A DNA stretch of 64,000 nt from Lytechinus pictus (taxonomy: Eukaryota). The notes under the pieces were generated by a model. It was given only the letters and a program-made list of their open reading frames with translations, made no database searches and was not told the DNA's origin. Below are positions 1-64,000 of the stretch, piece by piece; within the stretch, counting starts at the first letter, position 1, and each line of letters opens with the position of its first letter. The translations under genes and the position numbers were made by a program. Where the stretch lies: the NCBI RefSeq assembly GCF_037042905.1, contig NC_087250.1, forward strand, positions 19,036,001 to 19,100,000, given 5' to 3'.

Positions 1-1007
1 TTGTATCATCCTTCACAATTTGCTTCGAAACACCGGCTCGGACAAACTGACGTGAATGTGGACCGTGAGGATGCGGATGGCAAGGTAATCTCCGGGGCCT
101 GGAGGAATGATGTACAGATGACCGAACCCGACCAGATGGTCGGCCAACGGGCCGCGAGGGAAGGAAAACCCCTAAGGAACTACTTCGCGAACTATTACAG
201 TTCCCCGCTCGGACGAATACCATGGCAGGATCTCGTTGTGTGAACGCAGGAACTCGTAATAAGCATTATTTCATTTCATAGAAATCTATGAAAAAGAATT
301 TTTTTTTAATTCTTGTTTTTATTTTATTTGGCGGACTAATACGGTTTCCCACTGTCTTTGTTTGAACTCATGATACACGATTCGATTTCATTTGTTTACA
401 TTCTACAACCTCTTCAAGCACTCATGATAACAAATTTTGGACATAGTTCATGAAATTCATGTATTATGTAGTGTGTGAATAAATAAGAATAAGGTCATTA
501 TGTGGAACATGGTAATAAAATATGACTTTGTGTTTTCTTGTTTATATATGAGCACAACGTGCGTTGTAAGTGCTGATCACATGCTTACTCCGCACGTGCA
601 CGTGAGTTCTTCACGTTCATTTGAATAATTAGATTGGGAAAGTGCCGAGTAAGCACGGGCCACGCAATTATCCGTGCGGCAACGCGCACTTGCTAAGTGC
701 ACCTTCGGTACAGGAAGTGGCCGCGGCGAATATCTAAAAAGTCTCACGGAGTCGGTGCGTTGTGCGTACTTTGGCAGTACCGAGGGCGTGCGTGCGCGCA
801 CGTGGGGCAAATCCGTAGCTCGAACGTAGCCTGCACGCAGCGAAAGTTCCTCCTGCACTAAAAGTTCTGCGTCGTGTCTGCGCACTGCCAAATCCGTACC
901 GAGTCGGTACTCATCACGTGCGTGACGTACGAATTTCCCGATTTTTGCCCACGTTTTCGCACGTAGACTGCGCGCACGTGCAAGTACGACGGGATGTGAA
1001 CACAGCT
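1..1007 (+). mobile_element. 3' end of a PIF/Harbinger DNA transposon: transposase C-terminus (1-243), 3' UTR, GC-rich subterminal repeats and right end
   Basis: ORF 1-243 ends in R..F..Y..SP.G.IPWQ, typical of Harbinger DDE nuclease C-termini. AATAAA occurs near 478. 577-1000 is rich in CACGT/GCACG motifs. The element ends ...GTGAACACAGCT followed by TTA (1008-1010), a TWA-type target. Confidence 0.7.
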
Positions 1008-1760
1008 TTACTGTCCACCCCCCTAACCACACATGTGACGCACAGAATGTCTTGTATTGCATAATGTGTACCAAATGCCCGGGGGTCACTTACATTGGTG
1101 AAACCAGCACCAAATTTCGCACCAGATTCAATAACCACAAAAGCTCCATCACCAAAAACAAAAAGGACTTTCCAGTGGCCGACCACTTCAACCTCCCTAA
1201 TCACTCTGTCAAAGATATCAAAGTCTGCATCTTCGGCGGAGGATACAGATCGGCAGAGGAACGGAAATGGGCTGAGCTGAGACATATCGTCAAAAGCCGC
1301 ACGTTTGAAAGTGGCCTGAACAAAGATCTGTCTTGGCTCAACGCATTCACATTCTATAGATAATCATATCTTTTTCCTCTTTGCCTTAATTTCCTTAATT
1401 CAGCTATCTTGTTTATTATGATCTCTCTGTGCAATGTGCAGCGTGCGCGGTCTCAGTTAGACACTCTTATTATTACGAAATATTTTTATTGTTACGAAAC
1501 CTAAATCATACTCTTTTATTATTACGTAACTTACGTCATTAATGGTCTATTACCCAAAAGCGCGCACTATACATTCATAACAGCATTTTGCGCAGCTAGC
1601 AGTTGTTACCCTAGTCCCGCTGAGATCGCACACGCTTTAATAAAAACAACTGTCATTCAAACTTGTCACAATTCACGAATCTTCCCTGAAGAAGGTAGAT
1701 GTCTACCGAAAATTTGGAGATTGAATAAAAGAACTTAACTGTTGGCACTTCAAAAACTGC
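1008..1760 (+). mobile_element. Penelope-like retroelement 3' part: GIY-YIG endonuclease (to stop at 1363) and 3' region
   Basis: The frame reads FTVHPPNHTCDAQNVLYCIMCTKCPGVTYIGETSTKFRTRFNNH...VADHF...GLN, a PLE-type GIY-YIG domain with CxxC. A hammerhead-like motif and AATAAA (1724) lie downstream. Confidence 0.85.
1678..1722 (+). ncRNA. Minimal type I hammerhead ribozyme-like motif of the Penelope element
   Basis: Parsed as AATC(T)TCC [stem I] - CTGAAGA-A - GGTAGA-TG-TCTACC [stem II] - GAAA-ATTT - GGAGATT [stem I']. Confidence 0.65.
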
Positions 1761-1832
1761 ATTACTCGTGAATTTGTTTCGCATTTCTGATGTCTTATTA
1801 TTATTATTGCCAATACGTGGAAAACCAAGATG

Positions 1833-1833
<1 letters not shown>

Positions 1834-1868
<35 letters not shown>

Positions 1869-1925
1869 TATGTGTGTGAGGGTGTGTGTGTGTGTGTGTG
1901 AGTGTGCGTGGGTGTGTGTGTATAT
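1834..1925. repeat. (TA)n/(TG)n compound microsatellite
   Basis: Directly visible. Confidence 0.95.
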
Positions 1926-2044
1926 AAAATTTTAAATACAAAATATACTGAATGTTTGATGTGAATGTCTTAAGGGTCTGTGGCTGATTCGCCAAAGGAG
2001 AATTTGATATTAACCTCTATATCTTCTTGTCATTTTTTTCAAAG

Positions 2045-2261
2045 GAAATAAGAATGGAGCTAAATAGCTTAAAACAGAAAATCCTGCCCACCCACACCTC
2101 AGTCGTCTTGGTCTTCATGAGCCATGGGGTTCCAGAGGGCATTCTTGGTACTGACCAGAAGGTCGTAACCGTCGAGGAAATCAAGAACATGTTCTCGGGG
2201 AACAACTGTCAAGCCTTGATCGGAAAACCAAAGATCATGTTCTTTCAGGCCTGCAGAGGAG
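2045..2261 (+). CDS. Caspase exon, large subunit with catalytic His (SHG) and Cys (QACRG); upstream exons lie outside the window
   Basis: Reads VVLVFMSHG...GKPKIMFFQACRG. Acceptor ttttttcaaag at 2044, donor gtaatt at 2262 (phase 1). Confidence 0.93.
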
Positions 2262-2843
2262 GTAATTATGCAAGAAAGGGCCCATGCCCACTTCCTTCCC
2301 CCTATAAAAAAAATGTTGTATTTCCCCCTGCAATAATGCAAACATTTCATATACTTCCTCATAGGATGTGAATTCATCTTATCAAATTATTTCGATTTAG
2401 TGGAGCCTTATCATAAAAAATGATATCTTTATATTTATTATAAAATACAAAGAGTCTGTATGTGATATCGGCTCCCTTGTTCATGTCATTTGCATACTGA
2501 CCTAGATGTGTACATATAACTGCTTTGAAAAATTAAGTGAAACTAAAAAAATGGCTCACCTTTCTGACTTTAACATCAGCTTTTGGGGGGGGGGGGTTCA
2601 GTTACATGCTTACCTCTCATATTCCTCTATTTGTTCAAATCATCTTATTGTTTATGGACTTATAGCTTTTATAAGAGTTTGGAGACAGGGAACAAATTTG
2701 ATGGGTAAATCGATAATATTGAACCTATTATTCAATTTTAACCAATCATATATCTTATATGTGCATGTGAAGGCAATTGCCACCAACCATGGACCTGTAC
2801 GACCGCACACCATCAAACCGAGGACGTTAATTTCGTAATCATT

Positions 2844-3042
2844 GGAGGCGCAATAGCTCAGTCGGTAGAGCGGGGGTTTCGGATTCCGGTGACCCGGGTT
2901 CGATTCCCAAGTGGTGCGCTAGTGCCCTTTGGTAAGGCATTTATCCTCATTACCAGGTCCCTCGGAGAGGACCTTAAGCCGTTGGTCCCCTGGTTGCTTG
3001 TTCACAGGCATTCGTGCTTATTTAGCAGTCAGGTAAAAAAAC
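2844..3042 (+). mobile_element. tRNA-derived SINE in caspase intron
   Basis: A-box TAGCTCAGTCGG, B-box GGTTCGATTCC, a CORE-like segment GTGCCCTTTGGTAAGGCATTTA and an A-rich tail. Confidence 0.85.
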
Positions 3043-3268
3043 CTCGATATAAGATATAAGAATACGTGGACAGTACTCAATTCTGTAGACACTCTAAATG
3101 CTTCAAATCCAATTCAGAGGGCGCTACAACACTGTAAAATAGTAAATTGTATTCTCCCCTAGCATACCCGGATGCAACCCACAAGTGTCCACTCTTGTAA
3201 GAGTGTGTGTCCCCGCTTTCCTACGTTATGGCAGGGTGCCTGTTGTACCTTTTTGTCTTTCTTTACAG

Positions 3269-3523
3269 ATAAAGTTACTCCATGTGCTTCCTCGAATAAC
3301 ACACCCCTTGAAGCAGGGACCGAGAAGTGCGATGGCATCGTGAGCACTGATGGGTTAACAACAGGTGGAAGAGTTGCACTAGCCAAAGACGATGGGGAAA
3401 GCTCGAAACCAGATAGGTCCATGGTCAAACCATCACCTGATAACATCAAAGGAGATGAGGTGGATACCGACGGTGGGGTACCAGATAATGCCGATGTCTA
3501 CATTGCTCATGCTACTTCTGAAG
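3269..3523 (+). CDS. Caspase exon: long intersubunit linker and start of small subunit
   Basis: Acceptor ctttacag, donor gtaagc, phase 1/1 matching the neighbouring exons. Ends PDNADVYIAHATSEG, equivalent to the caspase P..AD.L..Y.T..G motif. Confidence 0.88.
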
Positions 3524-3534
3524 GTAAGCGTGGT

Positions 3535-3790
3535 GGTTTATTCTCATTTGGTCCAATGTCAATTCGTCGAATATCCACATGGTCTAATTGCCATTTCGTC
3601 TAATAGCCAGTTGGTCCAATATCCATTTAATCTGTACACCATTTGGTCTAATTAGACTTAATGTTTATTGTGCAAAATGAATGAAAATAAAATGGATATT
3701 AGACTAACTGGTTACGAGACGAAATGGTCATAGACGAACTGGTGACTCGACGAAGTGATGATTTGACAGAAGACGAATTGGCAATTTGTC
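3535..3790. mobile_element. MITE with internally repetitive arms and 8-bp TSD
   Basis: TSD AGCGTGGT at 3527-3534 and 3791-3798. Left arm has CATTTGGTC-like repeats, right arm has GACGAA-like repeats. Confidence 0.65.
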
Positions 3791-5250
3791 AGCGTGGTAA
3801 GGGAGAATAGAAAGAGAGGAAGAGAGTGGAGTTTCTATATAGTTTGGCTCTTACCAAGCTTACGAAAGAGTGGACCTCCCAAGGCTTGTGTGGGATTGTA
3901 AAGATATGTGTGAGAGATAGAGGGAGGGGGGTAGAGAAATATGGTGTATCAGTTAGGGGCGGCGGCCAGGGGGCACTAGGATTTTGATGGGTAAGCGTGT
4001 ACGTGTTGCCCCAAAAATATGAAACCATACCCTTGAGAACGGACGTTGAGGGGCTCTTTGGCCCTCTGCAAATGGGGCGTTTGAGAACTGGAATTTAACA
4101 TGAAATGAGGGTATTGAGAACTGACACTGAAATGAGCGGCTAAAGAACGGGATGGTCAATGAAAAGTGATGAAAATTATATGCTTGGGAACTGCTAGCTA
4201 GCAAGGCGTTAAAAGGGGGTCTTAATTGTAAAAAAATACTGTCGCTATACGTCAGTGCCGCCCCCCCCCCCCCCCGAGGCCCATGGGTGAGATGAGTGAT
4301 AGGTCTTGTGTGGGGGTCGTAAAGATATGTGGGAGAGGAGGAGGGTAGAGAAAGATGGTTTGTATGTTAGGGTGAAGGACATGAGTAGACATGTGTGTTA
4401 TGGTGGGCATGATCGGTGTGCCATACTGATTTTTCTATATATTTTATAATTAAAAAAATCATATTGCAAAGTGAGAACCAGAGAGTATTAATTCGAGAGG
4501 CGCAGCCAGGAAATAATTACACACAGGAACACATTCAGGATGATATGACGTAGAAGATGAGCTCACTAGGTGAAAGGAGAGGGGGAGGGGGGCAAATGGA
4601 GCATTCCAAGCAGTGGCGGATAAAAGTAGAGGCACATCCCCGGACCGTGCCCCTACCCATTTTGTGAGGCATACATAATATTTGTTTTTGTCGAATGTGT
4701 CTACGCAAGTGGGGACATTCCTTCTTTTCTTTTTTTTTGCTTGTCAAACTTTTCCTGAAACAAAATGACCTGCATTTTGGAGTGAAAACATTTTATTATT
4801 TTTTTGTTTGTAAAAAAAAATTCCCTTCCATAAATCACCATTAATTGGCGGTGAAGACCTTTTTGAGGGGACTTATTATATTTCGTAAAAAATCCTCCAA
4901 CTTTTTAAAACCTTTGGTCCCCCCCCCCCTCATAATTTTAAACTTAATCACAATCTTTGAATTAATTGCTAAATTTACAATTGATTGCTCATCTACTACT
5001 TGCGACAAGTATAAATTGATTTGTTTTCGTTACGATTTACGTATCACTTTTATATTTTCAACTGACGGTTGCAATTGATTGCAAAAAATGGTTTCTTGCA
5101 ACACTTCCCTACAAAAGAAAAAAAACAACAGGTGTGAGAGGAGGCAGACAGAGAGGGTTGGTAAAAAGAAACACTACAAAAAGGGAAGGACAAAAGAACG
5201 TTTAAGTTAATGAATGCCATCGTATCTCTTATGTAATGACATAAGCTCAG

Positions 5251-5525
5251 AACCCCGTCTTACGAAGAGTTGCGATAGATCTGGTCAATCTTACCTCAAT
5301 AGAAATCCATCAATGTCATAATTTTTTATACAGGAAATATGCACAATGTATTTTTGTAAACAAAGGCCACGCTTAACGATCAAGAAAACAATAAAAGTAT
5401 GAAATATACATCATATCTAAATATACATATATTTTGAACAATCATGAATTTTAGTTGTTGACGTTACTGGCTTTCCATAGTTGTGGCTGATCGGATCAAT
5501 CGTAAGTCTTTGTAAGACATGGTCC
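5251..5525. mobile_element. MITE in caspase intron
   Basis: Imperfect TIRs CCCCGTCTTACGAAGAGTTGCGAT / ATCGTAAGTCTTTGTAAGACATGG. Confidence 0.55.
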
Positions 5526-5559
5526 TGGTTAACTTTGCAAAATGTTATTCGATTGGCAG

Positions 5560-5669
5560 GCTATTTCTCGCTACGTGACAAGCAAAACGGATCGTGGTTC
5601 ATCCAAGCCCTTTGTGAGGAGTTAATCGCTAGTGCGCATGCCCATCATCTTGATGACATCATGATGAAG
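5560..5669 (+). CDS. Caspase exon, small subunit
   Basis: Reads GYFSLRDKQNGSWFIQALCEEL...LDDIMMK. Acceptor ggcag, donor gtgaga (phase 0). Confidence 0.92.
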
Positions 5670-6118
5670 GTGAGATCTCTGTCAATATTTTGTCTCCTTT
5701 TATTAAACCTATATTTTGGGTCTATTTCTATAATAATCATAATTGATAATAAATATATCTGCTTTTTAGCGCTTACCACTTACTTTATCAGAAGTCTCTA
5801 AGTGCTCTCAAGTAATGCAGCAGAACAATGATCACGTATGGCGTTATATTTTATTTTTTAATCAATAAAGCAGCGGTTCTTTTGGGGAAAAATATATGAA
5901 AATGGGTAGTTTGAAATTTCGAAACCCGTTTGCACTGTATATTAGCAATTATTTGTCGTAGAGACTATCACATTATTTGTAAGGTTTGCATTAAAACAGA
6001 TCTATATTTTTAAGATGCTGAATAAACATCAGAAAAATAAACTTATTCTGGATGAAAGGTGAAAAAGAGATACTTAAATGAATAATACAAATATCTTTAT
6101 AAAATATGATGCATGCAG

Positions 6119-6295
6119 GTAACAGATAGAGTAAAGCAACACGAAGCTAATATTGTGGTAAGAGGAAAACGACGACTCACTCTACAGACCCCGCAGATTG
6201 TCAAACAAGGAATAGGAAAGAAGATCTACTTCTTACCAAAATATCAACCGGTGCACCGACGATCCAAGGCCACTGAACTTAAGTCTCATTTGTGA
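6119..6295 (+). CDS. Caspase terminal exon
   Basis: Reads VTDRVK...QTPQ...GKKIYFLP...KSHL*, matching the caspase V...V....Q.P......K..YF tail. Acceptor atgcag at 6118. Confidence 0.88.
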   Translation, partial: VTDRVKQHEANIVVRGKRRLTLQTPQIVKQGIGKKIYFLPKYQPVHRRSKATELKSHL

Positions 6296-6765
6296 GCTTG
6301 CAATTTAAGACGGGGTTTCAGGAATGCCCGGCATCTGTCAGGAACGGTCAAGGGTCAAATCAAATGTTGAAGGAATCGATCCTGTCAATACTACCCAGTA
6401 CATAATCAAGCTATTTTTTTTTTCTTTTGTTACTTTTTGTGTAACATGTGTAATACGCAGTAAAACGCTGATTACTATATGAACTATAGCTGTTAAATAC
6501 TTCAAACAACTGGAGGTTAAACAACTAGGGGAATCTAATAGTTCAAGCTATTAAATAAGTTTAGTTATACGATATTTCAAACAAGTGATTAAACATTCAA
6601 ACAAATATGCTTAATTTATTGAAATTAACTGTTAAAAAATGAACAGCTGTTGTAAGAAAACAGCATTATCAAAAATGTAAAACATCTTTTACTGTGTAGA
6701 ACAACCCTAGAAAAAGAACAAGTCATGCACTTATTAATTCATGTAGAACTACAATTGTGAACACA

Positions 6766-6992
6766 CATTGGCGTCGGAAGCCAAAAATTTTAGATGGGAC
6801 CACCCAATTTTTTTGACAAGCAAAAAAAAGGTTATCAACCAAAAATTTAAGGGAGGGACCACCAAAATTTTAGGGGGGACGCAGGAAACAAAATTCACAA
6901 GAAAAAAAAAAGATTATCAACAACAAATTTAGGGGGGATCGTCCCCCACCTCAAATTTAGGGGGGACACGACCCCCGCCTCCGCCGCCTATG
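6766..6992. mobile_element. hAT-like MITE
   Basis: TSD TGAACACA (6758-6765 and 6993-7000). TIR CATTGGCGTCGGAAGC / GCCTCCGCCGCCTATG. Confidence 0.8.
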
Positions 6993-7089
6993 TGAACACA
7001 GAAAAACAACTGTAGTATGTGCATGAAAAGAAAACCAAATTCTGAGCATTGGAAAAATTTGCCACAGAAGATATATGTATGGGCGACAG

Positions 7090-9830
7090 TATACAAATAG
7101 CGAATAGGCATGAGTGCGATTGTGCGAGACTTCGCATGAGGTGAAAGAAAGATGCTCTATTCAACGAGGCGTTAGCCGAGTTGAATAGAGCGTTTCTTTC
7201 ATTCACCGAATCTCGCACCATTGCACGAATAAGAATATTCGCTATATGTGTTGTAAAATGGTTAAAAATGCAGAAATTCAGTATAATAGGATACTACATT
7301 CAAAATTGCGTAAAACTAAATTTAATCAGCCTAGTGAATATTGGAATATGCTCACCTCATTGAATGCTAAAAGGAATCAAATTGACACACTCGAAGAGCA
7401 CTTTCGAAATCTTAGCCAGACGCTAAACACTACTCAGGATTTTCCTTTACCAACCACTGTCGCAATAAGTTCACTGAACGAATATTTGAACAGACCTATA
7501 GATATCGACGAATTGGTCGCGCAAGTAAAACGTTTAAAAAATGGTAAAGCATATGCAATGGTGTTGATCAAATTCTTAATGAATTTTTGAAAAACTTGTA
7601 TTGTTCTTTTATTTAACATTGTTTTGACACCGGTGTAGTTCACACTGATTGGACAATTAGACTAATTAGACCTCTATATAAAAAAGGAGATCCAAAAGAC
7701 CGGAATAATTTTCTAGGTATTACTTTGCTTAGTTGTCTAGGTAAATTATTCACAAGTATTGTGAATAAAAGGTTAACAACTTATCTTGAAGGCAATGATA
7801 TACTTGGTGAAGAACAGGCTGGTTTCAGAAATGGTCATTCGACTCTTGATCATATTTTGTACTGCATTCAATAATTGATTTGTACTTATCTGAGAGCGAA
7901 AGGGTATATTGTGCATTCATCGATTACAAAAAAGCATTTGATCGAGTAGATAGATCGGCTCTTTGGTTGAAATTAATGAATAGCAATGTTAATGGAAAGT
8001 TTTTCAAAATTATATATAATATGTATGGCCAGGCAAAATCGTGTGTAATAAAAGATAACGAAATATCTTCCCTATTTGAATGTAATATTGGAATTAGACA
8101 AGGAGAAAACCTATCACCTATGCTCTTTGCTCTCTTTCTAAATGACTTCAGTTGTTTTCTCCAGGATAGATGTCATGGCTTGAATGTTTTACCCAAAAAA
8201 ATTAATACACATGCTCGACAAAATGAGATACAAGTGTACATTAAGTTGTTCACATTGCTTTATGCCGATGATACTTTGATTTTAGCTGAATCTCCTGATG
8301 ATTTACAAACTGCCTTAAATGCGTTATATGAATATTGTAATATTTGGTCTTTACATGTCAACTCAGATAAGACAAAGGTTGTTGTTTTCTCTAGGGGTAA
8401 AGTGTGAAAATTACCGTCCTTTCATTTCTACAATCAGTAGTTGGTGAGTATGTATATTTAGGAATAACCTTCAATTATAATAACAGATTTAAAAAAAGCG
8501 CAGACGAAACAATTGAACCAAGCCAGAAGAGCTTGTTAACAAAGTCATATTCATTGGACTTGCCTATTGATATAATGTTAGAATTATTTGACCAACTTAA
8601 CAGTTCTTCTGTATGGCAGTGAAATCTTGGGATTCGAAGTTCTACGAGATCTTGATATATTTCACATGAAGTTTTGTAAGCAAATTTTAAAGTTGAAAAA
8701 TCAACAGCTAATTGTATGGTGTTAGGCAAACTAGGTAGATATGGTCTTGAAAAATATATCTCTAATAGAAAATGATTAATTTCTGGTGTAGTTTAGAACA
8801 TGTTGGGGAAAACATTATTATCGGGAATGATATATAGAATTTTGAAGGTTTTGTATAATGAGGACGTATATAAATCTTCATGGCTTAACAAAATTAAATC
8901 TATCGATATGCTAGGAATGTCTGATTTATGGTATACATGTGAAACCACAAACAGCACTTGGATCAAACGTACAATTGATTAACGTTTAAAAGATTGCCTC
9001 TTTCAAAATTGGTACTCGGAAATGTAAGATAATCATCAATGTAATAATTATCGGATCTATAAAAAGTCTCTTGAATTAGAAAAATACATGATTGTTTTTC
9101 CTAAAAAATATCGTATATGCTTTTCAAAATTCCGCTGTGAAAACCATCGTCTACCAATAGTTATAGGGAGGTATGAAAACGTTGAAAGATATAATAGAAT
9201 TTGCAATCTGTGTCAATCACAACTTATAGGCGATGGATACCATTATTTGTTTGTTTGTCCGGCTTTTTCAGCAGAGAGAAAATTATATTTAGACAATTAC
9301 TTCACAAAGAGGCTTAACACTTACAAAATGGAAAAATTATTCTACACAGCTAAATTAAACACAATTCTCAATCTGGCTAAATTTTGTAAAATAATTATGT
9401 TTCGCTTCTGATAGAGTAATCAAAGAATAAAAGTATTCATTTATTTCTTTTTATTTGTCTTCTGATAATTCATCTTGATTACCATATAGATATAGATATC
9501 ACATATGTATTATTTGATAAACTGTTTAATCTTTGTATTAAGTTTGCTGCTGGTGCCTTTGTGCGCATCATGTTTTACTTTTTTATGTTAATTCTAAAAT
9601 TTAGTAATTCAAGAAATAATGTATTTATATCTTATTATAATATGTTATTATAATATTTTAGTGAAATATGTGGGTTTCTTGTTTGTATTTTTTGTTCATA
9701 TATATTTTTTGTAAATATGTTTAAAATTTAAATGCAAATATATGTTTCAAATGTTGTTGTGTTCTTCAATACCCGTTGGGGTGATCTCAGAATAAATATT
9801 ACTGTCATTACTGTCAATACTGTCATTACC
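7090..9830 (+). mobile_element. Decayed, 5'-truncated non-LTR retrotransposon (RT plus C-terminal Zn finger; clade uncertain, RTE-X-like)
   Basis: Motifs FIDYKKAFD, GIRQGENLSP, LLYADD, YLGI and CxxC...HYLFVC are spread over frameshifted ORFs. AATAAA at 9792 is followed by a tandem TTACTGTCA tail. Confidence 0.9.
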
Positions 9831-9867
9831 TTCATTTTTACTGAGCGCAATGAATTAAATCGTATTT

Positions 9868-10012
9868 ACCGTGTTTACATGTGATCGGCTTTTGCATCGG
9901 CTCGCGGTTCTGAGCCGATGCAGCGTGTAAACGCGGTGCAAGATAAACCCAAAAGCCGATTCTGCATCGGCTCGCGGTTCTGAACCAAAAGCTGATCACA
10001 TGTAAACACGGT
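9868..10012. mobile_element. Short MITE
   Basis: TIR ACCGTGTTTACATGTGATC / GATCACATGTAAACACGGT. Confidence 0.7.
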
Positions 10013-10184
10013 AATTGTGACGTCACATCATAAAGCCGTGCAACGGTACATTTTGGACGGTACATTTTGGATGGTACGTCTTTTGTGCAACGGTACGAAT
10101 GTTTGACATTCAGCCTCCCATTTGCTCGCGTACAACAAGCTAAGTAGGCGTTGTACAAAACACAATAGTGGACAATGACAGTCA

Positions 10185-10525
10185 AGGGGCCCGTTGCATA
10201 AAGAGTTGCGATCAAACGCAACTCAAAAAAAAAAACTTGATTTTCAGCCAATGAAGCAACCATATTCAGGACTTGTGCTTGATATTTTTACATGCGTTTA
10301 AACGAAACTTTTTTTGCAACAGGCCCCTGATCGGATAACCTTCAATCAAGAGCATTTATGTACAATGTCCATCAAGTCTGGGTCCCGTTTCAAAAAGACT
10401 TGTTATAATAAGGAATTCCCAATTTATATAACAAGTGTACTATCAGCCAATCAAATCGAAGGATTTCCGTAGCTTTAAACTGTTATAGCAAATTTGTTAT
10501 AAGACATTTTATGAAACGGGCCCAT
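10185..10525. mobile_element. Two adjacent small MITEs (about 10185-10330 and 10380-10525)
   Basis: TIR pairs GGGGCCCGTTGCA/TGCAACAGGCCCC and GGGTCCCGTTTCA/TGAAACGGGCCC. Confidence 0.65.
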
Positions 10526-10764
10526 GTAGTACGTAGGATGTAAAGTAATCACTATTACCAACGTTTGTCAAAAATATCACTTATCTACATGAGTAATACA
10601 TACATTTTGGAAAATAAATTTGGGTATTCAAAAATATAAATGTATCGCATCGTTCTCTTTACTTGATAATTTGGGTCTATTCTTTTATATTTTCTTATGT
10701 CTGGAACGTCAGGGAGATTGTGATAACATGAATACATGTTGATTATTTCGATGTTGGAACTGTG

Positions 10765-12470
10765 AGATAAAACCTCGTAGACTCATAATTCACAAATCAC
10801 CATCTCCCAGCCAAGTATAATTAATGGTTAAGACCTCGAAGGCTCAAAATTCACAGGTCACCATCTCCCAGCCAAGTATAAAGTTAAGGAGAGAGAGAGA
10901 GAGATATAAATACTGGGTGTGCCGTTCACCTACAATTTAAAGGATACGACCTCGTAGGCTCATAATTCACAGGTCACCATCTCCCAGCCAAGTATAAAGT
11001 GAAGGGGAGAGAGAAAGAGATAGAAAGAAAGAAAATACTGGGTGTGCCGTTCACCTACAATTTAAAGGATAAGCCCTCGTAGGCTCATAATTCACAGGTC
11101 ACCATCTCCCAACCAAGTAGAAAGTGAAGGAGAGAGAAAGAGATAGAAAGAAGATACTGGGTGTGCCGTTCACCTACAATTTAAAGGAAAAACCTCGTAG
11201 GCTCATAATTCAAAGGTCACCATATCCCAGCCAAGTATATAGTGAAGGAGAGAGAGAGATATATATATATATATATATATATAAAGAAAATACTGGGTGT
11301 GCCGTTCACCTAGAATTTCTAGGATAAGACCTCGTAGGCTCATAATTCACAGGTCACCATCTCCCAGCCAAGTACAAAGTGAAGGAGAGAGAAAGAGATA
11401 GAAAGAAAATACTGGGTGTGCCGTTCACCTACAATTTAAAGGAAAAACCTCGTAGGCTCATAATTCACAGGTCATCATCTCCCAGCCAAGTATAAAAAGA
11501 AGGAGAGAGAGAGAGAGAGATAGAAAGAAAACACTGTGTGTGCTGAATTTAAAGGATAAGACCTCGTAGGCTCATAATTCACAGGTCATCATCTCTCAGC
11601 CAAGTATAATTAATAGTCAAGACCTCGTAGGCTCATAATTCACAGTTCACTATCTCCAAGCCAAGTATAAAGTGAAGGAGAGAGAGAGAGAGAGATAGAA
11701 AGGAAATACTGGATGTGCCGTTCACCTACAATTTAAAGGATAAGACCTCGTAGGCACATAATTCACAGGTCACCATCTTCCAGCCAAGTATAAAGTGAAG
11801 GAGAGAGAGAAAGAGAGATAGAAAGAAAACACTGGGTGTGCCTAATTTAAAGGATAAGACCTCGTAGGCACATAATTCACAGGTCACCATCTTCCAGCCA
11901 AGTATAAAGTGAAGGAGAGAGAGAAAGAGAGATAGAAAGAAAACACTGGGTGTGCCGAATTTAAAGGATAAGACCTCGTAGGCACATAATTCACAGGTCA
12001 CCATCTTCCAGCCAAGTATAAAGTGAAGGAGAGAGAGAAAGAGAGATAGAAAGAAAACACTGGGTGTGCCTAATTTAAAGGATAAGACCTCGTAGGCTCA
12101 TAATTCACAGGTCACCATCTCCCAGCCAAGTATAAAAGTGAAGGAGAGAGAGATAGAAAGGAAATACTGGGTGTGCCGTTCACCTACAATTTAAAGGATA
12201 AAACCTCGTAGGCTCATAATTCACAGGTCACCATCTCCCAGCCAAGTATAAAAGTGAAGGAGAGAGAGATAGAAAGGAAATACTGGGTGTGCCGTTCACC
12301 TACAATTTAAAGGATACGACCTCGTAGGCTCATAATTCACAGGTCACCATCTCCCAGCCAAGTATAAAATGAAGGAGAGAGAGAGATAGAAAGGAAATAC
12401 TGGGTGTGTCAGTCACTAACAATTAAAAAGATGTAACCTCCTATGCTAAAAATTCACTGACCACCATCTA
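10765..12470. repeat. Tandem repeat with ~115-125-bp unit containing a variable (GA)n microsatellite
   Basis: Unit GACCTCGTAGGCTCATAATTCACAGGTCACCATCTCCCAGCCAAGTATAAAGTGAAGG(GA)n...CTGGGTGTGCCGTTCACCTACAATTTAAAGGAT, about 14-16 copies. Confidence 0.95.
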
Positions 12471-12617
12471 TTTGCCATGAATAAAGAGAAAGGGAAAATG
12501 AGAAATATATAACCCCCCCCCAAAAAAAAAAACATTTTCTTGCCTAAACTCCTTTCTTTGTACAACATTCACGTAAATAACACCATCTTATATATTTTCA
12601 TTATCATTTATACCTCC

Positions 12618-13415
12618 TTTTTTGTCTCGCCTGCATAGCAGAGCAAAACTATAAGGTGCCGCTTTTCTGACGGCGGCAGCGGTGTCGTCAACATCAAATC
12701 TTAAGCGAAGGTTAAGTTTTTGAAATGCCATCATAGCTTAAAAAGGATTAGGGTCAAGCTCATGAAACTTGGATATAATGGTTATCAATTATTGCTGAAC
12801 ATCCTGCCAGAGGCTGATGTCACATATCCAAGGTCAAAAGTCATTTAGGGTCAATAAACTTAGACCATGTTAGGGGAATCAACATCAAAATCTTAACCTT
12901 CTAGTCCATGAAACTGGGACATAAGGGTGATCAAGTATTATTGAACACTCTGCCCGAGTTTCAGGTCACATGAATAAGGTCAAAGGTCATTTAGGGTCAA
13001 TGGACGTAGATTATGTTGGGGAATTAGTTGAACTGCCATAACTTTGAGAGCTTATAGATTGAGTTAATCAAACTTAGATATAACAGCAATCAAGTATCAG
13101 CAAACATCCTGTGCAAGTTTCAGGTCACATGACCAAGGTCAAAGGTCATTAGGGTCAACGAACTTTAGTCATGTTGGAGGTATTTGCTGAATTGCCATCA
13201 TAACTTTGAAAGTTAAAGATATATTTCATGGAACGTAGACATTAGAGTAATCAAGTATCATTGAACATCCTGCTTGTGATTCTGGTCACATGACCAAGGT
13301 CAAAGGTCATTTAGGGTCAATGAACATAGTATTTTATCATCATATGAGTTGTGGGGGTTTTCTATAAATGACTTTTCAATAGTTGTTTTTCAAAGTCAGC
13401 ACTACTGCTATTATA
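12618..13415 (+). mobile_element. Helentron-associated/DINE-1-like non-autonomous element, 3' end lost
   Basis: 5' TTTTGTCTCGCCTGC is the same subTIR as the 34465-36023 element. It is followed by a GGC/GTC microsatellite and GGTCAAAGGTCA core repeats. Confidence 0.65.
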
Positions 13416-13419
13416 CATC

Positions 13420-14455
13420 GAGATAAAAAGAAAGAAAAAACACGACACGCTTTAATGTCTAAATAATAAGTGGTAAGTGGGAAACACAGAAAGACAAGAA
13501 AAGAGCAGCAATCAAGATTAAGAGTACTTTAGGAACGGCACGGACAAGAGAATAGTGGGTGATAAGTGTATTGTATACTGATCAAAATGAACGATATGAT
13601 ATGTCTATGTGTTTAAGTTGGTATTTGAAAGAATGTACAGATTTTGAAAATCTTATATGGTCAGGCAGCTGGTTCCAATTGAAAGAGCCTAGAAACAGAA
13701 AAGATTTTTGGTAAAAGGTCGTACGACCTTTTGGGCAATCTCAAGAGCAATTTGTCAGAACTACGTGTGGTTCTCGTAGAGACATCATCGACAAATGAAA
13801 GTCTATTGTATAAAATGGCGGGCGATAATTTGTTGACACACTTATACATAAGAACACATGAGGTTCTATGGAAAACTTTGTTTAGAGAGGGCCAATCTAG
13901 TTCTTTAAACACGATTTCAGAACGTGTCATCCATGTGCGATTTGATATCAGATACGCTGCTCTTTTATGTAACGTGTTAAGCGTGTCATAATTTCCTTCT
14001 GATCTCCCAAACCAAACATTAGAACAATAAAGGACATGGGGAATGACATATCCCCAATAAAGTTTGGAAAGTTGAGATTTATTAAAATAATGTTTATTCC
14101 TGCGAATAATTCCAAGCTTACGTTTGATAAGGTTTGAAATTGAATTGGTATGTTGCTTAAAGTCAAGGCAATTATCAATTGTTACGCCCAAACACTTCAC
14201 TTCATTTACACATTCTAGAGTACAGCCATGTATATTTATTGATATTTGTTGATTATGAGTAGTACTTAGTTTTTGTTTTGACCCTAATAGCATTACTTTT
14301 GTTTTATTATAGTTTAAGATTAGTCTGTTATTTCTTATCCATGAATAGGTCTCGCATAGTGCCTGGGTTAGATTGGTTTCGACCTCTGCTTTAGTCTTAC
14401 CAGATACTGAAATAGTAGTGTCATCTGCGTACATATACACTGAGGCACTAGTAAC
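13420..14455 (-). mobile_element. CR1/L2-group LINE 3' fragment (RT C-terminus and 3' UTR)
   Basis: ORF 14440-13661 contains YADDTT, KTKVM, CLGVTID and Y.S.VW. Confidence 0.9.
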
Positions 14456-15300
14456 ATGATTCGATATATTAGTGTTTCAAAATTATTTAAAGATTTAAAA
14501 TGGCAAGACTTTGAGACGCGAAGAGATTATTTCATTAATGTACTTATGTATCGTTGCATACATGGCTCTGCACCACTGAGACTTTGCAATGAAATAGAAA
14601 TGTTTTATGACAGACATGGTTTTAATACTCGTAATGCTGATTCTTTAAATGTCGTCCCGCCCAAACCAAATACCGAACCTTTCAAACAATCCTTCAAATA
14701 CTCAGGTGCAAAATCATGGAATTCTCTCCCAAATGAATTACAAAATCAACAAACCCTTAACTCGTTCAAGAGAAATTATAAACAAAAATATTTTTGAATA
14801 AGATTGATATTACTCTTTAATCAGATGGGTTTCTTTTATAATGAATAGAATAATCATGTTTACTTTTTAAAATATATTTGATATGTTAGTCATATTAATA
14901 TTTTGAGTTTGGTTCAATATTCTCCTTCTTAATATTCCTCTTCTCATTGTTTTTCAATTTCTTGTTTCATTTCTTTCTGACTCCCATCCCCCCTATTTTT
15001 GCTCCATCCTCGGAGTCGACTATTGTTCAATCCTCGGTCGTTTCTATTTCACTGACATTCAAACAATTGTTTCTACTTTCAAACTCGACTTATCACATTT
15101 CTCTTGATTCAAAAATTTTGTCGTTTTGCTATTTTGTTTATCTTATATCTATTTTGTTGCTTGTATATTAATCTTATGAATATTGAATTTATTTTACTGA
15201 TTGTATTTTGTCCTTCAGGACCATGATGTAAAACAGCCATTGTGCTGATACATGTTTTTATACTGAATAAATATTTTGAAATAAATAAATTTAAAAAAAA
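14456..15300 (+). mobile_element. Second CR1/L2-group LINE 3' fragment, head-to-head with the previous one
   Basis: Reads L.W...RR...MY.C....AP...FKYSGAKSWNSLP...SFK. The 3' UTR ends in AATAAA and an A-rich tail at about 15266-15300. Confidence 0.88.
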
Positions 15301-18300
15301 TGTTCGAACTAGAGAGGCGCTAAATTGACGTTTGAATGAGGAGGCGCCGAATCGTTGTTCGAACAAAGGGGGGGGGGCGTCAAATTAATGTTCGAACTAG
15401 GAGGGGGTGCCTAGGTGATGTTCCAACTGGGGGGCGCCGAATTGATGTTCAAACGGGGGGGGGGCGTCAAATTCATGTTCGAACAAGGGGACGCTTTATT
15501 AATGTTCGAACTAGGGTGCGCCAAAGTAATGTTCGTCCTGGAGGGTGCCAAACTGATGTTCGACCTGGAGGGAACAAATTGATGTTCGACTTAGCGGTGC
15601 CAAATTGTGTTCGACCTAGAGGGCGACTACTTGATGCTCGAACTAATGGGGCGCAAAATTAATATTTGACCTTGGGGGCCGCCAAATCGACCTGAAATGA
15701 GGGGGCACCAAATTTACATTCATAACTCGGGGGAGGGTGCCGAATCAGTGTTCGACCTTTCGAGCGCCAATTTCATGTTTGACTTTGGGCGACTACTCCC
15801 AATATGTTTTTTTTTTTTCAACTTTGGAAGTGGAGGGGAAGAGAATGGTCATGACGTCTTCATGCCCTCTGTCGAAAGCACAGCGTTTGTTTATCGATGA
15901 AATTTTGACATGAATATATTAGTAAGCATAAATAAAGGAAAATTATCAATGATCAATGAAAATGTGGGATTGGAAACTGACATAAAAGAAAGAGGGGTGA
16001 AAGGAGTAGATGGAATTCAAACTCCATACTCCCGGTTGCAATGAAGAGAAGGATAAGGCCTAGAGTAAAACTGAGGCCGGACCGAGGTTCCGTGAGGTTG
16101 GGTTGCCGAATCGATGTTCGAACTAGGGGGGCCCTAGGGGCACCGAATCGATATTTGAACTAAGGGCCAAATTGATGTTCGAGCTAGGGGGCGCCAAATT
16201 GATGTTGGAACTAGGATGCACCAAAGCGATGTTCGAACTAGGGGGTGCCGAATCGATGTTCGAACAAGGGGGCCCTAGGGGGCACCGAATTGATATTTGA
16301 ACTAAGAGGGGGGCCAAAAATTGATGTTCGAACTAGGGGGCGCCAGATTGATGTTAGAACTAGGGGGCGTCAGATTGATATTCAAACTAGGGGGCAACGA
16401 ATTGATGTTCGAACTAGGGGGCGCCAAATTGATGTTCGAACTAGGCACGCTAAATTGTTGTTCGACCTAGATGGTGCCAAATTGTTTTCGCCCTAGGGGG
16501 CGCCGAATCTATGTTCGTACGTGCAGGGATCACCACATTGAAGTTAGACTTAGATGGGCACTTAATCGATGCACGAACTTCGGGACACCGAATTGATGTT
16601 CGAACTAGGGGGCGGCGCCAAATTGATGTTAGAACAAGGGGGCGCTGAATTGATGTTCCAAGTAGGGGGCCCTAGGGGCGAAAAAGAGATGTTCGAACAA
16701 GAGAGGCGCTGAATTGATGTTCGAATGAGTGGACGCCGATTTGTTGTTCGAACAAGGGGGGGGGGGCATCAAATTGATGATCGGACTAGGGGGTCGCCAA
16801 AGTGATGTTTGCCTTAGGGGGCGCCAATTGATGTTCAACTTCGGGGAGCCAAATCGATGTTCGACTTTATAGGGGGCGCCAAATCGATGTTCGAATTAGG
16901 GGGCGCCAAATTGATGTTCGAACTAGGGGGGGGGGGGGCTAAATTGATGTTCGAACTAGGGGGGGCGCCAAATTGATTTTAGAAGTAGGGGGCGTCATAT
17001 TGATATTTTAACTAGGGGGCCGCCGACTTAATATTCAAACTAGAGAAGCGCTGAATTGACGTTCAAATGAGAGAGCGCCAAAATGTTGTTCAAACAAGGG
17101 GGGGGGCGTCAAATTGATGTTCAACCTCAGGGTTGCCAAATTGTTTTCGACCTAGGTGGCGCCGAATCGGTGTTCGAACTAGGGGCACCGAATTGATGTT
17201 CGAAGTAGGGGCCGCCAAATTGATTTTCGAACTAGGGAGGGGGAGGGCGCTGAACTGATGTTAGAACTACGGGGGCGATGAATAGATGTTCGAACTAGAG
17301 AGGCGCTGAATTGACCATCGAATGAGGGGGCGCCGAAATTGTTGTTCGAACTAAGGGGCTCTAGGGGCTTAATTGATGTTTGAACTAGGGGAGCGCCAAA
17401 TTGATGTTCCAAGTAGAAGGAGCCAAATTGATATTGAAATTAGGGGGCCCTAGGGGACACCGAATAAATGTTTGAATTAGGGGGCGCCGAATGGATGTTT
17501 GAATTAGGCGGCGCCAGACTGTTGTTCGAACTAGAGAAGCTCCGAATCGACGTTCGAATGAGGGGGCGTAGAATTGATAGAACTAGGGAGGGCGTCAAAA
17601 TGGTGTTCGACCTAGGGGGCGCCAAGTTGATGTTCGACCCAGGGGGGAAATTGTTGTTCGACCTAGGGGGTGCCAAATTGTTTTCGCCCTAGGGGGCGCC
17701 GAATCTATGTTCGTACGTGCAGGGATCACCACATTGAAGTTAGACTTAGATGTGCACTTAATCGATGCACGAACTTCGGGGCACCGAATCGATGTTCGAA
17801 CTAGGGGGCGGCGCCAAATTGATGTTAGAACAAGGGGGCGCTGAATTGATGTTCCAAGTAGGGGGCCCTAGGGGCGCAAAACTGATGTTCGAACTAGAGA
17901 GGCGCTGAATTGATGTTCGAATGAGTAGACGCCGAATCGTTGTTGGGGGGGGGGCATCAAATTGATGATCGGACTAGGGGGTCGCCAAAGTGATGTTCGC
18001 CTTAGGGGGCGCCAAATTGATGTTCAACTTCGGGGAGCCAAATCGATGTTCGACTTTATAGGGGGCGCCAAATCGATGGTCGAATTAGGGGGCGCCAAAT
18101 TGATGTTCGAACTAGGGGGGCGCTTAATTGATGTTCGAACTAGGGGGGGCGCCAAATTGATGTTAGAAGTAGGGGGTGTCAAATGGTGTTCGACCTAGGG
18201 GATGGCGATTTGATGTTCGAACTAGGGGGCGCCAAAATGATGTTCTAACTAGGGGGCACCAAATTGATGTTCGAACTAGGGGCCTTGGGGGCGCTGAATT

Positions 18301-18780
18301 GATGTTTGACCTTGGGGGCGCCGAATAGATGTACGATCTAGAGGGGCGGCAAATAGATTTTCCAATGGAGGGGGGATTTGATGTACGAATAAGGGGACCC
18401 TAGGGGGGCGCCGAATTGATGTTTGAATTAGAGGGTGCCACACTAATGATCGAGCTAGAGAAGCTCCGGATCTACGTTCGAATGAGGGGGCAACGAATTG
18501 ATGTTCAAACTAGGGGGCTAATTGATGTTTCAAGAAGGGGGAGCCGGATTTACGTTCAAAGTAAGGGACCCTAGGTGGCCGAACCGATGTTTGAATTAGG
18601 GGGCGCCGAACGAATGTTTAAATTCGGGGGGGGGGCGCCACACTGATGTTCGAATTGGAGAAGCTCCGAATCTATGTTCGAATGAGGGGGCGCCGAATGG
18701 ATGATCGAAATAGGGGGGCGGCAAAATTATGTTCGACCTAGGGGGCGCCAATTTGATGTTCGAACTAAGGAGGTGCCAAA
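15301..18780. repeat. ~28-30-bp GC-rich minisatellite array with higher-order duplication
   Basis: Unit GATGTTCGAACTAGGGGGCGCCAAATT, interrupted at about 15800-16100. Block 16455-16990 is repeated at about 17650-18170. Confidence 0.95.
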
Positions 18781-18825
18781 GATATCGAAGATGACGTATC
18801 GTCACCGCCCAACGATCAGTCCACT

Positions 18826-19647
18826 TTGAATGACATTCCACCTCCTGATGAAGACTCGAACAAAGGTTTGACATCCGAAGAATGTCATCAGTGTGGCGCT
18901 AAATGTGGATCAAAGGATCACAACTGCATGATGAGATGTAAAGGTATGAATCATCGCATTGACCAGCTGTCGCAGGAATTACGTAAGGTTCAACACGCCG
19001 TAGAAGCTTTACTCGACAACACTATGAAGTCCCAGAATCCCTCCTCTCAGCAAGTTCATCAAAGTGATTGCCTCTCGGCACAAAAGCCTCATCGTCAAAG
19101 ACGTCACGGTCCCGGTCAGGTGCAAACAGATGTTCCTAGGGTTCAGGATGCGTTCCCAGCCGTACCCACTCATCATAACTCCCAACTCCCATCTATGATG
19201 CATATGAATGGATATCCAAGGCCCCCACCACCTCAAGCATCCAGACCCCCTCCACCCCCTGCACCCTCCAAACCCACACAACTTGCTCAACCTAATCCTC
19301 AATATAGATCTTCGCAGTTCTACTCTCAGGATAATGCACGACCCCCCGTGTCATATTACCCGCCCCACACTAGTTTTCAGGCCCCCCAGCGGTACCACAT
19401 TCCATATCCCAACTCTTCACAACGCAGTCATACTTCAATGGATCCGTACCTGGATCCTTATTTCACCAATAAACGTCGTTCATACGCTTCAGTAGCTCGA
19501 CCCCCACCTTCTTTCTACGATATTCCAGCAAGCTGTAGAATTTGTGGCGAACAGAACCACCGTGAACACACATGCCGACATGGAATACAATTACAATGCC
19601 GAAGATGTTTTGAATTCGGTCATAAAGAGAAAATGGGTCAATATTAG
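18826..19647 (+). CDS. LINE ORF1 (gag-like: coiled coil, Pro/Gln-rich region, two zinc knuckles)
   Basis: CRICGEQNHREHTC and degenerate CRRCFEFGHKEKM, directly upstream of an APE endonuclease ORF. Confidence 0.8.
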   Translation: MNDIPPPDEDSNKGLTSEECHQCGAKCGSKDHNCMMRCKGMNHRIDQLSQELRKVQHAVEALLDNTMKSQNPSSQQVHQSDCLSAQKPHRQRRHGPGQVQTDVPRVQDAFPAVPTHHNSQLPSMMHMNGYPRPPPPQASRPPPPPAPSKPTQLAQPNPQYRSSQFYSQDNARPPVSYYPPHTSFQAPQRYHIPYPNSSQRSHTSMDPYLDPYFTNKRRSYASVARPPPSFYDIPASCRICGEQNHREHTCRHGIQLQCRRCFEFGHKEKMGQY

Positions 19648-19680
19648 GTCCACGGCCAAGAAGAGTGTGCCCCGATTAAC

Positions 19681-20022
19681 TTGACGACGAGAAAAGATGA
19701 AATTAATCTGAATTTGTCACCCAACAGCGAATACTGCGAATGTGCTTCTCGTTTATCTAAATACAAGGGCCTAACAATCGGTCACCTCAATGTCCCGAGC
19801 GTTTATGATAAAATTGATGAAATACGCTTTTTAATCACCAAGTTTAATTTTGATATATTAATTTTGACTGAAACCTGGTTACATGAAAAAATTAGCAATA
19901 CTGAAATGAAAATTGGAAGTTATAACATAGTAAGAAAAGATAGAGATAGTGGTTAAAGAGGTGGAGGAGTATTACTGTTTATTCGTGACACCTTAATGTT
20001 TTCTGAAAGATGTGATTTAGAC
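19681..20022 (+). pseudogene. LINE ORF2 apurinic endonuclease, N-terminal half (in-frame stop at 19954)
   Basis: Reads GHLNV.S...DILILTETWL...RKDR...GGGVLLFIR...ERCDLD and continues at 32531. Confidence 0.88.
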
Positions 20023-20078
20023 CAGGCGCGGATCCATGGGGGGGGGCCGAGGGGGCCTTGGCCCCCCCCCCCTTCGGC

Positions 20079-20909
20079 AAAAAAAAAGAAGAGAGGGAAA
20101 GAAAGAGAAAAAAGAGGGGAAAGAAAAGAAGAAAACAAGAGGGGGAAGAAGGGAAGAAAAAAGAGAGAGGAAAAGGGGGGGAAAGAAAAGAAGAAAAGGG
20201 AAGAGGGGGAAGGAAGGGAAGGAAAAGGGAGAGGAAAAGGGGAAAGAAAGAGAAGGAAAAAGAGAGGGAAAGGAAAAGGAGAAAAAAAAGAGAGAGAGGG
20301 GAAGAGGGGAAAGGAAGAGAAGAAAAAGAGAGAGAGGAGAAAAGGAGAAAAAAGAAGAAGAGAAGAAAAGGGAGGGGGAAGGAGAGGGGGAAGAAAAAAG
20401 AGGAAGAGGGGAAAAGAAAAGGAGAGAGAGGAAGAGGGAGGAAAGAAGAGAAGAAAAAAGAGAGGGGAAAGAAAAGAAGAAAAAAGAAGAGGGGAAAGAA
20501 AAGAAGAAAAAATAGGAGAAGAAGAGGGGAAAGAAAGAGAAAAAAGAGGAAGAGGGGGAAGGAAGAGAAGAAAAAGGGAGGGGGAGGGGGAAGAAAAAAG
20601 AGGAAGTAGGGAAAGAAGAGGGGGGAAGAGAGAGGAAGAAGGGAAAGGAAAAGGCGAAAAAGGAGAGAGAGGAAAAGGGAAGAAAGAAGAGAAAAAAGAG
20701 AGAGAAGGGGGAAGAAAAGGGGAAAGGAAGAGAAGAAAAGGGAGGGGGAGAGGGGGAAGAAAAAAGAGGAAGAGGGGAAAGAAAAGGAGAAAAAGGAGAG
20801 AGGAAGAGGGAGGAAAGAAGATAAAAAAAAAGAGAGAAAGAAAAGAAGAAAAGGAGAGAGGAAGAGGGGAAGGACGAGAAGAAAAAAAGAGGAAGAGGAG
20901 GAAAGAAAA
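20079..20909. repeat. ~830-bp almost pure polypurine tract
   Basis: Nearly all A/G on the + strand, with internal repeats. Confidence 0.97.
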
Positions 20910-22640
20910 TGATGTTCGAACCAAAAGGGCGCCGAAATGATGTTCGAATGAATGTCAAAATGATGTTCGAACTGGGGGCGCCAGATTGATACTCGAACAA
21001 GGGGGGGGGGGAGGGGGCCGAATCGATGTTCGAACTAGGGGGACGCCAAATTGATACTCGAACTAGGGGGGCTCAGAATTGATGTTGGAACTAGGGGGCG
21101 CAAAATTGATACTCGAGCTAGGGGGGCCGAAATTATATTCGAACTAGAGGCGCCAAATTGATGTTGGACCTACATGTAGGGGCGCCGAATTGATATTCGG
21201 AATTAGGAGGACGCCGAAATGATGTTCGAAGGGATGTTAAAATGATGTTCGAACTGGGGGCGCCAAATTGATACTCGAACTAGGGGGGGGGGAGGGGCCG
21301 AATCGATGTTCGAACTAGGGGGACGCCAAATTGATACTCGAACTAGGGGGGCTCAGAATTGATGTTGGAACTAGGGTGCGCCAAATTGATACTCGAACTA
21401 TGGGGCGCCAAATTGATGTTGGACCTACATGTAGGGGCGCCGAATTGATATTCGATCTAGGAGGGCGCCAAAATGATGTTCGAAGGGATGTTAAAATGAT
21501 GTTCGAACTGGGGGCGCCAAATTGATACTCGAACTAGGGGGAAGGGGGCGAATCGATGTTCGAGCTAGGGGGGCGCCAAACTGATACTCAAACTAGGGGG
21601 GCGCCGAATTGATGTTCGAACTAGGGGGGGGCGCCAAATTGATACTCGAGCTAGGGGGCGAAATGATTTTCGAACTAGGGAAACCAAATTCAGTTCGAAG
21701 GGATGCCAAAATGATGTTCGAACTGGGGGTCGAATTGATGTTCGAACGGGAAGGGGGGGGGGGCGAATTGATGATCGACCTACATGTAGGGGCGCCGAAT
21801 TGATACTCGAACTAGGGGGGGGGGGCGCCGAATCGATGTTCGAACTAGGGTCACCACATTGATGTTTGAACTAGGGGGCGCCGAATTGATATTCGAACTA
21901 GGGGCGCCAATTTGATGTTCCAACTGGGGGCGCCAAATTGATGTTCAACCTAGGGAGGCCAAATAGATGTTCGACGTAGGGGGGCGCCGATTGAATATTC
22001 GAACTAGGGTCGCCAAATTGATGTTCGAACTAGGGGGCGCCGAATTGCTATTCGAACTTGGGGCGCCAAATTGATGTTCGAACGAAGGGGGCGCCAAATC
22101 GATGTTCGAACTAGGGGGACGCCAAATTGATACTCGAACTAGGGGGGCTCAGAATTGATGTTGGAACTAGGGGGCGCCAAATTGATACTCGAGCAAGGGG
22201 GGGGGGCGAAATGATATTCGAACTAGGGGCGCCAAATTGATGTTGGACCTACATGTAGGGGCGCCGAATTGATATTCGAACTAGGAGGGCGCCGAAATGA
22301 TGTTCGAAGGGATGTTAAAATGATGTTCGAACTGGGGGCGCCAAATTGATACTCGAACTAGGGGGGGGGAGGGGGCCGAATCGATGTTCGAACTAGGGGG
22401 ACGCCAAATTGATACTCGAACTAGGGGAGCGCCGAATTGATGTTCAAACTAGCGGGGCGCCAAATTGATGTTCGAACTAGGGGAGCGCTAATTTGATGTT
22501 TGACCATAAGGCGACATGTTTCAGAAGGGGGAGGGCAAAGTGATATTTCACATGGCGCCAAAATCATGTTCAACCGAGGGCGCTAAATTGACCTTGAACT
22601 TAGGGGGCTCCATGCAAATTCATGTTCGACCAGGGGCGCA
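20910..22640. repeat. Second array of the 28-30-bp GTTCGAAC/GGCGCC minisatellite, inside the hAT-like element
   Basis: Same unit as 15301-18780, with variants GATACTCGAAC and GGACCTACATGTAGG recurring. Confidence 0.95.
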
Positions 22641-23049
22641 ACATTGCTCGTATTGCCTGTTTATAGTGAAATTTATTTCCTGCCCAAAAAGGTTAAATTA
22701 ATGCGGCTGATTTAAAATATCCTGTTTTTACGATAATAGACAAAAATCAATGTGCTCGAGTTTGAAGTTTGTTTCGCAAGATAGGTAACCTGTTCAGGGT
22801 CAGAAAAGGGGTAAATATCAAATTCAGCTGGCGCTACGCGCTCGCAATATTTGATTAGTGAGGTGTGTATCCTCTCCATCGATCACACGTACATAAGTCC
22901 TTAAAATGTTAGTGTTTTTCAAGTCAATATACATAGGCCGATCCAGGGGGAAAAGTTTTTGCCCCCCCCCCCCCCATGGTGGCGCAACAAAAAAAGGGGA
23001 AAAAAAGAAAAAAAAAGACGAAGAGAAAAAGGAAAAACTTTTAGAATAG

Positions 23050-24870
23050 GAACTAGAACTGCAATCGTTTCATTACGATGTGCATGCATTGACGCGTCTG
23101 ATTTAGAGGTCAAGTCCACCTCATAGAAATTTTGATTTGAATCAATAGGGAAAAATCAGACAAGCACAATGCTGAAAATTTCATCAAAATCGGATGTAAA
23201 AAAAGAAAGTTATGACATTTCAAAGTTTCGCTTATTTTTAACAAAAGAGTTATATGAACGAGCCAGTTACATCCAAATGAGAGAGATGATGATGTCACTC
23301 ACTCAAAATGGTGCATGCACTGTCATGCATGAATGATTTTAGAAAATGAAATAAGAGGTACACAATAATGCATCATGGACAACATGTCTACCAAATCGGA
23401 ATGAATTTGGATGAGGAGCGGAGGCAGGGGAAGACTAACAAAAATTACATGTTAATCAAAGTGGATTTTGGTACATTTTGCCCTCCATAGGAAGCTACAT
23501 TCTCAAGTCAAAAGGATTTCGTCCATTGGGCCATTTTTAGACCTATGGCCGCTCAAAAAAAAGAGAGAGAAGGGAGAGAAAGACACAGAGAGTAATATGA
23601 ATACGCATACACATTTCCCTGACAGTTCATTAACGTAACTCAGTGTAAAGTACATAGCAGAACGATGTGCATGCATAATACGTTATGCCATAGACATTGT
23701 GTACAATTCTGTTGTTGATAATGTGTGCACTGTGAGTAGTAAACCATGTGTTCAGATTGGCTTATCTTGAAATTTTCTGTTGTAACCTATGTCGTATTTG
23801 GTATCACTGGATAGGGCATTCCAATGCGGTGACATTGATACCACTTTTATTTTTGCGCAAGCAATAGACCGGAAGTAAATGCCATATAAAGAAAGACATT
23901 AAAAATGACAGTTTTGCACAATAATTTTAAGCTGACGTGAGCTCTATGTCAGTTTCTGTCACAAAAGGTTGACGAACGGTTAAAGTATATATCAATACTC
24001 ATATCTGCCAAGTTAGAAAGGATAAGCTTCAATAATAAGGAAATAAGAGCAAGTTGAAGTTGTGCTGGCATTATAGTGCATTTTTGCGTATTTTGCTGAT
24101 TTTCGGGAGCATTATTCAGATATTTCGTCAGCTGTAAGGTATATATTTTTCTAAATGGCATGAATGGGCATATCTTGAACACCCTAAATCTAAAAAAGGG
24201 TACGGGTTTGGCCATGCATGACGCAATGAGGAGCATTCAAAGATAAGCGTTTTTGAAACTTTAGAGGGCGCTATTTCAATGCCGGAAGGTCGATGATGCG
24301 TGAAAACTAAGTCGTATGTATGATATGTTGCCAGTATCAATTCCTGAAAATATCAACTCGAATTGAATAAAAAGAAAAAAGTTATGGCCATTTTACGATT
24401 ATTTGACTTTACGTTTCAATAAATATGAAGTTTTTGAAGGAAGGCTATTTCGGATTTGAATTTAGGGCATGAAGATGGCATTTTGAAGGTCAGGTTATAC
24501 GTCGCAAATGATGGAGCAACTCTTTGACTATCTATAGCAATTTGTTAGAAGTCTGTAACATGCAGGATGCGGGAGTTAGGACGATATTAGTAATGGTATG
24601 CAAATGGACTTGAAATTTACAAAATGGCGCCTGGATGGTCATGCATGAGTGATTTTGGAAAATGGAAGACGAGGTGCACAACTAGGGATGCTTGACGACA
24701 TGTCTACAAAGTTTGGATGAATTTGGATGAGGGACGGAGCCAGGGTAGAGCTAACAAAAACCATGTGTTAAACAAATGGGATTTGGTGGAAGAAGAAGAA
24801 GAAGAAGACGACGGAATAGGAATACGGAACAAGAACAATGCATTGTCGCCATTGGGCGTCAATGCAATTA
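23050..24870 (-). mobile_element. Helentron-associated/DINE-1-like element with further insertions
   Basis: Inverted repeat TGCATTGACGC (23085) / GCGTCAATGCA (24856), partial partner TGCATTGTCGC (24840), adjacent (GAA)n, and two diverged core repeats at about 23305 and 24620. Confidence 0.6.
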
Positions 24871-25062
24871 TACCTTAAAAGAGTCCTTCTTAAGTCAGTA
24901 TATAAAAAATTGAGCTCGCGCTACGCGCTCGCATCACTGTTTAGTTATATACGCATCTCAACCTCACAGGTTTTTTTTTACGCGAACGAGAAGCACAAGC
25001 TGAAAATATTTTATATTCTAATCTGACAACTGAAAAAGCTTCGCGCTCGCATTCATTTCTTA

Positions 25063-25560
25063 AAGGACAAGTCCACCCCCCAAAAAAAAATGTTGATTTG
25101 AATAAATAGAGAAAAATCAAACAAGCATTATGCTGAAAATTTCATCAAAATCGGATGTAAAATAAGAAAATTATGACATTTATAAAATTTTGCTTATTTT
25201 TCACAAAACAGTGATATGCACAACTCAGTGACATGCAAATGAGACAGTCGATAATGTCCCTCACTCACGAATTCCTTTGCTTTTATTGTTAGAGTTTTAC
25301 AATATTTCATTTTTTACAGATTTTACAATATGAACCAACTTGATTGAACCATTTAGTATTAAACAATGCTAATTGCTCATGTTCAGGGAGGAATTAATCG
25401 TTGTTTCACACGACAACAGAGAAAAATGGAATATTTCATATTTCATATACTAAAATACAAAAAGAAGTAGTGAGTGAGTGATGTCATCAGTCTCCTCATT
25501 TGCATACCGACAAGGATTTGAATATAACTTGTGAAATTAAGCGAAACTTTAAAATGTTGT
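25063..25560. mobile_element. Kolobok-like MITE (AGGACAAGTCCACCCC family), right end truncated
   Basis: Related copies at about 23105, 37258, 42699 and 61699, several starting at TTAA|AGG. Confidence 0.65.
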
Positions 25561-25698
25561 TGGCCTACCTATTATCTTTGTGTATTTCCTATAAGATTCT
25601 CAAAATATTCATTTTCAGGTGTCTCGATTGTCAAAATGAAGGCCTATGAGCTAGCGCTGTGCGCTCGCATTTTGATTGGTGATTTCTGTATACCTATA

Positions 25699-28600
25699 CA
25701 GTGGCGTAACTACCAGGGGGCATGGGGGACACGTCCCCCCCAAAAAAAAAAAATTATTGTTTATTATAATGTTATATTTTATCATAATTATTTTACATAA
25801 GAAGCATTTTGTTCATGACTTTATGAAACAGTTTGCTCAGGGCCTATGTCTTCATTGTTCCTGGTGCTCGCGTGGACTGTTTAACGAGATGTATAATCAT
25901 GTTGTACTAAAACCTCCCGTTTTCAAATCAATATACACCAAATATATTTCCTCACATTTCGAGTTATTATTGTTTTATGTAGTGACATTTGCTTCTTTTT
26001 CATGACTACTTAAAGTGATTGCCCAATTTTAGGGTCTTAATATAAAACATTTCCTGTCCATGCTTACGTTCGCATTAGTTGATTGGTGGGTGCCAGGTAA
26101 AAATGGCAGAGGTAATAATGGCAGAGGTAAAAATGGCAGAGGTGAAAATGGCAGAGGTAAAAATGGCAGAAATAAAAATGGCAGAGGTAATAATGGCAGA
26201 GGTAAAAATGGCAGAGGTAAAAATGGCAGAGGTAAAAATGGCAGAGGTAAAAATGGCAGAGGTAAAAATGGCAGAGGTGAAAATGGCAGAGGTAAAAATG
26301 TCAGAAGTAAAAATAGCAGAGGTAATAATGGCAGGGGTAAAAATGGCAGAGGTAAAAATGGCAGAGGCAAAAATGGCAGAGGTAAAAATGGCAAAGGTAA
26401 AAATGGCAGAGGTAATAATGGCAGAGGTAAAATGGCAGGGGTTATAATGGGAGAGGTAAAAATGACAGCTCTAGGTAAAATATGGTCAGTCTTAAACCCC
26501 CATGCAATGAATTGTCAAAATGCCCCCGCATGTAAAATCCTGAAGATTTTTCCACATTTTAATATTGGTACAGATCCATTTAAACAAATGACGATATAAC
26601 TGTCGAAAAATATTTCCGCTTGAGTGAGCACCACTTACTTTTGAAAAGTTATTGAAAAATGGGGTACCGGTTTGTTAAAAAGCCGAGAAAAAAAAGTTTT
26701 CAATCCAAAATGAAAGGGGATTTGGTTAAGGGGGAAAATTACACAAAAATTATTTCAACTAAATGAAGTTCTTTTAGGTCAGAAAACGAATTACAACAAA
26801 AATAATAACAATTAGATAATAAACAATGTTTTTTTTTATGTTTGAAAAATAACAGATTTGTATCAAATCTCTACATTTTAGCATACCAAGCTAATTACCA
26901 AGAGGGTGCTGCTTATGGTGTACAAAATACCCAACCGCTTCCAAGGGTTATGACCATCAAGGCGTTTATATCATATTGGATGCAGTGGTTAAGGTTCAGG
27001 GTCTTCTTTTATGCAAAGAATCTGAACCAGACGGTCCCCCTCGATCGACCCCAAATTGGTTTACCATTCAAAACAGGATTATTATTGATTTTCATAATCA
27101 GTTACATATTCAGTGCCAAGCCTGGGAACGCATGCTTATTGTCATTCAAATATTTAAAAAGAATAGTACAGACGACATTACAAATAAGGACATAATATTT
27201 AACCACAATCATTCGTGACAATTTCAAGGTCTAAGCTTTCCCCGCTATGTTCTCTATGTTGTTCCCCGCCCCCGTAACCCACTCTGTCTCTCCACCTCTC
27301 TTATGTCTACTCTTCCTCCTTTTTGCATCGGTAAACCTGGCAATGACAATGACAATGACAATGACAATGATTTTATTTCTTTGACGGCCCCTCCTGGGGG
27401 CATAGAAGAAATATAACAACTTACAACAATGGCAATAATAGGCATAAGAAAAAAAATACCAAGGTAACAAAAAAAAAATAGATATAAAGAAACCAGCCAG
27501 ACAAAAAGGAATGTTATGAAATGATGAATGAGAATAGTGCAGTTTCATTTTGCTCCTGATAAATTGAATGAAAAAAAATCTGTCGTTTGATTTCTTTTTA
27601 AAAAGCGTTCACGGTACACCTCCAACGAATTCGTAAATAGCATTGTTAGGCCGATTAAGACATAATGATGATGAAATGCCTAACCGTGACATGCACTTCT
27701 TATTTAATGTATGTACATGCGGGGGCTTTTTGACAATTCATTGCATGGGGGTTTAAGACTGGCCATATTTTACCTAGAGCTGTCATTTTTACCTCTCCCA
27801 TTATAACCCCTGCCATTTTACCTCTGCCATTATTACCTCTGCCATTTTTACATCTGCCATTTTTACCTCTACCATTTTTACCTCTGCCATTTTTTTTACC
27901 TCTGCCATTTTTACCTCTGCCATTATTACCTCTGCCATTTTCACTTCTGCCATTTTTGCCTCTGCCATTTTTACCTCTGCCATTTTTACCTCTGCCATTT
28001 TTACCTCTGTCATTTTTACATCTGCCATTTTTACCTCTGCCATTTTTACCTCTGCTATTTTTACATCTGCCATTTTTACCTCTGCCATTTTTACCTCTGC
28101 CATTTTTACCTCTGCCATTATTGCCTCTGCCATTTTTACACCGAGCCGATTGGTGAGATGTCTGCTCTTCATGAATTCCTAAAATCAGTTCTTAAAATGT
28201 CAATTTTTCTGATCTGAATATCAAAAGTTTTTAGCTCGCGCTTCGCGCTCGCATCATTTGGTTAGTGAAATACGTAAGGACTTAGTGAATTCCTACAAAC
28301 AAGCCTTAGAATGCCCCTCTTCAGGTCTGAATTTCATAAATTTTCAGCTCGCGCTTCGCGCTCGCAGTATTTGATTAGTGAGATGCATATGATAATCATG
28401 ATTACTATGACAACAAAAAGTGCTTCATATGTTTAGATGTAATTCTAACAAAATCAGCAAAGGATGCCACTATCATTAGATGACTATGCTGAGATATTTA
28501 TACTCTTAATGGATACCTAAAATAAAGTCCTTAAAATGTCCCTGTTTGGGGTCAATACATACAAAAATTTCAGCTCGCGCTTCGCGCTCGCATTGTTTGT

Positions 28601-28860
28601 TTAGCGAGACAGGTACGTATCACGATTACAAACAATTTGCTTATAATGTCTCTTTTTGGTCTGAATATCAAAAATTTTCAGCTCGCGCTTCGCGATCGCA
28701 TTATTTAATCAGTGACATACTTATCCGTTTAATGGCATTGCATGTCCTTAAAATTTCTCTATTAGGTCAGCATACCTGGCAACTGAGCGCGGTCCCTAAG
28801 TGACACCAAATTTGTGGTGGTGCCCCCCCCCCCAATGCCGTGACCCACGGTACGTCACTG
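25699..28860. mobile_element. 3.2-kb hAT-like element nested in the 12.5-kb element
   Basis: TSD TACCTATA (25691-25698 and 28861-28868). TIR CAGTGGCGTA / TACGTCACTG. Confidence 0.85.
26089..28147. mobile_element. Foldback-type element with ~440-bp TIRs built from 15-bp repeats
   Basis: (AAAAATGGCAGAGGT)n at left and its reverse complement at right, plus a ~70-bp inner non-repetitive IR. GG...CC ends and TSD GATTGGTG (26081-26088 and 28148-28155). Confidence 0.9.
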
Positions 28861-29072
28861 TACCTATATATTCTGTAACAAACTACTTGAATTGAATTCC
28901 CCCCATTTAAAAATTTCGGATCGCGATTTGCGCTCGCATTATTTGCTATAAATGTATCAACCCATGAATGCTGTTCATGATTACAAAAAATATAAAATAT
29001 CCAGTTTTTCAGGCCTCATGCACTGTCAACAGATTTCACGCACTCATTAGGCTTATTAGATTAATAAATGAA

Positions 29073-30835
29073 GAGCTCACTTGCAAAAGGGGTTAGGTCC
29101 ATTTTTCATCAAATTTGATTTTTATGTCTCAATGTATAGATTTTTAGTAGCTCTATGAGATGATACCAAAGAAAAGTTGAAATTCCTATTAAAAAGTGAA
29201 CTAAAATGGCAAACAAAAGCCACTTTTTTTTTAAAAAGGGTTTAGGTCCATTTCAGTTTAGTTGCAAAAGGGGTTAGGTCCAAACAGAATTTTTTTGGAA
29301 AAGTATATCATAAAATATATGAAGACAGGTAGATTTCTTTTATACCCAATTTAATGTTCTCATGGAAGGGTATCATGAAAATTCAGTTTCGCATAAAAAT
29401 ATTGCAATCTGGGAGAATTAAAAAAATTATTTTCTTGGAGTGGACCTAACCCCTTTTGCAACAAAACTCTTCTGAAGAACTCATTTGTCAAAATGGGTTA
29501 GGTCCATTTTTCATAAATTTTATTGTTTTCTGTCTCTAAACCTCTAAATTTTTAGTCACTCTGATGATACGAAAGAAAATTTGAAATTCAAATGAAAACG
29601 TGAGTGAAAGTGGCAAAGAAAAATCACAATTTTAATCAATGAAGAGGAAATTGAAATAGTTCATAAGTTCAAATACTTAGGTACCATTATTGACGATGGA
29701 TTAAAATGGGGAGATCAATGCAATTCAATTTACAAGAAGGCAATACAACGGATGTATTTCCTAAGAAAATTGAAGTCATTCCATGTTGACCGCACCATAA
29801 TGGTTTTATTCTATAGATCACTTATTGAAAGCATCCTCATATTTGATTGTGTGGTTTGGTTCACAAGCTGTCGCAAAAAAGATCTGAATATACTAAGTAG
29901 AATGGTCAGACAAGCAGAAAAAATAACAGGACCCGACCTTAACCTCACTGATGTATGCCGAAACAGAATACTTGAAAAGGCAAAAGAGATACTATACAAT
30001 AATGATCACCCATTGAATGTAAACTACGAAAGGCTGAGATCTGATAATAGACTACGGTCGGCACGTTGTCGAACAAATAGGTTCTTAAACTCATTCGATC
30101 GTGCCAAGCTCAATCCGAATGCTGAATGAGGAAGGGATTGTATAAGAATAATGATATGCCCAATAATGTAAATTTACCTTGTCAGGTAGTTGATGTTAAT
30201 TCTTTAAAACAACAATATTGAAAATAAAAATAATATGTAAATACTGATAACAATAACAATTACAAGTGGACAATGCTGTGAAGATTTATAGTACTGATTT
30301 ATTACAATTCTAATGCAATTTCAATTCAATATCCGATATCTAACTTTCAGTTCAGATTTCCATTTCAATCTTAATTTTAATATCAATAACAGTATTTTTT
30401 TCAAATGCTACCCAGTGGGTAGTATTTGCACGTGTATATCATAATTGACTATATGTGATTGTTCGATTTTCTGTAAATATGTTCATTTTCTATGCTATGT
30501 TATGTATGTTCAATACCATGTAAAAATGCAAATTTCCACTTATTTATTTATCTGGACAATAAATACTACCTTATGAACCTTATGAAAAGAGATTGGATTA
30601 ATTTCAGTTTAGTTGCAAAAGGGGTTAGGTCCACAATGATAATTTTTTTAAAGATATATAGAAAAAAATTGAAGACAGGTAGATTTCTTTTATACCCAAT
30701 TTTATGTTCACATGATAGGGTAGTACATCATGACAATTTAGTTTCTCATAAGACTATTGCAATAAGTGAGAATAAAAAACATGGTTTTTCTCGGAATGGT
30801 CCAAAGTGGACCTAACCCCTTTTGCAACTAAACTC
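29073..30835. mobile_element. Two tandem MITE copies with GAG...CTC ends (29073-29469 and 29477-30835; Sola-like, tentative); the second is split by a LINE fragment
   Basis: TIR cores TTGCAAAAGGGGTTAGGTCC / GGACCTAACCCCTTTTGCAA. The internal sequence is shared between copies. Confidence 0.7.
29636..30585 (+). mobile_element. Rex1/Babar-like LINE 3' fragment
   Basis: Reads FKYLG.IID...QRMYFLRKL...FYRS.IESIL....VWF...HPL...RTNRF.NSF. Ends with AATAAA and a CCTTATGAA tandem tail. Confidence 0.8.
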
Positions 30836-32530
30836 TTCAAATATGAAATACAATTTTTATGAATTCATAACTAAATTGTCCTTTTTCAAAAAAAAATATC
30901 GACACGTTCTAGGAAGAGGAATAAAAGATAGGCATCATTTTTATATGACAAAATGTCCTTAGGCCTAAAATGTCTCGATCCTAGTTTTAAAAAATAATAA
31001 AATATCAGCTCGCGCTTCGCGCTCGAATCATTTATTAAGTACTTTCCACATCCACTTCACAATTCCCCTATATACACAGTGCTTTAAATATTGCTTAAAT
31101 TGACCCATTTCATATCGGAATTTCAAATATTATTTCCAGCTCGCGATCCGCGCTCGCATTATTGATTTTCATGATGAAAAATGAAATGTATTCAGAATGC
31201 CCAGATTTTGTCTAACTCTAAAACACGTGCATGCATGTTTATCGAGATACGCATCTTGATCTTATTAAAAACGTGCTAAAATTATCCAGTTTTAGATCAG
31301 AATATCAAAATTTTCTGCTCGCGCTTTGCGCTCGTATTATTAATGTAGGAAGATACCAAAAACTACCCATCATTTTTCATGAGTGACAAAACATGAATCG
31401 AGTGTCCCGTTGGGGGTTTGAAATCTAATTTTTTAGGTTGGAATATCAAAAATGTTCAGCTCGCGCTTCGCGTCGCATTATTTAATCGTTGAAATATGTA
31501 TTGTCTTAATGGCTAACTGCAAAATTTCCTTAACAGGTCCCTTTTCGACCAGGTCAGAACGCACATTAAAAATTTCTGCTCGCGCTTCGCGCTCGTAGTA
31601 ATTATCTAGTTACATACGCATCTTGTTCAGTTTCACAAACATTGCCCAGAATGTTCAATTTTCAGGTCAAAATACATGAAATTTAATTTTTTTTTCCTCG
31701 CATAGGGCTTATGAGATTATTGCACATTAATGTTGTTTATAAAGTAAAGCTAGGAAATGACTGTTAGGACATGGGCGTTTTGTCCCCCCCCCAAAAAAAA
31801 AAAAAAAAAAATCACGACCAAGAAAAAAAAAGAGAGAAAAGGAAAGGGATTATGGGGAAATATAATATTATTTTCCAAATTTTATGTCAAATATATCGCG
31901 CTTCGCGTTATCATTATTTATTTAGGCCTTGTGAGATACCTCAATGTGTTTTTAAGAATAAAATTTCGGAATTTCTTTAACTTCTACCCCCCATTTTATT
32001 TTTATTGTTTTATCTTGGTGCCCTCTACAAAAGTTCAACAAGCACCCCCCCCCCCGTGCAACCCTGCTGAATAAATCACAGCTTCGCTACTGATGAGGAG
32101 ATTGAGTCGATTGCTTCGAGATTGCATTATTCCCAAGAGGTTATCATTGATATTAATAAGGGCTATTCTAAACAACTAGTAAAGAAACTACAGCTCCCGT
32201 TCACACAATATTCTAGTAGGGCCTACTCTGGTGAGAAGTTAAACCAAATTGAGACCCCCCAAAATCGCTCGCGCTTCGCGCTCCAATTGATATTACATTA
32301 TATATTCATGGATTTTTTTTGTTCAAGAACACATAAAAAAAGTGGTCTTTAATTGCCTTTTTTTATGTGATTATGTAATAAGATAATTCAAAATACATTC
32401 AAGGCATTTAAGTTAGCCTGGCCGGGAGGGAGGGGGCGCCATTTTTCGAAAAGTACACATGGGCGCCAAAAATCAGGTCAAATTTGGGCCCCCCTCCCCA
32501 CAAAATTTTGGATCCGCGCCTGATTTAGAC

Positions 32531-33170
32531 AACAAGTTATTGGAAGCGAAGTGGATTGATGTATTATTAAAATCTAAAACAATAACTATTGGTTGTGTTT
32601 ATCGTCCACCTAATGCTGATGTAGCTTATTCTAATAACATGCTTGACATTTTTGAAAAAGCAAGTATGAGCAATGATGATTTAATTGTACTAGGTGATCT
32701 AAACTATGATTATAAGCTCGATGAACATTTGTGTGACAACCCAATTAATCTGCTAGAAAACCTTTTTTCTTTAAGACAAATGATTTTAGAACCAACAAGA
32801 GTTACCAGTGCATCATCGAAATGTTTAGATCACATTCTCAGTTCAATGCCTGATAAGCATTTAATCAGGGACGTTGCTAAAATCGCATTAAGTGATCACT
32901 ATCTAATTTATACATGCATTGGTGTACGTAATGAAAAGAAAATAAAACATAAAATGATTCGTTATCGTGACTTTCAAAATTTTAAAGCCAAATTATTTAT
33001 TCAAGATTTGAAGATATGTGATACGTTCAATAATTCAAATACCAATAATTTACCATTAAATAAAATGTGGTCCAAATGGAAAACGTCTTTCCTTGAACTT
33101 TGTAACAAACATGCTCCTTCCAAAGAAAGTAGATTGAGAGATCGTCATAATCCATGGATTTCCTCTGATG
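32531..33170 (+). pseudogene. LINE ORF2 endonuclease C-terminal half (continuation of 19681-20022), truncated before the RT
   Basis: Contains GCVYRPP, GDLN, PTRVT, LDHI, SDH, KHAP and PWI. Confidence 0.9.
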
Positions 33171-33199
33171 TATGGTTTGACAAAGTTGCATTTTTTCTA

Positions 33200-33815
33200 T
33201 TAGAATAGTAATAATAATGATAATAATATAAGTTATAATAATAATGACAATAATGATGATAATGGTAATGATGATGATAATAATAATAAAAGTCATAATC
33301 CTAATAAGAAAGTTATATATTTTACCCAGGGTAGCCAAAGAATTAAAATTAAAAAAATAAAATTATAATGATAAAATATACTCTCATTGCTTTCGGGTTC
33401 ATAATTATGATCGTTAATTTGATCGTTAAAACTTTAATGAAATCATAATAAGTATCAATCCATTAATCAATCAATTCTTCCATCCAGCCATCACTCAATC
33501 GATTAATTATCAATCAATCATTCAATCAATCAATCAATAAATAAATCAGTCAATCTTTCAATCAATCAATCTTTCAATCAATTAATCAAACAATCAATCA
33601 GTCAATCAATCAATCAATCGATCAATCACTCAGTCAATCAATCAACAACACATCGCATGTAGAATGCTCAGATTAAATCGATGAATACACTTAATTCAAT
33701 ATTATTTTATTTGTTACATTACTTTTATAAAGGGGTATAGTCCAATCTAGAAGAAGAAGGAGAAAGAGGAGGAGGAGCAGGAGGAGGAGGAGGAGAAGAA
33801 GAAGAAGAAGGAAAA

Positions 33816-33846
<31 letters not shown>

Positions 33847-34160
33847 CAGGAGAAGGAGGAGGAGGAGGAGGAGAAGAAGAAGAAGAAGAAGGAGAAGGGG
33901 GAGGAGGAGGAGAAGGAGGAGAAGAAGAAGAAGAAGATGATGATGATGATAATGATGATTGGATTGTATTGATATACATGTAACAATGATATATATTTAC
34001 AGTTACCAAGAAAAGGGATTGCCCTACTCAGCATATTAACATAATTATCAAAGCTGTCTTACATGATGATGGTGATGATGACCATGGTAGTTAGGATAAT
34101 GCTTCTGCTGCTGCTGTTGCTACTGTGATGGTGATGATGATGATGTTAATGATGAAGAAC
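33200..34160. repeat. Microsatellite cluster: (AAT)n, (TCAA)n, (GAA/GGA)n, (GAT)n
   Basis: Directly visible. Confidence 0.95.
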
Positions 34161-34464
34161 ATTAATTTTCTATAGTGCTGTTTACATAATCGGATTGTGA
34201 CGTTTACTGCTTAATAAATCCTAATCTCCATCCATTTCCACAAAAACGTGTAAAATATTGTAATATTTCACCAACTAATTATTTTGTAACATGACAATGA
34301 TATAATTACAACTGGTTCCTTATCATTAATTACCCTGTCCTCTTGCAAAGCTGAACCAAAATATATATATTCAGGATAGAATCATTAAACTGTGACCATG
34401 GAATACTCGTCCGGGGAAATAGTGCATCATATATGTCAAATAAATTATTACCAGATTACTGTTA

Positions 34465-36023
34465 GAAAAACAAGGCAAACGCCAAGCGTTGTCTCGCCTG
34501 CATATTGCAGTCATGAAGAGACTGCATGTCAAAACTACATGTATGCTATATGACTTAGATGGACCTCTGTTACGAGTTTGACGCCCGGGGGGGGGCACTC
34601 GACCAAAAAAGTAGTGGGTATGTGCCGCGGGCGAGACAAAAAACGGGGGCCTTGGAGCGGGCTTATTGTAAAAAGGAGGGTCCTCGGAACGGGCTTCGGA
34701 ACGACAAATGTTTGTGAAAACGGGGGTCCTTGGAACGGGTCGCCTGCGTGTGATTGTGTATTCATCCATATGGAACGGGCATACGTGCATGCAGCTATAG
34801 CCCGGCGGCACGGGCGCCGGGTGCGCTAGCGCAGATGCGATGGTCGGACAGCGCTCCGCGGCCGCTTTTCACCAAAACTGCGGCTCGTAGCAGATCAATA
34901 CGGCCGGAACGGCGTAACGGAAAATGTGCGAAGCTTTGGAGCGGATTTCTTTCTTCTTTTTTTCTCGATAAGAAGAAAATGCTATGCTTTGGAGCGGCTT
35001 TCTTTGTTCTTTTTCTCAAGAAGACAAAAATGCTATGCCTTGGAACAGAAATTTGAGTGTGAAAATTGGGTTCCCCTCCGCGGCACATACCCACTATGCA
35101 TTATATACTGAGTGCCCCCCGGGGTTTGGCGATCCCACCTCGAAGCTATAGAAAGTTATTGTGTGTACAACACAGCACAGTGCCAGTCATGGAAAGTTCA
35201 TTGACCTTTGACCTTAATCGAATTCAACTCACATTCGAACTTGACCTGCACCTTCAAGAGATGGACGTCTGTTATGAATTTGGCGATCTCACCTCGAAGC
35301 TATAGAAAGTTATTGTGTGTATAACACAGCACAGTGCGAGTCATGGAAAGTTCATTGACCTTTGACCTTAATCGAATTCAACTCACATTCGAACTTGACC
35401 TGCACCTTCAAGAGATGGACGTCTGTTATGAATTTGGCGATCTCACCTCGAAGCTATAGAAAGTTATTGTGTGTATAACACAGCACAGTGCGAGTCATGG
35501 AAAGTTCATTGACCTTTGACCTTATTCAAATTCGACTCATATTCGAACTTGACCTGTGCCTTCAGGAGATGGACCTCTGGTATGAATTTGGTGATCCCAC
35601 CTCAAAGATATAGAAAGTAATTATGTGTACAACACAGCACAGTGCCAGTCATGGAAAGTTCATTGACCTTTGACCTTATTCAGATTCGACTCATATTCGA
35701 ACTTGACCTGTGCCTTCGGGAGATGGACCTCTGGTATGAATTTGGTGATCCCACCTCGAAGATATAGAAAGTTATTATGTGTACAACACAGCACAGTGCC
35801 AGTCATGGAAAGTTCATTGACCTTTGACCTTATTCAAATTCGACTCATATTCGAACTTGACCTGTGCCTTCAGGAGATGGACCTTTGGTATGAATTTGGT
35901 GATCCCATCTCGAAGATATAGAAAGTTATTGGGTGTACAACACAATTGTTGACGACGACGACGACGCCGACACCGGAAATAGTGATACCTATGTCTCGCT
36001 CCGCTACGCAGGCGAGACAAAAA
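34465..36023 (-). mobile_element. Complete Helentron-associated/DINE-1-like element with about 7 tandem 119-bp core repeats
   Basis: SubTIR GTCTCGCCTGC (34491) / GCAGGCGAGAC (36008), partial IR GTCTCGCT (35993), (GAC)n microsatellite, tandem cores at 35124-35945 and A-rich flanks. Confidence 0.75.
34584..35123 (+). mobile_element. CCCGGG-ended MITE, family A copy 1
   Basis: TIR CCCGGGG..GCACTC / GAGTGCCCCCCGGG. TSD GTTTGACG / GTTTGGCG. Homologous to 39466-39999 and 43337-43875. Confidence 0.85.
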
Positions 36024-36339
36024 CTGCGGATTATATAAGTCAGGTTGATTTTAGACACCTTACAGACGGTCTCTTTTATGATTGCACAAGCCACTTTTGG
36101 GGGGTTTAGATTTGACTTTTTTTTCGATGTCATCTGTTAGTGTGAATTCGATGTTTTCTTCTTAGATTTCTTCTTTGGATTAAGCAATGAAACCAATTAA
36201 AAATCACGTCAAAAGTCAAAACGCACTGTCGGCAAAAAAACCCAATGCCCACTATAAGGAAAATTTCAGTGCAGACGACTCGAGTTTACAAGGCGACGAT
36301 CTGACATTGCAACGAAGAGAAGCACCAGTTCGGGCTTGC

Positions 36340-36468
36340 AGGGGGGACATCAAATCCTTTGAGCATGAAAGCTACCGGAACGAAATCCAACTCCCAAAAT
36401 ACACATGGCTTCTGAAAGAAGAAAACATCGAATTCACAATAACTTGGGATATCGAAAAAGGTCAATGA
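36340..36468 (+). pseudogene. Short remnant resembling the C-terminal part of a Penelope-type GIY-YIG endonuclease
   Basis: KSFEHESYRNEIQLPKYTWLLKEENIEFTITWDI resembles the SF.H..YRN.T.LS.YIW.LK....I.W.I pattern, recalled from memory. Confidence 0.5.
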
Positions 36469-37767
36469 GAGGAATGGAAGTACATATATTTTTTCCACAA
36501 TTTGATGAAACCTTATATTTTGCTGCACTCGTCCACGCAGTTCCTATCCCTTTTGAGTTTTCAAAATGAAACACAATTGAAAGATAAATAACAAGGTTTG
36601 TAATATCATTTTTGGACTTTCCCTGATGTAATGGTTTGGGTTGCAAAACAAAATACACAATGCGGTTCAAAATTATGTTGATCATAAGCCAGAATTGTAT
36701 AGGCCTATATTGACACTACTGAATGCATTTACAGCGACAGAGAAAAGGAGAGAGATACACGCAAAGGATACACGTGCGCATGTACAGCGAGTGAGAGGCA
36801 CGCAAGCACACACACACACACACACACACCCTTCCTCACAGCGAGGGAAATAAAGAAACACAAAGATACACAGCGAGAAAGACAAAGGAGGCAATAGAGG
36901 GAGAAAGAGTGGTAGAGAGAAGGAGAGAGAGGGAGAGAAAAGGGAGGTGGTACAAATGATAATCGTGTATATATAGGTTTTACCATGGACCTATGGTTTT
37001 GCCCACTATTGACTTAGGTCATGTAGGAGGAATCGATGTTCCCAGCAGCGCCTTTTGTAACTTGCACTAACCTTGCTAAAATAAGTTCATTTCTCTTATA
37101 GAAGAGTCACAGAGGAACTCACCATATCGCTCTTGAGAAAACATTTAGACTTTTGAAAGGTATGTTACTTTTAATCTTTTCATCTTTATATCCTTTTAGC
37201 ATCTTTAGCTCTAGCTTTAACAAGTATACTGAAGAGCTCTTAATCGTGTTGTTTAAAGGACAAGTCCACCCCAACATAAGGTTGATTTGAATAAAAAGAG
37301 AAAAATCCAACAAGTACAACACTGGAAATTTTATTATAATCGGATGTAAAATAAGGAAGTTATGACATTTTAAAGTTTCGCTTATTTTTCACAAAACAGT
37401 TATACTGCACATCCTTGTCGGTATGCAAATGAGGAGACTGATGCAGTTAAGTATTATTAACTGAAAATGTAAGTGTCTTTGCATTAATTTGATTTTTTTA
37501 ATCTGTGATAAACACTTAAAAAATCAAGTATTATGTATTATACAACATGTACAGGTATATCATATTACATTTCATTGTATAACAATATCTATTATATTTC
37601 ACATTTGTTTATTATATTAAATAACATTTCAACACAAAAGTTGATTAATTAAGAATTCATATATTACTTGTTCTTAAAGAATATAAGAGTTTTTCAAATA
37701 TCAGATCTTTAATAAATTTATTGGCCACTGACGAAGAGTGTGACTTTTTCTTTCATTTTTGACAGCT

Positions 37768-38573
37768 GGGTCATTCCATGCCAATTCACCCAATGAATGT
37801 GCAATTTTGCACCCGACCCTCTCGGAATTCGTTGTAAATTTGATGATAAAAGTAAACACTTTACCATTAAACAAGAATATATATATATATATATGATATA
37901 TATTGCTGAACATCAAAATGCCTAAACAGATACCTATTCATGAGCATAAATGTTTAATGTTTCATTTGTGAACTGATGAGCTTAATTTCTTTTCATGTGC
38001 ATGCATACTGTAACTTAAGATTGGAAGAAATCATGTAACTGTTAAACACTTTTACTAACATGAATATTAGTATGTGGGACTAGAGTGAAATTTCATGGTA
38101 TCTTTGGAAGGGTTTTAAAAGGTGAAGAAATAAAATATCATCATTGGTTTTAACATATTTTGTCAATATCATACAAATAATTAACATACACGAAAATCAA
38201 GTTAAAAAATTATTTGTCCGGGGGTCGAACTCAAGGTCAAAGTAAAGGTCAAAGGTCACGACCTTATAAATGGCTCCAATACATTATTTGATGCATGTTT
38301 TGGATTCCTCTCTGAATTTCCTAATAAATGGTACCAGTTTCATGAAAATTGGTCAACACGTTACGACGCAGTGGCCATTGAAAGTTGAAGGTCACGCCCC
38401 TTTTTTTCAAAACAAGGAGAAAAGGGCGGGCCGTAGCGCAAGAACCGACGGACCAATTGGACTTATTTTTTTTGTTTTGTACGTGGGCCATGGTGAATTT
38501 TATGTGTACCAAATTACAACGAATTCTGAGACGGTCGGGTGCAACCACTGGGTGAATCCAGATGGAATGACCC
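37768..38573. mobile_element. MITE with GGG ends and 4-bp TSD (Sola2-like)
   Basis: TIR GGGTCATTCCAT / ATGGAATGACCC, TSD AGCT on both sides. Confidence 0.75.
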
Positions 38574-38652
38574 AGCTACGCTCCTTTAAAAATCTACCGG
38601 ATCTTTTTTCTACTGCATTTGACTAAACCAATTGTGATTATTTTATACATAC

Positions 38653-38708
<56 letters not shown>

Positions 38709-39362
38709 TAATTTTATTGGAACAAATTCCACATTCTCATCATGAAAAATCGTCATAAGGCTTGTAAAAGATACTTTCTGATAGACGATACAATTTTTTC
38801 ACTAAATTTCACGGTTGAATAAACATTAGTTGAAATTTGCTATGAATGGATTTTTTTTTACACATTTCTATCAATAAAAATGATCGAATATGATGACAAT
38901 TTTTTTTTCCGGAAGAGTATCTCCTACAATATTCATAATATCACGGTTCAATGAACATTTAATGAAAACCAAAAAAAAAATCAAATATCCTAGGCAAGTA
39001 TTGTTTCATTTTGGGAACTAAAATTATCTCATCAAGCGTTTTTTTTCTCACAATGTCCATAACTAGTCAACATGCCTTAATGATTCTAAGGCGTTTAAAA
39101 TTCACGCATGAATGAACATGAGGAATGTGAATAGCTCTTTTTTACGTTATTGGGAAAAAGTGCAATTGTTAACTATGAATATCTGTCACAAACCTTCTTG
39201 CATAGTTCATTTGATTTGATTTTTATGAAAATCCCAATGTCTATTGCTTCAGAGAGCACACAATATTCGAAAATTATGCAAATGGGAAGAAAGTTCAAGG
39301 CCTTGGCCCCACTTTGTGCCGTATCGAATGATTATTTCGGAGTGCGCGCCTTTTGGATATTG

Positions 39363-40373
39363 CCCGGGGGGGGGGCAGTCAAATATATTGCTGTACACAC
39401 GCGTGACCAAGAAACTTCCAAACACCCCCTAAACATGCTAAACGAGTTTTTCTCTGTGTGCAAAACCCGGGGGGGGGGGCACTCGACCAAAAAAGTAGTG
39501 GGTATGTGCCGCAGGCGAGACAAAAAACGGGGGCCTTGGAGCGGGCTTGTTGTAAAAAGGAGGGTCCTCGGAACGGGCTTCGGAACGACAAATGTTTGTG
39601 AAAACGGGGGTCCAGCGTGTGATTGCGTATTCATCCCTATGGAACGGGCATACGGGCATGCAGCTAGCCCGGCGGCACGGGCGCCGGCTGCGCTAGCGCA
39701 GATGCGATGGTCGGACAGCGCTCGCGGCCGCTTTTCACCAAAATTGCGGCTCTTTGTAGCAGATCAATGCGGCTGGAACGCCGTAACGGAAAATATGCGA
39801 AGCTTTGGAGCGGATTTCTTTCTTCTTTTTTCTCGATAAGAAGAAAATAATATGCCTTGGAGCGTCCTTCTTTGTTCTTTTTCTCAATAAGACAAAAATG
39901 CTACGCCTTGGAACGGAAATTTGAGTGCAAAATTGGGGGTCCCCTCCGCGGCACATACCCACTATGCATTATATACTGAGTGCCCCCCCCCCCCCCAGGG
40001 TGCAAAATGACCCCCTAAACATACTTTGCGGGCTTTATTTACACATTTTGGCCCCTTAACAAGATGTCGCCAAAATATGACCTCGGGGGAAAAAGCTTGG
40101 CAAAAAACTTACCCTAAACACGTTTGGCTAGTCTTAAAAAAAAAGCTTTGGGGGAAAAAACATACCCTAAATACGTTTGACCCTGCAATTGACCATTGAC
40201 CAGTCTTTCGAAACCACCCTTTTTCTTGAAAATCGGTGTTTTTGATACCCATAACGAGTCCACGCGCGGACCGCGTCCAAAGCTGAAAAAAAACACCCCT
40301 TTAAACGCGTTTTTTGGTCACGCGTGTGTAGGCCTACAGCAATATATTTGACTGCCCCTCCCCCCGGGGGGGG
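39363..40373. mobile_element. CCCGGG-ended MITE, family B, containing a family A copy
   Basis: TSD GGATATTG (39355-39362 and 40374-40381). TIR GGGGCAGTCAAATATATTGCTGTA / TACAGCAATATATTTGACTGCCCC. Confidence 0.85.
39466..39999 (+). mobile_element. CCCGGG-ended MITE, family A copy 2
   Basis: TSD GTGCAAAA. Near-identical to 34584-35123. Confidence 0.85.
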
Positions 40374-40879
40374 GGATATTGTCACTCTGAAGCCATTTCC
40401 GAAGCTTCATTAAACAAAATAAGGCAGAAGTAACAAAAATCGTCCATGAAACAATAGAGCTATTACAGAATAGCTCTATGATGAAACAAACCCTCATTTC
40501 ATTCCTTTTAACATGTTTAAAATTTTGATTTCCTCTCTCTCAGACATTGTGTATACCATGGGTGCATTGTTTAAGAATAAGTAGCTCCTTATTCAATATG
40601 GTGGAACTTTTTTTTTCAAAATTGTCTTTCGCTTAATCATTTGGCAGTACACCTATGGGCGGAATTCTGTGCAAAAATGAAATTGATTTATTTATGGATG
40701 AGTGTAATATTTTATCCCCTGATTTACTATTAAATATCTAAAATATGGCAGAAATTGTACAATTTAAATCATAATCTTAATTGTGAGAACCACTCCATAC
40801 TGTATTAGTAACACAATTGTAGCCAATTTGAAATATGATATATTTCATTTGTATGGATGGAAAGTTACAAACGACTATA

Positions 40880-41112
40880 CACTGCAAAAACTCTGGTGTT
40901 GATTTAACACCAGCCTTGAATCTATATATTTCCACACCAGAGTAAACAACACCAGTTTCGTTTTGGTCTAACACCAGATAGGTGTTTATACAACACCAAT
41001 TAGTATTAAAACAGCATCGGTTTTATTCAAAACTGGTTTTTTAATACTTCTCTGGTGTGGTCATATATAGATTCCGAGCTGGTGTTAAATCAACACCGGA
41101 GTTTTTGCAGTG
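40880..41112. mobile_element. CACTG-ended (EnSpm/CACTA-like) MITE
   Basis: TIR CACTGCAAAAACTC / GAGTTTTTGCAGTG, TA flanks and ACACCAG internal motifs. Confidence 0.8.
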
Positions 41113-41424
41113 TAGACATAAAGAATAGATAGATAATAGTAGAGATAAATGAATATAAATTGAACATGCATTTTCATTGTATTTTTTTTTTCAAATGCAA
41201 TATATTTTCTTTTAATTTTATCTTCGTTTGTTTCTGTTTATAAAGAAAGTTTTATCGGCTCTCCGCTCTTTCTCCGACGAGAAAAAAACATGACAAGTTT
41301 GTATTTCCTGCGGTCGGTTGCAGTGTGTGTGCTTCTCCATTTGACTCATGGCGAGTATTGACTTTTTCTTCTTCAAACTTTCTCAAAAGTGATGAATTCA
41401 ACACATTGAAAAATGATAACCTAA

Positions 41425-41781
41425 AGGCCACCGCACACTTTACGACTGTTCGCGATCCGATTTTATAACAAATCGCATTGTGCTCATTTTCTGAAAATGT
41501 GAATGGAACATATCATTTTATTTGAGGTTAAAATTAATTGACAGAACACTAATATAACCATTTTGAAAGATTGCAAGCTTTTATTTTGGAGTAAAGGCCA
41601 TATTAGTTTCAATCGTACGACTGCTATGACGTCATTACGACTAGATATTAAATTCGCTTTTATTCTAAGAAGGATGATAGCATAGTCACATATTTGAACA
41701 TTAAATAGTAAGATATTCAAATTCTATTACATTTTATTCTGAAATCGGGTCGCAGACCAATCGTAAGGTGTACGGTCGCCT
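41425..41781. mobile_element. Harbinger-like MITE
   Basis: TAA on both sides. TIR AGGCCACCGCACACTTTACGA / TCGTAAGGTGTACGGTCGCCT. Confidence 0.75.
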
Positions 41782-43053
41782 TAAAATAGCAGATAATAAA
41801 TAGGATTAGGAACGAGAAATGGTGATACAAACGTTACAAGCGCATGGAAGCAAAACGCTTTCAGATACCCAAATTGATTATTGAATCATGAATGGGGGTT
41901 TTCAGGGATGAGGCAGACCTGACTACCTTGCTTGTGAAAAATCAAATCATTTTTTAGATTGTATTCTCTATTCAAGTCTAAAATCATATTTTTTCTTAAA
42001 AAATTTTCTTAAAAATTTTTCTTAAAAAATTTGAAGAACCCATAATTATGTTATGGCCTTTGGTATTTACCTATGATACATTTCTTTTTCATCTGTATAA
42101 ATTTGTATTGTGTTTGATATTCAATTATAATGTTTACTTTACATTTTGTTATGTTTCTATTTGTACATGTGAACATTCACTTAGTTCAGTCTTTGACTGC
42201 TTTTGATTGTATTTTGATAGTTTTTATTGCAATAAATCCAATATATAAAAAAACATCATTCTTACAAGTTTCCAAAATTCTATCTCGGGGGGGGGGGGCT
42301 GTTCGTAAGCCTTTCCCCTAAAAAATCTTATTGAATAGGTAAAGCTCCTACTAATTGGCAGCTCTGTTGAGGCTATTTTCTTTGAATCCCTTTTTTCATA
42401 CCATTTGTGGCTACGTTTCACACTTTACTCGATGTCTTAATGGTTTCTCAATTATTTTGACCGGATGAAACATTGAAATGCGTCATGTGCCGACCAAGAA
42501 GATTGTCAGAAGAGTAGGCTACTGACACAAATCAAATAAAATCTGATGGCTTACGAATATTTCAGTGAAATAATAAAAATTAAAAAAAATGGTAGTTCTA
42601 AAAAAGCCTTCATAGGATATATTTAACAAGCAATTTTGAATCAATCATTAGCGCATGCGTATGGGTATCTACACTGTTAGAAAATTTATCCTTATTAAAG
42701 GTCAAGTCCACCCCAGAAAAATGTTGATTAGAATCAATAGAGAAAAATCAAACAAGCACAATGCTGAAAATTTCATCGAAATCGGATGTAAAATAAGAAA
42801 GTTATGTCATTTTAAAGTTTTGCTTATTTTCACACAACAGTTATATACTGGTTATATGCACAACTCAGTGACATGCAAATGAGAGAGTCGATGATGTCCA
42901 TCACTCACTATTTCTTTTGTTTTTATTGTTTGAATTATACAATATTTCAATTTTTAACAATTTGACATTAAGGACCAAATTGACTGAACCATAAGATGTT
43001 ATAACAATGGTAATACCGCATGTTCAGGGAGGAATAAAACTTTGTTTCACAGG

Positions 43054-44499
43054 TGTGACGATACTACAACAAATAACAAGTAAAATTTGAGTGTTGAAGT
43101 TGAATTTCCTTTTCTTTTATTGCAGGAAATTGATTATACATTAACAATCATAAATAAAACATAAATAAATATTGATCTTACGTCTCTTGAGATTAGTTCT
43201 GGCAATTACGGTATTCCAAATGATAGTATCCAGATAAAAGTCCAAGTTGGCTGACGAAAATTCACAATGATGGCGATGATGAAACTGATGTTGAAGCACG
43301 ATGAAAAATAAGAGTCACTGTAACGAGTTGAAATGTCGGGGGGGGGCAATCGACCAAAAAAGTGGTAGGGGTGTGCCGCGGGCGAGGCAAAAAACGGGGG
43401 CCTTGGAGCGGGCTTATTGTAAACAGGTGGGTCCTCGGAACGGGCTTCAGAACTACAAATGTTTGTGAAAACGGGGGTCCTCGGAACGGATCTCCGTATC
43501 TCTGTGAGTGCGTATGCATCCCTATGGAACGGGCAATCGTGCATGACGCAGCTAGCGCGGCCTCCGCCGGGTGCGCTCCCGCTTAGGCGATGGTCGAAAA
43601 GCGCTCTACGGCCGCTTTTCACCAAAATTGTAGCAGATCAATGCGACCGGAACGGCGTAACGAAAAAAATGCGAAGCTTTGGAGCTGATTTCTTTCTTCT
43701 TTTTTCTCGATAAGAAGGAAATGCTATGCCTTGGAGCGGCTTTCTTTGTTCTTTTTCTCAATAAGACAAAAATGCTATGCCTTGGAACGGAAATTTGAGT
43801 GTAAAAATGGGGGTCCCCTCCGCGGCACATACCCACTATGCAATATATACTGAGTGCCCCCCCCCCCCCCCCGGGCCGTGAAGACGATGTTGATGATGAT
43901 TAACAATCAATTTCAGTAATCCTTGGGTTGAAAAGCGTTCATTAAACAGGTTGATGATCTCGATGAGAACTGAGAATTCCTCTCTCAAAATAACTGCAAA
44001 CTGTTCATTGATGGCGGGTAAATAATTCCACAGAAGATAAATGTTCCAGGTGGAAATAAACTCGGCTCTGACATAAAGTCTGGTGTGAAACTCTGAGTTC
44101 TGATCAGATATGATGAAGTGATCTGATATGATGTCCTTATATACAAATTATTCACTATTCTAGAGGTTTCTAGTATTCACTATTATGGAAGGTTCTAGTA
44201 TTTAAAAAAAAAAACATTCTCCTTTCAGGGGCAGTCAAATTCCAGAAGACTCGTGAATGACCTCATTGAAATTAACAGTGTCAACAAAATAGCTAAGCCT
44301 ATTGTTAATTTCCACTACCAATACAAGTCTATTATAAAGCAATCTCTATTCAGAAATAACAAAGAGTATTCAAAGATTAGTGTCCAACAAAGCTGTAGTG
44401 GAACATTCTTGATCATTCTATGCTATAAAATATCCTTATAAGAGGAAATAACTAAATAAATGAATGTAATTGCTCTTACAATTATTCTTATAAGTAACA
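43054..44499. mobile_element. Probable solo LTR (about 0.9 kb after removing the nested MITE)
   Basis: TGTGAC...GTAACA ends and TSD CAGG (43050-43053 and 44500-44503). No ORF. Confidence 0.7.
43337..43875 (+). mobile_element. CCCGGG-ended MITE, family A copy 3 (more diverged, no clear TSD)
   Basis: Homology to 34584-35123. Confidence 0.8.
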
Positions 44500-44856
44500 C
44501 AGGACAATGAGGAGAAAATTAGAATAATTCATATTTCATATAATAAAATACAAAAGAAATAGTGAGTGATGTCATCAGTCCCCTCATTTGCATACCGGCC
44601 AGGATGTGCATATAACTGTTTGTTGAAATTAAGCAAAACTTAAAATTGTCATAACTTTCTTATTTTACATCCGATTTTGATGAAATTTTCTGTGTTATGC
44701 TTGTTGGATTTTTCTCTTATTATTCAAATCAACTTTTGGCCGGGGTGGACTTGTCCTATAATAAAAGAAGTTCCTGCAGCGGAATCTCGAGAACACCTGT
44801 AATCTTATACCAGATTGCGTAATCTTACAGGAAAATAGGATTTGGTGTATGGAATC

Positions 44857-45914
44857 GTGGAGGCGTCGTGGTGTAGCGGTTCTGACTCTCGCCTTGTAAT
44901 CAGAGGTTCGTGTGTTCGAATCCCACCATGGCCTAGCGTCCTTTGGCAAGGCGTTAATCCACACTTTGCCACTCTTCACCCAGGTGTTAAACGGGTACCC
45001 GGTAGGATGTGAAAGCCTATATGTAGTATGCCTAGCAATTGAGTCTTGGAACTCTTGTTGGAATGCTCCCCAGGGAGTGGAGAATGTGTATACATTGTAT
45101 GCGGGCATCCCGGGGGGCCACTTCCATTGACGAGTGGATACCATGCGCGACCACGGGGTCTTGAAAAGCACCCTAAACACGTATTTTCCATATTCTTAAA
45201 ATGCACCCCTTAACAAGTATTGGCGTGTGAAACCCTACCCTTAACGAGTATTGGAAACAAATACTATTGGCAAGTATTCCCAGAACTGAGCCCCTAAACA
45301 AGTACAGCGATGTATTTTCCATATTCTTAAAATGCACCCCTTAACAAGTATTGGAAACAAAACGATACTCCATCATACTCTTAGCAAGTATTCCCTGAAA
45401 TGAACCCCTAAACAAGTACAGAGATATTTTATTGTTATGTCACGTGTCCGTCGATCGGTCGTCGGTTTTACCTTTAGACACCATTTTTTTGGTTTAGTAC
45501 GGCCCCACCTTCCACACCTCGCGCAAATCGGACTCTAAACACGTAGTGTTGGGGCAAAAAGGCCAAAAAGGACATCCTTTAGAAAACATTTTGATTTTGT
45601 TTTATCATCCCCGCATATTTGACCCTAAACACGTATATTTTTCCGAGCGAAATAGATACCCTTTTTTCAATATTTTTGTGTTTTTGACACCCTTATCACG
45701 TTACGTACGTAACGTGCCCTATCTTGAAAAAGACACCCTTTTTACGTGTTTTTTTGGTCGCGCATGGTATCCACTCGTCAATGTAAGTGGCCCCCCCGGG
45801 GCGGGCATGCAAGGATCCGATGACCGGGGTAATAATATGTCTGTAAAGCGCTTAGAGACGTCGTTCCGATGTATTAAGCGCTATATAAATGCGGACTATT
45901 ATTATTATCATTAT
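44857..45914 (+). mobile_element. tRNA-derived SINE split by a MITE
   Basis: A-box TGGTGTAGCGG, B-box GTTCGAATCC, CORE-like GTCCTTTGGCAAGGC and a (TAT)n tail. TSD TATGGAATC (44848-44856 and 45915-45923). Confidence 0.88.
45109..45800. mobile_element. CCCGGG-ended MITE, family C
   Basis: TSD GCGGGCAT. ~45-bp TIR CCCGGGGGGCCACTTCCATTGACGAGTGGATACCATGCGCGACCA. Confidence 0.9.
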
Positions 45915-46104
45915 TATGGAATCTTACAAATTTCCTTAACAAAACACCCTTTTCCCATTTTCGAACAGACCTGTTCTGTTAACTTGCAGAAAATTTCTGT
46001 TTTATGAATTTACAAAATGATTCTGTTATTGCTTTCTGCAAAATCTTCTCTCTTTTTTCTGTTAAATTACGGTTTTTTTTTTTTAACACCCTTATAAAAA
46101 TCGC

Positions 46105-47750
46105 CAATGGTATTTGAATGGTGGCGAATGGTAGTTGAATGGTGATCTGAATGGTAAATGGTACGCGAATGGTATTTAAGTGGTGTTTCAATGGTAAGTT
46201 CTTAATGGTAAGTGGTAGTTGAATGGTGATCTGAATGGTAAATGGTACGCGAATGGTATTTAAGTGGTGTTTCAATGGTAAGTTCTTAATGGTAATTGGT
46301 AGTTTATTTAATGGTAAATGGTATACCATATACCCAATGGTGTCTCAGTGGTATGTGTCTAATGGTATGATTGGTATGATGAATGGTATACCATACCCAA
46401 TGGTGTCTCAGTGGTATACAATGGTGTCTCAGTAGTATGTGCCTCTAATGGTATGATTGGTATGATGAATGGTATACCATATACCCAATGGTGTCTCAGT
46501 GGTATTCAATGGTGTCTCAGTAGTATGTGCCTCTAATGGTATGATTTGTATGGTGAATGGTATACCATATACCAATGGTGTCTCAGTGGTATACAATGGT
46601 GTCTCAGTAGTATGTGCCTCTAATGGTATGATTGGTATGATGAATGGTATACCATACCCAATGGTGTCTCAGTGGTATACAATGGTGTCTCAGACTCTCA
46701 GTAGTATATGTGCCTCTAATGGTATGATTGGTATGATGAATGATATACCATATACCAATGGTGTCTCAGTGGTATTCAATGGTGTCTCAGTAGTATGTGC
46801 CTCTATAATGATATGATTGGTATGGTGAATGGTATACCATATACCCAATGGTGTCTCAGTCGTATTCAATGGTGTCTCAGTAGTATGTGCCTATATAATG
46901 ATATGATTGGTATGGTGAATGGTATACCATATACCCAATGGTGTCTCAGTGGTGTCCAATAGTCTCAGTGGTATATGTGTAATGGTATGATTTGTATCAA
47001 TGGTATACCATATGGCCAATATGGTGTCTCAGTAGTATGTGTGCCTAATGGTATGATTGGTATGATGAATGGTATACCATATACCCAATGGTGTCTCAGT
47101 GGTATTCAATGGTGTCTCAGTAGTATGTGCCTCTAATGGTATGATTTGTATGGTGAATGGTATACCATATACCAATGGTGTCTCAGTGGTATACAATGGT
47201 GTCTCAGTAGTATGTGCCTCTAATGGTATGATTGGTATGATGAATGGTATACCATACCCAATGGTGTCTCAGTGGTATACAATGGTGTCTCAGACTCTCA
47301 GTAGTATATGTGCCTCTAATGGTATGATTGGTATGATGAATGGTATACCATATACCAATGGTGTCTCAGTGGTATTCAATGGTGTCTCAGTAGTATGTGC
47401 CTCTATAATGATATGATTGGTATGGTGAATGGTATACCATATACCCAATGGTGTCTCAGTCGTATTCAATGGTGTCTCAGTAGTATGTGCCTATATCATG
47501 ATATGATTGGTATGGTGAATGGTATACCATATACCCAATGGTGTCTCAGTGGTGTCCAATAGTCTCAGTGGTATATGTGTAATGGTATGATTTGTATCAA
47601 TGGTATACCATATGGCCAATATGGTGTCTCAGTAGTATGTGCCTATATAGTGGTATAATTAATGGATAGTTGTTGGATAATTGTAACGCAATTGTGGCTT
47701 AGTGGTGTGTGCCTAATGAATGCTATTTATGCTAATGGTGAATGGTATGC
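46105..47750. repeat. AATGGT-rich subterminal array with a 600-bp tandem duplication
   Basis: Near-identical ORFs at 46469 and 47069 are exactly 600 bp apart. Confidence 0.93.
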
Positions 47751-50247
47751 CCAATTGCATTACCCAATAACATAATTCCGAAGATTTAAAGAAAAAAAAG
47801 ATCAAAGATTAAAAATTAGAATTATTAAAATTTTTGAGTTGTGACTTTTATGCGAGCAGCTTCCCCAAATCAGGCCCATTCGCTCATGATGGCAAACATG
47901 GTCTGTTGCATTCTTTTAAATTGTCTTTGTCTTTATTAAATAAAAGGCCTATATGTGTTTAAATATTATTGAACCAGTGCTTAAAATACAATTTGTTATA
48001 TTTTACAATTGTACATATTACCTTCTAAATTTGTATCTGATGCATTGAGTGCAAAAATAAAAGGAGTCAATGAAATCTTATTTGATAAAAAGGGTTTTTA
48101 TTGTACCTTAATATCAACGGACAAATTATTTCACAGCCGCTCCCGAAAGGGAAGAATATAATCATCATTTACCGTAAAAATCTTGAAATTAAAACATGCA
48201 AGTTTTAAAGAGCATGAACAAGATGTGTATTGTACTAAATAGAAAATTGTACATTTCACCATCCTTTCTTTTCTCTTTTTGTTTCTTGGTATAATTTGAA
48301 CGGCACACCACCTCTCCTATCTGTACGGTATACAGTTTTTTTATGTAACCCCCCCCCTTCTTGAAAGTTTTGTTCTATTTTTAAAATTAATTTTCTTATT
48401 TAATTATGGCCACTTTTCATAAAGAGAGCTATGGGGTGTTGCAAGAAAATATTTGCAAATTTACAAGTGATAGACTAATTTCATCTAAAGTAAACCAATT
48501 TATAGATTTATTGATGGAAGAAACAATAAATCAGTTGCAAGTTTGCAATGAAAAGTAAGACTTTCAATTGATTTTGGAGTTTGAAATTGACTTGCGTTCA
48601 ATTGCAAATTTCTTGCAATGTCCCATAGGTCATTATTTTGCTTAAAATGAATTCACTGTTGGTTGTCTTCCTCCCCCAACCCCTATTGAAATTCCCATCG
48701 ACAGACCCTGATTTTGGTCTGCAACGACCAAAGCCCCCTCCCGGCCAATTTATATATCGCTACTACTTCTTTTGATCATAAACCGTTCCTCTTTTTTTTT
48801 CTTTACAAATTGTGTTTTGATTATGTTTTCTCACTCATGGATGGTGTTTATAAAGAGGAGAGCTATTCTAGGCCGGCCATTACTTGCTTAATTGAAATGA
48901 TTTGTCTGTTATTGTCTTGCCCCCCCCCCCCCAGTATCAAAATTCCCTGCCGCCAGGCTAGTACAATATGTAACAGAAAAAAATCTAATGAACGAAATTC
49001 TCAATTGCAATTCAAAACAAAAGCGAAATTAAACAAAGAGAGAAAAGGAAAAAAGAAATAAGTAAAAAATATATATATCGAAAAACAGAAAAATAAATTT
49101 AAAAGAAGAAAAGAAAAAGACTAAGACAAAGAAAAGAAGAAAGACTGAACAGAAAAAAAGAAGGAAAAAGAAAAAAAGACAATGGAAAGAAAAAAAGAAA
49201 GACATGGAATTATAGAACAGAAAAAAATTGAGCAAAATTATTTTTTTCATAGATCCTTTCAAAGGATAAGCAGTGGCAAAAATTGACTGCATGGTTAATT
49301 GCCAACTGCCAGAACCAATCAAGAAAAAGACACCCCTGATTTGGTCTTACATGCAATTCACTCCTCCCCCATATCGGGATGTATCTTGGCTAAGAAGCCC
49401 CCTCCCCCTGATTTGGTCTTGATTTACCCCCCCCCCCCCCCAATATCGGGATGTGTTGGCTGCGCTGCTAGCTAGCTCGCTCTATGTATGTAAGTGTTGT
49501 TCTCGCACGCGCGCGCGCACGTACGCATGTAACCGCCAATTGCAATATTTGAAAAAAGAACCCGATCAACCACTGTTTTGCTGTCCAGAAGTCCGTCTAT
49601 AATTCATCATAAACTAAAGGAACACAGGTCAGATTCGGACAGCGACTTCAAATCCATTCGCAGAATACGCTAAACAGTAAGTTAGATAACAATTTTCTTT
49701 GATATTGTTTTCGTAGTTAGTGGCTCGGCCTGATTTTCTAGAATGTTACTGTTAGTGTTACTGTTAGATGTCGTTGTACTGCCACGGGGTTTCACTGCCA
49801 CCGTACCGCCACTGCCCCGTTGGCGCGGGCCGGGACACGTCTGTCTCTGGCGAGATGGATTATGGGTGCGTTAATATGCTTTGTATAGGCTGAGGTGAGC
49901 TGAGCCGAGCATTGTCATTGAGTAGTAATTCGCTCGTATGGCCTGATATCTATATTTCAATGTTTTACAAAACCATCTCTGAATACCGGTATGAATTTAT
50001 GAATGAATGACTTGTTAAATTAATGCTGTACAGTGCAGTACTGTCATGACATTGACTGTCAAAGTGTCAATTAGGCCATTGGTTACTGCACAAGCCGCGA
50101 GCCGATGCAAGTTAATCGTGTTTTACACGCTATGAAAAAGCCGATTAAGTGTAAACACGGTATATATTTCCGTTAGAAATATTTGCTGTAACTTTCAAAA
50201 GGAGGGACACACTTGTGTAAAGACGCCATATTTACATTAAACACATT

Positions 50248-50671
50248 GACCCGAATTCACAAAGGTGGTTTTGAAAACCCACGGTTGAGTCCATGGTGTA
50301 TGCAGATTTCCTGTATAAATTACGCTTAATTTAGCACGTATCTGGCGCGTGTGTAAAAAATGTCCAATTCTGATGCGCGCTTTTGTCGCAGTGCGCCAAA
50401 TTGACGCCTGTTACCATGGTTAGATACGCTATTTTATTCATGAGTCCACTGTTTGAAGAGTGGACTCGTTAATTCAAAACAGTGGACTCGTGATTAAAAT
50501 AGCGTGGATAACCACGGCAACAGGCGTCAATTTGGCGCACTGTGACAAAAGCGCGCATCAACATTGGACATATTTTGATATACGCTGTAAATAAGCTTAA
50601 TTTATACAGGAAATCTCCATAAAACATGGACTCAACCGGGGTTTTCAAAACCACCTTTTTGAATTCGGGCC
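50248..50671. mobile_element. Almost fully palindromic MITE
   Basis: CCCGAATTCACAAAGGTGGTTTTGAAAACCC / GGGTTTTCAAAACCACCTTTTTGAATTCGGG. The arms pair inwards to about 50460. Confidence 0.85.
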
Positions 50672-51180
50672 ATTGACTATTGCTCTCAAGGGGGGGGGGG
50701 GGGCACAGGTCAATTGTGCCCATCTGGATCCGTTACTGTGATTGTCAATACCAAGAAAAGAAAATCATATTGAATGTTATCAATTAATTGATTAGGCTTA
50801 CCTTTTGAAAACTGCTGCTCTGGAAATATGACTTCAGATCATTCTTTTTCTATTAGATAATTTTCTCTTGCATATCTACATGATTGCTGATCAAAACACG
50901 TTACGCAGCAGAGTAACTGTGTTATATTGATCTATATATTTCCAGCATGCACACACAGAAAATCTTTGGTGGGGGAATTTTATTTCTGTGACATCAATTT
51001 CAAACATATTTTCAAGTAAATTTGCTGTATATGTTGAAATAAAAATTATCATGATGCTGTATATGAGTGAATCATTGCATTTTGGAGCTTAAAGAAAGTA
51101 TACTATATTAGTATTATATTTTTGTTTTTATCTGCACATGCATATTTTCCAACACTCAAATTGATTTTATTTCATTTAAG

Positions 51181-51297
51181 ATTGGACGACGGATACACTG
51201 GATGATAATGTAGATGGTCCAGGATTATCTGGGAAGGAAACTACAGGTGTTGAACACAGAAAACCGTTTACAAGAAAACAACTGGAGTTTGTGAAAG
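51181..51297 (+). pseudogene. Isolated coding-like exon inside the CACTA-like element (possibly BEN-domain-like)
   Basis: Acceptor tttcatttaag and donor G|gtaatt. Open frame WTTDTLDDNVDGPGLSGKETTGVEHRKPFTRKQLEFVK. Confidence 0.45.
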
Positions 51298-51789
51298 GTA
51301 ATTGTGTAAGAATTCACTTCAGTGGAAAAAATTGCAAAGCTTCATTCAATAAAACAGATTGTACTCCTGCAGTGGCATAGCTGAAAAAAAAACCTGCGAG
51401 GAATGGTAAAAATACTGAAAAAGACCAAATGTCATCCCCATTTATAGGATTACACGTCCTTTCTAACACCCCCCTGGAAAAAAATCAATATGCTGGCGGG
51501 GGGGGGGGGGGGGGTGGACACTTTGGCCCCAGGTATGCATGTGGTATGGTATTTGTCATCATTTGGGCAACCTCCCGTTAATATAACGGGTTATTTTCTG
51601 CTAATCTATGGTTAAACATGAATTTCTTTATCATATTGTACAAAATGTTTTGTTGATATTTGTTAATTGGTACTATTCAATTGAAGGGTAGTGTATTATG
51701 CAAATTTCTCGATATTTTAGAAAAATATATCAATTTCTCAAGAAAGCTTGCACGCACGACAAGCATTGATGTTTTGAACCCGTAGCTGA

Positions 51790-51997
51790 CGTACTGTCCT
51801 TTGCATTGTTTTCATCCCATATTCCTTATTACAGCTGCAAGAAATTAATCTTGCCGGGTACGCATTCACTTCACCTTGGTCGAGTGCAGCACAGTGGATA
51901 AATGTGTTGCTGAAGGAAAACACCATTGCTAGGATTCAAACCCACGACACTCTGTTGAAAGGTGAGAGTCAGAACCACTAGACCACGACGCACCCAC
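51790..51997 (-). mobile_element. Diverged tRNA-derived SINE
   Basis: The reverse complement has TGGTCTAGTGG (A-box) and GGTTTGAATCC (B-box), similar to the 44857 SINE head. Confidence 0.7.
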
Positions 51998-54414
51998 AGT
52001 TAACAAGCTGATGTCATACCCCCACTTGTTCTTTTGTATTTTATAACAAGAAGTCATGTTTATTCACATTTTGACCTCCAAGAACTAAAAAGTGGAGTGA
52101 AGATTTATTTAATGTAAACGCATGCATTGCTTGAAATCATTTTATGCTACGTGGGACATATCATACACACGTGTACGAAAATATGAAATTATTATGATTT
52201 CATTTTATAACATAAGCCTAACACATATTCCTGACGATCATGTGCACATACCAGTAATTTTTCCCAAAATGTTGCTAAACCTTCAAATCAAAGACTTTAT
52301 TATCAGATTTTAACGAAATTGTCAACATTATGCTTTTCTGATTAATTCTCTTCCTACCTAAATCTCCCCTTTCCTCATGCTTTCTTTCTATGGACCCTTC
52401 ATTCTCCTTATAACTATGTTATATGTAAAATGTAACCGGTCGTCCAACCCATTTGATTGAAGGGCTAGGTACTCTAGACTGAAAGTTATGTGATTTAAAT
52501 TCAAAGAGTACATCAGACAAAAAAAAACACTGAAAATTTCATCAAAATTGAATGAGGATTAACGAAATTATGACGAATTAAAGTTGTTATTTTTTGGTAA
52601 AACTGTTCTCTGCAAGTCCTCATGAATATACAAGATCCCAATTTATATATTTTTTTGTATTATATGAATTCAAATTTTGTCAAAGCTAGGTTGTAAAAAA
52701 TTACGATTGACTACTGATATACTGTGTAAGACAAAAATTATATTATTTCTCACACATAGTTGAGTTATTCATCTGATTCAACATAACAAAAATAGACAAA
52801 AAAGAAATAAGTGGGAATCTTGTATATTTGAACTATGGGAAATAGTTAAAAAAATAGATGTGCTACTAAGAATTATTTTCTATATGATTTGCAAAATATT
52901 AAAAAAAGATGTCGCTATTTTTCTAGTTTTTTTTCTATTTTCATGATATATTCTTTATTATTCTATTATTCTATATATTCTATTTTTGATATAGATATTA
53001 TTTATTTCTTTACGTATCTTTAATGTATTTATGATAAACTTTTGGCATGTTTCTACAGAAAATCATTAAAAACGATTTATCTTTTCCGGACTCGAAAAAC
53101 CTTATCGCCCTTAAACCAACCTGCTTCTACAAACCGAATAATCTGATTAACTCGCTTTTCGCGTTGCAAATACGGCGGAAATCGGAAAATTCAACCTATA
53201 ACCTCACGTTGCATTGTACATATGTCCAAAATTGCATCTTAGGAAAATTTTCAAAATTTGTGGTAGATCTCACTCAATGTAGCAGGTATACGTGTTGCAC
53301 GATCAGCTGGCGAGATCGAAAAGGCCAGAATGTGCAAATTTATGTACTGCGAAATTGAACTTTTGGGATTAAGCACTTCCGCCAGACACGATACGCTATT
53401 TTGCCGTGTGTTTTTACAGAAAAGTTGAACGGATTAACATGGCAATAACCACCTCTCAGAGATGGTTATGAGAAACCATATTTTGCTTGAAGCAGTTTAT
53501 CAATAAACTGCATCGCGTCTGTTTCTACAAAATTCTACAGGAAAGTTTTCCAGGATTCTGGATACTTACGCGGGTAATACCTTTTAACGATTCTATGTAG
53601 AAACACGCCGTTTGATATATCTTTTAGGTGAAAAGAAAATAGAGAAATATTAGGAGGTTCTATTTTTATGGAGGTACTATTTCCCCCCCCCCCTTTTGGG
53701 GATATTTATTTCCTCTAAGTTTGGTACTCTTTACCTTTAATCATTTGGCCATGTGAAGGCTATCACACATTTTGAGTTTAATCTTCGAAATTTGGTGTTC
53801 ATCAGTTTGTTGTCCAAACTCTGTCTTACATTTAGATTTGTTTATAGGAAGATTAACATAATATCTATGTGGAGTGCAATCATTGACCTCTTGTAGAGTC
53901 GTGCAGTCACATGTATTCATAATGCTGGTGCTTTTATGCCATACATGTACTTGTCAATACTGGGTTCCACTCTTTTGTACTTGAACTTATTAGTAAAACA
54001 AATATTTTATTAATGTCATTGAAGTAGCTGTGTGAAAGCAATTACACACAACAGATTTAAAATCAAGGTTATTTGTTTGCAGAACAGTGGTTTTGCCAAG
54101 TACTCAATCCACGTAAAAAGCCATCAGAGAGAACATGTTTATTCTTGGAAATGTTATTCATTTGTTGTGTTTTTCAATTAAACTCTGTCTTGATACATGT
54201 TTATTTTAGATACCAAGATTGACAGAGTATAGATGTCAACGAGGAGCAAAGTCATATATATTCATAACTTATGTGCTTTAATTATTAAGTCTATACTTGT
54301 GAATACTGTGTTCCATTTATGCTGTACTTAAACTTCTTATAGTAAAAACATTTGACGTTCTTGAAATAACTGTTTTCATCATTTTTTTCTTGTGCATACT
54401 TAATCCATTATCAA

Positions 54415-55435
54415 ACCTACCATTAACCCGAGCTATATATGCTGTTCACCATTGGTCTACCATTCACTGTACATTATTGACCTACTATACATTGTACACC
54501 TTTGGTCTACTGTCTATCATTCAGTGTAAACCATTGGTCTACCATTCACAGTACACTTGTGGTCTATAATGTATGGCCAATGGTGTAAATTGAATGGTTG
54601 ACCAATGGTATAGAGTGTATGGTATGACAATGGTGTACAGTGAACGGTAGGCCAATGGTGTACGGTAAATGGTAGGTCAACGGTGTGCGGTGTATGGTAG
54701 GCCAATGGTGTACAATGTATGGTAGGTCAATGGTGTATGGTGTATGGTAGGCCAATGGTGAACTGTAAATGGTAGGTCAATGGTGTGCGGTGTATGGTAG
54801 GCCAATGGTGTACAATGTATGGTAGGTCAATGGTGTATGGTAAATGATAGGGCAATGGTGAACGGTGTATGGTAGGTGAATGGTGTACGGTGAATGGTGT
54901 GCGGTGTATGGTGAATGGTAGGCGAATGGTTTATGGTGAATGGTACGCGAATGGTGTACGGTGAATGGTACGCGAATGGTGTACGGTGAATGGTAGGTGT
55001 ACGGTGTATGGTGAATGGTAGGCGAATGGTGTATGGTGAATGGTACGTGAATGGTGTATGGTGAATGGTAGGCGAATGGTGAATGGTGTAAGGTGAATGG
55101 TGGACCAATGGTGTCCAGTGAACGGTGGCTGAATGGTAAATGGTAGGCCAGTGAATGGTGGCTGAATGGTGGTCAATGGTAAACCTGTCTATAGTGGCCA
55201 TAGTAGATCAATGGTGAATGGTGTTTGATCAATGGTATATGAATGGTAAATGGTGCTCATGAATATGGTAATAGTAACGTCCCAATTATTTAAATTAGTT
55301 TGAATGGTATACCATTGGGGCTTGAATGGTATACCATTGGTGTATGATGGGTGCTGTGCGAATGGTATTCCAATGGTATATCAATGGTGCTTCAATGGTG
55401 TATGGTGTATGGTATTTCAATGGTATACCATTCAA
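54415..55435. repeat. Right AATGGT-rich subterminal array
   Basis: GAATGGT/TATGGT repeats, with a short inverted ACCATT block at about 54415-54560. Confidence 0.93.
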
Positions 55436-56279
55436 TTTTTTTTATAAGGGCAGTGTAGGTCCCTATAGATTATTATCTAGATTACCTTCTTATATACCAT
55501 GCTGACGACAGAACACGTTTTGAATATTTATGTTGTGCCTCTATGACATTGCATATTTTTAGGTGTATTGAGAAAAGAATCTATTATATCAAACTTTTGT
55601 CCTTTTAAGGTTCTGTATTTGCTGTGCCTTATCAAATAAATGACGTCACTGAGAGCAATATATGGTCGCCAGTAGTCTCATCTACAGACCCGTTACCGAA
55701 TGTTGGCGTCCCCGTTTATACGCCAATATTCAACGAAGGTATGTGTTGAATTTCAACTATTATAATATTACCATTAGTATAATGTTTTCTTGAATTAATT
55801 ATCAGATAGAACAACATATATATAGCTTATGTTCATGATTATGAAACAAAATGTTCAAAGGAAATTTATGCCTACAAAAAAGTATTTTCTTTTATGCACT
55901 GGCGGATCCAAGGGGGGCACAGCCGCTCCCCCCCCCCCACCCACTTTGAGAGGCACAGTTAAAATGTGTAATGTTAAAATGCCATTAAAAACAAAAGTTT
56001 GGCCCCTATGAAAGTGAAGGCAATTTTTAATGCTTGTCACCAAATTTCATCATGGACGAAGTGTCCATAATTTTTGGTTGGAATCCTTTTTTTGCTGGTC
56101 AATTTTTTTCATGGACGAACTATCCTTAAAGGAGAATGAAACCCAAAATATAATACCACATAGTATCATTGATTAAATTTCACTGATCAAAATAAAATAA
56201 AAATGAGGCAAAACGGTTTCCTATTTCTCATGATATGCCAAGTCAAAGTTATCAATATTTAGATATTTGAAAGACCCGT

Positions 56280-56416
56280 GGAGGTCGCCATCTTGCTCAA
56301 ACTCCCCATATCTTCGTGGGGGGTTGTGACGTCAGCAACGTACAACTCGGTGTCTGATCTAGCGCGCGCTTGTGATATATTGCTAGTGGATAACACATGG
56401 GACTAAGCTGATCAGG
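56280..56416 (+). promoter_or_regulatory. Candidate promoter of the THAP gene
   Basis: YY1-like CGCCATCTT (about 56286) and CRE TGACGTCA (56327-56334) in a CpG-rich patch. Confidence 0.4.
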
Positions 56417-56770
56417 ATGGTTTACTGCCAGGCGTTTGGCTGCCGAAATCGGTCAGGAAAGGGCGCAAAATGCAGCTTTTACCGCATTCCCGATCCGGAG
56501 AAGAGGCCAGAAATCTCTAAAAAATGGGTGGCTGCACTAAAGGTAGAGAAATACAACAAGCCTTCCTACAAAATCACGAGAATTGATGTTGTTTGTAGCG
56601 AGCACTTTACCGAGGACTGCTTTGAGAAGAACGTGATAGAGTTGCCTGGGAAAGCTACCCCAAAACGACTGAAATTGGATGCTGTCCCTTCAATTTTCCT
56701 CCATCATGCCCCCCAGCCGAAAGTCCGGGAAAGTACGGAGAAGAGATTGGCAAGGATAGAAGCTCAAAAA
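56417..56770 (+). CDS. THAP (C2CH zinc finger) domain protein, exon 1
   Basis: Reads MVYCQAFGC...FYRIP...W...VCSEHF..DCF...LKLDAVPSIF, a complete THAP signature including the AVPTIF box. Donor gtaagt, phase 0. Confidence 0.93.
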
Positions 56771-58391
56771 GTAAGTATAATGATTTTTTTCCTGTTTTGT
56801 CGCTTGTATGTATCTTTGCACTGCACTGAGGTGGCACGACGATCGTCTCAAGCAACGTCAGTCAGTCGCGTCGGTATACAATACTCGGCCTCGGCAGGTC
56901 TACCGCGCTACCATGGCCGTGCCATGGGGAGGGTGAGGGAAAGCCTCGGCATCCTCGCCGACATATTGCTGCAGCTGCACAGTGCACATGCACCCGTCCC
57001 GAGCTGAGGCTGTGCCCTGCGGGGACAAGTTGCTCACTACATCGTATCCCCGATTATTTAGTCAAGAAGTAAGACTTACATGTAAAACGGTGTTGAGAAA
57101 CAGGCCTCAGTCAGTCAGTCATGCCTAGTTAGGGACAGGGTAGGCTGGCGCTTTGTAACTTAGAATCTTAGGCTTGGCTTTGTATCTTGGTCTCGTTTTG
57201 TATCTTAAAAGCTCCAAAACAGTGGAGGGATCATTCTAAGTCTAAGTAAGAGAGAGAGAGAGCTGCCTACCGGCAGAATTAGACAAGACTCTAAAAAAGT
57301 AAATGTGAATAATTTTGACTGTTTTTGTTAATTTTCATACCGGTACCAATGCAATGGCAAGATACTGGTACAGATTTTGAAGAAATTTGCGAGGCCAGCG
57401 TAGCCTTTATAACATTTATACTATAGCCTATAGGCCTACATCATACACAATTACATGTACATGTATAGTACTCGCACTAATGCAAGGTTAGTTGCACTAA
57501 TGCCAACGGGCCTAGATTTATATTAGTGAAAACTAAGAACTGAAGTTGTTTTTGTTGTATTATTTTAATAATATTATCTCCTCCATGTCCATGTTATAAA
57601 ATAAGTGTGATATCTTAGCATGGTTTTATTTTTGCAGTAGTAAGGTCCTCCTAATTTTAGATTGCATTTACATGTAATTCCTGATGTTATTGGATTTCAT
57701 ATTAAATCAGTACAGGCATTTTAAGCATACTGTCTTGTTGAAGAATTACATTACAAATTCTTTACAGTATTCAGGTACATGTAATTTGTTTTGCTTTTTT
57801 TTTTCTATGTTGTAATTTTATATTTTTTGAGAGAGAGGGGGAGGCCACAAACTGTAAATGGGATTTTGATTACCCGGTACACACACACAAAACCCCTGGC
57901 CGTAATGTTTATGTTCACTGTACTTAATGCGAGAGCTAATGTGTTCGGGTCTTTTAATGGTCCGCCCCGCAGTCCACGTCTGCCCCGTTTCAATTTTTTG
58001 ATAACTTGTAATTCAAAAATCCTTTAACAGATCAACTAACTTCAAACTAGCCTTGAGGACTCCATGTCTGATATTTCTTAATATTTTGACATAAACTTCT
58101 TCAGACATAGAGCTTTGAACCACCGGCCATGAGACACATGTACAAAGATGGATTTCCCTAGGAAATCCATAGTTAGAGGGTTAAATCGGTTCGTAGGGGT
58201 GAATTTTATTTATGAACCTTCATGCGCCTAATGCGTATAAAGGAATAAAAAAAATTCACTATATATAAAAATAAGACGTTTCTTTATAACAGACCGATCG
58301 CCTGGAGATCCCTCAATCCATTTGTCAACAAAGCAAATACAATACAGCGTGACCCTTGAACCGCTTCGTTATGAGGTACATCCGATTAGCG

Positions 58392-58556
58392 ATGCTGTTT
58401 TGAAGAACAATTTATAGATAAAAATTATTATTTCACAAATACTAACATTTAATACATGATTATAAATAATTAGTATACAGTAATAATACTAATTATTTAT
58501 AATCACGTATTAAAAATAATAATTTGTATCTATAAATTGTCCTTCAAAAAGGCATC
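58392..58556. repeat. AT-rich palindrome (small MITE-like hairpin) in THAP intron 1
   Basis: TTTGAAGAACAATTTATAGATA...ATAATTAGTAT / ATACTAATTAT...TATCTATAAATTGTCCTTCAAA. Confidence 0.75.
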
Positions 58557-58670
58557 GGGGGGAGGTAGGCCATCAAGTTTTCTGATGTATGATACCTTAC
58601 AAATTGATAACATACGATAGGGTAACTTGGATATATCATAATACCAATAATCTATAATTTTATGTTTCAG

Positions 58671-58781
58671 TATATCCAAACAGTCTTGTCAGCACCAACC
58701 AGTGGAAATGATGAACAAACTTTTCCGAGTAACATCCAATCTACACGTACATGCACCTCTGCTTTTGCATCTCCTGCACCG
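58671..58781 (+). CDS. THAP gene exon 2 (Ser/Thr/Pro-rich)
   Basis: Acceptor tgtttcag, donor gtaaga, 111 nt, phase 0/0, open. Confidence 0.75.
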
Positions 58782-61150
58782 GTAAGAATATTACACATTT
58801 CATTGGAAAAAAATATGGGGAGTTATATGTACCTTTTGCCCCTATCTTTTAACTTCCATGTATAATGCCCATGAGTCTTGAAGTTGCCCCACATAATGGT
58901 GGTTTCGTTGCACTTTTTTTCAATGTTCATGGGGTTTTAGAATATGTCAGTTGAACATAGAGATCTTGTCATAAAATTGGTATCATTTTAAAGCTAGAAA
59001 TAAAATGTATACCCTGTCATTTTTGAAAAACTAGCGCAATAGCACATAAATTCATGACACTGTGATTGATAGAGCAAGACATGGCGAGATTGGTTAAGGG
59101 GGTGGGGTACATGCGAGTCTGTGAAAGTCACATTTCATATTTTAAACATAACTGGTATACCGGGGGCTAGAGGCTTTATTTTGGTTTCATTTTAAAGCTT
59201 GAAGTGGGTAGTATATACATCTAACACTCTTCACAATTCATTTCAATTATTGAATAATTTTAATTAGCAATGAATTTAAAAAAGAATTCTACAGAATTTT
59301 TTTCTCAAAAATTCTTGATTGTTTGTGCTAAATGGAGATGTATGAAATTGGTAAAATAAAACAAGGGTCGTTAGAGGTGGTGGAAGCTGTGCAAATTACA
59401 TGCATGATGTTAGTCACTACATGATGTATTTCATTGTTTTTTCTCGTGTGAAATGAGGTTTGTTTACCCATGTACATGTACATGTAAAAGTACATGTAGA
59501 TATAGGAAAAATACATTTTGCTTTAATATATTTATTATAATGCACCCAAGGATTGTGGAATCACTAAATTGTCAGAGAAATTACATGTACATGTACATTG
59601 TAATAAGTGAGTCATATGCACTGCACACAGAAACGTATGTCCAATTTATGGGACTGCAGACAAATGTTTATTTAGCTGATATATGTCATATTTTGATTTT
59701 GTCAGGACATCTGAAGATAAATCATTTGCAGTCCTGCTTTGCCGTAATATTCTCCCTATGTAAACTTAAGTTGTTACGTTTATTTTTTTTAAATACATTT
59801 AACGCTATATATGTTATTTAAACTGGTGGGGTTCAGATAAAAACCTTCCCCCAAAATTGCTGAAATGTCGCATTTAATATCGTTAATCCAGGATACAGCC
59901 AGTAATTTTCCTATTTTCCCTGACTTTAGTTTTGTGTAGTTGGAAACAATCTACAAAATGAAAAATATTCCCTTCTTTCTCAACTCTGAAAGAGATGAAC
60001 TACATGTACATGTACACGTACCATGTGTTGCTCATTTTCTGGACTTGAAAAATAAAAATCCTATCAATATCACCTTCAAGATAGATTGGTAGTGCATTAT
60101 GGGTAAAGGAAAACTTGATATTGGAGTGGTGCTTTTTTTCAAGTGGAGAAAATGAGCCCAAATGCATAAATGGATTCAATGTTAATGATTCAAGGACTTA
60201 CATTTGGCTTATTCTTTGGACAGCTCCAAGGTAAATGAGTGACATTCAGAAACAAATTTTAGCTTATACATGTACAAACAATTATTTGCAAAGAAATGTT
60301 ACCTGACATTAGTTGCTGAAACCCACTTTTCAAAATAATAACATTTGTTATTTTGATCCCCTGATTTAATGAGATATGAATATTCATGAACATGGTTACA
60401 TTGTGATGTAAAATTGACATTGCATATTTGAAGAGAAAACATATTGGTCAAATTCTTTGAACTTTAAATGGCTATCACAATTTTGAGTTATTGATTGGAT
60501 TATATGTTGTTCTAGCTTTAATATGCTGCATTACATCAACAAATTTGTGGACGGTATTTTTCATGTAAAACATAAACGCATACCCAGTTACGGAGTGACA
60601 TCCGAAATATTCACACAAAGGCAACGTGAAATAAACTTATACTTTAAAATTTTTCTCTTGATATGATGTAAAATGATGATCTTCAGATTATCCAAAGGAA
60701 CATTTTAGCAAACAAGCAATAGTTTTCTCGTAAATAGAAATTCATGTACAAAACAATATATGTAGTCCCATGTGTAGAATTGTTTGTATGGATTAGATTT
60801 TCTTATAAGGAGATGCATAAGAAAAAATGACTTTGATTAGAAAAAAATTGATCCATATTTGAAATAGAGCCAATTAAATTTCTTGGGAAATGTCCACTTT
60901 TGCTTGGAATTGCCCCTTTGGAATAAAATGTAAGTGTAGGACTTAAGGTCTATTAAATAAGAATCTTATAGTTTGTACAGCCCAATTTTTTTGTGGTCCC
61001 ACATGTAGACTTCCATGTTTATCTTGAGTGACCTCATCTCAAAGTACAGAGTCAAGAAAGAAGGGAATGATAGAATGAACTATGATAATCATTTTTTGGA
61101 TGTAAAAGTGTGAAATTTCATCAACTTTTGTGGGGAGCTCTTTTTGTTTC

Positions 61151-61626
61151 AAGGGGAAGTTAACCATGACAGAAAATTTATTGTAAAAATAGCAGAAATG
61201 TGATAAAAAATATTGCTGAAAGTGTGAGACAAATCCATCAAAGGATAAAAAAGTTATTAAATTTTATTTGTTTGAATTGTGACGTCATGTGCAAACAGGA
61301 TTCTTACCTCGCAAATGGTAAATAATCAATGAAATGTCATTTTCTCAGAATATTGAAAATGATTTTTACTGCACAATTTGTGTATCAATAGACATATCAC
61401 TTCACACTGATCATGAAAGGAAACGAACATAAATCTTCAAGAGCCAGTAAAAAAATTAAATTAATGCATTTTATATTACGTAACACATAGGGCAGCTTCT
61501 TGTTTATGTCAGAAACCAAAAACTTCAATTAACGAAATCTTTGAATAGATTTTCCTCAAACCTTCAATATTTTTTATTATTCTGCTATATGTAGAACTAA
61601 CTTGTCTTCAGGGTGAACTTGCCCTT
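61151..61626. mobile_element. Kolobok-like MITE in THAP intron
   Basis: AGGGGAAGTTAACCATGA / TCAGGGTGAACTTGCCCT|TTAA. Another family member follows at about 61699-62055. Confidence 0.65.
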
Positions 61627-62155
61627 TAACTTCTGTTAAAACGGTTGTCACAATAGATGAAAGTTCATGCCTGTAATGGTTGTTTGAACAGCATTTAAAG
61701 GTCAAGTCCATCCCAGAAAATGACGATTTGAATAGAGAATAATCAAACAAACATGATGCTGAAAATTTCATCAAAATTGGATGTGAAATAAGAAAGTTAT
61801 GACATTTTTAAGTTTCGCTTATTTTTCACAACACAGTGATACATGTAAGCACAACTTACAACAACAGTGACATGCAAATGAGAGTCGATGATGCTCCTCA
61901 CTATTTCGTTTTTTTTTTTATTGTTTGAATTATACAATATTTCATTTTTTAAAGATTTGACAATAAGGACCAACTTCATTGAACCGTAAAGTATTAAACA
62001 ATGTTAATTGCACGTGTTCAGGGATGAATTAATTGTTGTTTCACACGACAACAGGGATGCATAAGTACATGAAGATGCTTTTTTTTCCATGTGTGATTCC
62101 AGTGAAATACAATGATTTTATTGACATTCTTTATTCTCTTTGTTGTTCTATACAG

Positions 62156-62233
62156 TCAACCAATTCTCATCCAACTAATGACGAGCTTCGAGAGTCTGCT
62201 GAAAAACTGCACATTCCTTCATCCCTATCAAAG
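62156..62233 (+). CDS. THAP gene exon 3
   Basis: tacag / gtttgt, 78 nt, phase 0/0, STNSHPTNDELRESAEKLHIPSSLSK. Confidence 0.7.
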
Positions 62234-62717
62234 GTTTGTCTTTAAAAAAAAACAATAAGCAGTGTATGTACACTAAATTCCTAGTTCAATGGAAATTTCA
62301 GTTATTTGAGAATTGTAATGAGAAAGGTAAAAATTGTGTCATGATATCATGTTACAGTTGTCTGTATTATATTTCTTTGTTGTTGTAGCATATAAAAGAT
62401 GGGTTTTTTTTGCATTGCACCATTACTATTATTAGGAGCTTTATCACTTTCACAGTTCATTGTTTATTCATATTTTTGCCACATTCAATTCCTAGTTCAA
62501 TGGAAATTTCAGTTATTTGAGATATGTGATGAGAAAGGTAAAAAAATGTGTCATGATATCATGTTACAGTTGTCTGTATCATGTATCATATTTCTTTGTT
62601 GTTGTAGCATATACAAAATTGTTTTTTTTTGCATTGCACCATTACTATTATTAGTAGCCTATCACTTTCACAGTTCATTGTTTATTCATATTTTTTTCCA
62701 CATTTTAAATACTACAG

Positions 62718-62795
62718 CCAACACAATCTTATCCAGCCCGTAGCAAGCGTGAACTTACTAGCGATGAAGAACTCACTCCTTCATTCCCTATAAAG
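62718..62795 (+). CDS. THAP gene exon 4
   Basis: tacag / gtaaaa, 78 nt, phase 0/0, PTQSYPARSKRELTSDEELTPSFPIK. Confidence 0.7.
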
Positions 62796-63083
62796 GTAAA
62801 ACTTCTTATCAGTGTACACGCTCTTGAATTAATATAAAGTGGACTAATTCAAAGAAGGGGGGAGGGGGTCTTCTGAGGTGAGGTTAGAACATTGAATACT
62901 TTATTACCAAATTATTATTGTCGTAAGGGAGAATCGGTTGGGTACCAGAAAGATGCTCCTGTACTAAAGCTTATCTGTTATTAACCAGCTTCATATTAGA
63001 AATGTGACACTTTGCAGTGTAGCTTGTCAAAATCAATTTTATAATTGAATGATCTAACATGTACTTTATTGTAATCCTTACAG

Positions 63084-63158
63084 GACCACCTTTCGCTACA
63101 ATCTCGGCCTCGTAAGAAGCGCAGACGAGGATCTAAAAAGAAGATGTGCTCCGATAAG
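63084..63158 (+). CDS. THAP gene exon 5 with a basic NLS-like motif
   Basis: ttacag / gtaata, 75 nt, phase 0/0, DHLSLQSRPRKKRRRGSKKKMCSDK. Confidence 0.72.
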
Positions 63159-63987
63159 GTAATATTCCCTTAATTTTAATTATGTTGACTAATAAAATGT
63201 TTGATGGAATCACAAGGGAAAATAAACTAATTTTCTTCAGTAATTTCCATGTGGAATCATATTTCAAATTGGAATTCTTACATGAATGTGTCTTAATTGG
63301 ATTCATTTTCAAAAGTTACATTCTGGGGTAATATTTTCATACAATTTGTTTTCAGAGAGCATAGAATTTAGTTATTATAGTAAGACATTCTCTGTCCAAA
63401 AGAGCACTTGGATTTCATCAATGTGCTGAAGTACACTTGGATAGTGATTAACCACACATTTAATGAACATCCTTGGTTTTCTGTCAAAAGAGCTGAGCAA
63501 ATTGTGAGTTTGTTGGGAATGCAACATCATGATTTGAATATTTATATCAAATTTAATTATCTATGAAGACATGATTGAAATAAATTGAATAAAGAGAATT
63601 TCTGGCATTCATTATACTTGTACGTGTGCACAAGTTTCCTCCCGCATTAAAATGATCTGAATGGTGGAACTGTGGGCAATTTTTCTAAAATTTTACCTCT
63701 AAATTTTGTTGATTCAATAAAAGAATATATCTATCTTAGTAATTGCTATATGTTTTTGTTACTTTATTTTTGTATGATAACATCAATAATTATAATTGTT
63801 AGTATAATATTAGTGATAGAAGTATTAGCATTGCTGCTGCTACTATTACTAATATTGGCAGCTATTTTTAATAACTTTTAATTATCAACATCATTGTAAA
63901 TAGTACGTTCAGAGTTTGTGCTATTGTTATCTTGATTATTAGTTTACAAGTTTAGGGAACTAATCTATGATTCCATTTTCTTTTCAG

Positions 63988-64000
63988 GAAAGAACCTTCC
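63988..64000 (+). CDS. Probable start of THAP gene exon 6 (runs off the window)
   Basis: Strong acceptor ttttcttttcag. Only 13 nt are visible. Confidence 0.45.

Follow-up and report, generated by a model that had tools for sequence, protein, structure and literature searches.

In the window analysed here, a 64-kb stretch of Lytechinus pictus DNA, a 12,500-bp element (window positions 20023–32522) lies within the endonuclease region of a LINE retrotransposon; features are on the plus strand unless stated otherwise. The element is bounded by a perfect 14-bp terminal inverted repeat (TIR), CAGGCGCGGATCCA, at 20023–20036 and, on the minus strand, at 32509–32522, both placed by sequence match, and one contig of the public run X7 also stops exactly at 32522. 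It is flanked by exact copies of an 8-bp duplication of the target site (TSD, no strand assigned), ATTTAGAC, at 20015–20022 and 32523–32530. Eight was the only length to give a match when lengths from 2 to 14 bp were tried, and the random expectation for this 8-mer, by composition, is ~3e-5. With up to one mismatch allowed, the window holds the TIR at these two places and nowhere else (chance mean 0.01). The left and right ends agree perfectly for exactly 14 bp, with CA...TG termini, and bear no likeness to each other further in.

The left part of the host LINE (18769–20022) consists of an ORF1-like frame with a Cys/His-rich end, which had no match in Pfam, and the N-terminal part of the endonuclease; the remainder of the endonuclease follows at 32531–33175 (Exo_endo_phos, E=0.0011), and the LINE is truncated ahead of the reverse transcriptase domain. 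The endonuclease frame runs on across the insertion site and has one other stop, at ~19954. A search with the right endonuclease part returned 16 matches from 489 candidates, 13 of which cover both sides of the site; the junction shows zero gap and no lost residue in 11 of these 13 spanning homologues, the other two giving +2 and -4. The host LINE copy is a dead retrotransposon.

A Pfam scan of 46 ORFs of at least 50 aa within the element, out of 48 internal ORFs (the two others being made of the 15-bp array; neither the 27-bp array nor the purine tract was part of the translated sequence), revealed no transposase family. The sequence-only reading had claimed a perfect 14-bp TIR with an 8-bp TSD, an exact split of the LINE endonuclease and the lack of a recognisable transposase, and all three are borne out. 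The conclusion that the element is a single non-autonomous cut-and-paste insertion with hAT-like ends is supported.

Once the nested inserts are removed, a backbone of ~5,240 bp is left, made up of the TIR, a purine tract, a 27-bp minisatellite and a degenerate ~120-bp array. Directly after the left TIR lies a G-run/C-run hairpin (20038–20073), which is common behind the same TIR in other animals and folds no better than shuffled sequences (z -1.56). It is followed by a polypurine tract of 832 bp (20079–20910; 99.2% purine by composition). In other hosts, short elements with this TIR have purine-rich stretches of lesser length after it (loci L006, L012 and L015), and because several relatives have such a stretch behind the TIR hairpin, the tract is best seen as an expanded native feature. 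Next comes a 27–28-bp minisatellite of about 60 monomers (~20911–22640) with internal duplications of 81–99% identity; its monomer gave no exact match in viral contigs. A second array of the same satellite, of ~3.5 kb (~15290–18790), lies outside the element, 1.2 kb upstream and on the same strand, where it abuts the ORF1-like frame of the LINE and has no such TIR. The best blocks are 93% identical inside each array and ~85% identical between arrays, and the longest exact matches are 83 and 86 bp within arrays versus 30 bp between them. A local copying of the outer array into the element was rejected on these figures. Since each array has duplications of its own and the two are only ~85% alike, one was not recently copied from the other, and both grew locally. 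The existence of two separately amplified arrays implies that the monomer was dispersed by something.

The rest of the backbone is built from a degenerate tandem unit of ~115–140 bp with a conserved CGCG core (22760–32330), which is broken up by nested inserts and is also common to one of them, the CAGTG-ended element described below. The CGCG motif has 13 matches with up to three mismatches, all of them inside the element and on the plus strand, and none in 100 shuffles. With the inserts removed, seven of the 12 spacings between backbone cores fall at 99–142 bp; removal of two inserts shortens one spacing of 621 bp to 122 bp and another of 3269 bp to 99 bp. The remaining five spacings stay long (178–373 bp), which suggests that the backbone holds further pieces. 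An orphan module resembling the left end, with a TIR-like start, G/C runs and a purine stretch as read from the sequence, is located at 22931–23050, for which no partner end or TSD was found. In the right arm (30843–32508) there are CGCG units, another orphan module similar to the left end (at ~31768) and the hexamer GGCGCC (at 32435 and 32462). This hexamer occurs throughout the left satellite, and both copies here lie no more than 90 bp from the right terminus; it is a candidate subterminal motif for transposase binding, which we offer as a lead only.

Four nested inserts account for 7,262 bp (58%) of the element, two of them holding a further insert and two having approximate boundaries. 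One is the non-autonomous CAGTG-ended element (25699–28860), with an exact 8-bp TSD, TACCTATA, at 25691–25698 and 28861–28868. Within it lies a foldback (26089–28147, no strand assigned), with an exact 8-bp TSD of its own, GATTGGTG, a non-coding middle and long inverted arms, which comprise an outer domain of 15-bp tandem repeats and an inner domain free of repeats that is identical at 92 of 94 bp. By its architecture, this foldback may be akin to the sea-urchin TU elements; this likeness, together with that to Tetris considered below, concerns the nested insert and not the outer element. A tandem pair of ~400-bp TIR elements with GAAGAG ends and a 4-bp direct repeat, AAAT (29070–30838), has a 947-bp LINE 3' fragment (29638–30584) inside its second member. 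A MITE starting TTAA-AGG, which is presumably Kolobok-like, has lost its right end (25059–25557); four related copies occur elsewhere in the window at 81–85%. The fourth insert, of ~1.8 kb (~23053–24872, boundaries approximate), is HINE/Helentron-like, with an 11-bp subterminal inverted repeat, a 3' stem-loop (z -3.85) and a short microsatellite, judged against the HINE features given in PMC4067079. The 3' copy of its inverted repeat also serves as one arm of that stem-loop; no empty site came to light for this insert. Neither a TSD nor a partner end was found for the Helentron-like piece or the TTAA-AGG piece.

Public assemblies provide an independent view of these layers. Part of 28150–33200 is contained in 14 of the 23 runs listed, and none holds half of it as judged by sampled words; four runs from four studies (X1, X2, X5 and X7) were compared at contig level. 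A joint of 29637 to 30585, which skips the LINE fragment, was found in all four. Among the matches listed, the empty site of the foldback appears in X1 (one contig), X2 (71) and X5 (69), and the flanks ahead of 29068 vary in 52 contigs of X2 and 44 of X7. Because contigs starting at 29068 have varied flanks, the ~400-bp element moves by itself, and such elements form a pair in other contigs too. Joints between CGCG units (for example, 31681–32261) were set aside as short unit-to-unit matches. In X2, contig depth is 4,285–26,945 in the right arm (31868–32543), 468–787 at 29671–30346 and 221–456 in the LINE flank, and X5 and X7 show the same pattern. Contig depth is not copy number, so these values support, but do not prove, that the right arm belongs to a repeat family and that the LINE-bearing form has not been amplified. 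Judging from the empty sites, the joint that skips the LINE fragment and the low interior depth, the 12.5-kb form does not look amplified, although contigs are no proof of absence. Among the matches listed, neither a piece across 32522 nor the outer element's empty site appears, and the lack of cover of the LINE flank in X1 carries no weight at that run's low depth.

The locus had been described as an unusually large non-autonomous hAT-like element carrying a purine tract of about 830 bp, a 1.7-kb minisatellite, a dispersed CGCG motif and several nested transposable elements. The tract and the nesting are as claimed, the latter amounting to four inserts, two of them with a further insert. The minisatellite does sit inside the element at ~20911–22640 but is not confined there, given the array at ~15290–18790; likewise, the CGCG motif, though restricted to the element, is not simply dispersed but is the core of the degenerate tandem unit. 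What lacks support in the form given is the unusual size, as opposed to the non-autonomous nature and hAT-like ends: 58% of the length is nested inserts, at least two of these are lacking from other copies of their host repeats, and the maize element Ds2-13, which is 12.7 kb long and was enlarged by insertions, offers a published precedent (PMC3260210).

We therefore favor, with good though not full confidence, a reading in which a tandem-repeat hAT-type non-autonomous element of at most ~5 kb moved in trans into the LINE endonuclease, was enlarged by nesting, and had its arrays grown locally. A hAT-type transposase made elsewhere would have acted in trans to move the element. Insertion into the endonuclease region would have duplicated 8 bp, to which the boundaries, the TSD and the clean split of the reading frame attest. 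Four inserts, two of them receiving a further one, would then have added ~7.3 kb, presumably for the most part at this locus, and the nesting itself is plain from the sequence. The purine tract and the 27-bp array of the left backbone, in which duplications are visible, would meanwhile have changed in length by local duplication. Because more than half of the 12.5 kb consists of other mobile elements, the locus is better described as an ordinary transposon nest than as a giant satellite carrier, and in its 12.5-kb form it is probably a fossil that arose only once, as opposed to something that moves as a unit. It should be noted that an empty site in paralogous copies makes the insert younger than its host repeat but does not place its arrival later than the landing of the outer element at this site. 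In contrast to the perfect TIR and TSD, the TTAA-AGG piece, the ~400-bp pair and the orphan end modules have an aged look; they may already have been present in the donor copy.

Several published systems show comparable features. Du et al. (2011) report Ds elements whose TIRs are short and whose TSDs measure 8 bp; without their insertions, these elements shrink considerably (PMC3260210). The present element resembles maize Ds2 and Ds-like elements in being non-autonomous, with a short TIR, an 8-bp TSD, a filler interior and a length due to inserted elements; unlike Ds2 as described there, its inserts are mostly DNA elements plus a LINE fragment, its backbone is tandem-repetitive and it has no known autonomous partner. 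Tandem-repeat non-autonomous elements linked to satellites include DTC84 and pearl (PMC3879986) and, according to a review, miDNA4 and Xmix (PMC9659126). As in these, internal tandem arrays of variable copy number occur here in a non-coding mobile element; however, those are shown multi-copy carriers, whereas here the 27-bp array is a putative cargo, and the present element has true TIRs and an 8-bp TSD in place of pearl-type ends. The nested foldback is built like Tetris (PMC4079207), for which internal tandem arrays and a link to satellites are likewise on record: its outer domains are tandem repeats, an inner domain is present, the middle is non-coding and the TSD has 8 bp. The outer ends recall those of Hermes and other hAT elements in a short TIR, an 8-bp TSD, unlike left and right ends and short repeated motifs (PMC10368747); unlike Hermes, the element has no transposase, and its motifs are no more than candidate binding sites.

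A possible though less likely alternative is that the element belongs to a family whose usual form is the ~5-kb backbone, with the 27-bp satellite and the purine tract about as long as they are now, and that this family seeds these repeats genome-wide. This agrees with our favored explanation for the nested part and differs on the satellite only. In support of this idea, the inner satellite follows the TIR and purine tract and has no TSD of its own, a purine stretch stands behind the TIR in short relatives of other hosts, the satellite's GGCGCC is found again at two places within 90 bp of the right terminus, and right-arm depth is far above LINE-flank depth. Furthermore, the separately amplified second array 1.2 kb away indicates that the monomer does disperse; yet that array lacks such a TIR, so another carrier or origin is possible. 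Also speaking against such a family is the absence of the satellite and the CGCG core from all 85 loci with the same TIR in other animals, although the contigs in question are short (18 of the 85 extend 1 kb behind the TIR) and come from other species, and are therefore biased to short elements and say little on the family in Lytechinus pictus. More doubtful still is the fuller version, in which the backbone is a multi-copy hAT-type family seeding the 27-bp and ~120-bp repeats together with the purine tract, the satellite grew from the subterminal GGCGCC, and the TIR-less 3.5-kb array was left by such a carrier.

The 85 loci, which are stretches of metagenome contigs matching the 14-mer TIR plus G-run and are apparently for the most part animal host DNA, judging from sequence context, bear also on the superfamily. 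They include 10 distinct closed elements of 100–1295 bp, with an exact TSD of 8 bp in three, of 5 bp in four and none in three. The TIR thus does not fix the superfamily, because four of the 10 have a 5-bp TSD. No transposase linked to the TIR was found in 28 of the 51 ORFs of these loci, the ORFs beyond the closed short elements being left out, and 73 upstream flanks from mixed hosts showed no target preference. P elements have CA...TG ends and an 8-bp TSD. The termini here fit that pattern, and ends of P type, or of another superfamily with 8-bp TSDs, are also favored by the variable TSD length behind the same TIR and by the failure of Pfam to reveal an autonomous partner in the 46 element ORFs and 28 of 51 metagenome-locus ORFs. 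We nonetheless consider such an assignment unlikely, since Ac/Ds and Hermes have the same combination of a short TIR, dissimilar ends and an 8-bp TSD (PMC3260210, PMC10368747), and ATTTAGAC, with T in second and A in seventh place, fits the target preference of Hermes, nTnnnnAn (PMC10368747), a weak match from one site. The element, with its exact 8-bp TSD and its short, perfect 14-bp TIR as expected of hAT, is likely, though not proven, to belong to that superfamily.

It could also be supposed that all or most of the 12.5-kb composite was built at a donor site and moved as one unit, as the TIR and TSD are unmutated while several inner pieces are degenerate or truncated, and size alone is no bar to Ds mobility (PMC3260210). 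We judge this to be quite improbable: among the matches listed, the LINE-fragment junction is bridged by one contig, that of lowest depth in X1 (5.34), the pieces from X2, X5 and X7 end at or skip that junction, and depth in the interior is comparable to that in the LINE flank. The bridging contig (29574–30327) runs through the internal junction at 29637 and shows 10 differences over 750 bp; this speaks against a misassembly at that point. A misassembly of the arrangement as a whole is hardly credible, for although the region is rich in repeats, no contig spans it among the matches listed and no run holds half of the sampled words, a misjoin would not be expected to leave matching TSDs at each of three nesting levels or to split the LINE to the exact codon, and the independent X1 contig bridges one internal junction.

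In summary, no general view is changed by this locus, as both the enlargement of hAT-type elements by nesting and the growth of satellites in non-autonomous elements have already been published. Its use is rather as a clean record, in layers, of six or more insertions at one spot, which helps to order repeat families and to build a repeat library for this genome. If it is true that the backbone carries the satellite, a short-TIR example would be added to a route documented for MITEs and foldbacks.

Tandem arrays are common in the window as a whole. The 27-bp satellite found within the 12,500-bp hAT-like element also forms an array of 3.5 kb outside it (15290-18790), which adjoins the ORF1-like frame of the LINE that the element splits, a frame that lacks a clear 5' start. 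Further minisatellite arrays have periods of 114-118 bp (10821-12469), 154 bp (35125-35944), 90 bp (46335-47638) and 25 bp (54575-55088), and a dispersed repeat of ~550 bp is present in three copies with 85-91% identity (34567-35120, 39471-39996 and 43318-43870).

The 3' ends of two different LINEs meet in a head-to-head junction, one on the minus strand (13661-14476), with an RT domain (E=1e-07), and the other on the plus strand (14444-15290). Another RT fragment (7617-8404, plus strand, E=2.2e-23) is separate from a weak GIY-YIG match (926-1360, plus strand, E=0.00027). Also on the plus strand are caspase-domain exons at 1988-2368 and 5481-5798, and an ORF with a complete THAP domain (56387-57004, E=4.8e-15), which may represent either the 5' exon of a P-type transposase or a host gene.

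Among metagenome-contig stretches from other animals, the 14-bp TIR of the element bounds short elements with TSDs of two lengths, 8 bp in three of them (L006, L015 and L027) and 5 bp in four (L008, L040, L044 and L056). Transposases that differ in stagger may share one end design, that of the 14-bp TIR.
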